Assembly (NCBI GenBank): GCA_002104945.1
Contig: MCFH01000054.1
Location: 1-64,000 of the forward strand
Direction of reading: 5' to 3'
Source: Piromyces finnis finn
Lineage: Eukaryota > Fungi > Neocallimastigomycota
Length of the DNA: 64,000 nt
Shown here: positions 1-64,000 of the stretch, piece after piece
How positions within the stretch are numbered: the first letter of the stretch is position 1
Layout: the number at the start of each line of letters is the position of its first letter
Position numbers and translations under genes: made by a program
Notes under the pieces: model-generated
Database searches by the model: none
What the model was told of the DNA's origin: nothing
Seen by the model: the letters and a program-made list of their open reading frames with translations, nothing else

Positions 1-2
1 GG

Positions 3-1091
3 GCTTGGTGTAGAAATATTTCTATTGTATATACTTGGGTAAATGGTTCCGATCCAATTCACCAAGAAATTAAATCAAAGTATAATGGTGGTATTAAAAA
101 GGTCGACCAAAGAGATCGTTCTATGGATGAACTTCGTTATTCCTTACGTTCTTTGGAAAAGAACCTTCCATGGCATGAAGGTATGATTTTCATTGTTTCT
201 CCAAATCAAGTACCACATTGGTTAAATATTGAACATCCTCGTGTTAAAGTTATTGATCAAGCTTCTTTATTACCACCAGAAGCCAATCCAACTTTCAATT
301 CTTTCAGTATTGAATTTTACTTAGATAAAATACCAGGTTTAACCGAGCGTTTTATCCAATTAAATGATGATTACTTCTTCAAACGTTACATTCATCCATC
401 TTTCTTCTTTAACCAAAAGAAATACCCAAACTTTTACTATGGCCGTACGCATGTTCATAAAGGTTTTGACGAAGCTTATCAAATTGCTGAACTAAAACAA
501 ACAACATGGCTTAAAAAGTACTGGGGTTCCATTTTCCATACTAATGGTGTTATTAAGGAGAAATATGGTGATGAAGATCATATAGTTATGTTACAACATG
601 CTCCTTATGTTTGGTACCGTGATATTTTTGAACCTATGAGACAATATTATGGTGAATACATTTCACAAACTCTTTCCCACAAATTTAGACATCCATTAGA
701 TTTAATTCCAACTTATGCTCATCAACATTACATTATGAATGTTGCTTCAAAACCAGGTTATAAATTAGCTGATCAACCATCTGAACATCCAGAACTTGAT
801 TTTGGATTTTATCCACATAGAGATGCTGAAAAATGGATTACTGATTATGGCTATCGTCCACTTTCTCGTAATGCCGTCAAGAATTATATTCGTTTCGGTA
901 CTGTATTAGATGATAAACAAAAAAGTTTGAAATTATTTAATGTTATTAAGAATGGTCCTTATTTAATGTTTAATTTAAATGATGATTATACTACCGAAGA
1001 ACCCGGTCAATGGTTATTAGACTTTATGAATGAAATGTTCCCAAAGTATAGTTTATTTGAAAATGATAGACCAGCAACAACAACTGTTTAA
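3..1091 (+). CDS. Stealth-family hexose-1-phosphate phosphotransferase (5' end lies outside the window)
   Basis: The frame is open from base 3 and reads AWCRNISIVYTWVNGSDP (CR1). It continues into DELRYSLRSLEKNLPW...PTFNSFSIEFYLDKIPGLTERFIQLNDDYFF (CR2), HAPY..R and KFRHPLDL (CR3) and FNLNDD (CR4). No introns in the visible part. Confidence 0.92.
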   Translation, partial: AWCRNISIVYTWVNGSDPIHQEIKSKYNGGIKKVDQRDRSMDELRYSLRSLEKNLPWHEGMIFIVSPNQVPHWLNIEHPRVKVIDQASLLPPEANPTFNSFSIEFYLDKIPGLTERFIQLNDDYFFKRYIHPSFFFNQKKYPNFYYGRTHVHKGFDEAYQIAELKQTTWLKKYWGSIFHTNGVIKEKYGDEDHIVMLQHAPYVWYRDIFEPMRQYYGEYISQTLSHKFRHPLDLIPTYAHQHYIMNVASKPGYKLADQPSEHPELDFGFYPHRDAEKWITDYGYRPLSRNAVKNYIRFGTVLDDKQKSLKLFNVIKNGPYLMFNLNDDYTTEEPGQWLLDFMNEMFPKYSLFENDRPATTTV

Positions 1092-3032
1092 GCTAAAATA
1101 AAAAAAAATTGATAAACAAAAAATAAAACAAATTACCAAAAAAAAAAAAAGAGTAAAATTTATAGAACAACAATAGTAGAATGGTTTAAAATAATTAGGA
1201 TTATTCAGTTATTGTTGGATTTTTTTTAAAAAAATAGTATTATAAATCAGTGATAGCTGACTAATTGATAGACCAGCTATAGCTGTATTATTATTATTAT
1301 TATTTTTTTTTTTAAAAAAAAGCAAACAAATAGAAAAAAAAAAAAAAAAATTATTTGTTTAATTTATAATTTATTCAACTTATATTTCATATTTTATAAT
1401 CTTATTTAATTTTCAAAGTATTACAAATATTAATAATATAATTATATATATAAAAAAAAATAAATCATAATATAATTTAATATAAATATTAATAATCGGC
1501 ATAATAACAATAAAATAAAAATTTATAAGCTAAATAAAAATTTTATATATATATATATATATGTAAAACGTATAGTTTAATAGATAAATTAGAGTAAAAG
1601 AATTAAAGGAAACAATAACACAACTACTATAACAAAAGAAAGAAAAAAAATATTCATTTTTAAACTGGAAGAGAATAAAAAAAAAAAAAAAAAAAAAGAA
1701 ATTGAAAGATAAATTATTATCATTTAATTACATTAACATAGGCGAGAAGAAAAAAAAACAAAAAAAAAAGAATACAACAATAACAAAAAAATTATTATTT
1801 AAAACACACTTTTGAAAAAAAATAATTTTATTAAATTATCATTATATACCACCATCCCACTATCATCATGATTGTTAACAATAATAATAACAATAGAAAA
1901 GTAATAGATATTTATTATCGTTATTATAAATAGTTATATTTATTGAAAGTAATAACCACTTTACACCATCATTATCACCATCATTTTTATTCATTAGATA
2001 TTTTATATTTTATATATAAATATATATATATATTTTTGTTTTATACTATATTATTCATTTACTTAATATTCTTTTATTTCATCTTTATTCTTTTAGTAAA
2101 AATGAATGATTTATACCATTATTTAGTATTTTCTTATTATTTGAATAAAATAACTTAATTTATATAAGAATATTATAGAGAACCTCTAACTTATTATTCT
2201 TATATAAATTAAGTTATTTACACCTATTTAACTATTGATAAAAGAAATAATAGGATATTTAAAAAAAGATTATAACTTTATATTCCTTAGCTGGTATTTT
2301 CTTTTTCATAAAACTTTTAAAAATGTTTTTTTTTTTTTGTGGATTGACCAAATTTTTTTGGTTGTTACAATAAAATAAATAAAAATGTGTTTTTTTTTTT
2401 TTTTTTTTCCTTTTATATTATAAAAAAAAAAAAACATTTTTTATTTTATTTTAATACTGAAATAATATTAATAAAATTTATTTTATTATAAATCTTTTTA
2501 TCATAATTTTTAAGTTTTTTTTCGTTTTATTAAATACTTTTCAAATTGATTAAAAACATTATTTATTTTAATCTTATTTTTCTTTATATTATTGCTATTA
2601 TATATTCATTTTTTTTTTTAATTACAAAGTACATTGCTTCCATCTATAAGAATAAGTCAAGTAACAATTTTTAGAGAAATGTTGACTATTTTCCATTATA
2701 TTAGATGGTTTGTACTCTTTTGTTCTGTTATATTATTACTTCAACTTTGACACTTTTTAATTTCTTATTATTAATTTATTACTATTATTATTATAAAGAA
2801 GTGATTTTCTTTTAATAATAAATAACTTTTAAATAAAATAATTAATTTTTTTTTTCTCTTAAAATAGTAAAATATCATTTCATATATAAAATATTATTTA
2901 ATTAATAGATTGTTTTTAAATGCAATTTAGTTTTTTTAATCGTTTATAATTAAATGTTCCTGATATAAAGATATTTATATCTTAAAAATGAGATTAATAT
3001 TATAATATTATATAATACATATGTATTGCTTT

Positions 3033-3900
3033 TTAAACAAATAATATTGAATTTGTAATTCTATTTAAATAATTTTTCTTTTCTTTATATTCTTCTGTGG
3101 ATACATTTTGAATATCTTTTATCCATTTATTGGATTTAATACCTATAATTAATCTTAAATTTATTTGAAGGCTTAATAAAAGATGGTCGTTCAAGACGTT
3201 TATGAAAGTAAGATATATAATCTTCAAGTTCGTCCATAGAAATCTATCCTTTCTTTTACTTTCTTATCATCTTCTTTATATTTTTAAGCTTCATTAATTA
3301 AACGACCAATTTCTTCTTGATATTATCTTCCTTCATCACTCGGAATAGTAATTTAATACTTCTCTCAACTGCCGAAACATTTAAAATACAGTTTTTATCA
3401 ATTTCAAAAGTTAAATCAAATTCCGTCTCACCACGAGGAGCTTTTATAATTCTTTCTATTGTTAACTCACCTAAAATAGTATTATCTTTCACTAGACTAC
3501 GTTCACCTTGACATACACGAAATCGAACAGAAGATTGATTATCATGACATGTTACACGTGTAACGGTTTTCTTTATTGGAATAGGTGAATTACGTTTAAT
3601 AATAAAATATGTAGTTATTCCTCCACTACTATCTACACCTAATAAAAGAAGAATGACATCTTGCAAATTTAAACTTTTAATTGATTCAGATAAACTACTT
3701 GAAAGATAAACGGCTTGAATAGCTTCTCCATATACTACAGCTTCATCAGGATTAATCGTTTTTTTTTTTAATTATTTTCCATTAAAATAGAATGAAATTA
3801 TTTCTTGAACTTTAGGACTTCGGGTTGATCCTCCTACTAAAACAATTTCATTAATATCTGATTTGCTCATATTAGCATCATTTAAAACACTTGAAATTCA
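3033..3900 (-). pseudogene. Hsp70 pseudogene, 3' half only
   Basis: Reads [23 protein letters not shown]...INPDEAVV...QDVI...[15 protein letters not shown]...APRGE. It has in-frame stops (GR*YQ, EA*KY) and frameshifts. The N-terminal ATPase half is absent. Confidence 0.9.
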
Positions 3901-4619
3901 TTCAATAGAAATGTCTTTGTATTTATGCTAGTTTTTTTTCATCAATATATATAAAAAGAATTATAATATTTGGAACTAATATTTTTTAATTTATATAGAA
4001 CATATCAAATTAATAATTTATATATAAAAAAAATAAAAAAAATTATTTTAAAAAGCGCCTTTTTTCTATAATAATAGTTATGATTAACTTAATAGTATTA
4101 TTACCCTTATTAATATTATTTAAAACATTGGTTTAATTGCAAAAATATTTTTTTATAAATTAATTATTATAGTGAATACACTTTTATAAATATATTTTAT
4201 TTTTATGATAATTATAAAAATATTAAATAAATAACACAAAACCTGACTATTTACCAGTGTTCTCACTATTATTATTCTTATTATAAAATATTTAATTATT
4301 ATTAATTTATATTTTTTTTTTTATTTTTTTAATAATTCAACTATTTTTTTTTTTTTAATGTTGAAACACAAATAGTACTTTATACATAGTTTTATATAAA
4401 ATAATATTTAAATATATAATTAATTTTTTTATTTTTATTTTTATTTTTATTTTTCTATACCTTTTTAATAATATATAATATTTTCATATTTTCTACTATT
4501 TAATAATTATTTTCATTATTTTATTATTCAATCTTTTTATCTTTTAAAAATATATATAAATATATATACATACATTATTACTTATGTATACATATATTAT
4601 TACTAAATTGAATTTAAAA

Positions 4620-4930
4620 TTGATAATTATAGTTTTTTTCATGTTTTCAGTTTCTTTATTGAATAGGTGGATTATGTTTGATAATATCATTCATGATTTC
4701 TCTTTCAATTTCCGTACTTAATAGGAAAAGGAGAAACATCGTGTAAGCTTAAATTTTTAATCAATTCAGATAAATCACATGGAAGATTAGCAGCTTTAAT
4801 TGCTGCTTCACATGCTATTACTTCATCAGGATAACTAATAGTTTTTTTTTTTTTTTTAATTATTTTTCCATCAATATAGATGATAAAATTAATTATTGAA
4901 TTTTAGGAATTCATTTTATTACTATTGGAT
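4620..4930 (-). pseudogene. Degenerate Hsp70 relic directly downstream of acyltransferase copy A
   Basis: Minus strand reads YPDEVIACEAAIKAANLPCDLSELIKNLSLHDVSP. This matches [33 protein letters not shown] of the neighbouring Hsp70s. Confidence 0.8.
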
Positions 4931-5036
4931 TTGTCCAAATTAATGTATGCTTATATTATAAATTGATATATTAGGTTTTTTTTTTTTTTTTTTTTTTTTT
5001 TTGTTATTGTTGGTGGTTTTATTGTTAATAAACAAT

Positions 5037-6315
5037 TCACATAATATATTTTTTTAATATTGATATTTTTGATATGATAAAAGCAGTACTAAAACTAATA
5101 ATAGTGATAAGTATACAGAAGATCGGACATCCTATAATTAGTGGATAACTTATTCCAAAAAATTCACTTGAACTAATATGAAGGAATTTTGTAAGTAAAT
5201 TTCTAACAATCATATGTAATAAATAAACACCGAAAGTTAATCCAGAAAGTTTATTAATAATTTTGGTGGCTGTGACGGTGAATTTAATTTGTCCAACTTC
5301 ATGTTTAAAGAAAATGAATAAAATAATAGAATAGATGACAACAGGGACTGTATAGTTACCTCTAAAATCTTCAGAATAACCATTTTTATTAAATTCAACA
5401 CAAATAGTAGATATACATATAAAAATGATATCAATGATTCCAAATAAATAAAGAGCAAATCGGATGATTTTAGATTTTATGTTGACATATTTTACAATGT
5501 GATAACCAGCAACAAAGTAGCCTACAAATTCAAGGGTAAAATTGAAATGCCAGCGACTAACCCAAATATTTAATATATTTCTGAATCCTTCCATTTTTGA
5601 ATTGGAGGAAACATTTTTCAATGTTGGAATAAAAGAAGCCCAGAAAAAGCAAAGGCCCAAAAAATACCTAGATAAAACAATATTATCAGAGAATAAGCGT
5701 AGGAAAGGTGAAATCATGTAACAACCTATAATCATGAGAATGAACCATAAATATTCTTCACCCGTAATGAAGAGTTCCCAGAAATCATGTAGTGTTTTAT
5801 CTTTAAAAACAAAAATTTTTAAAATGGCATTTACAAAGGACCAAAACATGAAGGCTGTAGCTAAGCGAAATATATTTTGATGAAATAACTTTTTAAAAGT
5901 ATAATTTTTCGATGGATCTAAAATGAAGGTACCAGAGAGTAGCACAAATAATGGAACACCGAAACGACAAATGCAATTATATATACATACAATAATCCAA
6001 GATTTATTATTTATTTTTCTTAAGTTCTTTTCTACTGTATAACTTGCACAATGTAAGAATATGATTGCTACTGTTGATATTATACGTGCACAATCTGCCC
6101 AGTAAAGACGTTTATTTCTTTTGGAAAGTTCATTTTTATTATTTTCATTATTATTTATTAGATTTTATTTTATCTATTGAATCATCGTCCGTAACATAAT
6201 TATCATCATTAATATTTATTCTCATTTCTTCCTCACTATCATTATTATAGATATATGAATCATTATCATGAAATGTTTTTTCTTTTTTATTTGAAGCTGT
6301 ATTAAGTTGTGTCAT
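5037..6315 (-). pseudogene. Acyltransferase family 3 (WecH/YiaH-like O-acyltransferase), frameshifted copy
   Basis: ATG at 6315 is homologous to 9975. The copy is 5 bp shorter than the intact one (a 3-bp and a 2-bp loss near 6150-6165), giving SIDKIKSNK* early. The downstream frame is intact to the stop at 5037. Confidence 0.8.
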
Positions 6316-6336
6316 TTTCTTTTTTTAATTTCACAA

Positions 6337-6367
<31 letters not shown>

Positions 6368-6873
6368 TGAAAAAATATATTATATATATTTTTACAATAT
6401 AAATTAAATTCTTTTGTTAAACTTTTTATTTCTATTATTTATTTCTATTATAATTGAATACTATAAATAGAAACTATTTATTTTATTTAATTATATTTAC
6501 ATTTAATAGAGAAATAATTAATAAAAAATAAATATTACAGGTTTATATATTAAATAGATATTAAGTCATGTGACATAAAATATGATATATGTTTCTTTTA
6601 TGTTGTAGTAATTTAATATTTGTTTATTTATAATTTATTATTAATTTTAAAACATAAATGTTTTTTATATAATAAAATTCCTATAATTAAATATAATTGA
6701 ATATCAATTATATAAAATAATGTATTCATAATATATGAGTAATAATTAAATAAGATATAATATAATATATTTAAATGAAATGTTACTATAAAAGTAAAAA
6801 ATAATGTAATACAAATTAGTATTACAATAAAATGTAACTCTACATTTAATAATGAATATATGAATGAATATTA

Positions 6874-7335
6874 TTATCTTTGAAATATATTATTGTTAAT
6901 AGTGACAATTTTTTCATAAAATTCGTTCTCCTCCTCAGTAAAATTGGAACTATTGGTTTTATTATTATTATTATTACTATTATTATCATTACCATCAGAA
7001 ATAGTAGTGTTAACAATTAAATTCTCTTTCAAAGTTATTCTAGATAAATTAGTGGTATAATTTTCTTCTGGTTTCTTAATAATCCTACTAACAAAATAAA
7101 TAGGATGTTCAATATTATCATTATACAACCGTAGTAAAACTCCACCAATTCCATACGCACAAGCATAAGATCTAATAATAAAAGGAACATCAAATTTAGG
7201 AAAACAAAAAATAGGTGCATTAATTAAACAATATATCATATTTCTGAAACTTTGTTCTTGGATTTTTGTCCATTCATATTTAACTTTCTTCTTTAATAAT
7301 TTGAAAAGAGGAGCTGCAATAACAGAATAATTATA
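6874..7335 (-). mobile_element. Ty3/gypsy LTR-retrotransposon pol fragment (RT connection / RNase H)
   Basis: Reads NYSVIAAPLFKLLKKKVKYEWTKIQEQSF...LINAPIFCFPKFDVPFIIRSYACAYGIGGVL...EHPIYFVSRIIKKPEENY, a typical RT_RNaseH motif set. The catalytic D of xDASxxGIG is lost and no LTRs were seen. Confidence 0.85.
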
Positions 7336-8239
7336 ATATTTGGAACTAATATTTTTTAATTTATAATCAAATTAATAATTTATATATAAAAAAAAATAAA
7401 AAAATTTATTTTAAAAAAGCGCCTTTTTTCTATATTTTTTATATTTATTCATTTATTTAATATTTTAGGCATATATACTATAATTTTGTTTTTTTGAATA
7501 TCATTTAACATGAAATAAAATTATAATTCTATTATTATTCCACACTAATCTACCATATTGATAATTGGTTTTCTATTTAACATAATATTAATATTTTTTT
7601 TTCTTAAAAAAGCATTTCTTTTTAAAAGAATTACAACTATTATATATACTAATATTTATTGAATTATTAAAAGTATTAATAATAATAATAGTTATGATTA
7701 ACTTAATAGTATTATTACCCTTATTAATATTATTTAAAACATTGGTTTAATTGCAAAAATATTTTTTTATAAATTAATTATTATAGTAAATACACTTTTA
7801 TAAATATATTTTATTTTTATGATAATTATAAAAATATTAAATAAATAACACAAAACTTTACTATTTACCAGTGTTCTTACTATTATTATTTTTATTATAA
7901 AATATTTAATTATTATTAATTTATATTTTTTTTTATTTTTTTAATAAGTCGACTATTTTTTTTTTTTTAATGTTGAAACACAAATAATACTTTATACATA
8001 GTTTTATATAAAATAATATTTAAATATATATAATTAATTTTTTAATTTTTATTTTTATTTTTCTATACCTTTTTAATAATATATAATATTTTCTACTATT
8101 CAATAATTATTTAATACTTATTTTCATTATTTTATTATTCAATCTTTTTATCTTTTAAAAATATATATATATATAAATATGTATACATATATTATTACTT
8201 TCATATAGTCATACATATTTATATTTACTATATTTCATT

Positions 8240-8590
8240 TTAGAATGTATTTGCCTTGACATATACGAAATTGAATTGAAAATTGATAATTATAGTCTTT
8301 TTCATGTTTTCAGTTTCTTTATTGAATAGGTGGATTATGCTTGATAATATCATTCATGATTTCTCTTTCAATTTCCGTACTTAATAGGAAAAGGAGAAAC
8401 ATCGTGTAAGCTTAAATTTTAATCAATTCAGATAAATCGCCTGAAAGATTAGCAGCTTTAATAGCTGCTTCACATGCTATTACTTCATCAGGATAACTAA
8501 TAGTTTTTTTTTTTTTTTTAATTATTTTTCCATCAATATAGATGATAAAATTAATTATTGAATTTTAGGAATTCATTTTATTACTATTAG
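8240..8590 (-). pseudogene. Degenerate Hsp70 relic directly downstream of acyltransferase copy B
   Basis: Reads YPDEVIACEAAIKAANLSGDLSELI, and near 8250 SIQFRICQG, which matches the Hsp70 substrate-binding-domain [11 protein letters not shown]. Confidence 0.8.
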
Positions 8591-8691
8591 ATTTGTCCAA
8601 ATTAATGTATGCTTATATTATAAATTGATATATTAGGTTGTTTTTTTTTTTTTTTTTGTTATTGTTGGTGGTTTTATTGTTAATAAACAAT

Positions 8692-9975
8692 TCACATAAT
8701 ATATTTATTTAATAATGGTATTTTTGAAAGGATAAAAGCAGTACTAAAACTAATAATAGTGATAAGTATACAGAAGATCGGACATCCTATAATTAGTGGA
8801 TAACTTATTCCAAGAAATTCATGTGAACTAATATGAAGGAATTTTGTAAGTAAATTTCTAACAATCATATGTAATAAATAAACACCAAAAGTTAATCCGG
8901 AAAGTTTATTAATAATTTTGGTGGCTGTGACGGTGAATTTAATTTGTCCAACTTCATGTTTAAAGAAAATGAATAAAATAATAGAATAGATGACAATAGT
9001 GATTGTACAGTTATCTCTAAAATCTTTAGAATAACCTTTTTTATTAAATTCAACATAAATAGTAGATATACATATAAAAATGATATTAATGATTCCAAAT
9101 AAATAAAGAGCAAATCGAATGATTTTAGATTTTATGTTGACATATTTTACAATGTGATAACCAGCAACAAAGTAGCCTACAAATTCAAGGGTAAAATTGA
9201 AATGCCAGCGACCAACCCAAGTATTTAATATATTTTTGTATTCATCCATTTTTAAAATGGTGAAAATATTATTCAATGCTGGAATAAAAGAAGCCCAGAA
9301 AAAGCAAAGGCCCAAAAAATATCTAGATAAAACAATATTATCAGAGAATAAGCGTAGGAAAGGTGAAATCATATAACAACCTATAATCATGAGAATGAAC
9401 CATAAATATTCTTCACCCATAATTAAGAGTCCCCAGAAATCATGTAGTGTTTTATCTTTAAAAACGAAAATTTTTAAAATGGCATTTATAAAGGACCAAA
9501 ATATGAAGGCTGTAGCTAAGCGAAAAATATTTTGACGAAATAACTTTTTAAAAGTAAAATTTTTCGATGGATCTAAAATGAAGGTACCAGAGAGTAGCAC
9601 AAATAATGGAACACCGAAACGACAAATGCAATTATATATACATACAATAATCCAAGATTTATTATTTATTTTTCTTAAATTCTTTTCTTCTGTATAACTT
9701 GCACAATGTAAGAATATGATTGCTACTGTTGATATTATACGTGCACAATCTGCCCAGTAAAGACGTTTATTTCTTTTGGAAAGTTCATTTTTATTATTTT
9801 CATTATTATTATTTATTAGAGATTTTATTTCATCTATTGAATCATCGTCCATAACATAATTATTATCATTAATATTTATTCTCATTTCTTCCTCACTATC
9901 ATTATTATAGGTATATGAATCATTATCATGAAATGTTTTTTCTTTTTTATTTGAAGCTGTATTAAGTTGTGTCAT
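8692..9975 (-). CDS. Acyltransferase family 3 (WecH/YiaH-like membrane O-acyltransferase), intact and intronless, 427 aa
   Basis: Motifs RLYWADCARIISTVAIIFLH, RFGVPLFVLLSG, YLWFILMIIGCYMISPFL, GYFVAGY and TFGVYLLH. About 10 hydrophobic segments follow an Asn/Asp-rich N-terminal extension. Confidence 0.88.
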   Translation of the reverse strand: MTQLNTASNKKEKTFHDNDSYTYNNDSEEEMRININDNNYVMDDDSIDEIKSLINNNNENNKNELSKRNKRLYWADCARIISTVAIIFLHCASYTEEKNLRKINNKSWIIVCIYNCICRFGVPLFVLLSGTFILDPSKNFTFKKLFRQNIFRLATAFIFWSFINAILKIFVFKDKTLHDFWGLLIMGEEYLWFILMIIGCYMISPFLRLFSDNIVLSRYFLGLCFFWASFIPALNNIFTILKMDEYKNILNTWVGRWHFNFTLEFVGYFVAGYHIVKYVNIKSKIIRFALYLFGIINIIFICISTIYVEFNKKGYSKDFRDNCTITIVIYSIILFIFFKHEVGQIKFTVTATKIINKLSGLTFGVYLLHMIVRNLLTKFLHISSHEFLGISYPLIIGCPIFCILITIISFSTAFILSKIPLLNKYIM

Positions 9976-9996
9976 TTTCTTTTTTTAATTTCACAA

Positions 9997-10162
<166 letters not shown>

Positions 10163-10554
10163 TGAAAAAATATATATATTTTTACAAAAATATAAATTAA
10201 ATTCTTTTGTTTAAACTTTTTATTTCTATTATTATTATTATTTTGATAAAGCTTTCGCTTTAATATTATTTATAAAATCTACAATTTAAATCCTAAAATG
10301 AGTAGTATATAAGTTTATAAGAATAGAAGTTGATATAAATTTACCTTACAATTTAGTTTCATTGCTAATTTATAAGGTAATTTTACAATAGTAGAAACTA
10401 TTTATTTTATTATATTTACATGTAATAGAGAAAAAAAATAAAAAAATAAAGATTATATATTAAATAGATGTTAAGTCATGTGACATAAATATGTGGCTTT
10501 TTAATTAATTAATGTGATTAAAATAGACATATATTTAACTACTAAATAAATAAA

Positions 10555-10640
10555 TACTTGGCAATATCTGCTACCGAGGCTGAGTTTTTATGTACAATCA
10601 ACACAAAAATTTTTGTGAAACATTTTTAATGAAAAAATAA
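10555..10640 (+). mobile_element. Possible Ty1/copia RNase H relic
   Basis: A locally GC-richer patch reads LAISATEAEF, resembling the copia VAxSTxEAEY motif. Very short. Confidence 0.35.
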
Positions 10641-11659
10641 CAATTAAAAAAATTGCATATATTAAATAATCTAAATAATTAATAAGATTTTAGTTTAATA
10701 TTCATCATTATATATTTTTTTTAATAATTATAGTTTGAATAGTTATTACCTATATACAAATAATATAAATTAATTACCGTTTGGTTGTTACACCTAATAC
10801 TTTATTATATATATAACAAAACATATATAACAAAACTAAGAATATTCCATCATGATTGTATATGATTGTATGATTGTAGCTATCATTAGATTTTTTATAT
10901 TACCTTTTTATTACCTTTTTATTTTGAAAAAACTATATAAAAAGATAAAAAGTTTGCAAATGCTTATTATCATTACTATTAATATGATAAGTACATTTAA
11001 TACTATAAAATAAAAGTAACATTTTTATTAATTTAAAAAAAAAAAAAAAATTTAATATTATATTAGTAAATATGAAAAGAAAACTAGAACTATTACATAT
11101 ATTCATATATTAATAATTATTGAAGGTATCATCAATAATAATGCTTAACTTAATAACATTATTACTATTATTAATAATATAAATATTATTTTAATTACAA
11201 AAGTATTTTTATTAAAATTTGCTATTAAAATACTTTTTTTTCTTTATTTTTATATCTATTATAAAATTATTATATAATATTTTAGATAATATTTTAGTAT
11301 TATATATAATACTATATTATTCATATTATTATTTCTTATTATTATTTTATAATATATAAAATAGTTGTTATTTTGAAATTACAGTTTTTACTATAATATA
11401 TTAGATTATTATTAATTATTTTTTTTTTTTATTTTTTATATAATTCGACTACTTCCTTTAATGTTGAAACACAGATAATACTTTATACACAGCTTTATAT
11501 AAAATAATATTTAAACATATATAATAAACTTTTTTTTTTGATTTTTCTAATAATAAATAGTATTTTCTATTATTTAAAAGTTATTTTCATTGTATTTTTT
11601 TTTAAATATATATAATACTATTACTTTCATATCATTACACGTATTTATACTTTTTATAT

Positions 11660-13494
11660 TTCATTTAAAATCGCATTAAAATGTGATTTAATATAAATAT
11701 TTTTTAAATTATTTATTTTCTGTTTATATTCTTTTTAGATGCATTTTGATTATCTTTCATCCATATATCAGTAGAATCAATTGCAATAGATAACGTTATT
11801 TTGTCATCTAAACTAATGGTAGAATTTTTAAGACGTTTTCTTAAATCATAAATATAATCATCCAGTTCATTCATAGCTTTTACTCTTTCTTTTGCTTTTT
11901 TATCATCTTCTTTATACTTTTCAGCTTCTTTAATTAATCAATCAATTTCATCTTGATATAATCTTCCTTTATTATTAGAAATGATAATTGCTTTATAAAT
12001 ACCAGTACCTCTCTCAACTGCTGAAACATTTAAAATACCATTTTTATCAATATCAATAGTTACATCATACTCTATTTCACCACGTAAAGCTTTTGTAATT
12101 CCTTCTAACGTAAATTCAGCAATAATATTATTATCTTTCACTAAAATACGTTCACCTTGACATACACGAAATCGAATAGAAGATTGATTATCATGGCTTG
12201 TATAGAATACTTTTGTTTTCTTTATTGGGTAAGGCAAATTACGTTTGATAATAGTACTCATTATATCTCCTTTAACACCTATACCTAATGAAAGAGGAAT
12301 AACATCTTGTATACTTAAATTTTTAATTGATTCAGATAAATCATCTGAAAGAGTAGCAGCTTGAATAGCTGCTCTACACGCTACAGCTTCATCAGGATTA
12401 ATCGTTTTTTTTAATTCTTTTCCATCAAAATAGGATGAAATTAATTCTTGAATTTTAGGAATTCGGGTTGATCCTCCTACTAAAACAATTTCATTAATAT
12501 CGGATTTGCTCATATTAGCATCATTTAAAACACTTGAAATTGGTTCAATGTTCAATCATCTTTTCAAATAAATATGAATTTAATTCTTCAAAACGTAATC
12601 GAGTAATACCACTAGAAAAGTCTATTCCTTCAAACAAGAAATCAATTTCAATAGAAGCATAAGTAGAAGTAGAAAGAGTACGTTTAGCAGTTTCACATGC
12701 TCTCCTCAAACGATGTAATGATTTTTTATTAGATGAAAGATCCTTGTTATACATTCATTTAAATTCCGATACAAAATAATCAACAAGACGATTAGTGAAA
12801 TCTTCACCTCCTAAATGCGTATCACCTGATATAGCTTTAACTGTAAATATTCCATTTTTAATCGATAAAAGAGATACATCATAAGTACCTCCTCCAAGAT
12901 CTACAATTAAAAAGTTTTCATCACTTTTCATTGTTTTATTAAGACCGTAGGCAAGAGCTGCAGCTGTTGGTTCATTAATAATTTTTAAAACATTTAAACC
13001 GGCAATCTTACCAGCATCAATTGTAGCTCGACGTTGAGCGTCATTGAAATAGGCAGGAACTGTAATAACAACATCTGTTACTTCCCCTCCTAAATAATCT
13101 TGAGCACATTCTTTTAATTTTGTGAGTATCATACTAGAAATTTCTTCATGTGTAAAATTTTTAATTTCATTTTTATATTTTACTTGAATATATGGGTTTT
13201 TATATTTTTCAATTACTTTAAATGGCCAATATTTCATATCAGATTGAATTTCTGGATCTTCATATTTTCTTCCAATTAATCGTTTAGCATCATAAACTGT
13301 ATTTTCATAATAATACCCGCTTTTATTAATGCTGTATCACCAATCAAGCGTTCATTAGAAGTAAACCCAACGTAAGAAGGAGTCGTACGATTACCTAAAT
13401 CATTTGCAATAACTTCTGCATGATTACTTCTCCAAACAGCAACACATGAATAAGTTGTACCTAAATCAATACCAATGACAATATTTTTAGTCAT
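11660..13494 (-). pseudogene. Full-length Hsp70 pseudogene
   Basis: Starts [18 protein letters not shown]. It is split into four ORFs by a frameshift near 13310, a TGA at 12755, a frameshift near 12550 and a TGA at 11938. The lid-domain reading continues past that stop (LIKEAEKYKEDDKKAKERVKAMNELDDY...DNQNASK). Confidence 0.9.
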
Positions 13495-13751
13495 TTTTTA
13501 CATTTCATTTCTTTAGAAAAAAAATACATGAGTAAATAACAATATTCTGATAGAAAATATTGGAAAATGTCTTTGTATTTATACTATAATAATTATTTTT
13601 TTTTTGGACGTATAAATTTTTTTGATCTATATAATTAATTTATTTAAATTAAATGTGAATTTAGAATGTTAGAATGACCGATTTTAAATTCACATTTAAA
13701 TCACATTGGTTCAATTATTATTTCGTTTATTAATTAATTTAAATATTATAC

Positions 13752-13755
13752 CTAT

Positions 13756-13822
<67 letters not shown>

Positions 13823-13826
13823 TTAA
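13752..13826. repeat. (TTTA)n microsatellite
   Basis: Direct inspection. Confidence 0.9.
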
Positions 13827-13947
13827 ATAAATTTTTATTGAAAAACACATATAAAATAATTGTTTATATATGTTTTTAAATAAAAGAATAATAAGGATAT
13901 TGTTTTTTTTTTTTACTTTCATTCTCTCTTTTTTTACTAAAATATTT

Positions 13948-15795
13948 TTATAATTTTTTAATTGAATTATCATACAACTGTTTTAAATGGTATTGCTTTT
14001 CTTTATATTCTTCTTTACTAGCATTTTGATTATCCTTAATCCACTCGATTGTGTAATTTATAGCTTCATTTAACACCTTACATGAATAATCATTATTTTC
14101 ACTTTTAACATATTTTTGAAGATCACTGGCATATTTTTCAAGACAATTCATACAATTTCTTCTTTCATTTTCTTGTTTTTCATCTTCTTTAAATTTTTCA
14201 GAATTCTTTATTATATATTGAATTTCATTTTCATGCAAAACTCTCTTTTTATTTTCAATTATAATAATGTTTTTGTTTTTATCATATTTAATATTATCAT
14301 ATTCTATTGAAATATTTAGAATTCCATTTTTATCAATATTAAAATTAATTATTTCCTTATCTTTTTTTTTAAACAATTCTTTGAGTTTTCTCCACATATT
14401 AGATGGAGGTGTGTTTTTGAATAAATCATATTCATATAATATATTACTTCCTTCTAATAAATTATTATCTTCATAGATGTTAAATGTAGATTTTCCATTA
14501 TTAGAAATAGTATATTTTATTATTTTTTGTATTGGAATTACGGAATTACATTTAAAAGAAATATCCCTAATTTTATCATCATTTATAAATTTAGTTTCAA
14601 TTTTTAATGAATGAGTTAATACATCTTTTACAATAATATTTTTAATTTTTCCTGAAAGGATAGAAGCTCTAATTATTGCACCATTAGCAACAGCTTCCTC
14701 TACATTTACGGTTTTATTTATATTCTTTCCATTAAAATAAGAAGTAATCATTTTCTGAATTTTTGGAATCCGTGTAGTACCACCAACTAAGATAATTTCA
14801 TTAATATCTGATTTATTAAATTCTGCATCTTTTATAACCATTTTAATAGATTTCATAATTTTTTCAAATAAATCAGAACTTAATTTTTCAAAATGCGAAC
14901 GTGTAATACTACTAGAAAAATCAATATCATTATATAAATAGTCAATATCGATAAAAGCTTCTTTAAATGATGTAAGTTCAAGTTTAATTTTTTCACATTC
15001 TTTCCTTAGGCGGTATAATGATTTTGGTTTAGTAGTAAGATCCTTATTGTACTTCTCTTTAAATTCTTTAACAAAATGGTCTACAAGACGAGTATTAAAA
15101 TCTTCCCCTCCTAAACATGAATCACCTTTTGATGCTTTAACAGTAATGTTATTATTCTTAATATTAATAATTGATACATCAAAAGTACCACTCCCAATAT
15201 CAACGATTAAAACATTTTCTTCATTTTTAATATCATTATTAATAATATAAGAAAGAGCTGCAGCAGTTGGTTCATTAATAAGTTGTATATCATCTAAACA
15301 TGCAATTTTACTAGCACTAATAATTGCTTGACGTTGAACATCATTAAAATAAGCAGGAACTGTAATAACTGCATTTTTTACAGGCTGACATAAATGTTTT
15401 TCTGCTATTTCTTTCATTTTTGATATAGTCATACTCATGATCTCTTCAATTAGAAATTCTCTAGTTTGGTTTTTATATTTGACACTTATATAAGGTTTAT
15501 TTTGCTTATTTCCCAATTTAAGTGGAAAATTTTTTTGATAAGAACGAACTTCTTTATCATTATAATCTCTACCAATTAAACGTTTACTATTTATTATTGT
15601 ATTTTCATAATTCTTTATTAATTGAGAAATGGCATTATCCCCAACTAAACGCTCGAAATCTGTAAAAGAAACACAATTTCTTGTTTGGCGTTTTCCTAGT
15701 TCATTTGGAATAATTTCTACATGATTTTTTTCCCAAATGCCAACTCTTGAATAGTTGGTACCTAGATCAATACCAATTACAGGACCTATAACCAT
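13948..15795 (-). CDS. Divergent Hsp70-family protein, intact and intronless, 615 aa
   Basis: Motifs [43 protein letters not shown] and LVGGTTRIP. The substrate-binding domain is strongly diverged and there is no EEVD. Confidence 0.9.
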   Translation of the reverse strand: MVIGPVIGIDLGTNYSRVGIWEKNHVEIIPNELGKRQTRNCVSFTDFERLVGDNAISQLIKNYENTIINSKRLIGRDYNDKEVRSYQKNFPLKLGNKQNKPYISVKYKNQTREFLIEEIMSMTISKMKEIAEKHLCQPVKNAVITVPAYFNDVQRQAIISASKIACLDDIQLINEPTAAALSYIINNDIKNEENVLIVDIGSGTFDVSIINIKNNNITVKASKGDSCLGGEDFNTRLVDHFVKEFKEKYNKDLTTKPKSLYRLRKECEKIKLELTSFKEAFIDIDYLYNDIDFSSSITRSHFEKLSSDLFEKIMKSIKMVIKDAEFNKSDINEIILVGGTTRIPKIQKMITSYFNGKNINKTVNVEEAVANGAIIRASILSGKIKNIIVKDVLTHSLKIETKFINDDKIRDISFKCNSVIPIQKIIKYTISNNGKSTFNIYEDNNLLEGSNILYEYDLFKNTPPSNMWRKLKELFKKKDKEIINFNIDKNGILNISIEYDNIKYDKNKNIIIIENKKRVLHENEIQYIIKNSEKFKEDEKQENERRNCMNCLEKYASDLQKYVKSENNDYSCKVLNEAINYTIEWIKDNQNASKEEYKEKQYHLKQLYDNSIKKL

Positions 15796-16537
15796 TATTT
15801 ATAAACTTTCTTTTTTAATTAAACGTAAGAATAAAATGATAATACTACTAGTCAAAATATTTAAATAAATATAAATTATATATATTTTTTATTTCAAACT
15901 ATTCCTTTTTATTATTATTATTATTATTTTATTTTTGATAAAATACCTTTTTATATTTATTTATTTTTTTTTTTTAAAATTTTGAGATTTCTTATTATTT
16001 TTGATAAATAACACAAAATTTTGTTTGTGTAACAATTAAAAAATAGTTTTTTTTTTTTTTTTTTTTTTAATTAATTTCTTAAAAACTATATTGGTTTTTA
16101 AATGACTGTTTTTTTTTTTTTTAAATATAAAAAAATGGTCATTTTATTATATTGGTTTTTACATTTCTCTATCCCTACATATGAATATATGAATACAACG
16201 TAGTACCTAATCCCAATCCTATTAGTCAATTTAAAATTAAATTATTTATTTATTATTAATAAATAAATACTTTAAAGACATACAAAATATATAATGTAAT
16301 TAATGAATAATTATTGAACTAAAAGTGTTTTTCGATTATAAGTTTTTATTATTATTATTAGTAGTAGTAGTAGTAGTGGTATAATAAATAAAAGAAAAAA
16401 TAATAAAATAGACTAAATACTATAATTTTACAAAAACAACATATTAAAAGAATGTCCGATAGTTATTTTATATAATAGTTTATAAAATGGGAAAACCATT
16501 TATATATGATATATATGATACATTAAGGTATTTGATA

Positions 16538-18331
16538 TTATTTAAAAAGAGAAGAAGCAAGATTTAATAATTCATTTCTTTTTTCATCATATTCTTCTTT
16601 ACTTGCATCATGATGATCGGAAATCCATTCAATTGTGGTAGTAATAATATTTCTTAATTTTTCTTCATCCTCTATTTTAATTTTGTATCTATCCTTTTCA
16701 TTATTAAGACGTTTAAGAAGTTGACGAGCATAATCATCAAGTTTATTCATAGATTGAATTCTTTCTCTGTCTTTCCTGTCTTCTTCTTGATACATTTCAG
16801 CTTCTTTAATTAAACGTTCAATCTCTTCTTGAGATAATTCATTATTTGATATGGTAATCTCTCTAGAAAGACCAGTGCCTAACTCAACAGCAGACACGTG
16901 AATAATACCATTGATATCTACTTTATAAGTTAATTCAACTTTTGTTTCATCACGTGGAGCTGATGTAATACCTTCTAATACAACTTCACCTAGGACAGTA
17001 TTATCTTTTACTAATTCACGTTCACCTTGTACAACTCTAAATCTTATGACTGTTTGTCCATCACGACATGTTATACGAATATCCTTACCTTCTGCTGGAA
17101 TACGGGTATTACGTTTAATGAGAGTATCTACTGTTGTTCCTCTATTATCAACACCTAATGAAAGAGAAAGAACATCGTATAAATTTAAATTTTTAATAGA
17201 TTCTGATTGATCACCAGAAAGACTAGCTGCTTGAATAGCTGCACCACAGACTACCGCTTCATCTGGATTAATACTTCTTCTTATTTTTCTCTCATGAAAA
17301 TAGGAGGAAACTAATTCTTTAACCATTGGTATACGAGAAGATCCACCAACTAATACAACTTCATTAATATCAGATTTGGTTAAATTAGCTTCTTCGATTG
17401 CCTTTTCTATTAGAGTAATGGCCTCTTCAAATTGAGCACGAGTAATACCAGTGAAGAAATCTATACCATCAAATAAATGTTCAACTTCAATAGATGCGTA
17501 AAAAGAAGATGATAGAATACATTTAGCACGTTCACAAGCTATTCTTAATCTATTTAATGATCTTAAATTAGTAGAAAGATCTTTTTCATATTTTCTTTTA
17601 AATTCTTCAACAAAATAGTCTACAATTTTATTAGTAAAATCTTTACCACCTAAGTGTGCATCACCTGCTGTAGCTTTAACTGTAAATGTAGAATTATTAA
17701 TGTTTAAAATAGAGATATCAAATGTACCACCCCCGAGATCAAAAATTAGAATATTTTCTTCACCCTTTATGGTTTTATTAAGACCGTAGGCAAGAGCAGC
17801 TGCAGTTGGTTCATTTATAATTTGTAAAACGTTTAAGCCAGCAATTCTACCGGCATCTCTAGTCGCTCGACGTTGAGTATCATTAAAATAAGCAGGAACA
17901 GTAATGACAGCATCTTTTACTGGGCAACCTATATAATCTTGAGCATTATTTTTTAATTTTGAAAGAATCATGGCAGATATTTCTTCTGGCATAAAATCCT
18001 TAATTTCATTTTTATATTCAACACGAATGTAAGGTTTTCCACTCTTCTCAACAACTTTGAAAGGCCAATGTTTTAAATCTGATTAAATATTTGAAAATTC
18101 TCTTCCAATTATTCGCTTTACATCAAAAAGCGAATTTTGTGGGTATCTTTCAGATTTATATTTAGCAGGATCACCAACTAAAGTTTCATTATCCTTAATA
18201 AAAACATAAGAAGATGTAGTACGTTCCCCAAGATCATTTGGAATAATATCTACATGATCCTTATTCCATATCCCTATACATGAGTATGTAGTTCCTAAAT
18301 CAATACCAATTGCATTACTTATTTCAGTTAT
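16538..18331 (-). pseudogene. Hsp70, probably a pseudogene (start codon lost plus one nonsense codon)
   Basis: The in-frame upstream extension of ORF 16538-17992 reads [18 protein letters not shown]...[15 protein letters not shown] sits at 18331 where the paralog has ATG, and TAA is at 18083-18085. Confidence 0.82.
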
Positions 18332-19353
18332 TTTATAATTAAATTATTTGCTTTAATACTAAGTTAATGTTTCAAAGAGATATTTATATACTAATGAATA
18401 ATTAATGAATTAATTGAATGTAATAATAGAATTTTTTGATTCTTTATATATATATATATATTTTTTTTCTTACCATCATTTTATTATTATTATTATTATT
18501 AATTTTTATTTTTAATGCTTGATGTCTATATTCCTATATATTTTATTATTTTAAAAAATACTTTCATGACTATTAAAAAAAAATAATAATATATAAAAAC
18601 TTTTTTTCGATATTTAGACATATTTTTTTTTTTTTTTGTATATTAAATTTAAAATTCTATAAAATAAAGTTATAAAAAAAATTACATTTTATCCAAAAAT
18701 ATAATAAACTTTAAAGATCAATAAAGTTTGTATATATTATTTTAATTAAGGAATATCCAATTAAAATAAAAAATCAGGCAGATTTCGGACTTGTCCAAGC
18801 TTTTATTTTTAATATTTTTCCCAGTTAAAATCAGGTCAAATTTGATAATCAAAAATATTATATTATAAAAAATGTTAGATTATTTATTTCATATGGAATA
18901 ATAAAAAGTTTTATCTATAAAAAAGAAGAAAATAGAAAAAAAACTATCTTTTTATGTATTTAAATTAATTTAGAAATAATAATTGATTTATAATGATAAT
19001 ATTATAATATGGATTAAAAAAATAAAATATGAAATATTAAGTTAAAATATGAAATAAATAATAAAAAAAAAAAAAGGGTATTTTACACAATAACTTTTTC
19101 TAATAATTAGTATAAATGTATGATTTCCATATTAATTTTTATAATAATTATTCTCTTTAAACTTTTATTAAAAAAAATAATTTTTTATTATATTTTATTA
19201 ATTTAAATAAAAAAAAAAAGGTATATACAACTTTAAAATAACTCTTTTTTTTTATTAGATATTTTTTTTACATACATTTACATACATTATTTAATTTTTA
19301 TGAATATCTTTTTTTTTTTTTAATAATTTTTTATTTATAATCTTGGCATGATA

Positions 19354-21279
19354 TTAGCATAATTTTTTAATAAATTTAGCGACTTCTTTTAATTCTTTTA
19401 TTTTATCTTCATAATCTTCTTTACTAGCATTATGATGTTCATGAATCCAATTTATCATAGAATTAACAGTTTTAATTAGCTTAATTTCATTCTCTAAATT
19501 CATTGTTGGTGTTGTTGGTGTTGTTGGTGTTGGTGGTATTGTTGGTGTTGTTGGTGGTGTTGGTGGTGTTGTTTGATATAAGTTAGGATAAAGAAAATGA
19601 TTTAATTCTGTTGTTTTAAGATAATTACGAAGATCGTATAAATAATTTTCTAGGGAATTTAAAGTTTTTATTCTTTCTTTTTTCCTTTTATCATCTTCTT
19701 TATAACTTTCTGCTTCCTTAATTAGTTTTTCAATATCCTTCTGATATAGACCTCCTTTACAATCAGAAATTGTAATTTTTTTGGAAAGCTTTGTCCCTTT
19801 TTCACTTGCGGTTATATGTAAAATACCATTTTGATCAATATCATAATTTAAATATATTTTTACTTCTCCACGCGGAGCTAGGGTAATTCCATTCAAAGAA
19901 AATTCACCTAAAGTAATATTATCCTTTACTAGAGTACGTTCACCCTGACATATTCGAAACTTCATGGAACTTTGATTATCACGATAAGTTCTACATTTAA
20001 TCGTTTTACTTGTTGGAATGGGTGAATTACGTTTTATAATTTTATGCATTATATCTCCTCTAATTCTAACACCTAATGATAATGGGATAACATCTTGTAA
20101 TTTTAAATTTTTAATGGTCTCAGAAAAATCGCCTAATAGGCACGCCGCTTGAATAGCTGCTCCACATGCAACGGCTTCATCTGGATTAACAGTTTTTCTT
20201 AATTTTTTTCCATCAAAATAAGAGGAAACCAATTTTTGAATTTTAGGAATTCGGGTGGACCCACCAACTAACACAATTTCATCAATATCCGATTTGTCTA
20301 AATCGGCGTCAGAAAGAACTCGTTCAATGGGTTCAAGTATCTTTTCAAATAAATCTGAATTTAATTCTTCAAATTGAGCACGTGTTATACTACTGTAAAA
20401 ATCTATACCATCAAATAAATATTCAATTTCAATGGAAGCATAATCAGAAAAAGATAGAATACATTTAGCACGATCACATGCTTTTCTTATACGATATAAT
20501 GATCTTGGATTAGTAGAAAGATCTTTGTCATATTTTCTTTTAAATTCTTCAACAAAATAGTCTACAAGACGATTTGTAAAGTCTTCACCTCCTAAATGAG
20601 TATCCCCTGCTGTAGCTTTAACCGTAAATATATTATTATTAATGGTTAAAAGAGAAACATCAAATGTACCTCCTCCAAGATCAACAATTAAAACATTTTC
20701 TTTACCCTTTTTGGTTTCATTAAGACTGTAGGCAAGAGCAGCTGCTGTTGGTTCATTTATAATTTGTAAAACGTTTAAGCCAGCAATTCTACCGGCATCT
20801 CTAGTCGCTCGACGTTGAGCATCATTAAAATAAGCAGGAACGGTAATAACAGCATCTTTTACTTCTTCACCTAAATAATCTTGAGCGTTATCTTTTAATT
20901 TTGTTAAAATCATACTAGATATTTCTTCTGGAGTAAATTCTTTAAATTCATTTTTATATTCAACACGAACATAAGGTTTTTCTAATTTTTCAATGACGTT
21001 AAAACTCCATAAATCAATATCCGATTGAACATCCTCATCCCAAAAATCACGACCTATTAATCGTTTAATATTATAAATTGTATTTTTATAATTAATTCCA
21101 CCTTTATATAAAGCTTCATCACCAACTAATCTTTCAGTAGGAGTAAATGCAACATAAGAAGGTGTTGTACGATGGCCTTGTTCATTAGCAATAACTTCTA
21201 CATAACCATTTCTCCAAGCAGCAATACATGAATAAGTAGTACCTAAATCAATACCAATTGAAATATTGTAACCCATCAT
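19354..21279 (-). CDS. Hsp70-family protein, intact and intronless, 641 aa, with a Pro/Thr insertion in the lid and no EEVD
   Basis: Canonical ATPase motifs [37 protein letters not shown] and LVGGSTRIP. Confidence 0.95.
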   Translation of the reverse strand: MMGYNISIGIDLGTTYSCIAAWRNGYVEVIANEQGHRTTPSYVAFTPTERLVGDEALYKGGINYKNTIYNIKRLIGRDFWDEDVQSDIDLWSFNVIEKLEKPYVRVEYKNEFKEFTPEEISSMILTKLKDNAQDYLGEEVKDAVITVPAYFNDAQRRATRDAGRIAGLNVLQIINEPTAAALAYSLNETKKGKENVLIVDLGGGTFDVSLLTINNNIFTVKATAGDTHLGGEDFTNRLVDYFVEEFKRKYDKDLSTNPRSLYRIRKACDRAKCILSFSDYASIEIEYLFDGIDFYSSITRAQFEELNSDLFEKILEPIERVLSDADLDKSDIDEIVLVGGSTRIPKIQKLVSSYFDGKKLRKTVNPDEAVACGAAIQAACLLGDFSETIKNLKLQDVIPLSLGVRIRGDIMHKIIKRNSPIPTSKTIKCRTYRDNQSSMKFRICQGERTLVKDNITLGEFSLNGITLAPRGEVKIYLNYDIDQNGILHITASEKGTKLSKKITISDCKGGLYQKDIEKLIKEAESYKEDDKRKKERIKTLNSLENYLYDLRNYLKTTELNHFLYPNLYQTTPPTPPTTPTIPPTPTTPTTPTMNLENEIKLIKTVNSMINWIHEHHNASKEDYEDKIKELKEVAKFIKKLC

Positions 21280-21518
21280 GTTATAAATTATAAAATAATA
21301 TAATATAATAAATTATTTTATTTATTTTATACTTTTTTTTTTTTTTATACTTTTTTTTTTTTTTTTTCAAAATAATTTCAATTTATATAGTATATATATC
21401 AATCATATATCCATTTAAATAATTAAATATATAAATACATGATATTAGTAATTTTCAAATAATAAATTAAAAAAAATATATTAAATAATATAAACAAGGA
21501 GACCTTTCACATTGTACA

Positions 21519-21549
<31 letters not shown>

Positions 21550-21860
21550 CTTATAAAAAGACATCATGAAAATTAAAAGTTTTATATAAAAAAGGAAAAA
21601 TTAAAATTAAATTTTTTACCTATAATTTTAGACATTATTTATTATCTCTATTCATTATCATATATAAATTTATATATAATAATAATAATAATAATAATAT
21701 ATTCTTTGAAAAATAAAACAATTAATTATAATAAAAAGTAAGACTTTTTTTTTTAGAATTAATAAATTAAGATATTAAATAAAAATGATATCCATATATA
21801 GACATATACATAGCATTAATAAAGAATAAAATATGAATTTAAAAATTTAATAAAAATTTT

Positions 21861-22009
21861 CGACTGAGAAGTAGATATTGGATAGAATGTCTTAATGATT
21901 GATTGCCTCGGAATTTGGATGTTTTGATATTGTAAAATATTTAATGGAAAATAAAATAAATATTATTGAGATTACTAATAAACTTCCAAGAGATTTTACT
22001 AGAAACTAG
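21861..22009 (+). pseudogene. Ankyrin-repeat gene relic
   Basis: Reads G*NVLMI, then a 4-bp gatt duplication, then ASEFGCFDIVKYLMENKIN. This is one ankyrin repeat with a stop and a frameshift. Confidence 0.65.
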
Positions 22010-22399
22010 GAGGTTTATGAGAAGTAGTATAAACTTTAAGAACTAGCCAAACATCTATTATTTGAATTTTTCTAGTTCAAGTAACCATGAGCATTGATAA
22101 ATGTACCTAAAGGAGACACATTCTCAAGAGGATCACATTAACTTTCTTTTTATAATAAAAAAAAAACAAGGTAATTTTATCAAAAATAACATTAATTATT
22201 CATAAAAATATAAAAAAAAAAAAACTGAATTACATTTCTTATATAATAAAAAAAAAAAAAAAAGAGTGAAATAGATAAAGACTTTTTTTTTTTTTTTATA
22301 ATTATTCATTATAAATTTATTAATATTTTATTTTATTTTTCTTTATATATGTATATATAAATAAGTTATGAAGGTTATATATTTATGTTTATTAATATT

Positions 22400-22433
<34 letters not shown>

Positions 22434-22846
22434 TTCTTATTATCACTATTGGTATTAGGTATTGGTGGTAATTATAATTATTATTAATATTTAATATTAT
22501 TAAAGGTTTATAATAAGACTTTTTATATCTATTTTTTAAAAAATGGGAATCGATATAATTACTTTGTTTTTTAGAAAAATAAAAAATTGAATACGCTAAT
22601 TTAATAAATAAATTTAAAAAAAAATGGTATCATCTGTAAATGTTCTCTTTTATATTTTCCTTTCTTTTCTACCAACTAAAATATACAAAAAATAAAAAAT
22701 AAAAAAAACCTTTTTTTTCTCTACTAATTAAAAAGTTTACTTTTTATCCCTTAATTTAAATAAAAAACTTGTTAAACGCTTATTCTTTAGTTTCCATTAA
22801 AAAAAAAAGCTTTTTTTTTTTTTTACATTATACCCTTTAATTTTTC

Positions 22847-24897
22847 TTACTCCTTATTAGAAATAGTACCAGGACTACCATAAAGAATAGGTGTTAATAA
22901 ATTAATTTTACTTGGTATTTCAGAAAATGTGCTACTGTGATGAAGAGGTGCAATACGATTTGGTTTTCTTCCAACCTTTGGTGGTAAACTGGAATTTGTA
23001 TGAATGGAAGAAGAACCAGACTTTTGAGTAGATGGAAGAAGATGTCTTAAATAAGAGAATGAAGAAGGTGATATAAAGGATGATGAAGGGGTTTCAATAG
23101 GATTAGTGGAAAGACTATCGTTAGATTGACCCTTTTCTGGTTGTAAATGAGACTCACTATTAATGATACCAGCAGCATTTGGTAGACCACTTGAAGAATT
23201 TCTATTGTTATTTTCAATATTTTTGTTAATAAGTTTTTGATATATTTCATCATTGACATTATTCACCGAAGTGGAATGATATTTTTTTCCATCCAAAGAT
23301 ACACTACCACTTTCTTCTCCTTGAAAGAATATTTTTGCTAAATTAGCATTACTATCAATATTAAAATCAATACTACCATTACTTTCTTGGAAAAAAGATG
23401 ATGCATATTCTCTTACTAAACTTTGACTTAATACCATATTGCTAGTCTGACTTACAAAGCTTTCATTAAGAGCATTTTCATAAAGATTATTATTTTGAGA
23501 ATCCTCAATAGAATTGTACCTTTCACCATATGGATTATATATGGTATTATCAACAATATTGGATATATTTTGATAACTACCAGCTTCTTCTTCTTCTTCT
23601 TCTTCTCCAATCTTGCCTTCCCCATGTTTTATATCTTTTCTTTTTATCTTTTTATTCAAGGAATTTGATGATGAAGGATTAATTGAACCATAAGTAGGCT
23701 TTTTTCTAAATTGACTAAAATTGACCGATTTTCTCTTTTTATTAGTACCGGAAGTTTTATTTCTATAAATATTATTGTTTTATATGTATAAAAATTAGAA
23801 AAAAAATATAAACATTAAAACAAGCAAAAAGCAGAATTAATATTATAATATTAAATATTGCTTTTTATCTTATTCACAAAAAAATTAGGTTTTATTCATT
23901 TTATAATACATACTTTTTTAATAAGACGCATAAACGAATAAATTGAATAATATATCTCAATACTATAACACTATTATCAATAATGGCATCACTTTTTGGA
24001 CATTGTTTCTTAGTAACATAGTATATGAATATACATACAGAAACAATAATAATATCTAATATATTCCAAATAGAGTAAAAGTAATACTAAGAATAAAAAA
24101 TATATATATGATATAAATAGGAGAAATTTAATAGGCATAAAAAAAAACATATTTTATTAGAATTTACATAAATATATAAAGTATTGTTATTCTTTCAATA
24201 TTTTTGATCATTAAATCTTTTATTATTTACCTTTCTTTGAGCCAATAAGCGAATAGTTACTTCAATTATTAAGGCAAAAATAATCAAAGCTTCCAAAGCT
24301 AAATGATATTCATTAGTACTATTAATATAAAAATTTAAAATTAGAACTAATATGCATGCTTCATTGTTATTTTTTATTTATAATAATCCTATCTATAAAA
24401 ATATTTATTATTCTATAAACAAAATATTTACCAATCTACAAAACATGACTATTTATAAAGGGAGATGACAATAAATAAATATAAATGTATAGGATTGAAA
24501 AAAAAAAAAAGGTTAATAAATATTTTTATTTTTTAATTACTTTTCGCAAAATAGCTTTAAATGTTTTTAACATTCTTACCAATACAATAGATATTGATGA
24601 TAATATGATAATAAAGATATAATAGTATTGAAAGTATTTTGAGTAGAGAACACGTGTTGCAATATAATTAAATTTTTCCATAAGAGTCATTTGGAAGGTG
24701 GAAGAACTTGAAGAAAAAGAATCTTCAGAATTCAATGAATGACCCGACATATTATCAATTTTATCAATGGATATATTTATTAAAAGTTGGCATCGTTCAT
24801 CATCTTCTTCAATTAATGGTTCATCATTAGTTACAGGTTGTATTAAATCTTCTGTAGAATTTTGAGTATTAACGATTGAATCTTCAATATTTGACAT
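22847..24897 (-). CDS. Multi-exon membrane protein with an isolated voltage-sensor-like (Ion_trans S1-S4) domain and a long low-complexity C-tail
   Basis: Hand-spliced exons give ...YYYIFIIILSSISIVL|SCFVDC|TNEYHLALEALIIFALIIEVTIRLLAQRK|YYFYSIWNILDIIIVSVC...VIVLRYIIQLFRLCVLLKK|NKTSGTNKKRKSVNFSQF, which joins ORF 22847-23659. The true 3' end is uncertain. Confidence 0.72.
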
Positions 24898-27800
24898 TTT
24901 TTTTTTAATTATTTATTAAATACAATTGTTATTAAATAAAAAGAGAGTAAAGCGTAATATATATATATATATATTTTTTTTTTCTAAAAATAAATAGTTG
25001 AATATCGGGAATATTTTAAATAATGTACAATAGAAATAATTTAATAAAATATATTCTATTTGATTTTTAAATGTTTTTTTTTTGTTTGTTTGCTTGTTTG
25101 TTTGTTTATTTGTTTGTTCTTTGTTCTTGTTATTCCAAAACTATATAGTACTTTTTTTTTCCTTTTATAATAGTCTTTAACACACGATAAAGACTATAAT
25201 AAGTATGTATTAAAAAAAAGTATTATATAATTTTTAAAAATTATTTTCTAATATTTTATTGTAATTTTTTTTTCAAATATTTTATATTTTTTAATAAATA
25301 TTGAAAGTTTATTCACTTTTAGTATATTCTCTTTTTTTATTTATTCCAAGATATAATTTTTATCTTTTAATAATTAAAAATAGTATACTTTTTTTTTTAT
25401 TTTTCATTTATGTATGTATTATAAAAAAAATAACCTATAAAATATAATTTTATATTATATAAATATTTAAAATGTTGATTATTATAATAATAAATTAAAA
25501 TAAATGACTTTGATAAAATAACAAATACTTTAACTACTTACAGTAAACAAAATATTTACTTGTTCACTAGTTTAATTTTATTTATAAAATTCTATAAATT
25601 AAATATGCAACTATATATATTTTTTCACCTATATATATATCAAGTTTATCTATGAATATAATAAATTGTTATTTATAGGAGGTTTCCTTTAATTTCTATT
25701 GATGTGCTTTAATATTTCAATAACTCTTGTTAACTATATATAAAAATGGAAATGAAATCATTAAAAATATATATATAACAAATCTTTTTTTTGTGAAATT
25801 ATATAATTAAAAAGAAAAATATTAGTATTTGATATACTTTTTTAAAATATATTAAAAATATTTGTAGTTTTTTCTTTAATTAATAAAAAAAAGAAAATTT
25901 TTTTCTTCTTTTTTAAATAACTATTATTAATATCAATTTAGAATTTTTTAAAAAAAATGAAAAAATAAAATATCTTTACTTTTTTCTTTTTCTTTTTTTA
26001 ATAATGAATATATATAATATATTATATATTTTTTTTTCAAATAATCCTTTTATTATGTTTTTATTTGATGAATTTATATATATATATACATAATTTGTTT
26101 TTCTAAAGATTTAATATTTCATCTTTATTGATTATTTATTTCTATTTTTTATTTTTGTTTATTATTTTTCGGTTCAAAATTCTATTGTATTTTTTTTTCT
26201 TCTCTTGGATAGTTATAAAAATAACTATTTTTTTTTTCTTATTTTAACTGTAAAAGAATCTTTTTACAATTTTCTTTTAAACCTTTCAATTTTCTAATCT
26301 TTTTTTTTTTTTTAATTTTATTTTTTTTTTTATTTTTTTAATTTTAATATTTGTTTTTCATTAAAAAAAAATTAATATTTTTTATTTCTTAAATTTTTTT
26401 CTCCATAAAATTATAATATATTAATTATTATATTCAACTATATATTCAAATATATTTAAGTCTATTATGAAATTTAAAACTTTAAAAAAAATATATATTT
26501 TTAATATAAAAATTTATTATTATTAATTTAATATATTTGATAAAATAATAATAAAATATTAATTCCTATTATTATTTAAATTATTAAAATTATTAAATAA
26601 TACTATAAATATTACAATAAAATATTAAAAAGTATCATTTATTAAAAAGGATTTCATTAAAGGATAGTATTGCAAAGATAGTATTTTATCATAGTATTCT
26701 AAAAAGTATTGATAATATCTACACTACTACTGCTACTACTATTGTATAAATTATACTAAAAAGTAATTTTTTTTATCAACTATTACTATTTTTTTTTATT
26801 ATCATAATATTTAAAATCATAAAAGTGAAAAAAAAAAAGTTGAATACTTACTATTTATTATTTCATTTTAATTTTTTCTTTTTTAGTATTAATTAATAAA
26901 AATGGCTAATTAATATTCTTTTTATTCTTTAGTAGCCTAATTCCCTTTTTCTTTAATAATACAGAGTTCAGAATAATATATTTCTTATTATTATAAACCT
27001 TTTAATAATCCTATCCTATATGCCGCTCTATACCGATTGATAGGTTCTTTTGATATATTCTTTTCTTTTTTAAACCAAGATTTATCTTCCAAAAGGCAAA
27101 ATATAGAGAGTTTTGTATGTTAAAAAAAAAGAGAAAAAAGAATTTAAAATTTTCGTACTTTTTCCAAATATTTATAATATTTTTTTTTTAATTATTTTTC
27201 ATTTCCGCTCCTCATCAATAGTTTACACTACCAGAATTTCCTAGTTAAATTAAAAATTTTACCTAAATTTATGGTATGTACTATTTTTAGTATAAAGGAA
27301 AAAATACCAATAACTGTAAAGTGTTTAATCTAATGTTACATCATTTAGTGTTAATCTTTCATAATTTTTACTTTTTTTTTTTCATATAATTATTTGATAT
27401 TTCTATTGATTATATATTATAATATATTGTAATATATTAAATGTTAACAAGTTAATAATAACAAAAATTTCTGTAAATTAATATAATTAAATTTATATTG
27501 AATACATAGATAATGAATATATTAATATAATATATTCATTATCAACTTAACCAAAGTCAAAAGATAGTAAAAAAAAGGAAAGAAGATAAAGAGGAAGGTG
27601 CCTTTTTAAATCTATAGAAAAGAGAAAGATTGACCATTCCACAGCAATATATGCAACGCATATGAGAAAGAAAAAAGAGAAAAGATGGTCATGAAAAAAA
27701 AAATTATATTTTTAACTTGAAAAAAGATGAATGGGATCATTAGGAAAAGTTTAAAATTTTTATTTATTTCATTCATTTAATTATCTATTTATTATTAGCT

Positions 27801-28030
27801 ATTTATCTAATTTATTATTCATTCATTCAATTATTTATCAACTCTACATTTCATTTATCTAACTTATTATTTATTCATTCATTCAATTATTTATCAACTC
27901 TACATTTCATTTATCTAATTTATTATTTATTTATTCATTCAATTATTTATCAACTCTACATTTCATTTATCTAACTTATTATTTATTCATTCATTCAATT
28001 ATTTATCAACTCTACATTTCATTTATTTTA
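27801..28030. repeat. 56-bp minisatellite, ~4 copies
   Basis: caactctaca recurs at 27839, 27895, 27951 and 28007, a 56-bp period. Confidence 0.92.
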
Positions 28031-29395
28031 ATTTATTATTTATCTAGTTTATTAATAATTTATTTATTAAATTCATTTAGTTTATTTATCTAATTTATTA
28101 TTGTTTCATTCATTTATTTCCAACAATTTTTCAATGGTTAAATTTTAAATTTTTATCTTTGGGTAAAAGATTAACTAATTTTTAAAAAAAAAAAAAAGAA
28201 ATTATTAGTTAATAATGTAGGAATGAAACAAAGCGTTGACTTTTTTATAGTTAAAAAAAAAAAAAAAGAAATAATAATGAGAAAAAAGAAAGGAACCTTT
28301 TTTTTAAAAAGTGGTAGTTTTTCTTTTTTTTTTTTTCATTTTCTTATTTGGAGTTTTTTATCTTTTTAATTTAATTTAATGTTAAAAAAAGATAACTTTT
28401 TAATTTATTGATAAGATTTAAGTAAAGGGTTAGATTAATGGAGATGAAAATTAAATCCACAACAAAAGATTAATGAATAAGAATTTTATCTTTTTTTTTT
28501 TTTTTTTTTGATAATACAAACAACATCTTTCAACATCAAATTGCCATGGATTGATTTCTTTTTTTTTTTGTAATAAAAGAATTCTTATTAAGATGTTTCT
28601 TCTTATTTTGATAGGAATAAATGAATAATAAACATTGATATTGATCTTAAGGAATAGAAAAGAATATTATTTTAAAAAATATGGGATTAGAATAAAATTT
28701 ATTAATGAAGAATCTATAGAAATTCATGAATAAAAAAAAAGTAATAATTCTTCATTGAAAGCATTATTATTAACACACTCAAGTTTATATTAATTAAATG
28801 AATGATTTATAAAACTAAATAATTTATAATTATTAATACTAATTAAATAAATGAATGAATATTATAATAATTAAATAAATATAAAAAAGTTGAATTCATT
28901 TTATTAGTAAAATTAGAAAAAGCATTTTTATTAAAGAAAAAACAAAAAAAAAAAAAAGAAATATTATTTTTTATACTTTTACAATGAAATGTGTTTCATT
29001 AAACTGATGGTTAATAATTTACTTGAAACAATTTTATTAGTATTATGGTGTAAAAGTTCAATATAAATAAACTTTGATAAACTTTTTTTTTTCAAAAAAA
29101 AAAAGAATGGCAAAAAAAACTTTACAACTTTATATCATATCATTTATTTTAAAACAACCAAATAGCAACATCATTAACAGAAAACTTTATAGCGTTAAAT
29201 CCCCTAGTTCAAATTTTTTTTTTTTATTTTGATACTATTGTACCTTTTTATGTATAAGATGAATACTTATTCATGCTATAAAAAAAATACTTGTAAAGTT
29301 GTATCATAATTAATTTTTTTTACAAGACTTTCTTTTAACTTCCTCCTCCTCCTCCTCATATCATAGAAGTATTCCTCTTTTCTTTAATAAACATC

Positions 29396-29450
29396 TACAC
29401 ACACACACATACATACATACATGTATACATACATACATACATACATACAC
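29396..29450. repeat. (CA)n/(CATA)n compound microsatellite
   Basis: Direct inspection. Confidence 0.85.
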
Positions 29451-31311
29451 CATCAGCATTGTTTTTTGTTTCCCTTTACTTTATAAATAAATGTAATTTT
29501 CATTTTATATATCATTCATGTGACTATCATTTGACACAATATCTACTTTTATATACATATTACATGATATTACCTAAAAAAGTTATATTACATGAATTGG
29601 GTTTCACGCATTCTGAATTAGTATTGTTATACTATATATGACTTTAATAGTATAGTATATATGGCTAATGATATCATACTATATATTAAATGTATTTATT
29701 ATCAGATTAAAATTTAAATGTATTATGGCTTGTAAAATAAACTATTTATTACTCTTATCATATTTTTTGTGACCCAGTTCTTAGTATATTATAATATTAT
29801 AAAATATAATATAGTATATATATTATATTCTATCTATCATATATTATATTTCAATAGAAGGATTTAAACATGAGTAATCAAAGTTTAAATATTATTAATA
29901 TTTTTTTATTTATTCTAGGATAAAACATATCATATATTAAAATATATTAAAATATATTAAAAATGTTTACAAATGAAATGATTAAAAAAAAGATCAAATT
30001 TCAAAAATAAGAAAAAAAAAATAAAAAAAATAATAATAATAAAATATTTGGTTGTTGTTGGTTTTTTTTTATGCAAATCATATTAATACATTTTGTACAT
30101 TTTTACTATTGTAAAAAGGATAAGGTGACGGTCAAGTTTGAAAGGTTTTTTTTTTCTCTTTTTCATTTTGTTAAAAAAGAAAAAAAAAAGGTTTCTCTTT
30201 CTTTTTTTTTATTTTATTTTATTAGTATTTTAAGTTTTAATAAAGTTTATTAATAAATAAAATTTTAATCTTCAATTTTAATTAATTAAAAAATTGATTA
30301 TTAAAAAAGTTTCAACTTCTTTTTTCTTTTTCTTTTTTTTTTAAAAATCTTTTTTAAAATAAAAGGTAGTAAGAAGAAGGAAAAAAAGTCCACAAAAAAA
30401 AAAAAAAAAGAAAGAAAGCAAAAAAAAGGATTTTTAAAGAAAGAAAAGCATTATTAAATATTATATAAAAATATATATATTTAATTTTCTTTTATTTTTT
30501 CTCTTTTTTTTTTTTTTTTTTGAAAAGGTGATAAAAAAAAAAAAAAAGAGGAGGACTAAAACCTATAAATCTTCTAATTCTATTTAATATATAAAATAAT
30601 TATTATTGACTTTTATATATTAATAAATATTATTTTAGTTTAAAATAATACTATGATAAGGAAAAGTATAAAGTTATAAATAATAGTTTTATAGCTTAAT
30701 TTTTCTTTTTTTTTTTTCATTATAAAAAGAATAGAAGATAAAAATAATATAAAGTAATAATTAAAATAAAAAAAAATAATTATAAAATTAATTGAGACCA
30801 TTTAAAAAACAAAATAAAAAATAAAGTAAATAAAACAAAATATAAATAAACTACTATATATATAGCAATAGTTAATAATTCTTCCAAGTAGAAATACAAA
30901 TATAAAGAAATATAGATATAAAAGAACTATTGGAATGATACTAAAACTATTTTAAATAATTTGTTTGATATTTATAATAACAACGTTTAAAGTATTATCT
31001 TTTAGTTTTTTTTATATATTTTTTATTTACGTACAATTGGAACAATTATTCTAACTAAATTTTGAAATAATAATTTTAATAAGAATAACAAAACATTTAT
31101 TATTAATAAGAACAAATATATATAAGTCAATACAAATAACAATATTCTAATAAAGAGTATTAATAATATAAATTTTATCCAAAACTATAAATTAAAATTT
31201 TTCATAATATAATTATCACAAGAATATATAAAAAAAAAAAAAAAAAAGAAATATATATATTATTACTATCCATATTATCATTATTACATTATTATAACTA
31301 TTAATATCAAT

Positions 31312-33144
31312 ATGAAAAGTAGATACCAAGAAATAATTAATACTATAATTAAAAGAGATGAAGTCGAAAATAATAAGGTAGACGAAAAAGGTGAGGAGGA
31401 ATCTTTGAAAGATACTAATAAATCGACAACATCATCGGATAAGCCTACAAATGAAGTTCAATCTGAAACTACCAAAACTAAATCTGTAGAGGTAGCAACA
31501 ACTTCAACAGTAATACAAACAACTCAAGTTAACATTATACCAACAGCTACTACTACAGAAAATCAATTGACCACCTCAATACCAATGGTTACTGAAACAC
31601 CAATAATTACTAGTACCACAGAAACTATTTCTATTACTACTACTAGTTCTGAAGCTACCGGTAGAGTTATTTCTTTTGATAATAATAAATTACCAAGTAG
31701 TAATAAAACATTTTATATTAGTGTTTTAGCTGTTGTGGGTGGATTCATCATACTAGTTATCATTTTCATTTGTTTCTTAATAAACTATAGAAAAAATAAA
31801 AATAAAAGCAATAAAATACCTACCATGGTTCCTCGTAGCATTTCATTAAATGGTATGGATAATAGAGGATCAATTATTATACCCCATTATTCTAAAGCTA
31901 GAAATAGTCAATTATCCTTCCAAGATGATGCCAATCTTAATGATATTAGTTTCTATTCTAATGCTTCTCGTTTTTCTATGCAACAAATTAATAATACTGG
32001 TGTAAATGACTCACCTGCAAGTCATCAAACCAAATTTTATTCAGATATAAATCACCCACTCACTACAAATATAAATCGCAATAGCTTTAACGGTAATCGT
32101 CCCATGAGTTACAATCAAGCCAGTCCAGGAAATATTAGTAACTCTCCTTTAATGAATGCTAATTTTGCATCCCCTATCCTAAGTCGTAATAGAAATATAA
32201 ATAGTGGCAGCATAAATCAAAATCATCATTGGTCTATTTCATCTAGTGCTCATCTTAGTTCACCATCTCATCGATCAAGCTACCAAAACGGATTACAAGG
32301 TAGTCATGAAAGTATTCTTCCTATCGCAAGTGATAAGATGGAAATTGATGAGGATACAGACATTGTCAATGATATCAATAATGCATTACCATCCTTGGTT
32401 ATAGAAAATGGAGACATTACTTCTTTTTCAAAAAATCTTGAAAAAAATAATATTCTTCGATCATCCACATTAGAATCAAACTATTTAAATCAATCTAGTT
32501 TTTCTTCCTACAGACAAGATAATCATAGTAATAGTCGAGTAATCTCTCCAAGAATCGAATCCCTTAATATGAAAAGTTCCATGATCATGGAGGGTTATCA
32601 TCTTGATCGTTCTGATCGTTCGCCCATGATGGAATCCAGTTCTCCATTAAAATATACGGATATGGATCGATCTTTTCCAACCATTCCTAAACGTAATTCC
32701 TCTTATATTGCCAGTCCACATCTTTCTAATGTTAATGCCAATTATTATGGACATGGGGATGAATCCTTCTTTTCAAATGATCATTCTCTTGCTATATCGA
32801 CAAATCAAGTCATTCCAAAAATCATTGAACCTAATATTATTATCGAACCAATGGTACCAGAAATTATGGAAACCGTTTCGTCTAATCCAACAGATTCTAT
32901 TCATCAAAATATAGAGGATGGTTCAACAAAGAATTTATTACCAATTAATATAATGGAAAGACCTGTTTCCTTCCCACAGGTAAAGCCATCTCATATATCA
33001 GAGGAATTTAATTCTTCAAGACCTAATTCATTCCAAGAATCTAATAATGCTAAAATTAAAACGCTCAAGGAAGAAAATCCAAATTATTTAAAACCTTATG
33101 TGTCCAATATAATTGAAGATGAAGAAGTCATGAAAAATATATAA
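31312..33144 (+). CDS. Single-pass membrane protein with an S/T-rich ectodomain and a long S/N-rich cytoplasmic tail (Mid2/Wsc/Skg6-like topology)
   Basis: 610-aa ORF with a Thr-rich stretch, one TM segment (FYISVLAVVGGFIILVIIFICFLINY) and a basic stop-transfer sequence RKNKNK. Confidence 0.75.
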   Translation: MKSRYQEIINTIIKRDEVENNKVDEKGEEESLKDTNKSTTSSDKPTNEVQSETTKTKSVEVATTSTVIQTTQVNIIPTATTTENQLTTSIPMVTETPIITSTTETISITTTSSEATGRVISFDNNKLPSSNKTFYISVLAVVGGFIILVIIFICFLINYRKNKNKSNKIPTMVPRSISLNGMDNRGSIIIPHYSKARNSQLSFQDDANLNDISFYSNASRFSMQQINNTGVNDSPASHQTKFYSDINHPLTTNINRNSFNGNRPMSYNQASPGNISNSPLMNANFASPILSRNRNINSGSINQNHHWSISSSAHLSSPSHRSSYQNGLQGSHESILPIASDKMEIDEDTDIVNDINNALPSLVIENGDITSFSKNLEKNNILRSSTLESNYLNQSSFSSYRQDNHSNSRVISPRIESLNMKSSMIMEGYHLDRSDRSPMMESSSPLKYTDMDRSFPTIPKRNSSYIASPHLSNVNANYYGHGDESFFSNDHSLAISTNQVIPKIIEPNIIIEPMVPEIMETVSSNPTDSIHQNIEDGSTKNLLPINIMERPVSFPQVKPSHISEEFNSSRPNSFQESNNAKIKTLKEENPNYLKPYVSNIIEDEEVMKNI

Positions 33145-33587
33145 AAAAAAAAAACATAAATATACAAAAAAAAAAAAAAAAAAAATAAAAGAAACTATTT
33201 TTTAATTAAAAAAAAAAAACTAAACAAATTTACTTTTTTTTTTTTTTTTAATAAATCATCATTTTAAACAATATATTCATCATTATTTGTATTTTTTTTC
33301 TTAATAACCCCTTCTCCCTTCTACCATTTTTTTTAATACCATATAATTACAATATATAAATGCGATAAAAAGAAAAAAAGTATAGTTTTGTATATACTTT
33401 TAAAAAAATAAAAGAAAAAAAAAGTAATAATTACTATTTTTTATTATTAGTATACTATAGAAAAAGATAATATATAATTACTTAAAAAAATGATATTTTG
33501 TTTTTTTTTTTAAACTTTTAATTTTTTTTTTTTTTTTTTTTGCATTAACCCAATAATAAATATTTTTTATTTAATAGATAAAAGTGC

Positions 33588-33643
<56 letters not shown>

Positions 33644-35322
33644 TACACACATTTTATTACTTTTCTATGGATAGCATTGCATTATTTGTAGATAACAATT
33701 CTAGGCAATGGATCATAGTTTGTAAAATAACAACCAAAAAAAAAAAAAATTTACTAAAAGAATAATCATAAATTATTATTTATGCATTATAAAATAAAAA
33801 TAGTTATGTATATATAGTTTATAGATGTGATAGTTATTGTCAATGAATTCTAAAGTTATTTATAACCATCTTTTTTCTTTTATATATTTTTATCTATATA
33901 AAAAGATTAAAAAAAAAAAAAAAAGAATCATTCGACCATAAGTATTGTATCTATAAAATAAAAAAAAATAAAAATAAAAAATAGTAATAATAATAGGTAA
34001 AAAAAAAATATAAAGTTTTTCCTTTTTCTAAAACTTTTATTAAAAGCTTTTGTATGAATTATAATAAAAAATAAAAAAATACTAAACCAAACCAAACCAA
34101 ACCATGTGTTTTATTATTTACTTTTTTTTTATTAAATAAAAAAGAGTCATTCTCCTTCATGACAATAATAAAGAATAATACCAAAACTAATACCAATAAT
34201 AATGAAATTAGGATTGCCGTCTTACCACTCACTCATCCTTTTTTTTTTTCTCCATTTTTTAAAACCATGAATCAATTAAGTGGTTACACAAAATTTTATG
34301 TTTGTTTGACTTTACTTTTTTTGATTTTTTACCCTTCCGCTAATACTAAAATTAATATTAAAAGTTGAGAAAAAAAAATAATAAAAATAATGATGGATTC
34401 CAACAATTTTTTTTATCGTTAGAGAATAGTCAATACAAAAAAAAATAGAGTTTTTAACGAAATAAAAACGAAAAAGGATCGATTATAATACTTTTTTAAA
34501 GTTACACAAACAATGCATAGAATAAAAATTTTTTTTTCATTTTTCTGAAACAAAAAAAAACAAACAAAAAAAATATTATCAAAAAAAAAAAAAAAAGATG
34601 ATAAAAAATAAATATGCATTTATATATTTTAAACTATTAAAGTAGTAATGCTTTACTATATACTTTTTTTTTATACCATCATCATTTTTATTTTCTTATG
34701 AAGAAACTTTTCACTTCTTTCCACCATAATACTAAGAAAGGTAACAAAAAAAAAATTTTTTTTTAAACTTTTTTAAATTAAAATTTTAAATTAAAATTTT
34801 TGTCTATTTTTAATATATATTAATATATTACAAATATACTCTAATATATTATAAAATGAGGAAAATATTATTTAAAATGAATGAATGAATAAATAAATAA
34901 CTAATAATCTGAATGAATGAATAAATAATAAAGTAAATAAAAGTAAATAGATGGATAAATAGATTAATAAATAGATAAATAATGGTATAAACTATGAATA
35001 AATAAATGAATGTGTAGATAAATGTATGGGTGGATAATCGAAATTTGAAAAGGAAAAGAAAAAAAAATTTTTTATTTTCCAAGTAAAAAACAATTCACTC
35101 AAAATTAAAAAAAAAAAAAAAGAATCAATAATAAAAAAAGAGATTTTCAAAAATAAAAAAACTTAATTCATTAAAAATGAATTAATTTTATTTAAAATAA
35201 ACAATAAAAAAAAAAAGAAAAAAAAAAAAGAAAAGAAAAAATAGAAAAAAAATATAGACACCATAAAATAATATAAAATAATAATACAAAATAATAAAAT
35301 TATAAAGGTATATATATCAAAG

Positions 35323-36192
35323 ATGGTTTCCCTTAGAAAAAGTATCAACGATAGAGCCAATAATTATAATCATAAATATTTAAATTGTTATCTAGAAACA
35401 ATATCAAGAACTATTAGCTTTTTTTTAATAGTAAGTTTTTTATTAAAGTATTAAAATTATTGATGTATCCCTCCTCTTCCCCATGTTAAAATAACTAATT
35501 TTGAAATCTTTATGAAAATATTTAGGTGATTGATATCTTAATGATAATATATGACCGTATAACCTATAATAACCATTTATTAATAGCCTCTCATATTTTA
35601 TCATGTATCCTCTTTTTTACTTCAACTTTTAAGGTAAAAGAAAAAAGATCAAAAAAAAAAAAGAAAAAAAAAAGCTTATTTTTATTAATATTATTGCATA
35701 TATATATATATTTTTTGTATAGCCCATGAAATATTCTGTATTACAATTCATTGTATTTTCCGTTGGTTTTCTATTATTTACCTTTTATAAAATTTCCATA
35801 GCCCTTGCTTTATTAGTCACAGATGCTTATGGTTCATTACTATTAAGTCTTTCACTTCATGGTTTTTTCGCAATTTTAGATGTAATTTGAATAACCTTTT
35901 TTTTTTATTAAAAAAAAATATTGCCAATAGAATCATTATAAAAATTTATAAAAAAATTTTTTTTTCAACTCCCAAAGTATTTCATGTCAACCTATATTAA
36001 TATTTTTATTTTATATATTAATATCATATTATATCATAGGCATATGCTATATATATTTCAATAATATATTACATAAGATTAAAAAATGCTATTTGTTGTG
36101 ATGAAACTTCGTTTGAAGACGAAATAGAAGAAGCTAATGTTCAATTAATCATTGATGATGATGATGTTAGTGAAGAAGAAGAAGAAGAATAA
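35323..36192 (+). CDS. Small uncharacterised multi-pass membrane protein (~175 aa, 4 exons) with an acidic tail
   Basis: Exons 35323-35430, 35526-35633, 35723-35881 and 36040-36192 are all joined by phase-0 GT-AG introns. They give one open frame, MVSLRKSIND...ILD|AYAIYIS...DDDDVSEEEEEE*. Confidence 0.65.
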
Positions 36193-37532
36193 AAATAATC
36201 TGTATATATTGTTTATATACTTTTATACCATATTTCAAATTTATATCTATTGATAATTATAATATCTAATATCTTTTCAACAATGACTTTTTTCAACAAT
36301 GACTTTAAAGATTAAAACAATACATAATATACAATTTTCTTTTTAAAAAAAGGAAAAAGATAATTTTAATTCATTAAAAACGTTTTCAGTTTTAATCAGT
36401 AATTATTATTTTTTTTTTTTTTACAATTTTTTTTTATTAAAAAAAAAATTGAAATGATTTGTAACATTTTATAATATATATTGTAAATATTTCAATTCTT
36501 AATATAAATATACTTTTTGTATATTAAAAACAAAAATGAAAAAAAAAAAAGAAAGAAAGAAGGGGAAAAAATTGAACCAACAAGTAGTTCTTTTACACCT
36601 TTCCCCCCTTCCTTTTTTTTTTTTTTTTTATTTGATAGTAATTAATTAAAAAAAAAAAAAAAAGAAAAATTATTATTTTTTTAAAATATAAAATAATAAT
36701 GCATGCAAAGAAAAGAATAACTACATTTAAAAAAACAAAAAAAACAAAAATTAAAAAACAAAAAATTAAAAAACAAAAAATCAAAAAAAAAAAAAAAAAA
36801 AAAAAGAACAACTACATTAAGAAAAAAATACTGTAATCAATACAACAACTACATTTAAAAAAAAAAAAAAATAAATCAAAACAAAAAAATATATAAATGT
36901 AAATATATGCAATATATTTTTAAATATGTACATATATTATATATATTAAAAAAAACTTAAATAAACAAACAAAAAAAAAAAAAAAAAAAAGGTATAAAGT
37001 CACTTTTTAAATACCCCAAAAATACCTTTTATCGATAAAATAAAGTAAAAAAAAAAAAAAATACAAAGTAAAAAGAATTTTTATAAAAAAAATACAATAT
37101 ATATTTATAAAATAATAATCTAGATCATATATATTCCAATAAAGCTTAAGGAGGGTGATATTTTGTCTCTTTCCCTTAAAATGAATTGGTATAGGACATT
37201 AAAAATAAAAAATATATATATATACTTTTTAATATTAAACGACAATAACATGAATAATGGTTAAATGAGTATTCTTTATAAAAAAAAATCATCTTTTTGT
37301 ATAGTTCAGATGCCACAACAATAATGATAATTATAATAATGATAAGAATAATGATCATATTACTTTTAATTATAATCAATAATGATAAATTTAATAATAT
37401 AATTATAGTTATAATCATTATTCATATAATGTTGTGGTAAAAAATAACACCATTTTAAAAAGAAGAATATATATATTCTTTGATTTCTTTTAAAAAAAAT
37501 GTTATTATTAAAGATTTATCAGAAAGAAGAAG

Positions 37533-37570
<38 letters not shown>

Positions 37571-38084
37571 TATAAAGGATCAAGTTTAATAAATTATTTT
37601 TGTTAAAACTATAAAATTTTATATAAATAGATATATATATTTGTATATATATATTTTCTTTTCTTTTTCAATGATTAAAAAAAAAAAAAAAAAAGAAATA
37701 TATTAATATATTAATATATATATATATATATATATATATCTAATTCGTCAATAAACATTTATTAATAATAGAATTGAGTTTTTTTTTTTTTTTTCTAAAA
37801 AATAATGAAAATTGATGTGTTTCTTTTATTAATATTTACGAGTGTATAGATTTCCTATTTTTGATGAAAAAGATAGAGATTTAATAATTATATATTTTAT
37901 GATTAATTCAATAGATTAATTTGATTATGTTTTTTTCAACAATGGTATATAACATAAGCTTTCCATTTTATTATTTTGACGATTTATCTTGTAAAAATTT
38001 GAATAATTATTTTTATATTTATTAAGAAATACCGCCGGATAATAATAATTCTGTTGTTAAACCAATATTAATGATCATTATTTT

Positions 38085-41000
38085 TTATGGACAATCAATT
38101 AAATCTTTATATTCTTTTAATATTTGCTTAAATGGAATTTCATTTAATTGGTTTTTAATTTCAGAAGGTGGTTTTTTTGAAATATGTTCACTAAAGATAT
38201 TATTTGAAATATTATTACTACTACCACTACTACTATTAGTACTATTATCACTACATACAATAATACCAGGATAATTTAATTCTTCAATATTTAAATTTAT
38301 ATTTCCCATTGAGAAAATATATCCTGGATATTCAACCCCTTCGAAATATATCGTTTTCATTTCATATCCTTTAAATATGGTTTCTGTTTTTGTATGTATT
38401 TCATAATGGGAAGTATCTACCCATTCTTTTTGACCAATAACATGTCCAATTCTTCCTTTCCATTGATAATACCCACTTTTAATCCATTCTTTTGTTTCAA
38501 TAATTTGATCTTCATGAATAGGCTTTTCTAAATCAACCGTTTGGAATTCTTGTCTTTCTTTTACATAATTATTATAAATCATTCGACTAACAATCTCTAC
38601 TTCTCTTTCACCATAAATTAATCCATAGATATTTCTAATGAATTCTCCTTGGATTTTAATCTGCCCTTTACCAATTATTATTCCAAAGGTATTATCAAAT
38701 GTACAACTTTTAATAGTGATGTCTTTATGAATTGAAATAATAATACCACACTTTTCTAATTCTGATATATAAATGTCTTTATGAATTTCTCTCTTCTCAT
38801 TTTTAATAACTTTAGTTTCATTGTTAAAAGTGTTATATTCAATTGTTTCTGAAACATTTTTTTCAATTGTTCCACCTCCTCCATTCTTAAATGAACCATC
38901 AACTTCAACTATAATATTACCTCCAGATTGAATTCTTCCACTATTATTATCAAATGAGGTTGTTTTCATTATTGTTTCATCTTGTGTAGATATACTCTTT
39001 TCATTATAAAACTTTCTTGTTTCTAATTTGAATTTCTTTAAACTGACATTATACTTTCCTTCATAATTCAAAATATTTAAATAGAGATTTATATTATTCC
39101 AACATAGATCTGAATTAAACTTTACTATATCCTGGGATGATGCTATTGATAAATATCCATTTTTATCTATTATTTTTGGTTCAAATGTATTATTAATATA
39201 TATTATTTGATTTCCACTAATGAAAAAGTAAATTCCTTTATCGGCGACAAATTTTCCTAATGTACTAATCACTCCTTCAAATCTACCATTATATGGAACA
39301 CTTTCGGTTTGTTTATTTTCACTATATTTTATTTCAAATGTTTTACCAACAAGTATATGAATATGTTGGGTTGAACGAAATATTCCTTCATTTTTAAACT
39401 CCTTCATTACTGAAATATTACCACTGTAAATATTAATTGATGAATTCTTTGTTCCATAATAATTACTCAAAATATCTATGCATTCCTCTGGAGGTGTTTT
39501 TATATTAATGATTCCATCATTATATAAACCTATTTGGTTTTGATAAACATCTTTTAATCCTTTTCCTTTGATCATATCTTCTTCTGTAACATATCTTCCT
39601 TTTATACTTAATTTTCTAAATATACTAAATTCAGCATTATATCCATTAATAATAGATAACAATTCTAATATACATTCTCTACATTCTATCCTTCCTTCAT
39701 TGCAAATATTTGTAATATTTTGAACATTGACATTTTCATTTATAATGCATTCAGAACCCGAAGAAACTTGAAGATATCTTAAATTTTCTAAATTAACATT
39801 TGACATAATGCTTAATTTTGAATTATTATCTATAATAATTTCATTGACCTTAGGCAATGTTGAGCCTGAAAGTAAAACTAATTTGCAATTTAATGAAATT
39901 CTAGTTAGTTTTTCTGAAGTGATTTTCATTTCAATATTGCCTTGTAAATTATTGAGCTGATCCATTTTGTCACTTAATCTAACATCACCATTAATTTTAA
40001 GGAGGGCATTTTCCAAATTTTCTATTTTCTCTAATTTCGAAATGTCAGAATGGATTGTAGTGCTTCCTTCATTATAAATATGTTTTATACTTGAAACACA
40101 ACTATTTTCAATTATATTTAATTTTCCTGATTCTTTAACTGTTAATTTATCAAATACAATAATTCCTCCTTTAATTGTAACTTTAGATTTACAAACAATT
40201 TCTTCGGTAGATATTCCAAATGATTTATTATTTTGATAATTTTCTATTAGTGTTTCGTTTAAAAATTCTAATTTATTATCGTAATTTATAGGATTAGAAT
40301 TATCATGTATTTCTTCATTTTCAATGTCATCAATTTTAACATTTCCTTCAAATACTCCATGTTTCCCGTGAACAACACCTTTTAAAATACTCTCCTTTGC
40401 TTTAATTTCAGTACAATTTGCTATAATTTTCCCACCATTATGTTCAAACATTTTTCCTTGAATAATAATACTTCCTAAATTTCCATTAATGAATCCATTA
40501 TTCTCTGCCTTTTCTTTTATATTCAATTCAAATGATTCGGAAGTTGAAATGGTATTATTATTAAGGAAATATAAACATGTTGAAAAAATTAAATTATCTA
40601 ATTTAATATTACCATAATTAATGAAATTCGAACATGTTATGAAATTTAAATTTTTTAAATTAATATCACCATTATTATTAAATTTATTGGTTTCAAGAGA
40701 TAATTTATCGGCAAAATTAATACTTCCATCATCATCATTGTATATATATTCTATTTGATTCAATGATATACTATCTGATGTAAATTGAGTATCCCCATTA
40801 TTTAATATATAGCCATGATCTGAAATTAGATTTCCTGAAATTGTCAATTTTCCATTGTTTATAAGAAATGCTTTATTTAAAGTTAAATTATGGATAAATA
40901 AATTGTGCTTTTTATTATCAATAAATATACCGCTTACATTTTTTTCGCTTTCATTATTAATTGTTTCTTCAAAAATAAAATTACTCACATTACTTTGAAT

Positions 41001-41489
41001 TTCATTCCTTGTATCATAATTGACAAAAAATATTAAATTTGCTTTTATTTTCAATGTTTTTACATTGATTTTATTGTTAATGAAAAGATTACGACATTGT
41101 ATTTCTAAATAATCTAAATTATTAATTTCCTCATTAATAATAATATCACAATATTCAGTTATTAACATATTTCTGACTATCTCTGTATTATATATATGGA
41201 AGGTATTGCTTGTTTGGTCGCCAATATTAAATGTATTATTATCCAATTCAGCGTTTTTTAAGCTTTCATCAAATAAATTATTAATTTCATTATATTCAAT
41301 ATAACTAGTATGGGGAGAAAATTCAGACACGAAATAATCATTAACATCATAGTATATTTTATTAATAAGTTTTTTCAATTTTATGTGGACTCCATGTTTA
41401 GCACTATCAGTAGATTTATTCAATAGATTTTGTTCTTCAACGGATATAATATATCCTTTCATTTCATCTTTTTGACTTTCTTCTAACAT
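38085..41489 (-). CDS. Intronless 1134-aa Asn/Ile/Gly-rich beta-helix protein, filamentous-haemagglutinin/CdiA-like
   Basis: Repeated ~20-aa motifs such as LINNGKLTISGNL, FINYGNIKLDNL, FDNNSGRIQSGGNIIVEVDGSFKN, FDNTFGIIIGKGQIKIQGEFIRNIYGLI and PGYIFSMGNINLNIEELNYPGII. The family assignment rests on pattern recognition only. Confidence 0.6.
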   Translation of the reverse strand: MLEESQKDEMKGYIISVEEQNLLNKSTDSAKHGVHIKLKKLINKIYYDVNDYFVSEFSPHTSYIEYNEINNLFDESLKNAELDNNTFNIGDQTSNTFHIYNTEIVRNMLITEYCDIIINEEINNLDYLEIQCRNLFINNKINVKTLKIKANLIFFVNYDTRNEIQSNVSNFIFEETINNESEKNVSGIFIDNKKHNLFIHNLTLNKAFLINNGKLTISGNLISDHGYILNNGDTQFTSDSISLNQIEYIYNDDDGSINFADKLSLETNKFNNNGDINLKNLNFITCSNFINYGNIKLDNLIFSTCLYFLNNNTISTSESFELNIKEKAENNGFINGNLGSIIIQGKMFEHNGGKIIANCTEIKAKESILKGVVHGKHGVFEGNVKIDDIENEEIHDNSNPINYDNKLEFLNETLIENYQNNKSFGISTEEIVCKSKVTIKGGIIVFDKLTVKESGKLNIIENSCVSSIKHIYNEGSTTIHSDISKLEKIENLENALLKINGDVRLSDKMDQLNNLQGNIEMKITSEKLTRISLNCKLVLLSGSTLPKVNEIIIDNNSKLSIMSNVNLENLRYLQVSSGSECIINENVNVQNITNICNEGRIECRECILELLSIINGYNAEFSIFRKLSIKGRYVTEEDMIKGKGLKDVYQNQIGLYNDGIINIKTPPEECIDILSNYYGTKNSSINIYSGNISVMKEFKNEGIFRSTQHIHILVGKTFEIKYSENKQTESVPYNGRFEGVISTLGKFVADKGIYFFISGNQIIYINNTFEPKIIDKNGYLSIASSQDIVKFNSDLCWNNINLYLNILNYEGKYNVSLKKFKLETRKFYNEKSISTQDETIMKTTSFDNNSGRIQSGGNIIVEVDGSFKNGGGGTIEKNVSETIEYNTFNNETKVIKNEKREIHKDIYISELEKCGIIISIHKDITIKSCTFDNTFGIIIGKGQIKIQGEFIRNIYGLIYGEREVEIVSRMIYNNYVKERQEFQTVDLEKPIHEDQIIETKEWIKSGYYQWKGRIGHVIGQKEWVDTSHYEIHTKTETIFKGYEMKTIYFEGVEYPGYIFSMGNINLNIEELNYPGIIVCSDNSTNSSSGSSNNISNNIFSEHISKKPPSEIKNQLNEIPFKQILKEYKDLIDCP

Positions 41490-41781
41490 TTTTTATCCTT
41501 ATATAAAAAATAAATAAATATTTAAATTTACTATTTATTAATCACAAATCCTTAAGAAATAATTTGATCAATACTAATTATTTGTTAGCATTAATTACTA
41601 GTATTAAAAATTAAAATTATATGTATATATAAAGATATTTTTTTATAGCTTTTAAGATTCAATAATAATAACCATTAACATATAGAAATATTTTAAACTT
41701 TTTTTTTAAAGAACTTTTCTTTAATATATTTTATATTTAATTTTCTATTATTTAAAATTTCTTTTTCTAAGAATGCTTCTA

Positions 41782-41813
<32 letters not shown>

Positions 41814-42179
41814 TTAAAAATTAAACTTTTATTAATAATTTTATTTTTATCTTGATATTGATATAATTAATATTATTAGATAAAATAGAGGTACATTCAT
41901 TCATTTATTTATTCAATGTTTTATAAAGTAATATAAACAATTTCCAAATATTAATCTACCACTACAATTACATATTATTATTAATAAAAGTATTATTCAA
42001 AGAGGAAGAATTAAAAAAATATTTATTAATAAAAAACATATATTAAAAATAAAAAAAAAAAAATATCAAAATTATTTGAGATTAAATTATTAAAATCATT
42101 TAGTTTCTTAGCGACTAAATTAAATGATTTTCATATTTCTTAACCTTTTTTTCTTTTCTCTTTTTTTTTTTTCTACATT

Positions 42180-43488
42180 TCAATCAATTAAATCTTTATA
42201 TTATTTTAATATTTGCTTAAATGGAATTTCATTTAATTGGTTTTTAATTTCAGAAGGTGGTTTTTTTGAAATATGTTCACTAAAGATATTATTTGAAATA
42301 TTATTACTACTACCACTACTACTATTAGTACTATTATCACTACATACAATAATACCAGGATAATTTAATTCTTCAATATTTAAATTTATATTTCCCATTG
42401 AGAAAATATATCCTGGATATTCAACCCCTTCGAAATATATCGTTTTCATTTCATATCCTTTAAATATGGTTTCTGTTTTTGTATGTATTTCATAATGGGA
42501 AGTATCTACCCATTCTTTTTGACCAATAACATGTCCAATTCTTCCTTTCCATTGATAATACCCACTTTTAATCCATTCTTTTGTTTCAATAATTTGATCT
42601 TCATGAATAGGCTTTTCTAAATCAACCGTTTGGAATTCTTGTCTTTCTTTTACATAATTATTATAGAACATTCGACTAACAGTATCTACTTCTCTTTCAC
42701 CATAAATTAATCCATAGATATTTCTAATGAATTCTCCTTGGATTTTAATCTGCCCTTTACCAATTATTATTCCAAAGGTATTATCAAATGTACAACTTTT
42801 AATAGTGATGTCTTTATGAATTGAAATAATAATACCACACTTTTCTAATTCTGATATATAAATGTCTTTATGAATTTCTCTCTTCTCATTTTTAATAACT
42901 TTAGTTTCATTGTTAAAAGTGTTATATTCAATTGTTTCTGAAACATTTTTTTCAATTGTTCCACCTCCTCCATTCTTAAATGAACCATCAACTTCAACTA
43001 TAATATTACCTCCAGATTGAATTCTTCCACTATTATTATCAAATGAGGTTGTTTTCATTATTGTTTCATCTTGTGTAGATATACTCTTTTCATTATAAAA
43101 CTTTCTTGTTTCTAATTTGAATTTCTTTAAACTGACATTATACTTTCCTTCATAATTCAAAATATTTAAATAGAGATTTATATTATTCCAACATAGATCT
43201 GAATTAAACTTTACTATATCCTGGGATGATGCTATTGATAAATATCCATTTTTATCTATTATTTTTGGTTCAAATGTATTATTAATATATATTATTTGAT
43301 TTCCACTAATGAAAAAGTAAATTCCTTTATCGCAAATTTTCCTAATGTATTAATCACTCCTTCAAATCTACCATTATATGGAACACTTTCGGTTTGTTTA
43401 TTTTCACTATATTTTATTTCAAATGTTTTACCAACAAGTATATGAATATGTTGGGTTGAACGAAATATTCCTTCATTTTTAAACTCCT
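42180..43488 (-). pseudogene. Diverged partial duplicate of the 3' ~1.3 kb of the 1134-aa gene
   Basis: Matches 38093-39408, with a 4-bp deletion at ~43332, a few substitutions (EIVSRMIY versus DTVSRMFY) and a premature TAA at 42201. It has no ATG or 5' part of its own. Confidence 0.9.
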
Positions 43489-44308
43489 CTGTTCACTTAT
43501 ATGGTTTTCCTATGTTTATATAGTATCTTGTTTTACTTGACTATAATAAAAGATTTTTTTAAATGTCCTTTCTCTAAAAATAAAAATAATTTGATGTATT
43601 GTTATATAAATCAGTATTCTTTAACCTAATATATATTCTATGAGGATCAATATATTTATAGTTATATAAATCAATCACAACAAATTTAGTTTATTGAAAA
43701 GCATATTACATTTCTAATTAATTGTCAATCTTAAAAAAATAAGTAAAAAATATAAATATCCAGTTTATTATATAATATTAATAATTTTTTAAAGTGAGAT
43801 TAACTTTATTCTTTTTTTCCAACAATTAATTATCCTTTTCAATCTACAATTGATTAAAATCATTATAAATTTAATTATTTAAATATACTACATATTTCAT
43901 TTATTGATATTTAATAAAAATGCATATAATTAACTTACAATTAATTAGGATTTTGATATATAATATTAATTAATGATTATTATATTATTATATTACTAAA
44001 AACTATTTGAAATATTACTTCTTTTTAACTTTTTTTTTTTATTTATAGTTTTAAATTTTTAATTTTAAAAATTAAATTTATTTCAAGGTTTTTTATTGAT
44101 GGAAATAATTTTGTACTACTAGTTTGTAATATAATAAAATGATACATATAAAATGAAATTTAATTTTTAAACTATATTATATACTTTTTAACATTAAAAA
44201 TATTTTTTTATGTAAAACATATAAAACAATAATTTATTTATATTTATATTTATGTATCCTTTATGTTTTTTTTTATAAATTTTTTTTCAAAAAATACTAA
44301 ATTACTAC

Positions 44309-47300
44309 TTAATCTAAATTTTTATTAGTTTTTCTGAGATTTACTGCCCATGGATTAACATTTGGAGTAGATTCAGGAGAAGTTGGTGTATTTTCTTTTT
44401 CAAATATTGCATTATTATTTGTTTTACGAAGTTTACTTGTTAAAATTTGACTCATCATATCAGTTGGTTCTTCCTTTGGAGGAGATGTTGGGCTTTCAGT
44501 ATTTGATACACTAACTCTCTTCTTTAACTTTGCATTTCGAATTTGTTCCATAAGATCACCGCCACCGCTTCCAGAAGATACAGGTGTTGCTGGTGTACTT
44601 GGTTCTTCTACTGGTGTTCTCTTTTTTAATTTAGCATTACGGATTTGTTCCATAAGGTCTCCACCACCAGTAGAAACTGGTGGAGGTGGTGGAGGTGGAT
44701 TAGCTGAGGTAGCATTATCTCTCTTCTTTAATTTAGCATTACGAATTTGATCCATGAGATCACCGCCTCCTCCACCAGTAGAAATTGGTGGTGGTGGAGG
44801 TGGTGGAGCACCACCTGTTTTCATAGGTGGAGGAGGAGGTGGACCACCCATTTTCATTGGAGGAGGAGGTGGTGGTGGTGGGCCTCCTGCACCTGACATT
44901 GGAGGTGGTGGAGGAGCACTAGTCTTCATTGGAGGAGGAGGTGGTGGTGGTGGGCCTCCTGCACCTGACATTGGAGGTGGTGGAGGAGCACTAGTCTTCA
45001 TTGGAGGAGGTGGTGGTGGTGGTGGGCCTCCTGCGCCTGACATTGGAGGTGGTGGAGGAGCACTAGTCTTCATTGGAGGAGGAGGTGGTGGTGGTGGGCC
45101 TCCTGCACCTGACATTGGAGGTGGTGGAGGAGCACTAGTCTTCATTGGAGGAGGAGGTGGTGGTGGTGGGCCTCCTGCACCTGACATTGGAGGTGGTGGA
45201 GGAGCATTCATTTTTCTTACTGGAGGTAGTGGTGCATTATCTTCTTCTTGAGTTTCAGTAACAATCCTGGAACGAGCTTTTTTAATTTGATCAAAGAGGG
45301 ACTCAGTAGGAGCTGCTCTTGATGACATGGCACTTTTAAGGGGTGGTGGTGGTGGTGGACCGCCAGCTGACATTGGTGGTGGTGGCGGAGGTGGACCACC
45401 AGCTGACATTGGTGGTGGTGGTGGTGGTGGTGGTGGTGGACCACCAGCTGATATTGAAGGAGGTGGACCACCAGCTGATATTGAAGGAGGTGGAGGGGGA
45501 GCATTCATTTTTCTTACTGGTGGTGGTGGAACAGTAGTAGGAGTATTAGAGGAAGAAGTTTCATCTTCATCAGATTGAGTGACAATCTTTGAACGAGCTT
45601 TTTTAATTTGGTCAAAGAGAGATTCAGTAGGAGCTGCTCTAGATGTAGCAGTACTCTTAAGAGGAGGTGGAGGTGGAGGAGCACCAGAAGACATTGGTGG
45701 TGGTGGTGGTGGTGGGCCGCCAGATGATGCTGGTGGAGGTGGAGGAGGTGGTGGAGGACCTCCAGCAGATTTTGGTGGTGGTGGTGGTGGTGATGAGTCT
45801 TTAGGTGATGTTGATGAAAGTGGTGGAGGTGGAGGTGGAGCAGGGTTTTTCTTTATTGTTGGAATAGGAAGTGGAGGAGCAGGATTAGTTTTCTTGATAG
45901 TTGATGATAAAGGTGTTGAATTATCATTTGAATTTTGTGATACTGGATTTGGTACCATTGAAATTACAGGAGGAGGAGGAGGAGCTCTTCTTGGAGGAGG
46001 ATTAGAATTCTGTAATAAATCTTCTGGTATAGGAATATCATCATCTACATTATTACTGATATATTCTGCTAATTTATCCAATTCTTCATCATCAATATTA
46101 CTACTTTCTTCTCTTTCTTTTTCTTTTAAGCATCTTGGTACTGAAGTAGGAAGTGTAGCAAAATCAATATTATGACTTGATTTTTTATTTAAGTCTACCT
46201 TTAAAGAATCTGGTCTTTGAGGTGTTTCAACAACCTTCTTTTCTTCTTCTTGTTTTGGTGGTTCCTCAATAATCTTTTCTTCCTCTGAGTTTTGTGATTC
46301 TTCATTAAGTTTTTCTTCTTGTTGTTGCTTTGGAAGTTCCTCAATAATCTTTTCATCTTCTTGCTTTGGAGATTCTTCAACAACCTTTTCTTTTTCTGGT
46401 TCTGTTGAGGTGATATCTACAACTACAGCCTCTTCTTTTTCTTCCTCCTGTTTTGTTTTATGTTCAGTATCAGCAACTGGAGAAATAATATCATCTAAAG
46501 CATCAAGATTTTTATTCATAATAGATTTATCTATAATATAATAATAAATAATATTTAAAATATTATAAAAAGACCGGGAAAAAAAAGAGGAAAAGGGGAA
46601 TATATAAAATAGCAATACATAATTAGCATATATGTATTATATAATATAAATTTATAATATATATATAATAATTATGTAATTATGTAATTATATTAATATA
46701 TAAAAAAAAAGGATAAAATAAAATAAAATAAAATTTACCTTTTTCACCAGAAGCTTCAATATTACGTACTTTTTTAGAAGCAATCAACTCTAAAGAAATG
46801 ATTATATAAAGTATTATATTATAAATATATATATATATATTTATTAATAATAAAAGTATGTATTCAAAAAAATTTCATATATATATATGTTATTAAATAA
46901 AATTAAGTAATTTTTCTTTTTTTCTTACTTTCAATCATAATATTAGAACTGGAATATAATTTAACATTACTGATATCAACTTCCTTTTTTTGAGGGAAAT
47001 TGAACATTAAATTAATTAATTGTTTTTCTTTTGCTTTAAGTAATTCATTTAATTCAATAATTTTCTTTTTTTTATATTTATTTATATATTTATGTATGTA
47101 TGTATATTATTATTTGAATTGAAAGAAAAAAATCATGTTATTGAAAAAACCAATATTCATAAAATATCATAATTTATGAAATAATAATGATATTGTTATT
47201 GTATATGATAATTTTTAGTAAATATAAAAAATATATATAAATATAATATAAAAAGAAAATGTATATTAATTTTAACAATTAAATAATAAGTAGTGAACTT

Positions 47301-48024
47301 ATTTATAGATATAGTATAATAATCTTTTTTTTTATCTGTTAAAATAATTTTTACCTCTACACTCTGTTTATTGTAAGATGATTTTTCCGATTCAATATAC
47401 ATATTCCACATATCATTTAAATCATGTTTCACTTGATCGATATCATTTTTTATTGTTTCATCTCGATTAGCTTCATAAATAAATAATGTATCATGAAGTT
47501 GTTGTTTCCAGGCTTCTGTCTCTTTATCGTCACTTCCTTGAAGAACAAATTCTTCTTTATCTAATTTTGATTCTAAGTAACATTGTTGAGATGAACTATT
47601 AATATCTAATTTAAAATTTAATAATTCTAATAATAATTCTTCTTTTTTAGAAGCTTTATACTATTTATATAATCATATTCATATTTAAATTTTTAGAAAA
47701 TTTTCAATATTTTTTATGTGCAGGGAATATCACCGATACAATTTAAAATTTAAATTTTTATCAAATAATAAAAAAAAAAAAATTTTTTTTTAGAAAACAT
47801 TTAGTATTTTTTTTATTTTATAAGTAAAAAAAAAAAAAAAGGTAATAAATGAACATGAACAAATATATATTAACATATTAATTTTTTTTTATTAATTTTA
47901 CTTTTTTTTCATCCTTATAAAATTTCAGTAATCCCGAATGATAAAGTACTCCAAAATATTTTTTCTTTGATTTATGTTTGGAGCTTGATACTAAAATATT
48001 CCCAGTAAAAACAACGTCTTCCAT
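44309..48024 (-). CDS. PH-domain / polyproline / multi-WH2 actin-regulatory protein (~945 aa, 5 exons)
   Basis: Exons 48024-47902, 47660-47355, 47064-46929, 46789-46739 and 46530-44309 splice in frame (2838 nt). PH signature KKYFGVLYHSGLLKFYKDE...EEFVLQGSDDKETEAWKQQL. WH2 motifs DLMDQIRNAKLKKR and DLMEQIRNAKLKKR (x2), plus DMMSQILTSKLRKT. Confidence 0.85.
44860..45210. repeat. 72-bp coding tandem repeat x5 (APPPPPMSGAGGPPPPPPPPMKTS)
   Basis: The cctcctgc(a/g)cctgac motif recurs with a 72-bp period from ~44884 to ~45172. Confidence 0.92.
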
Positions 48025-49352
48025 TTGTTATTATATTGCTTTATAAATATTTAATTTTCCTTTTTTTAGTATTATATATATATATATTTTTTAGAAATAT
48101 CACACTTTCTTTTGTTTTTCCATATAAACATATAAACACATAAAAATGAAAAATATTAAAAGTATAAATGTATAAAAATTTTCTTTTTTTTTTTTTTTTT
48201 TCAAAATTAAATATATCGGTACAATAATTATATATTTATATATGAAATCAATTCCCGAATGATATTACTGTATTTAAACTGTTAATTCATTTAGTTAAAA
48301 CCATTAATAATGATTTTTAACGATTTGTTTTATATGTACATAAAATATATATGTATGATATATGAATATTAAAACAAATTATAATATTTTTTATGGATAT
48401 TAGATTTTTTATATTAAATAATTATATTCATTCCTACTTACATATTTAAAAATAATGTTGTTCGAAATAATATCTAAAGCACTTTTTTTTATTATTATTA
48501 TTACTATTTAACTATATACATTAAATTTAAAAAATGAAAATTTATATATCATATAAAATAAAACAACTCTATTTCTTTTATATATATAATAATGATTATA
48601 TAATGAAAGAAATTATTACATATAATTTACATTGAAAAATTAGAAAAAAAAAAAAAAAAATATTAAAAATAAATATGAAAATATAAAGTAATAAATATTA
48701 GAAACCATACATTTTATAAGCTATATATTTATAAAAGTGTCTAGTTTAAAAACTTTAAATTATTTCTAAATATAAAATAATTTATAGATTAAAGTTTTAA
48801 AAAATAAAATTTTGAAAAGTATTATTAAAAAATATTTGTACATATATATATGTATCTATGTATTTTTAATAATGGAATAATAGATATTTCAAAAGTTTTT
48901 CTATTAAATAAAGGATTTAATAAACTAAATTAGGATGCTGTATATATATATATATATATATATATAGTGTACATCTCTTTAATTAAAAATAGAATATTCT
49001 TTTTTTTTTTTTTTTGAAATTACAAATTTGACATTTATATAATACTTTCTTATTCAAATCATATTGACATATTTTATTGTATTCCTAATTATATATATTG
49101 TTATTATTGTTGTTAATATTATCACACCGATTAATTATAGTTTTAAATAAAAATTTAAAATAAAACCATTGATATGATTAGTACGAAAATATTATTGAAA
49201 ATGTATCTTTATAATATTTATGCTGTATTATGCATTATATCATTTCGTCAACATAAAACATATATTATCTTTTATATATTAAATTTTGTTTTATTTTCTT
49301 CTTTTAATTAAATAATTTCAAATCCTTTTTTGAATTTTGTCTTTCTATTTTA

Positions 49353-50252
49353 TTAAAATGTGAAAAAGTCTTTAGCATTTTCATATGTTAATTGATAAAA
49401 GTCATCAATTATTGAGGACCATGAAGAATAAGACTTTAAATGTTGATAAATTTTTTCAATTGCTTCTGGCACATCATCCATTTCATGTAAATCCGTTTCT
49501 ATTAGAATACGATTTTTTGGTATTAAAGTCAAAATATCGAGATTATGTTGAATTCGACTATTAACAAAAAAAGAAAATCCAAAATAGAATCGATCACGAA
49601 TTTGGGTTAGGTTTAAAAGAGAACGTGTAATATCCACAGATCCACAATAAGAATGAAACATAATTTTAGGAGGAATATTAGCGATAGAAGATTTTAATTC
49701 CTTGCGAATGAATTCAAATAATTTACCAACTGTTTTCACTGAATGAATTATAATAGGACGTTGATACTTTGCTGCTAAACGAAATTGAAATTCAAAAAAT
49801 TCTGTTTGTACCGGCATAGAAAAAGGTTTTTTTGTGGCATAATTACGAGCAACTTTATCCAGACCACATTCCCCAATAGTAGCCTTCGGGTATTGTATGA
49901 CTAACTTTTCTAATTGTTGTTGCCAATCCTCATGATTTTTCAAAGTATTTTCACAAAACCAAGGATGTATACCAAATCCATAATACGCCTTTACCGGTAA
50001 TTCTTTATTTTCTTTTTTCATTTGATCTTCTTCTTCCTTTAATATAGTAATAATCTCACACATTCTTCGAGAATCTTCAATAGTAGTACTCATCATACCA
50101 ACACTATTTAATGGTAAAGTTTGAATTTTTTTTGCAATAGCAAAACTATATTCTCTTGACATTTCCATTTCATATCGTGAAATGTCTCTGTCATCCTCTG
50201 TAATCGATGAGTTTTGAATATGACAGTGGGAATCAAATATATAGTTATTCAT
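49353..50252 (-). CDS. TatD-family metal-dependent nuclease (Scn1/YMR262W-like)
   Basis: Motifs FDSHCH, GIHPWF, IGECGLDK, IIHSV, FHSYCGS and RILIETD. Confidence 0.9.
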   Translation of the reverse strand: MNNYIFDSHCHIQNSSITEDDRDISRYEMEMSREYSFAIAKKIQTLPLNSVGMMSTTIEDSRRMCEIITILKEEEDQMKKENKELPVKAYYGFGIHPWFCENTLKNHEDWQQQLEKLVIQYPKATIGECGLDKVARNYATKKPFSMPVQTEFFEFQFRLAAKYQRPIIIHSVKTVGKLFEFIRKELKSSIANIPPKIMFHSYCGSVDITRSLLNLTQIRDRFYFGFSFFVNSRIQHNLDILTLIPKNRILIETDLHEMDDVPEAIEKIYQHLKSYSSWSSIIDDFYQLTYENAKDFFTF

Positions 50253-51060
50253 TATGCTTGTAAGATTGATATATGAAGTTTATATATGTTGAAGTTTAAC
50301 GTATAAAAGATATAAAGGAATATGTTTATTATTCATAAAAACAATTAAAAATTACTATAGATATTCCTTTTTTCCATTGAAATTTTCAGAAATAAAATAA
50401 TTACTTTTTAAAATTTAATCAAAACAATCCTGTTAAATTATTTTAAAATGAATCCTTTATATATATAAGTAGAAATATGACTGAAACAAATGAAATGTGA
50501 ATTGAAATTTTAATTTTAATTTTATTGAAAAATAAAAAAGATGGGAGAAAATATAAAATTATATTTTATAATTGAATTATCAAATATGTTGCTACTACAA
50601 AATAAATAATCCTGAATATAAATAATTTTAAAGATGATATTACGAAAATGGATAAACTAATATTACCAACATATATAAGAAATTGATTTTAAAATGTGAT
50701 TTTTTTAAAAAAAAAAAAAAAAAATTAAAAAGTAGTGATACTAAAAATTTGAATAAAGGATAATAATATAATATATAAATGAATTATTATTGTTGTTGTT
50801 GTTGTTGTTATTTTAAAATAAAATGATATGGTACAATTTTATATTCAAATTGTTTTTTTCTTTTTTGTATATAACATTAAATTAGTTCAAAAATATAATA
50901 TATATAATATCTATGTCATTTTAACTCTTCTAAATTTATAATTATTTTGTTATAATAATGATAATAATATTATTATTTTTAATTATAATTTTTTCTTGTT
51001 TACTATTCAATTTGTTGTTATAAGTAATCAAGCGTAAGAAACAAGTGAATATTTTAAATA

Positions 51061-51091
<31 letters not shown>

Positions 51092-51992
51092 TCTACTTCA
51101 ATAATATATTTTAAAGATTGTTATAAAAGAAAAAAAAAAAATAATAATAATTAAAAATAAAAATTATTTAAAAATTAAGAATTTAAAAGATATCAAAATA
51201 TCAAAAATAGTTGCAACAAAATACAATAAAAAAAAGTTAACTTTTTATGTGAAATTTATATAAAAAAGAAAAAAATACAAAAAGTCTTATCAATAAATTA
51301 ATATAAAAGAACAGTTTAATATTAACATTAAATTGTACTATACTTGCTATATTAGTATTATTTGGTTTGGTTGTTTGCTATTATTATCTATAATTTAAAA
51401 TTTAAAACTAATTTACTTTTTTTATTATTATTATTATTTTATGTTCATAGTTTTAACATTTATAATTGTTCATAATTGACATTTAATAGAAAATATATAA
51501 CAAAAGTAAAAGAAAGCTTTAACTATTTTAAATAGATATTAATTTCAATATAAAAAAGGTAAAATACATAATATTTATTTTTTAATGTAATGGTATAACA
51601 ATAATACAAAAAAAAAAAAAAAAAAATAACAATAATAATATAATAAATAAATAAATAAGATATGTAATTAATATTAATCATATTGATATGAACTATCTTA
51701 TCCTTTATCTCTCTATATATAAAGTTTTCATAGAAATTACTTTTTATAAAAAGAAAAAAAAAAAGTTTAATTTTCCTATGTTTATAAATTAGTTAAAACA
51801 ATTTGTTACATTTAAATAATAATAAAAAAAAAAAAGAAATAAAAATAATAAAATAAAAATAAAAAAAATAGTATATAAAAATGGTATGTTTATTTTTGTT
51901 TTTGTTTTGTTTTTTTCATATAATAAATGTATTGTAACTAGTAGTTAATATAATAATTAATTGAGGCTATTGTAATTTCCATGAATAGCATG

Positions 51993-54663
51993 TTAGTATG
52001 ACATATCAGATGGACGATACTCTTTATCATCATAATAATATGAGTTAGATGGTGGTGGTGGTAGTGGCGGTGATGATGTTCTAGTATGGTTTCCAAGATT
52101 GGCAAGATTACCGAGGCTAGCTACAGTTGACGGTAAAGTTGGTGGTGGTGGTGGTGATCTAGAATATTTTCTATGAGATAGTATAGGAGAACGAGATAGA
52201 CTACGACGGCGACGGCGATATGGAGAACGAGAACGAGTTCTTGAACGACTTCTCCGAAGAGGTATGAGTGATCTTGAACGACTTCTTCGAGATGGTATAG
52301 GCGATCTTGAGATACTTCTTAAAGGTAATAAACGAAGTGATGGGGATCTAGAATGGTTTCTATGAAAAGATAGTAAAGGAGAACGAGAACGAGAACGACT
52401 TCTACGAAGAAGTAATGGTGATCTGGAACGGGATCTACCTCTATGTATAGGAGGTAAAGGAGATCTAGAACGACTACGACGAAGAAGGAATGGTGAACGT
52501 GATAAACTACGATATCTATACATCATTCCACTACTTCTTCTTCTAGATCTACTTTTCGTTCTACTTCTTGATCTAGTTCTACTTCTGGTGCGGCTTCTTG
52601 ATCTTGTTCTAGAACGACTTTTTGACAAGCTTCTTTTTCTACGACCACGACTTATACTTCTTTCGCGACTACCTATACTATAACTTCTACTTCTACCACG
52701 ATAGCTTAAACTTTTACTTTTTCCTCTACTTCTGGGTCTACTACTTAAACTACGACTTCTACTTAATCGATACATACGATAGTGACTATGATGTCTATAA
52801 GAATCATGAGATAGTGATCTTGAACGACGAATATAGTGTGCAGGAGAACGTCCACGTGAATAATAATATGGAGATGGAGATCTTGAATAAGATCTTCCTC
52901 TATAATATGAAGGTGGTGGAGAATAGTGATATGGTGAACGATTTCTTCTATTACTACTACCGCTAGTATTATTTCTATTATTATTTCTTTTATGACTAAG
53001 AAATGGATTATATATAAAAAAATTAAGAAATTTATAAAAAATTAAAAAATAATAAACATTAATATTTAAACAAATTAATATATAATAATATTAGTAAGAA
53101 TAAGAATAATAAATAAAACATTATTTTACTATTAATAAAAAATTTAGTAACATAGAGAAAGAAAAAATAAAAAGTTGTTTTACTATTATATTTTTTATTT
53201 TTACCTGCAAAATTTCGCAAGATGACCCACTTCTCCACAATTAAAGCATTTACCTGATTTAACATCAATACCTTTTTCTATATTATCTGGACAATCCTGT
53301 GCCCAATGGCCACTTTGCCCACATACGTAACAAGTTGTTGCGGTATTTTCTGTTTTTCTAGACCAATCTATATTTAGACGATAATGATCAAAAGAATATC
53401 CTCTTAAACTATGTACAGCATCTTCAGCATCCCTATCATCCTCTATTTTAATATTTGAAATAATGCATTAATATTCAAATCAAGTTTATTTAATTGCTTT
53501 TTTTATGTTGTTGTTGTTTTATTTAGTTGGTAAACTTTAAATCGTCCAGTATCAATTATTTTATTATACTTACTAAATTCAACAAAGGCGTAACCACCTC
53601 GTTTCATTTCTATATTTTCTAATTTTCCATATTTTTCAAATAATTCTTGCAAGTCATGATTTGTCATATGGTGTGGTATTCGACCTTTATTTAATATAGA
53701 AAATGAAGTTTAATAAGTGTTTATGTGTTTTATAAATTAAATTATATGCATTCATTTCATTTCCATTAAATAATTAATTCATTAAATACAACTGCTAGAA
53801 GGTCATTGTTTTTACTCTTTTATTATTAGTAGTATTATTTATTTATTTATTTATTTAATTTATAAATATCCATAAAAAGATTTTTATTATTATAAGCAAT
53901 TTTGATTGTTACATTTTTCAGAGCATTTTTTTTAATTCTATTAATTATTTATTATTAATTATTAATCAAAAAAAAGACCATATTACAATTATCTCTACTA
54001 CTATTCTCACTTTTTCTTACAAAAAAAGTTTTCTTTTTTACATTAAATATACTTTTTTAATCGTTCTTATTGAAAAAGTTTTTATTCATACTTTCAAAAT
54101 ACTTTCCCCAAGTTTTCTTAGCAAATTTTATTCTGCAAATTAAAATTTCTATTTATCTTTTAATAACTTTTTTTTTATTAAATATTAGTTACATTGGACA
54201 AATAATGACTATTACATGAATATCCTCTTTCTTTCAAATGAAAACAATAATTTATTTATTATATAATATTTCTTTCTTTAAAATGATTACTTTTTAAATT
54301 TAATTTTTCTTTTTACTGTTAATGAAATAATTTGTTAAATTGATGAATAAATCTAATGACCTTTTATTTTAATAATCCTTTTTGCTAAAATTATTGAATA
54401 ATTCTATTAATTCCTTTTGTTTAATTATTAAAAAAAATCTAATGACCTTTTTTGTTAAATTACTAATAATAATTTAATGACCAATGTTTTATTTCCATGT
54501 TTAATCAATGGCTCTGAAATGTAGTGTTCAATTTATATAATCTTTTTGTATTATTTAATGATATTGATTTGTAATGGAAATGTATATATAATATTGGAAT
54601 TGTTACTATTTTTTAATAAGGATACTTACCAACATAAATTCTATGTGTTTTCAATGTGCTCAT
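51993..54663 (-). CDS. SR splicing factor: RRM + two CCHC zinc knuckles + long RS/SP domain (~461 aa, 4 exons)
   Basis: Exons 54663-54630 ([12 protein letters not shown]), 53684-53574 (RIP...RGGYAFVEF), 53442-53205 (DDRDAEDA...[14 protein letters not shown]...[14 protein letters not shown]) and 52995-51993 (RS domain) splice in frame (1386 nt). Confidence 0.9.
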
Positions 54664-57606
54664 TGTACTATTTTTTTATTATTATTATTTGATTTATAAT
54701 AATTAAATTATAAAAAAAAATAAATAAAAAATATTTTTGTAAATATGATAATACATTCAAGAAGTAATAGAAAGATATGTATTTATTCTAATATATATTT
54801 ATATGTATTAATAAACATTCATTGGAATTACTAATATTATATATTTATATATTTATTTATCATTTCATTGTTTCTTTTTAATCAACTTTTTCTTATAAAA
54901 TGTTACATCAAATAATTTTTTTTTCAATTGATTTATACCTTTTTTAACAGTAAAATACAACCAAGAAAAATATTCTTAAATGATTTATATCTATGGTTTT
55001 ATTATATAAATTCCTTTGTATACATATATACTGATATTATTGTTTCTTCCTTTTATTGCTGTTGTTGTTGTCGTTGTCGTTGTTGTTTATACCTTTCAAA
55101 AAAGATAATTTTGTTTTTATACCAAAAACTTTGATATATTATTTACTTTATCTACCGAATTACTTTTTATTTTTTTTTTTCTCTGTAGTATTTTAATAAT
55201 ATTTGTATGTATATATATTAAGCAATAAAGCAAATGAATTCCTTTCTTTTTCTTATAATTAAAAACGTTTTCTTTAATATTTATTTATTTTTTAATTTAA
55301 AAAAAAAAAAAAGTAAATAATACTTTAATATTAGAAAAACTTTCTCTTCTTAAGTACTAATAAATAAATAATCAATATAATAAATATTTAATTTTAATAT
55401 TAATAAAATATATTAATAAATAGTTTTAGAAATATTTATTATTGTAATTATTATAATTATTTATTATTAATATTATTTATTTTTAATTACCACCAGTACC
55501 ACCCACAATTCAATATAAAAAGACCAAAAATTTTACTATAAAATAATAAATGAATAAATATATAGTAAATAAATAAATTGTGTTAATAAATAAATAAATT
55601 GTATAAGTAAATGAATGAACAAAAGAGGTTAACTAATAAATAATGATGCTAATAAATAAATTGCATAAGTAAATGAATAAATAATTATATAGCAAATAAA
55701 TATTAGTTAATGAATAAATATATAATATATAAATAAATAATTTATTTTTTATTAATTTTTTTGCATCTTCTATAGTGTTAATTTATTAATAATATATGTT
55801 ACATTATATTATTTTATTAATAGTTATTGATTCTAATATATTTGAATTATATTAATTAATAATTGATTTATATATTAAAGGAAAAGAGGAAAAATTTATT
55901 GCGTGTTTTTTATTTTTGAAATTTAATAGTAATATATAGAATATTTAAATATTTAAATAAATAATATAATAGTCCATTTATTAATAATTGAATGCAATAT
56001 ATGAATTGAGCCATTAATTAAAAAGTTTTGAATCATTACAAAAAAAAACTACAAAGCTAAAAAAGAATCAGGCAGGCTAGAAAAGGGAATAAAGAGAAGT
56101 GATCCTTAAAAAAGACGATGGGATAAAGGAAGAAGAATCAATAGTAAAAGGAGTAATACTAAATAATAATAATAATAACAAAAATAATATTACTAAATAA
56201 AAATTAAAGATGATCATAATAGAAAAAGATTAAAATTAAAATTAAAACGAACTAATGAAATTTTTGAACCAAGATGCTACATCAAAATTACATATTCATG
56301 ATATAAAGAAGGAAAACCTTTCAAAAAAATTAAACATTGAAAATAAAAAAAAAAAAAAAGAAGCACTATAGCATAAAAGGGATTAAGGAGGGAAATCGAG
56401 GGGAAAAAAAGAATAAAAATATAATGATTTATGAAAAATCATTAGCTTACATGAATCAATACTACTTTTTTTCACTTTGTTTGCTTTTATTGCTTGGTAT
56501 ATATCTTCTACTATGTTCAATATTCATAACCTAAACTTTTTGGTGGGAAAGTCATACTATACTTTTACCAAAATAAAGTAAAAAAAAGTAGGTTCTTTTT
56601 ATTACAATAAATTTAACCTTATTTTACTAGGCAAATAAGGATAAGCTGCATCTTTCATCACCGCACATTCTCTAGTTAAAAAAACTAAAAAAAAATAAAA
56701 TTTTACAAATTGACTTTAATATATTTATTTAATTAATTATTTTAAATTATTATGTATATTATCATTATTAATTCATTATTAATTAGTATATATTAAAAAT
56801 ATAATTAAACTTTTTAAGCTTTCTGTAAAAAACATCTTTTAATTAAAAAATGGACTTTCTAATTAACGAATACCAATCATAATATATTATCAATACATTT
56901 TAATATATATATTATTATTTTAATTTGAGATTTTAAAATTTAAAAAAAATTGAATTTACTATTATACCATATATTAGTATTAATAAAGTATAAATTAATA
57001 TAATATATTAAATTTAAATGAATTCCACACTATAAAAATTTAAAAATATATTATAAATAAATGTATTATATTTATTAGTAATATATTATCAATACAATTA
57101 GTATATATTAAAAAAATGACATAAAAAATGATATAAATTTAATTATAGAATTAATAAAATAAATAAATAGAATGAATATATTTTAATAAATATAACAAAT
57201 ATATTATTATTTTTATAATGTTCTTGAAATATCAATAATCAATAATAATCATAATAATAATTAATACTGTTCTATTAATTCTCTCTCTTTTCATTTTAAA
57301 TAATGAAGACGCTTTTGTTGAAGTTATTGTCGTTTCCTTTTTTAATAGATGTCCCAATTCAAAGAGTTGAAATTATTTCTAACTATTTATGTTAATTTTA
57401 ATTATATCTATTAGTAAAAATCTTTTATAGTAGATGCAGATTATTATAAATGTAACATCTCCAATATCACTTGATTCATAAATTAAAATAAAAAAAATAT
57501 ATATATAATAAAGTTTAAAATCTTGAGTTTTATAAATTTATGTAAATCATTATTTTATAAGTATATATAAAAGATAATATGTGATAATCATATGATTTGA
57601 AATTAG

Positions 57607-57842
<236 letters not shown>

Positions 57843-58020
57843 TCTAATTTTGGTGTAAAATGAAGGGTTCACAATAATAACAAATAAATTATACTTTATA
57901 TCTCATTTAATTTAAAATTCCTTTCCTAGCCCTAATTCTCATGATCTATAACCCAGTAACAAAAATACCCTGTAACTGTCATCAATTTACAATATCCATC
58001 AGGATAAACTAAAATTGATA

Positions 58021-58110
58021 TAAATTAAAATTTTAATTTTCTGAAAGTCCATATTCTTTGTAGAAAATGGACTTATAGAAAACGTCAATTTAAACTTTTT
58101 ATTAACTTTT
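58021..58110 (+). mobile_element. Possible degraded retroelement integrase-core relic
   Basis: Reads KLKF*FSESPYS, then a frameshift, then ENGLIENVNLNFLL. This resembles the PYSPQxNGxxERxNRTL motif. Very short. Confidence 0.3.
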
Positions 58111-58902
58111 TATTAGAGTAACAGCTTCTTTTCAAAAAATAGAGGTCATTACTCCAGTTAAAATAAATAAAGATATATAGAATTAGAAAAAATATGGCTT
58201 ATAACGTTACCAAGTATAATATATCTACAATTACTGAAATGATAAAAAAAAAAAAAAGTAAATTGAAAAATCATAAACTTTCAATTTAACTTTATATCTA
58301 TTCTATTAAAAATGATGTTATTCTATTAAACAATTAATATATCATTATCATTATATATAAACTACTGTTGTTTCTTTTTTAAACTTTAATGGTTAAATCA
58401 TATTAAAAAAAAATTTTATCTTTTTTTTCTCTTATATATAAATTCTATTCTAGTTTTAATAGGTTAATTATTACCAAAATTAAATCAATTCAATGAATAA
58501 TTTGAAACACCTATTGAATTGTAAAAAAAATACAAATTTTAGAAAAAAACTTTTCTACTAATATTAAAATCAAACTATGGTTTATTTATAAAACTCATTT
58601 TATTTTTAATACAGTAAAAATAGATTAAACTGAACTCTTGATTAGTAACAATTTAAATAATTATAAAATAATAATTTAATAATATATATGATAATAAATA
58701 AAGAAAAGATTATTTAAATGGATGATTAATGTTATCTTTATTGTAAAAAGTTTTTTTTTTTAAATTTTTTAATTTTTAAATATAAATATTAAATTTGGTT
58801 TCATAAACATATATATATAATTTCTATGATGAGGATGATTAAAATATAAAAAAAAAACTAAATATATTCTATAATAATTTTATATTAAAAAAAAATATTG
58901 GC

Positions 58903-60743
58903 TTATTTTCTCTTTCTTCTTCTTTCATTTGGATTTCTTCTACCATATCCAATAATAATATCACCAGTGTAATCATTATGGGTCTTTCTTGTTTTTCCTT
59001 TATTACGACCATTAAGTTTACTATCTTCTCCAGTGAAGAGGGTATTTAAATAATCTGGATCTAATAAATCAACAACCTTTTCTTTTCTAGCCTTGAACTT
59101 TTGTTGTTTGAGAGCTTTTTGATATTCATTTTGATCTTCACTTAAAATAATATTGTTGGCATTTTGACCACCAACAAATGTAGGTATAGAATACTATTTG
59201 ATTTGATTTGATATTTTTAATAATATAAATAGTTGAAATGTATAATAATAAAATAAAAATATTAGGTATTATTATAACAATATAAAAATATAATTGGAAT
59301 CAGTACCACAGTCTCAAAAAAATATAAAATATTTAAATGTTTACTATATATATCTATTCTCATAGAATTAGATGATCTTGACATACCTTAGTACCACGAA
59401 CTCTGTAGTTAAAGTTTTTCTTTAAATGGTATACTTTATTTCCGTATTTATCAATAGAAACAGAAGTACGAATAAGAGTATCGTGACCACATTGTGGACA
59501 GAATTTCTTGCTCATATCGGTAGTAGAACTATTCAATTCAAATTAATAGAAATAAAACCTGGGGTTAATACTTTTCTCTTTTATTAAAAATTATAAAATT
59601 CAATTTTGTTTTTGATATTTACTAGTAACAAGCATGGCAACGTAATTCCCAGTTCTTTAAACGGTGAATAATCATACCATCAACTGAAAGAATTTTTAAG
59701 TTCATTTGAATTAAAACGTTCTTTTGTATCAATTTTGTTTTGTTTTATTTTTTCGTTTTTTGTTTATATCCAATTAAAAAGTTTTTATTATTATAATATT
59801 TGGTGGTGATTATATTTATTATATAGCAAATAAATAAGTAGAAAATAAATAAAAGAAATATTTATATTTTTTGTTTAATAAGTTTTCTATTATATTTAAA
59901 AATTATAATATCTATTTTTTATTATAACTTACTTGCATAGCAAAATCAGCCGTCATACAAGCAACATCATAAGTCTTTGCTTCTTTCTTTGTATTCCATC
60001 CATAATGTTTGGCATGATATTTGTTAATGTTATCTGGAGTAATCCAACCTTCATCATCATCGTCTTCTTCCTTCTTTTCTTCTTCCTTAGTTTCACTAGT
60101 TGAAGCTTCTTCCTTGTTTTCACTTGAAGTAGCTTCTTCCTTTGATTCTTCTTCCTTTGGTTCTTCTTCAATTTTTTCTTCTTCTTTTTCCATATTTTCA
60201 TCTTCATCAGCATCAATATCTACTTCATAATCAGATTCAAATTCTTTATCTTCAATATTACCAAATTCATTTTCCCAATCAATTTGTTCATTAAAAACAC
60301 CAAGGTCATCTTCACCTTCCTTATTTTCAGTACTTTCTTTGGCCTCAGTATTAGCTGATTCTTTTTCTTCTTTCTTTTGAGCTTTCTTATTTCCTTTTTG
60401 CTTTCCATACTTAACTTGGGACTATTTTTAATAAATTATAATAATAATCTCGTCAATACAATATTTTTTACAAATTTAAAGTTGAAAAATTAATTATTAT
60501 ATACTAAGGATAGTTCATCTTAAATGACTATCATTAAAATTTTGTTTCGTTGAACTTTTTGTTGATTTTCAATAATATGTATTCTAATTTATTTTATTAA
60601 ATGATATTTCTCCTTCCTATTTTAAATTAAAATATAAAATAAATTTCTTGTTTTTTTATATATTATTATTATATCTATTATCTTTTTAATAAGTATTTTT
60701 TATGGAATTGTTTAACTTTTATGAATATCTTCAATATATTTTT

Positions 60744-60784
<41 letters not shown>

Positions 60785-61578
60785 AATTACTGTTATTATG
60801 TAGATAGTGTGTAAAATCTGAATTCAATAAAAATCTCTATAAAATTAATCCTTATAATTTCTATTTTTGAAAAAATTTTTAAAGGAAATAATTGAAATTA
60901 GTAAAAAAAAACAATTACTTTAATTGGTTCAGTTCTAATATTTTCAAGATTTCCTGCTTCTTTTTCTAACATCCAAGTTAAAGCTATAACCTTTAAATCT
61001 GTATTTGAAAGAGTTGCTAAATCACCAGTCTTTTTTGCAAATTTAATAACTTTGTTTTTTAAAAAAGATAAAAATACAATGAAATATAATTATATATAGT
61101 TATTATATAAATACAAAAAATATTTTAAAACAATATTAAATAATATAAATAAATAAAAAAGGAACTTGTTAGTTATATTTATTTTTAATCACTAAAAACG
61201 ATGATTTTAAAATATTTTTTAAAATCTTTTCTATATGTTTAAAATAGTTATATGATATATCTTCGGTTTATATCAATTTTTATCGGCATTAATAACATGT
61301 ATCAATTATTTTTTTTAAAGATTCAATTATTATCCTATAGATTTTAAAATAGCATTGAAATATTAACCTGCATTTAAAGCTTCTTCTGAAGGAACTTTAA
61401 CTTGAATATCAACTAAAGAATTTTCTAATTGTTCTCTAGCTTGTTTATCTCTAATTTCAGCAATAACTTCTGGAATAGTGTAAAACTTTTGAGCCATTGA
61501 AAAGAGATTAATTCTCTTAATAAGTGGAGCTGAATCGAGAACTAAAGACACAACAGTGTCTCTGTTATTCTTAGTCAT
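58903..61578 (-). CDS. NOB1: 20S pre-rRNA D-site endonuclease NOB1 (multi-exon)
   Basis: PIN N-terminus LVLDSAPLI..FYTIPEVIAEIRDK, KKTGDLATLSNTDLKVIALT, DDDDEGWITPDN, VACMTADFAMQ, zinc ribbon LRCHAC...KFCPQCGHDTL, and C-terminal GYGRRNPNERRRKRK*. Confidence 0.95.
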
Positions 61579-62993
61579 ATTGAATAATTATTTTAATTAA
61601 AAAAAAAAAAAGTAAATAGTTTTATTGTTTATTATTCTTTCGAAAATTTATTGTTTATTTGTTTCCTGTTTTTATATATATTCAGTAATTTGAATTATTA
61701 AATTATATATATAGATATGTGAAACCCTGTTTTATTATATTCTATATAAAATTTATAATTTCAAAAGTAGAGCAAATTTTAAAATTTTTGTTAATAATAA
61801 AATTTTAAAAAAAAAATTCAAACAAATTAAAAAAAAGGTTAAAACCAGCCAATCAAATAACGGATCTTAATTTATTTTTTATATATTAAATTAAATTTTA
61901 AATGTTGAGAAATTAATAATTAAAGTTTTTTTTTATATTTAAAATAAAATGAAATTTCTATATTAAACGTCAAATAGAAATTGTTTTTTTTTTTTAAAAA
62001 AGGTTACGATAAAACAATAATATCACTTTTATTCTATATAAAAACAATAGCAACAGCATTTTAAAAAATGATTTCTTCACCTCATTGATAAATAAATAAA
62101 TCTTTTTTTTATTTACTATATTTAATAAAATTACTAGATAAAAAAAGTAAAAAAAAAAATTATATGAAATTCTGTTATTGATTCAATCTATATAAATTAA
62201 AATTTTATAGTTTAATACTAAGCATAATCTATTCATCTTATTGTTTCATTAATACTTTTAATTATTATTTTAGTATTTTTACTGTTATACCATTGATTAT
62301 TGAGGATCAATAATTTTACATAGAAAGAATTATTAAAGATAATAGTAAAATTAATATCGAAATCAAATTCCTTTAAAAGTAGTATTTTTAATCTTGTTTA
62401 ATAAAACTAAATAAAGTATTCGATAACTTTATTAATAAATATTAATATTTATGATATATAATATATAATATTTCCTAATAATAGTATTTTAAAATTGTAC
62501 ATTCATTCATATATCTTTATGTTTCTTCCCTTTTGATATACATTTTTTTTTTTTAGCTTTATTTTATCAAATTCATTCACATATCAAAAAAGGTTAACTT
62601 TAATAAAATAAAAAAAAAAATATTTACTCAAAAGTTCTTTTTTATATAAATTTTATCATATTATTTTTATTTATTATATAAATATTATTAATTCATAATT
62701 CTTTAATAGTTTTTTTCTTCATCATCATCATCATTATTATTATTATTACTATTATTAAAAAAAATGAATATATATAGATAGTAATTATATAAATTACTAT
62801 TAGATGCTGAAAGTTTTTACTAATTATTATAACGCTGAAAGTTTTTACTAATTATTATAACTAGTAAAAGCTAATCCAAAAATTTTTTAAACGAATTTAA
62901 AAAAAAAACTTTTAAATCATTATTTAAAACTCTTATTATCTAAAAATAATTTGTAAATAAAGTCTATATAAATATTTTTTATTAATAAAAACT

Positions 62994-64000
62994 TTAATTG
63001 ATTTTAAGTTTTTCTGAAAGTTCGAATACCACATCTTCTATTAATCCTGGATTTGACTATAATTAAATTTATAATTTTTATAATAAATGTTAAATATTTA
63101 TGAATAAGTCTACATAATATTTAAGTAATAAAAAAAATAGTATTAATTTACTTTTTCTGAAGATTGTAAAGCTATCATTAATTTATTTAGATCACCGATT
63201 GGATATTTATTCGATGTACTAAGCTATAAAATTAATTTATAATAAAACAATAGTAAAAAAAAAAAAAATGAAAAAAAAAAAAAAAAAAAATTAAAAAATA
63301 AGTTTTTAAAAATATAAAGTTAATTAAAATATAAATCTAAATTATTAAATTACTTTTTTGAATGTTTCTTCTATTGATTCACAAACATCATTTTCAACTG
63401 GATTTTTATTTTTCACAGTACCCTATAATTTATATTATGCAATGTATATGATTAATGTATAAGTAATAAATTAATACTTATAATATTTTAATAATTATTT
63501 TTCCTTTATAGATACAAAACATACAGGTTGACTATCACATGTTTCAGTATAAGTACTATATGTACTTTGCATTGACATACGATTTCCATTTGAAGATGAA
63601 ATACTATACATTGATGCACGTCCCATATTTGAAGATGCATTACTTAAAATTGAGGCACGTGGTGTTTCAGTAGATGCAGCACTAACAGTACTTACATTAC
63701 TCATTGAACTTATATCACTGATATTACTATAGGCACTAACTCTATTACTATTAGTTGCTATCTCATTTTTGGATACAAAATCATTATCAACATTTGATGA
63801 TGTGATAGTTGAACATGTACTGGAAGTTGGAATTGTTGGTTTTGGTTGAAGTTTAGCTTGCTTAACAGTACCAAAGTCCCAATTACCACAATCTTGTTCA
63901 TTTTCACTTATATTTAAAATATATATATATATTGATTAAAATATTATTTATTAGATATAATCATTATATAATATCATTTTCACCTTTCTTCATCTTCTTC
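62994..64000 (-). CDS. 3' exons of a STE20/GCK-III-family Ser/Thr kinase (kinase domain lies outside the window)
   Basis: WDFGTVK motif at ~63860-63885. Spliced terminal exons read GTVKNK...FKK|LSTSNK...LQSSEK|SNPGLIEDVVFELSEKLKIN*, resembling the STK24/25/26 dimerisation tail. Confidence 0.7.

Follow-up and report, generated by a model that had tools for sequence, protein, structure and literature searches.

The window, the 64,000-nucleotide stretch of DNA from an anaerobic gut fungus analysed here, carries on its minus strand an intact gene for a long β-helix protein of CdiA-like type. The gene very likely belongs to a bacterial CdiA-like family and was acquired by the fungus. Taken as a whole, the data are best explained by a stalk-only, 3'-truncated paralogue of an acquired CdiA-like rod, a reading we consider probable. 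Whether the protein still functions as a non-toxic rod is close to an even question. Nor does the gene stand alone, since the analysis also turned up its full-length paralogue, a partial tandem copy, one homologue on a second fungus-like contig and relatives among parabasalids. Horizontal acquisition from a bacterium, as proposed in a preliminary description of this DNA, is supported, and none of the outcomes that the description named as refuting its reading came about.

The window gene and its β-helical product

The gene, its parts and the adjoining fragment are as follows.

38085..41489, minus strand: intact β-helix ORF, tip-less, CdiA-like/FHA-type; 1134 codons, stop included in the interval
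40932..41489, minus strand: N-terminal part, residues 1-186; begins with a 12-residue leader, followed by the 'YIISVEE' start
39996..40931, minus strand: β-helix, residues 187-498; best superposition on TpsA secretion (TPS) domains and most of the LxNxGxI rungs
39273..39995, minus strand: central β-helix, residues 499-739; two-strand coils of ~22 residues
38238..39272, minus strand: FHA-repeat-like β-helix, residues 740-1084; two long β-hairpin insertions; matches classical TpsA repeats
38874..38963, minus strand: sub-threshold Pfam Fil_haemagg match, residues 843-872; E 0.046, 14.9 bits, cut-off 21.5
38691..38753, minus strand: first hairpin and G-I-I-S rung motif, residues 913-933
38274..38330, minus strand: E-Y-P-G-Y-I-F-S rung, residues 1054-1072; best-conserved motif in the whole family
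38088..38237, minus strand: tail, residues 1085-1134; Ser/Asn-rich with two short helices, in place of distal stalk, junction and tip
42181..43488, minus strand: tandem partial copy of the ORF's last 1.3 kb; equals 38092-39403, 99.24% identical

The ORF encodes 1134 amino acids from an ATG start with zero internal stops, confirming the uninterrupted 3.4-kb frame described earlier. The other five frames of the region hold 47-209 stops each, and 2000 shuffles of the ORF give a mean of 117 stops and a minimum of 82. The ORF had been set against multi-exon housekeeping neighbours; this contrast is not clean, since single long ORFs span almost the whole of two nearby Hsp70 genes and of a TatD gene. 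A promoter and terminator scan, not applicable to a eukaryote, gave the same result as shuffles. Exact-match contigs from a sequencing run that is only guessed to be RNA (X1) lie on the ORF body at 38171-40566, patchily and at a depth of 3.5-6.4, and weakly suggest that transcripts exist.

GC content by codon position is 32/26/14%. The third-position value of 14% compares with 12% in the neighbouring Hsp70 genes and 25-45% in bacterial homologues, and the overall GC of 25% is host-like, against 35-45% for the bacterial loci of the family. The contig that holds the ORF is 385 kb long and has Hsp70, TatD and acyltransferase genes around it; the intergenic DNA there is 15-20% GC, and EukProt includes the protein. 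An intronless ORF of a bacterial type of family, together with a database relative labelled as a Synergistaceae MAG, could point to bacterial contamination or mis-assembly. Against this stand the base composition, unlike that of any bacterial member, the eukaryotic genes on both sides, the absence of a signal peptide and the presence of a second copy on a 400-kb contig, and we regard such an artefact as scarcely credible.

The window gene encodes a TpsA/FHA-type right-handed β-helix, as seen from both the family profile and the AlphaFold model. The latter is a confident continuous helix (pLDDT 81.4) with coils along nearly the whole length. In agreement with the repeat-built protein first described, the strict [LFIV]xNxGx[ILV] motif occurs five times, whereas 0.66 occurrences are expected and none of 1000 shuffles has more than 4. 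Residues 1-186 are modelled as three long strands, a low-confidence helix/loop and the first helix coils; in bacterial relatives the 'YIISVEE' start comes right after the signal peptide. The two peptides quoted earlier are found at residues 913 and 1054, and their 'long inserted loops' are modelled as long β-hairpins directly before the G-I-I-S and P-G-Y-I-F-S rungs. The E-Y-P-G-Y-I-F-S pattern served to find relatives.

The window protein passes no Pfam threshold, its best match being the Fil_haemagg segment listed above. PF05860 (TPS) has no match in this protein, its paralogues or the bacterial relatives, and aligning the family N-terminus by hhalign with 11 genuine TPS domains gives a probability of 1.3%. 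The reported lack of a TPS domain therefore holds by sequence. It is less clear by structure, where residues ~187-498 superpose best on TPS domains, although this superposition lacks specificity, given that the C-terminal third is matched just as well by the EtpA stalk. NPN[GL] motifs (NPNL/NPNG) are absent from the window protein, and Pfam finds no toxin domain in it. The VENN motif is missing from it and equally from the toxin-tipped relatives L017, P0014 and P0002. NCBIfam and PDB sequence searches with the window protein and the paralogue returned nothing useful. The N-terminal hydropathy is 0.09, compared with 1.6-2.2 in bacterial relatives, and none of the three fungal proteins has the hydrophobic N-terminus of those relatives. 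The absences of VENN motif, toxin tip and signal peptide noted earlier are thus borne out; an upstream exon may supply a signal peptide.

Some observations could suggest an unrelated eukaryotic solenoid, built of LRR or other repeats, that resembles FHA by composition. In the full-length Foldseek search, the highest-ranking rows, all non-significant, belong to TLR and further LRR proteins; a 22-residue period runs through the central coils; and an Asn/Ile-rich composition can give spurious repeat similarity. This possibility, to which we attach almost no weight, is refuted by collinear alignments with bacterial toxins. Identity as an LRR protein was rejected, as the window protein has neither a curved solenoid with convex helix/turn nor an LRR profile match.

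Bacterial relatives

An exhaustive HMMER search of 1.8 billion proteins, with a profile built from the window protein and its paralogue, yields 86 hits. The profile reaches genuine TpsA proteins (E to 1e-13); those with TPS, Fil_haemagg and Fil_haemagg_2 domains score E 9e-13 to 1e-4, and their repeat regions are matched in 5-15 stretches each. Closer than these is a non-canonical bacterial family of CdiA-like haemagglutinin-repeat polymorphic toxins, so that the nearest sequence relatives are bacterial toxins and not eukaryotic LRR proteins. The FhaB/CdiA-type TpsA identity first proposed is retained in that the repeats reach true TpsA, and has to be qualified in that the nearest family is a divergent, non-classical branch. 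A word-index search with the whole window protein gave 8000 candidates, none significant, and was swamped by low-complexity words; its restriction to residues 760-1085 came back empty. Neither outcome speaks for absence, and both are superseded by the HMMER search.

Members of the bacterial family carry a Sec-type signal, an N-terminal cap and a ~2000-residue β-helical rod with a Fil_haemagg_2 region. At the distal end, a conserved NPS[LI]xEFFxMM junction precedes a variable stretch of 400-650 residues with a swappable toxin, and a CdiI or SUKH immunity gene lies downstream. Relatives pass the PF05594 and PF13332 thresholds. Toxin tips among the relatives include EC869-like (L017) and LHH (P0014) domains and the Ntox8 of P0002, the second fungus-like homologue. 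In the alphaproteobacterial locus L017, the CDI_toxin_EC869-like tip (E 3e-38) is followed by CdiI (E 4e-33). P0014 has LHH, Fil_haemagg and Fil_haemagg_2, all beyond Pfam cut-offs; both P0014 and P0092 lie in bacterial contexts with SMI1_KNR4/SUKH genes next in line. Immunity genes of this type are found downstream at L012, L016 and L018, the last of which shows arrays of orphan cassettes kept by bacterial relatives.

No TpsB (ShlB/POTRA) gene is seen beside the bacterial members examined. In profile scans for ShlB (PF03865; three bacterial genomes) and Ntox8 (PF15545; fungal genome), the controls gave no signal, which leaves both scans uninformative. On sequence grounds, the putative donor family is a divergent branch in which neither a VENN motif nor a Pfam TPS domain can be recognised, and not classical FhaB/CdiA. 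The carrier MAGs are labelled as Holosporales or other Alphaproteobacteria, Puniceicoccales and Synergistaceae. Protist symbionts are found among these lineages, and this suggests a path by which genes could flow into gut eukaryotes.

Truncation of the window copy and its fungal relatives

The window protein is colinear with residues 33-1245 of P0092. The bacterial toxins are 2521 residues long, and only the first ~45% of their architecture is matched. The protein ends ~1,200 residues short of the junction and tip, both retained by a 2840-residue paralogue, whose collinearity with P0092 extends ~1000 residues further at 37% identity. The junction motif is located at position 2260 in P0001, 2634 in P0002 and 2099 in P0092; the window protein has no variable C-terminal toxin of the kind that follows it. 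Its tail (residues 1085-1134) is unrelated to the paralogue sequence. Apart from the paralogue, no distal-stalk homology is found near the ORF or in the rest of the genome, and no immunity gene is present near the ORF or the paralogue. Among the roles suggested in the preliminary description, the truncated toxin carrier is the one that the data back. Exhaustive profile and further searches found no orthologue of the truncated form in any other organism.

The adjoining fragment at 42181-43488 differs from the ORF by six mismatches and a 4-base length difference and contains in-frame stops; judging from these features, it is a recent pseudogene fragment. It differs at only six sites, and the paralogues are saturated.

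The paralogue is intact and lies on another contig of the same genome, next to genes for ankyrin-repeat and FG-like proteins. It shares 31-35% identity with the window protein. Its tip belongs to no recognisable toxin family, with no Pfam match and no usable hit in an Atlas search with residues 2480-2840. A homologue of 3283 residues keeps an Ntox8 tip; its contig (run SRR8491975) is called fungus-like on the sole basis of base composition, with 24.7% GC in the gene and 9.5% in the flanks. The two fungal proteins, whose C-terminal halves BLASTP failed to align with composition adjustment, show 36% identity over 2609 residues without it. Trichomonas and Histomonas also have relatives. A metagenome scan with fungal patterns recovered only a bacterial homologue of 61-67% GC and no further fungal copies.

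In the tree, the fungal proteins form a clade with support of 100/100, a grouping to which the N/I/K-rich composition they have in common, flagged by the tree tool, may have contributed. They are 28-36% identical to each other and 24-31% identical to bacterial proteins, roughly the same distance in both cases, and the window protein is 28-31% identical to its nearest relatives. At 1.71, its end branch is three times as long as the branches to the full-length fungal proteins (0.52-0.53), and the family-conserved 10-residue FCLxIPGxG motif is gone from its N-terminus, leaving a 10-residue gap relative to the paralogue. No donor can be named because the backbone of the tree lacks resolution.

Origin, function and comparison with known systems

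In the explanation that we favour, the fungal lineage would have gained a gene of this family from bacteria, after which host codon usage would have been adopted and the signal peptide lost. The family would now consist of the 2840-residue paralogue, the Ntox8-tipped homologue and the window gene as a 3'-truncated paralogue, in which the cap is kept together with ~1070 proximal rod residues, followed by an unrelated 50-residue tail. The product is probably a stalk-only β-helix present at low level, either cytoplasmic or exported by a non-classical route. With no signal peptide, junction or toxin, it is unable to act as a toxin-delivery filament; a retained role could be that of a scaffold, of a rod that binds or adheres, or of the full-length paralogue's partner or decoy.

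A retained role at the protein level is favoured because the frame has stayed open through ~70% residue divergence, where random frames stop every 5-25 codons. The longer branch and the lost motif favour relaxed constraint. They are also compatible with a non-functional relic, in which a rearrangement removed the distal stalk and tip and the ORF is drifting, still open because truncation or loss of constraint is recent. The missing signal, junction and tip, the low and patchy read support, the lack of an orthologue of the truncated form and the locus instability implied by the adjoining 99%-identical frameshifted fragment fit this alternative. The stop-free frame, set against its stop-rich alternatives and shuffles, does not. 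Nor do the invariant positions, which despite the low identity to the nearest relatives are the N/G/I/L/F rungs, or the helix that AlphaFold still models with confidence. The open frame, the kept rung positions and the modelled helix make long neutral drift at 75-80% A+T unlikely, and we judge a relic to be a serious contender with somewhat the lower chance.

The stalk-only protein could instead work in trans in a toxin system, pairing with the paralogue so as to co-assemble with it, to serve as chaperone or decoy, or to provide a substrate for recombination that varies the stalk. The intact paralogue in the same genome and the orphan cassette arrays at L018 are consistent with this proposal, as is the ability of β-helix rods to stack end to end. 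However, the two genes lie on different contigs and at their level of identity are too divergent for homologous recombination, and the paralogue tip shows no recognisable toxin family. We consider an in-trans function quite improbable.

The bacterial relatives resemble CdiA (e.g. E. coli EC869, EC93) in their FHA-type filament, Fil_haemagg_2 region, constant-to-variable junction, interchangeable toxin and adjoining immunity gene, and one of them combines an EC869-like DNase tip with CdiI. They differ from it in lacking Pfam TPS, NPNL/NPNGI and VENN, in their NPS[LI]xEFFxMM junction and in having no TpsB gene beside the members examined. The window protein departs further, lacking the signal peptide, everything past the proximal rod, the toxin and an immunity neighbour, although its best structural matches are TpsA proteins. 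The N-terminal similarity to HxuA (4rt6, 4i84), HMW1 (2odl), EtpA (8cpk, 8vba) and FhaB lies below Pfam and hhalign detection. Those proteins are secreted by TpsB in diderm bacteria, whereas the window protein is encoded by a eukaryote and has no export signal.

Bacterial polymorphic-toxin domains are known to have moved into eukaryotes, and Ntox8 is already listed in dictyostelids (Zhang et al. 2012, PMC3482391). An Rhs/haemagglutinin-like toxin on an unplaced coral scaffold is doubtful and may be a mis-assembly (PMC9111745). The present case shares with these the occurrence of polymorphic-toxin material in eukaryotic genomes. It differs in that the earlier transfers are small toxin/immunity domains or a doubtful scaffold, while here a filament of up to 2840-3283 residues lies on well-assembled contigs with host codon usage. 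The literature searched contains no report of the filament itself being kept in a eukaryotic genome, and by that literature retention of such a giant delivery filament is new relative to the small-domain transfers known before. The analysis also defines, among bacterial FHA-repeat toxins, a divergent branch without recognisable TPS, VENN or adjacent TpsB.

The eukaryotic hosts of this filament have no two-partner secretion machinery, which raises the question of how the rod is used and exported in a fungus or trichomonad. A bolder reading, which we put forward as a rather unlikely one, is that anaerobic gut eukaryotes (anaerobic fungi, Trichomonas, Histomonas) captured whole CdiA-like filaments, apparently on at least two occasions, from bacteria of symbiont type. 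They would have kept them under selection for long, using them to attack or recognise bacteria or conspecifics and exporting them without signal peptide or TpsB; the window gene would then have been reduced to the stalk and have taken up a new role (such as decoy, adhesin or self-protection). The window gene alone, as a truncated and fast-evolving member of the set, is of more modest significance. Across the set, frames of 1134, 2840 and 3283 codons are open and codon usage has fully converged on that of the extremely AT-rich host, which argues for selection on the protein.

The open reading frame and its neighbourhood

The preliminary description reported a long uninterrupted frame at this locus, and this observation is confirmed.

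38085-41489, minus strand: single ATG-start ORF of 1134 codons

The frame runs for 1134 codons without a stop, whereas shuffling of the coding strand (2000 mononucleotide shuffles) gives a mean of 117 stops and at least 82, and the other five frames over the same 3.4 kb contain 47-209. The surrounding G+C content is 20-25%. Codon usage is host-like, with a G+C of 32/26/14% at codon positions 1/2/3, in line with the GC3 of the neighbouring Hsp70 genes (12%) and TatD gene (19%). The protein has a letter-for-letter match in NCBI, UniRef and EukProt, and the contig extends over 385,862 bases. The strict rung pattern [LFIV]xNxGx[ILV] is observed five times against 0.66 expected, and the two peptides quoted earlier as inserted-loop repeats are found at residues 913 and 1054.

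The neighbouring genes encode three Hsp70 proteins, TatD, two Acyl_transf_3 proteins and one proline-rich PH/WH2 protein. Several of these are single long ORFs too, so that the contrast drawn previously with multi-exon neighbours is soft, while the uninterrupted nature of the ORF itself stands. The three Hsp70-family ORFs (615, 484 and 641 aa) lie in tandem at 13948-21279 on the minus strand. Furthermore, a sharp 42% G+C island at 44001-46000, within surroundings of about 20%, coincides with a 768-aa ORF (44309-46615, minus strand) with a weak WH2 match.

TpsA-like fold and a closer bacterial toxin family

The sole Pfam match of the window protein is to Fil_haemagg (residues 843-872; E 0.046, sub-threshold). 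No match was obtained against NCBIfam or PDB sequences, and a language-model look-up returned haemagglutinin-repeat clusters alone, at lead-level scores. For profile searches, the protein was combined with P0001, a full-length paralogue from the same genome (G000).

C181:74661-83183 (L009:462-8984), plus strand: intronless, stop-free paralogue P0001, 2840 codons

Searching 1.84 billion representative proteins with this profile yielded 86 matches in three sets. One set consists of classical TpsA proteins of 3-5 kaa from Salinicola, Pseudomonas, Brachymonas and Photorhabdus (E 9e-13 to 1e-4), whose repeat regions match profile columns ~890-1080 over and over along their length; the two that were scanned with Pfam contain TPS, Fil_haemagg and Fil_haemagg_2. 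Another set is a bacterial family with far stronger matches (E 1e-145 to 1e-20), colinear with the whole window protein (residues 33-1245 of the 2521 of P0092 align); at the N-terminus of its members, a conserved 'PEYVVNIE' segment comes after a Sec-like signal. Its named carriers are metagenome-assembled genomes labelled Holosporales, Alphaproteobacteria, Puniceicoccales (two) and Synergistaceae. The remaining set is made up of eukaryotic members, taken up below.

This closer family represents a CdiA-type polymorphic toxin/immunity system. P0014, encoded near DNA polymerase III, DsbB and IF-1, matches Fil_haemagg, Fil_haemagg_2 and the LHH nuclease toxin, each above its Pfam threshold, and an SMI1_KNR4 gene overlaps its end. 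An SMI1_KNR4/SUKH gene also follows P0092. The toxin of the alphaproteobacterial locus L017 ends in a CDI_toxin_EC869-like tip (E 3e-38), and CdiI is encoded by the gene after it (E 4e-33). At L018 (Puniceicoccales), the toxin gene is followed by a SUKH gene and by repeated ORFs that resemble cassettes. The pairing of toxin tip with downstream immunity gene (CdiI, SUKH) is shared with CdiA; in contrast to CdiA, the family is divergent: neither a TPS domain nor a VENN motif is recognisable, and no TpsB gene was seen beside the bacterial members examined.

Several further features were observed at these loci. The short ORFs at L018:13429-19443, downstream of the 2367-aa toxin gene, resemble a series of orphan tip cassettes, several of them having a repeated segment in common; they are interleaved with the SUKH immunity gene, as is typical of polymorphic toxin loci. 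The L017 family member (3852-10955) is split by one in-frame stop between 7217 and 7221 but still has the EC869-like tip and CdiI; the stop may stem from faulty sequencing, mark a pseudogene or be read through. Directly upstream, a 615-aa ORF without Pfam match (L017:840-2684) is a possible non-TpsB export partner of the family. A shared WVDxSxYE block in a 2356-aa ORF (L020:370-7440), on a 1.46-Mb metagenome contig of 61-67% G+C, extends the family to high-GC bacteria.

AlphaFold2 modelling of the window protein with a 42-row family alignment gave a mean pLDDT of 81.4 and a pTM of 0.61, with short strands arranged in coils making up nearly the whole model and a long hairpin ahead of each of the two rungs singled out previously. 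Residues 740-1134 modelled separately reached a pLDDT of 88.7 and a pTM of 0.81. Foldseek found no significant match for the full or the C-terminal model. The top five structure matches of the C-terminal model are all TpsA proteins (4i84, 19.4; 2odl, 19.3; the EtpA secretion domain 8cpk, 19.2; 4rt6, 19.1; EtpA stalk 604-895, 18.8), and the sixth drops to 14.4. The models thus predict right-handed beta-helix geometry of the TpsA type throughout the rod, as proposed from the repeats. The match of the N-terminal part is no proof of a TPS domain, since the EtpA stalk segment matches as well as the secretion domains do. In agreement with the earlier reading, hhalign detects no TPS domain in the family N-terminus at profile level (probability 1.3%), and NPNL/NPNGI motifs are absent.

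Eukaryotic members and their origin

P0001 is 31-35% identical to the window protein and colinear with its residues 12-1084. Of the two genes, it is arguably the one of greater interest. It begins with a low-complexity extension of ~190 residues lacking a signal peptide, keeps the complete stalk and junction, and ends in a tip of ~570 residues with no recognisable domain and a tandem ~58-residue duplication close to the end. Further eukaryotic or eukaryote-like members were located as follows.

L011:115-9966, Logan contig of run SRR8491975: P0002, 3283 aa
L015:10001-16411, Trichomonas vaginalis G3: chromosomal member, 2136 aa

The gene for P0002 has 24.7% G+C and its flanks 9.5%, so its source looks like another anaerobic fungus. 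Its C-terminus is a complete Ntox8 domain (E 4e-19) matching the full Pfam profile, with the HxxxH motif kept; a strict HxR is not seen. The middle of its rod is duplicated internally. The Trichomonas gene lies on a 34.7-Mb chromosome among eIF2-alpha, subtilase and eIF4E; a second member in this species has 606 aa, and one in Histomonas meleagridis has 1263 aa, with Fil_haemagg_2 at 42 bits. The parabasalid members (L015:10001-16411; proteins P0069 and P0035) lie in eukaryotic chromosomal context.

A maximum-likelihood tree, built under LG+C20+F+G4 from 1748 columns and covering 19 long members, unites the three fungal sequences with support of 100/100, a grouping that the deviant composition flagged for the fungal rows could inflate. 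Within this clade the window protein branches as the sister of P0001 plus P0002 (95/92), with an end branch of 1.71 against 0.52-0.53 for these two. Common descent of P0001 and P0002 is independently indicated by their common signal-less N-terminal extension, through which they align from residues 4 and 6. Histomonas and Trichomonas, the latter on a very long branch, fall outside the fungal clade, and the backbone is a polytomy in which no donor can be named. The closest family is bacterial, as the preliminary description had anticipated. Because the family is widespread among bacteria, where signal peptides and immunity genes come with it, and occurs patchily among eukaryotes, we infer transfer from bacteria to eukaryotes.

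Surveys of horizontal transfer in anaerobic or early-diverging fungi and a 2025 study of lateral transfer in Trichomonas are silent on genes for haemagglutinins or adhesins, and literature searches under the Pfam names of these domains found no eukaryotic report. Among the eukaryotic occurrences recorded in a 2012 census of polymorphic toxins are toxin and immunity domains but not the filament (PMC3482391), and a 2022 Rickettsia study notes one doubtful coral scaffold (PMC9111745). What emerges is a divergent CdiA-like family whose filament genes have become established in anaerobic eukaryotes, with the window gene as its truncated member.

Truncation and present state of the window gene

Beyond the end of the window protein, P0001 and bacterial P0092 remain colinear for ~1000 residues at 37% identity, through the Fil_haemagg_2 region up to a junction motif, NPS[LI]xEFFxMM (position 2260 in P0001, 2634 in P0002, 2099 in P0092), past which the sequences diverge. 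The window protein departs from the alignment right after E-Y-P-G-Y-I-F-S (residue 1054), the most conserved rung of the family, and ends in a Ser/Asn-rich, helical tail of 50 residues with no counterpart. It also misses the conserved 10-residue motif FCLxIPGxG. Neither distal-stalk homology nor the P0001 N-terminal extension was found around the ORF or, the paralogue apart, anywhere else in the genome. In a hydropathy scan, the three fungal proteins show no N-terminal hydrophobic segment (best 15-mer 0.09-0.43 versus 1.6-2.2 in bacterial members). The protein is truncated and has no signal peptide, junction, toxin or immunity neighbour, which bears out its original description as signal-less and tip-less and, of the options offered there, favours the truncated toxin carrier.

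42181-43488, upstream of the ORF: recent tandem fragment repeating 38092-39403, 99.24% identical

The fragment differs from the ORF by 4 bases in length and carries in-frame stops. It already contains the novel tail, so the truncation predates the duplication.

Four exact Logan contigs of run X1, whose type is presumed, cover 38171-39286, 39273-39744, 39752-40127 and 40167-40566, although sequence below 39404 could come from the tandem fragment instead. Their depth is 3.5-6.4, and other contigs of these runs reach near 1000; the AT-rich flanks yield low-complexity read-contig fragments only. These data are compatible with low-level transcription but do not prove it.

As a stalk-only rod, the protein would be unable to act as a delivery filament. 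Several features speak for relaxed constraint, namely the length of the branch, the loss of a conserved motif, the weakness of the read support and the instability of the locus, and the gene may be a relic, a reading to which we give roughly one chance in three. Against it, the frame has stayed open across ~70% residue divergence and rung residues are retained, which argues for past selection on the protein and probably for present selection. We put the chance that it still functions as a non-toxic rod at about even.
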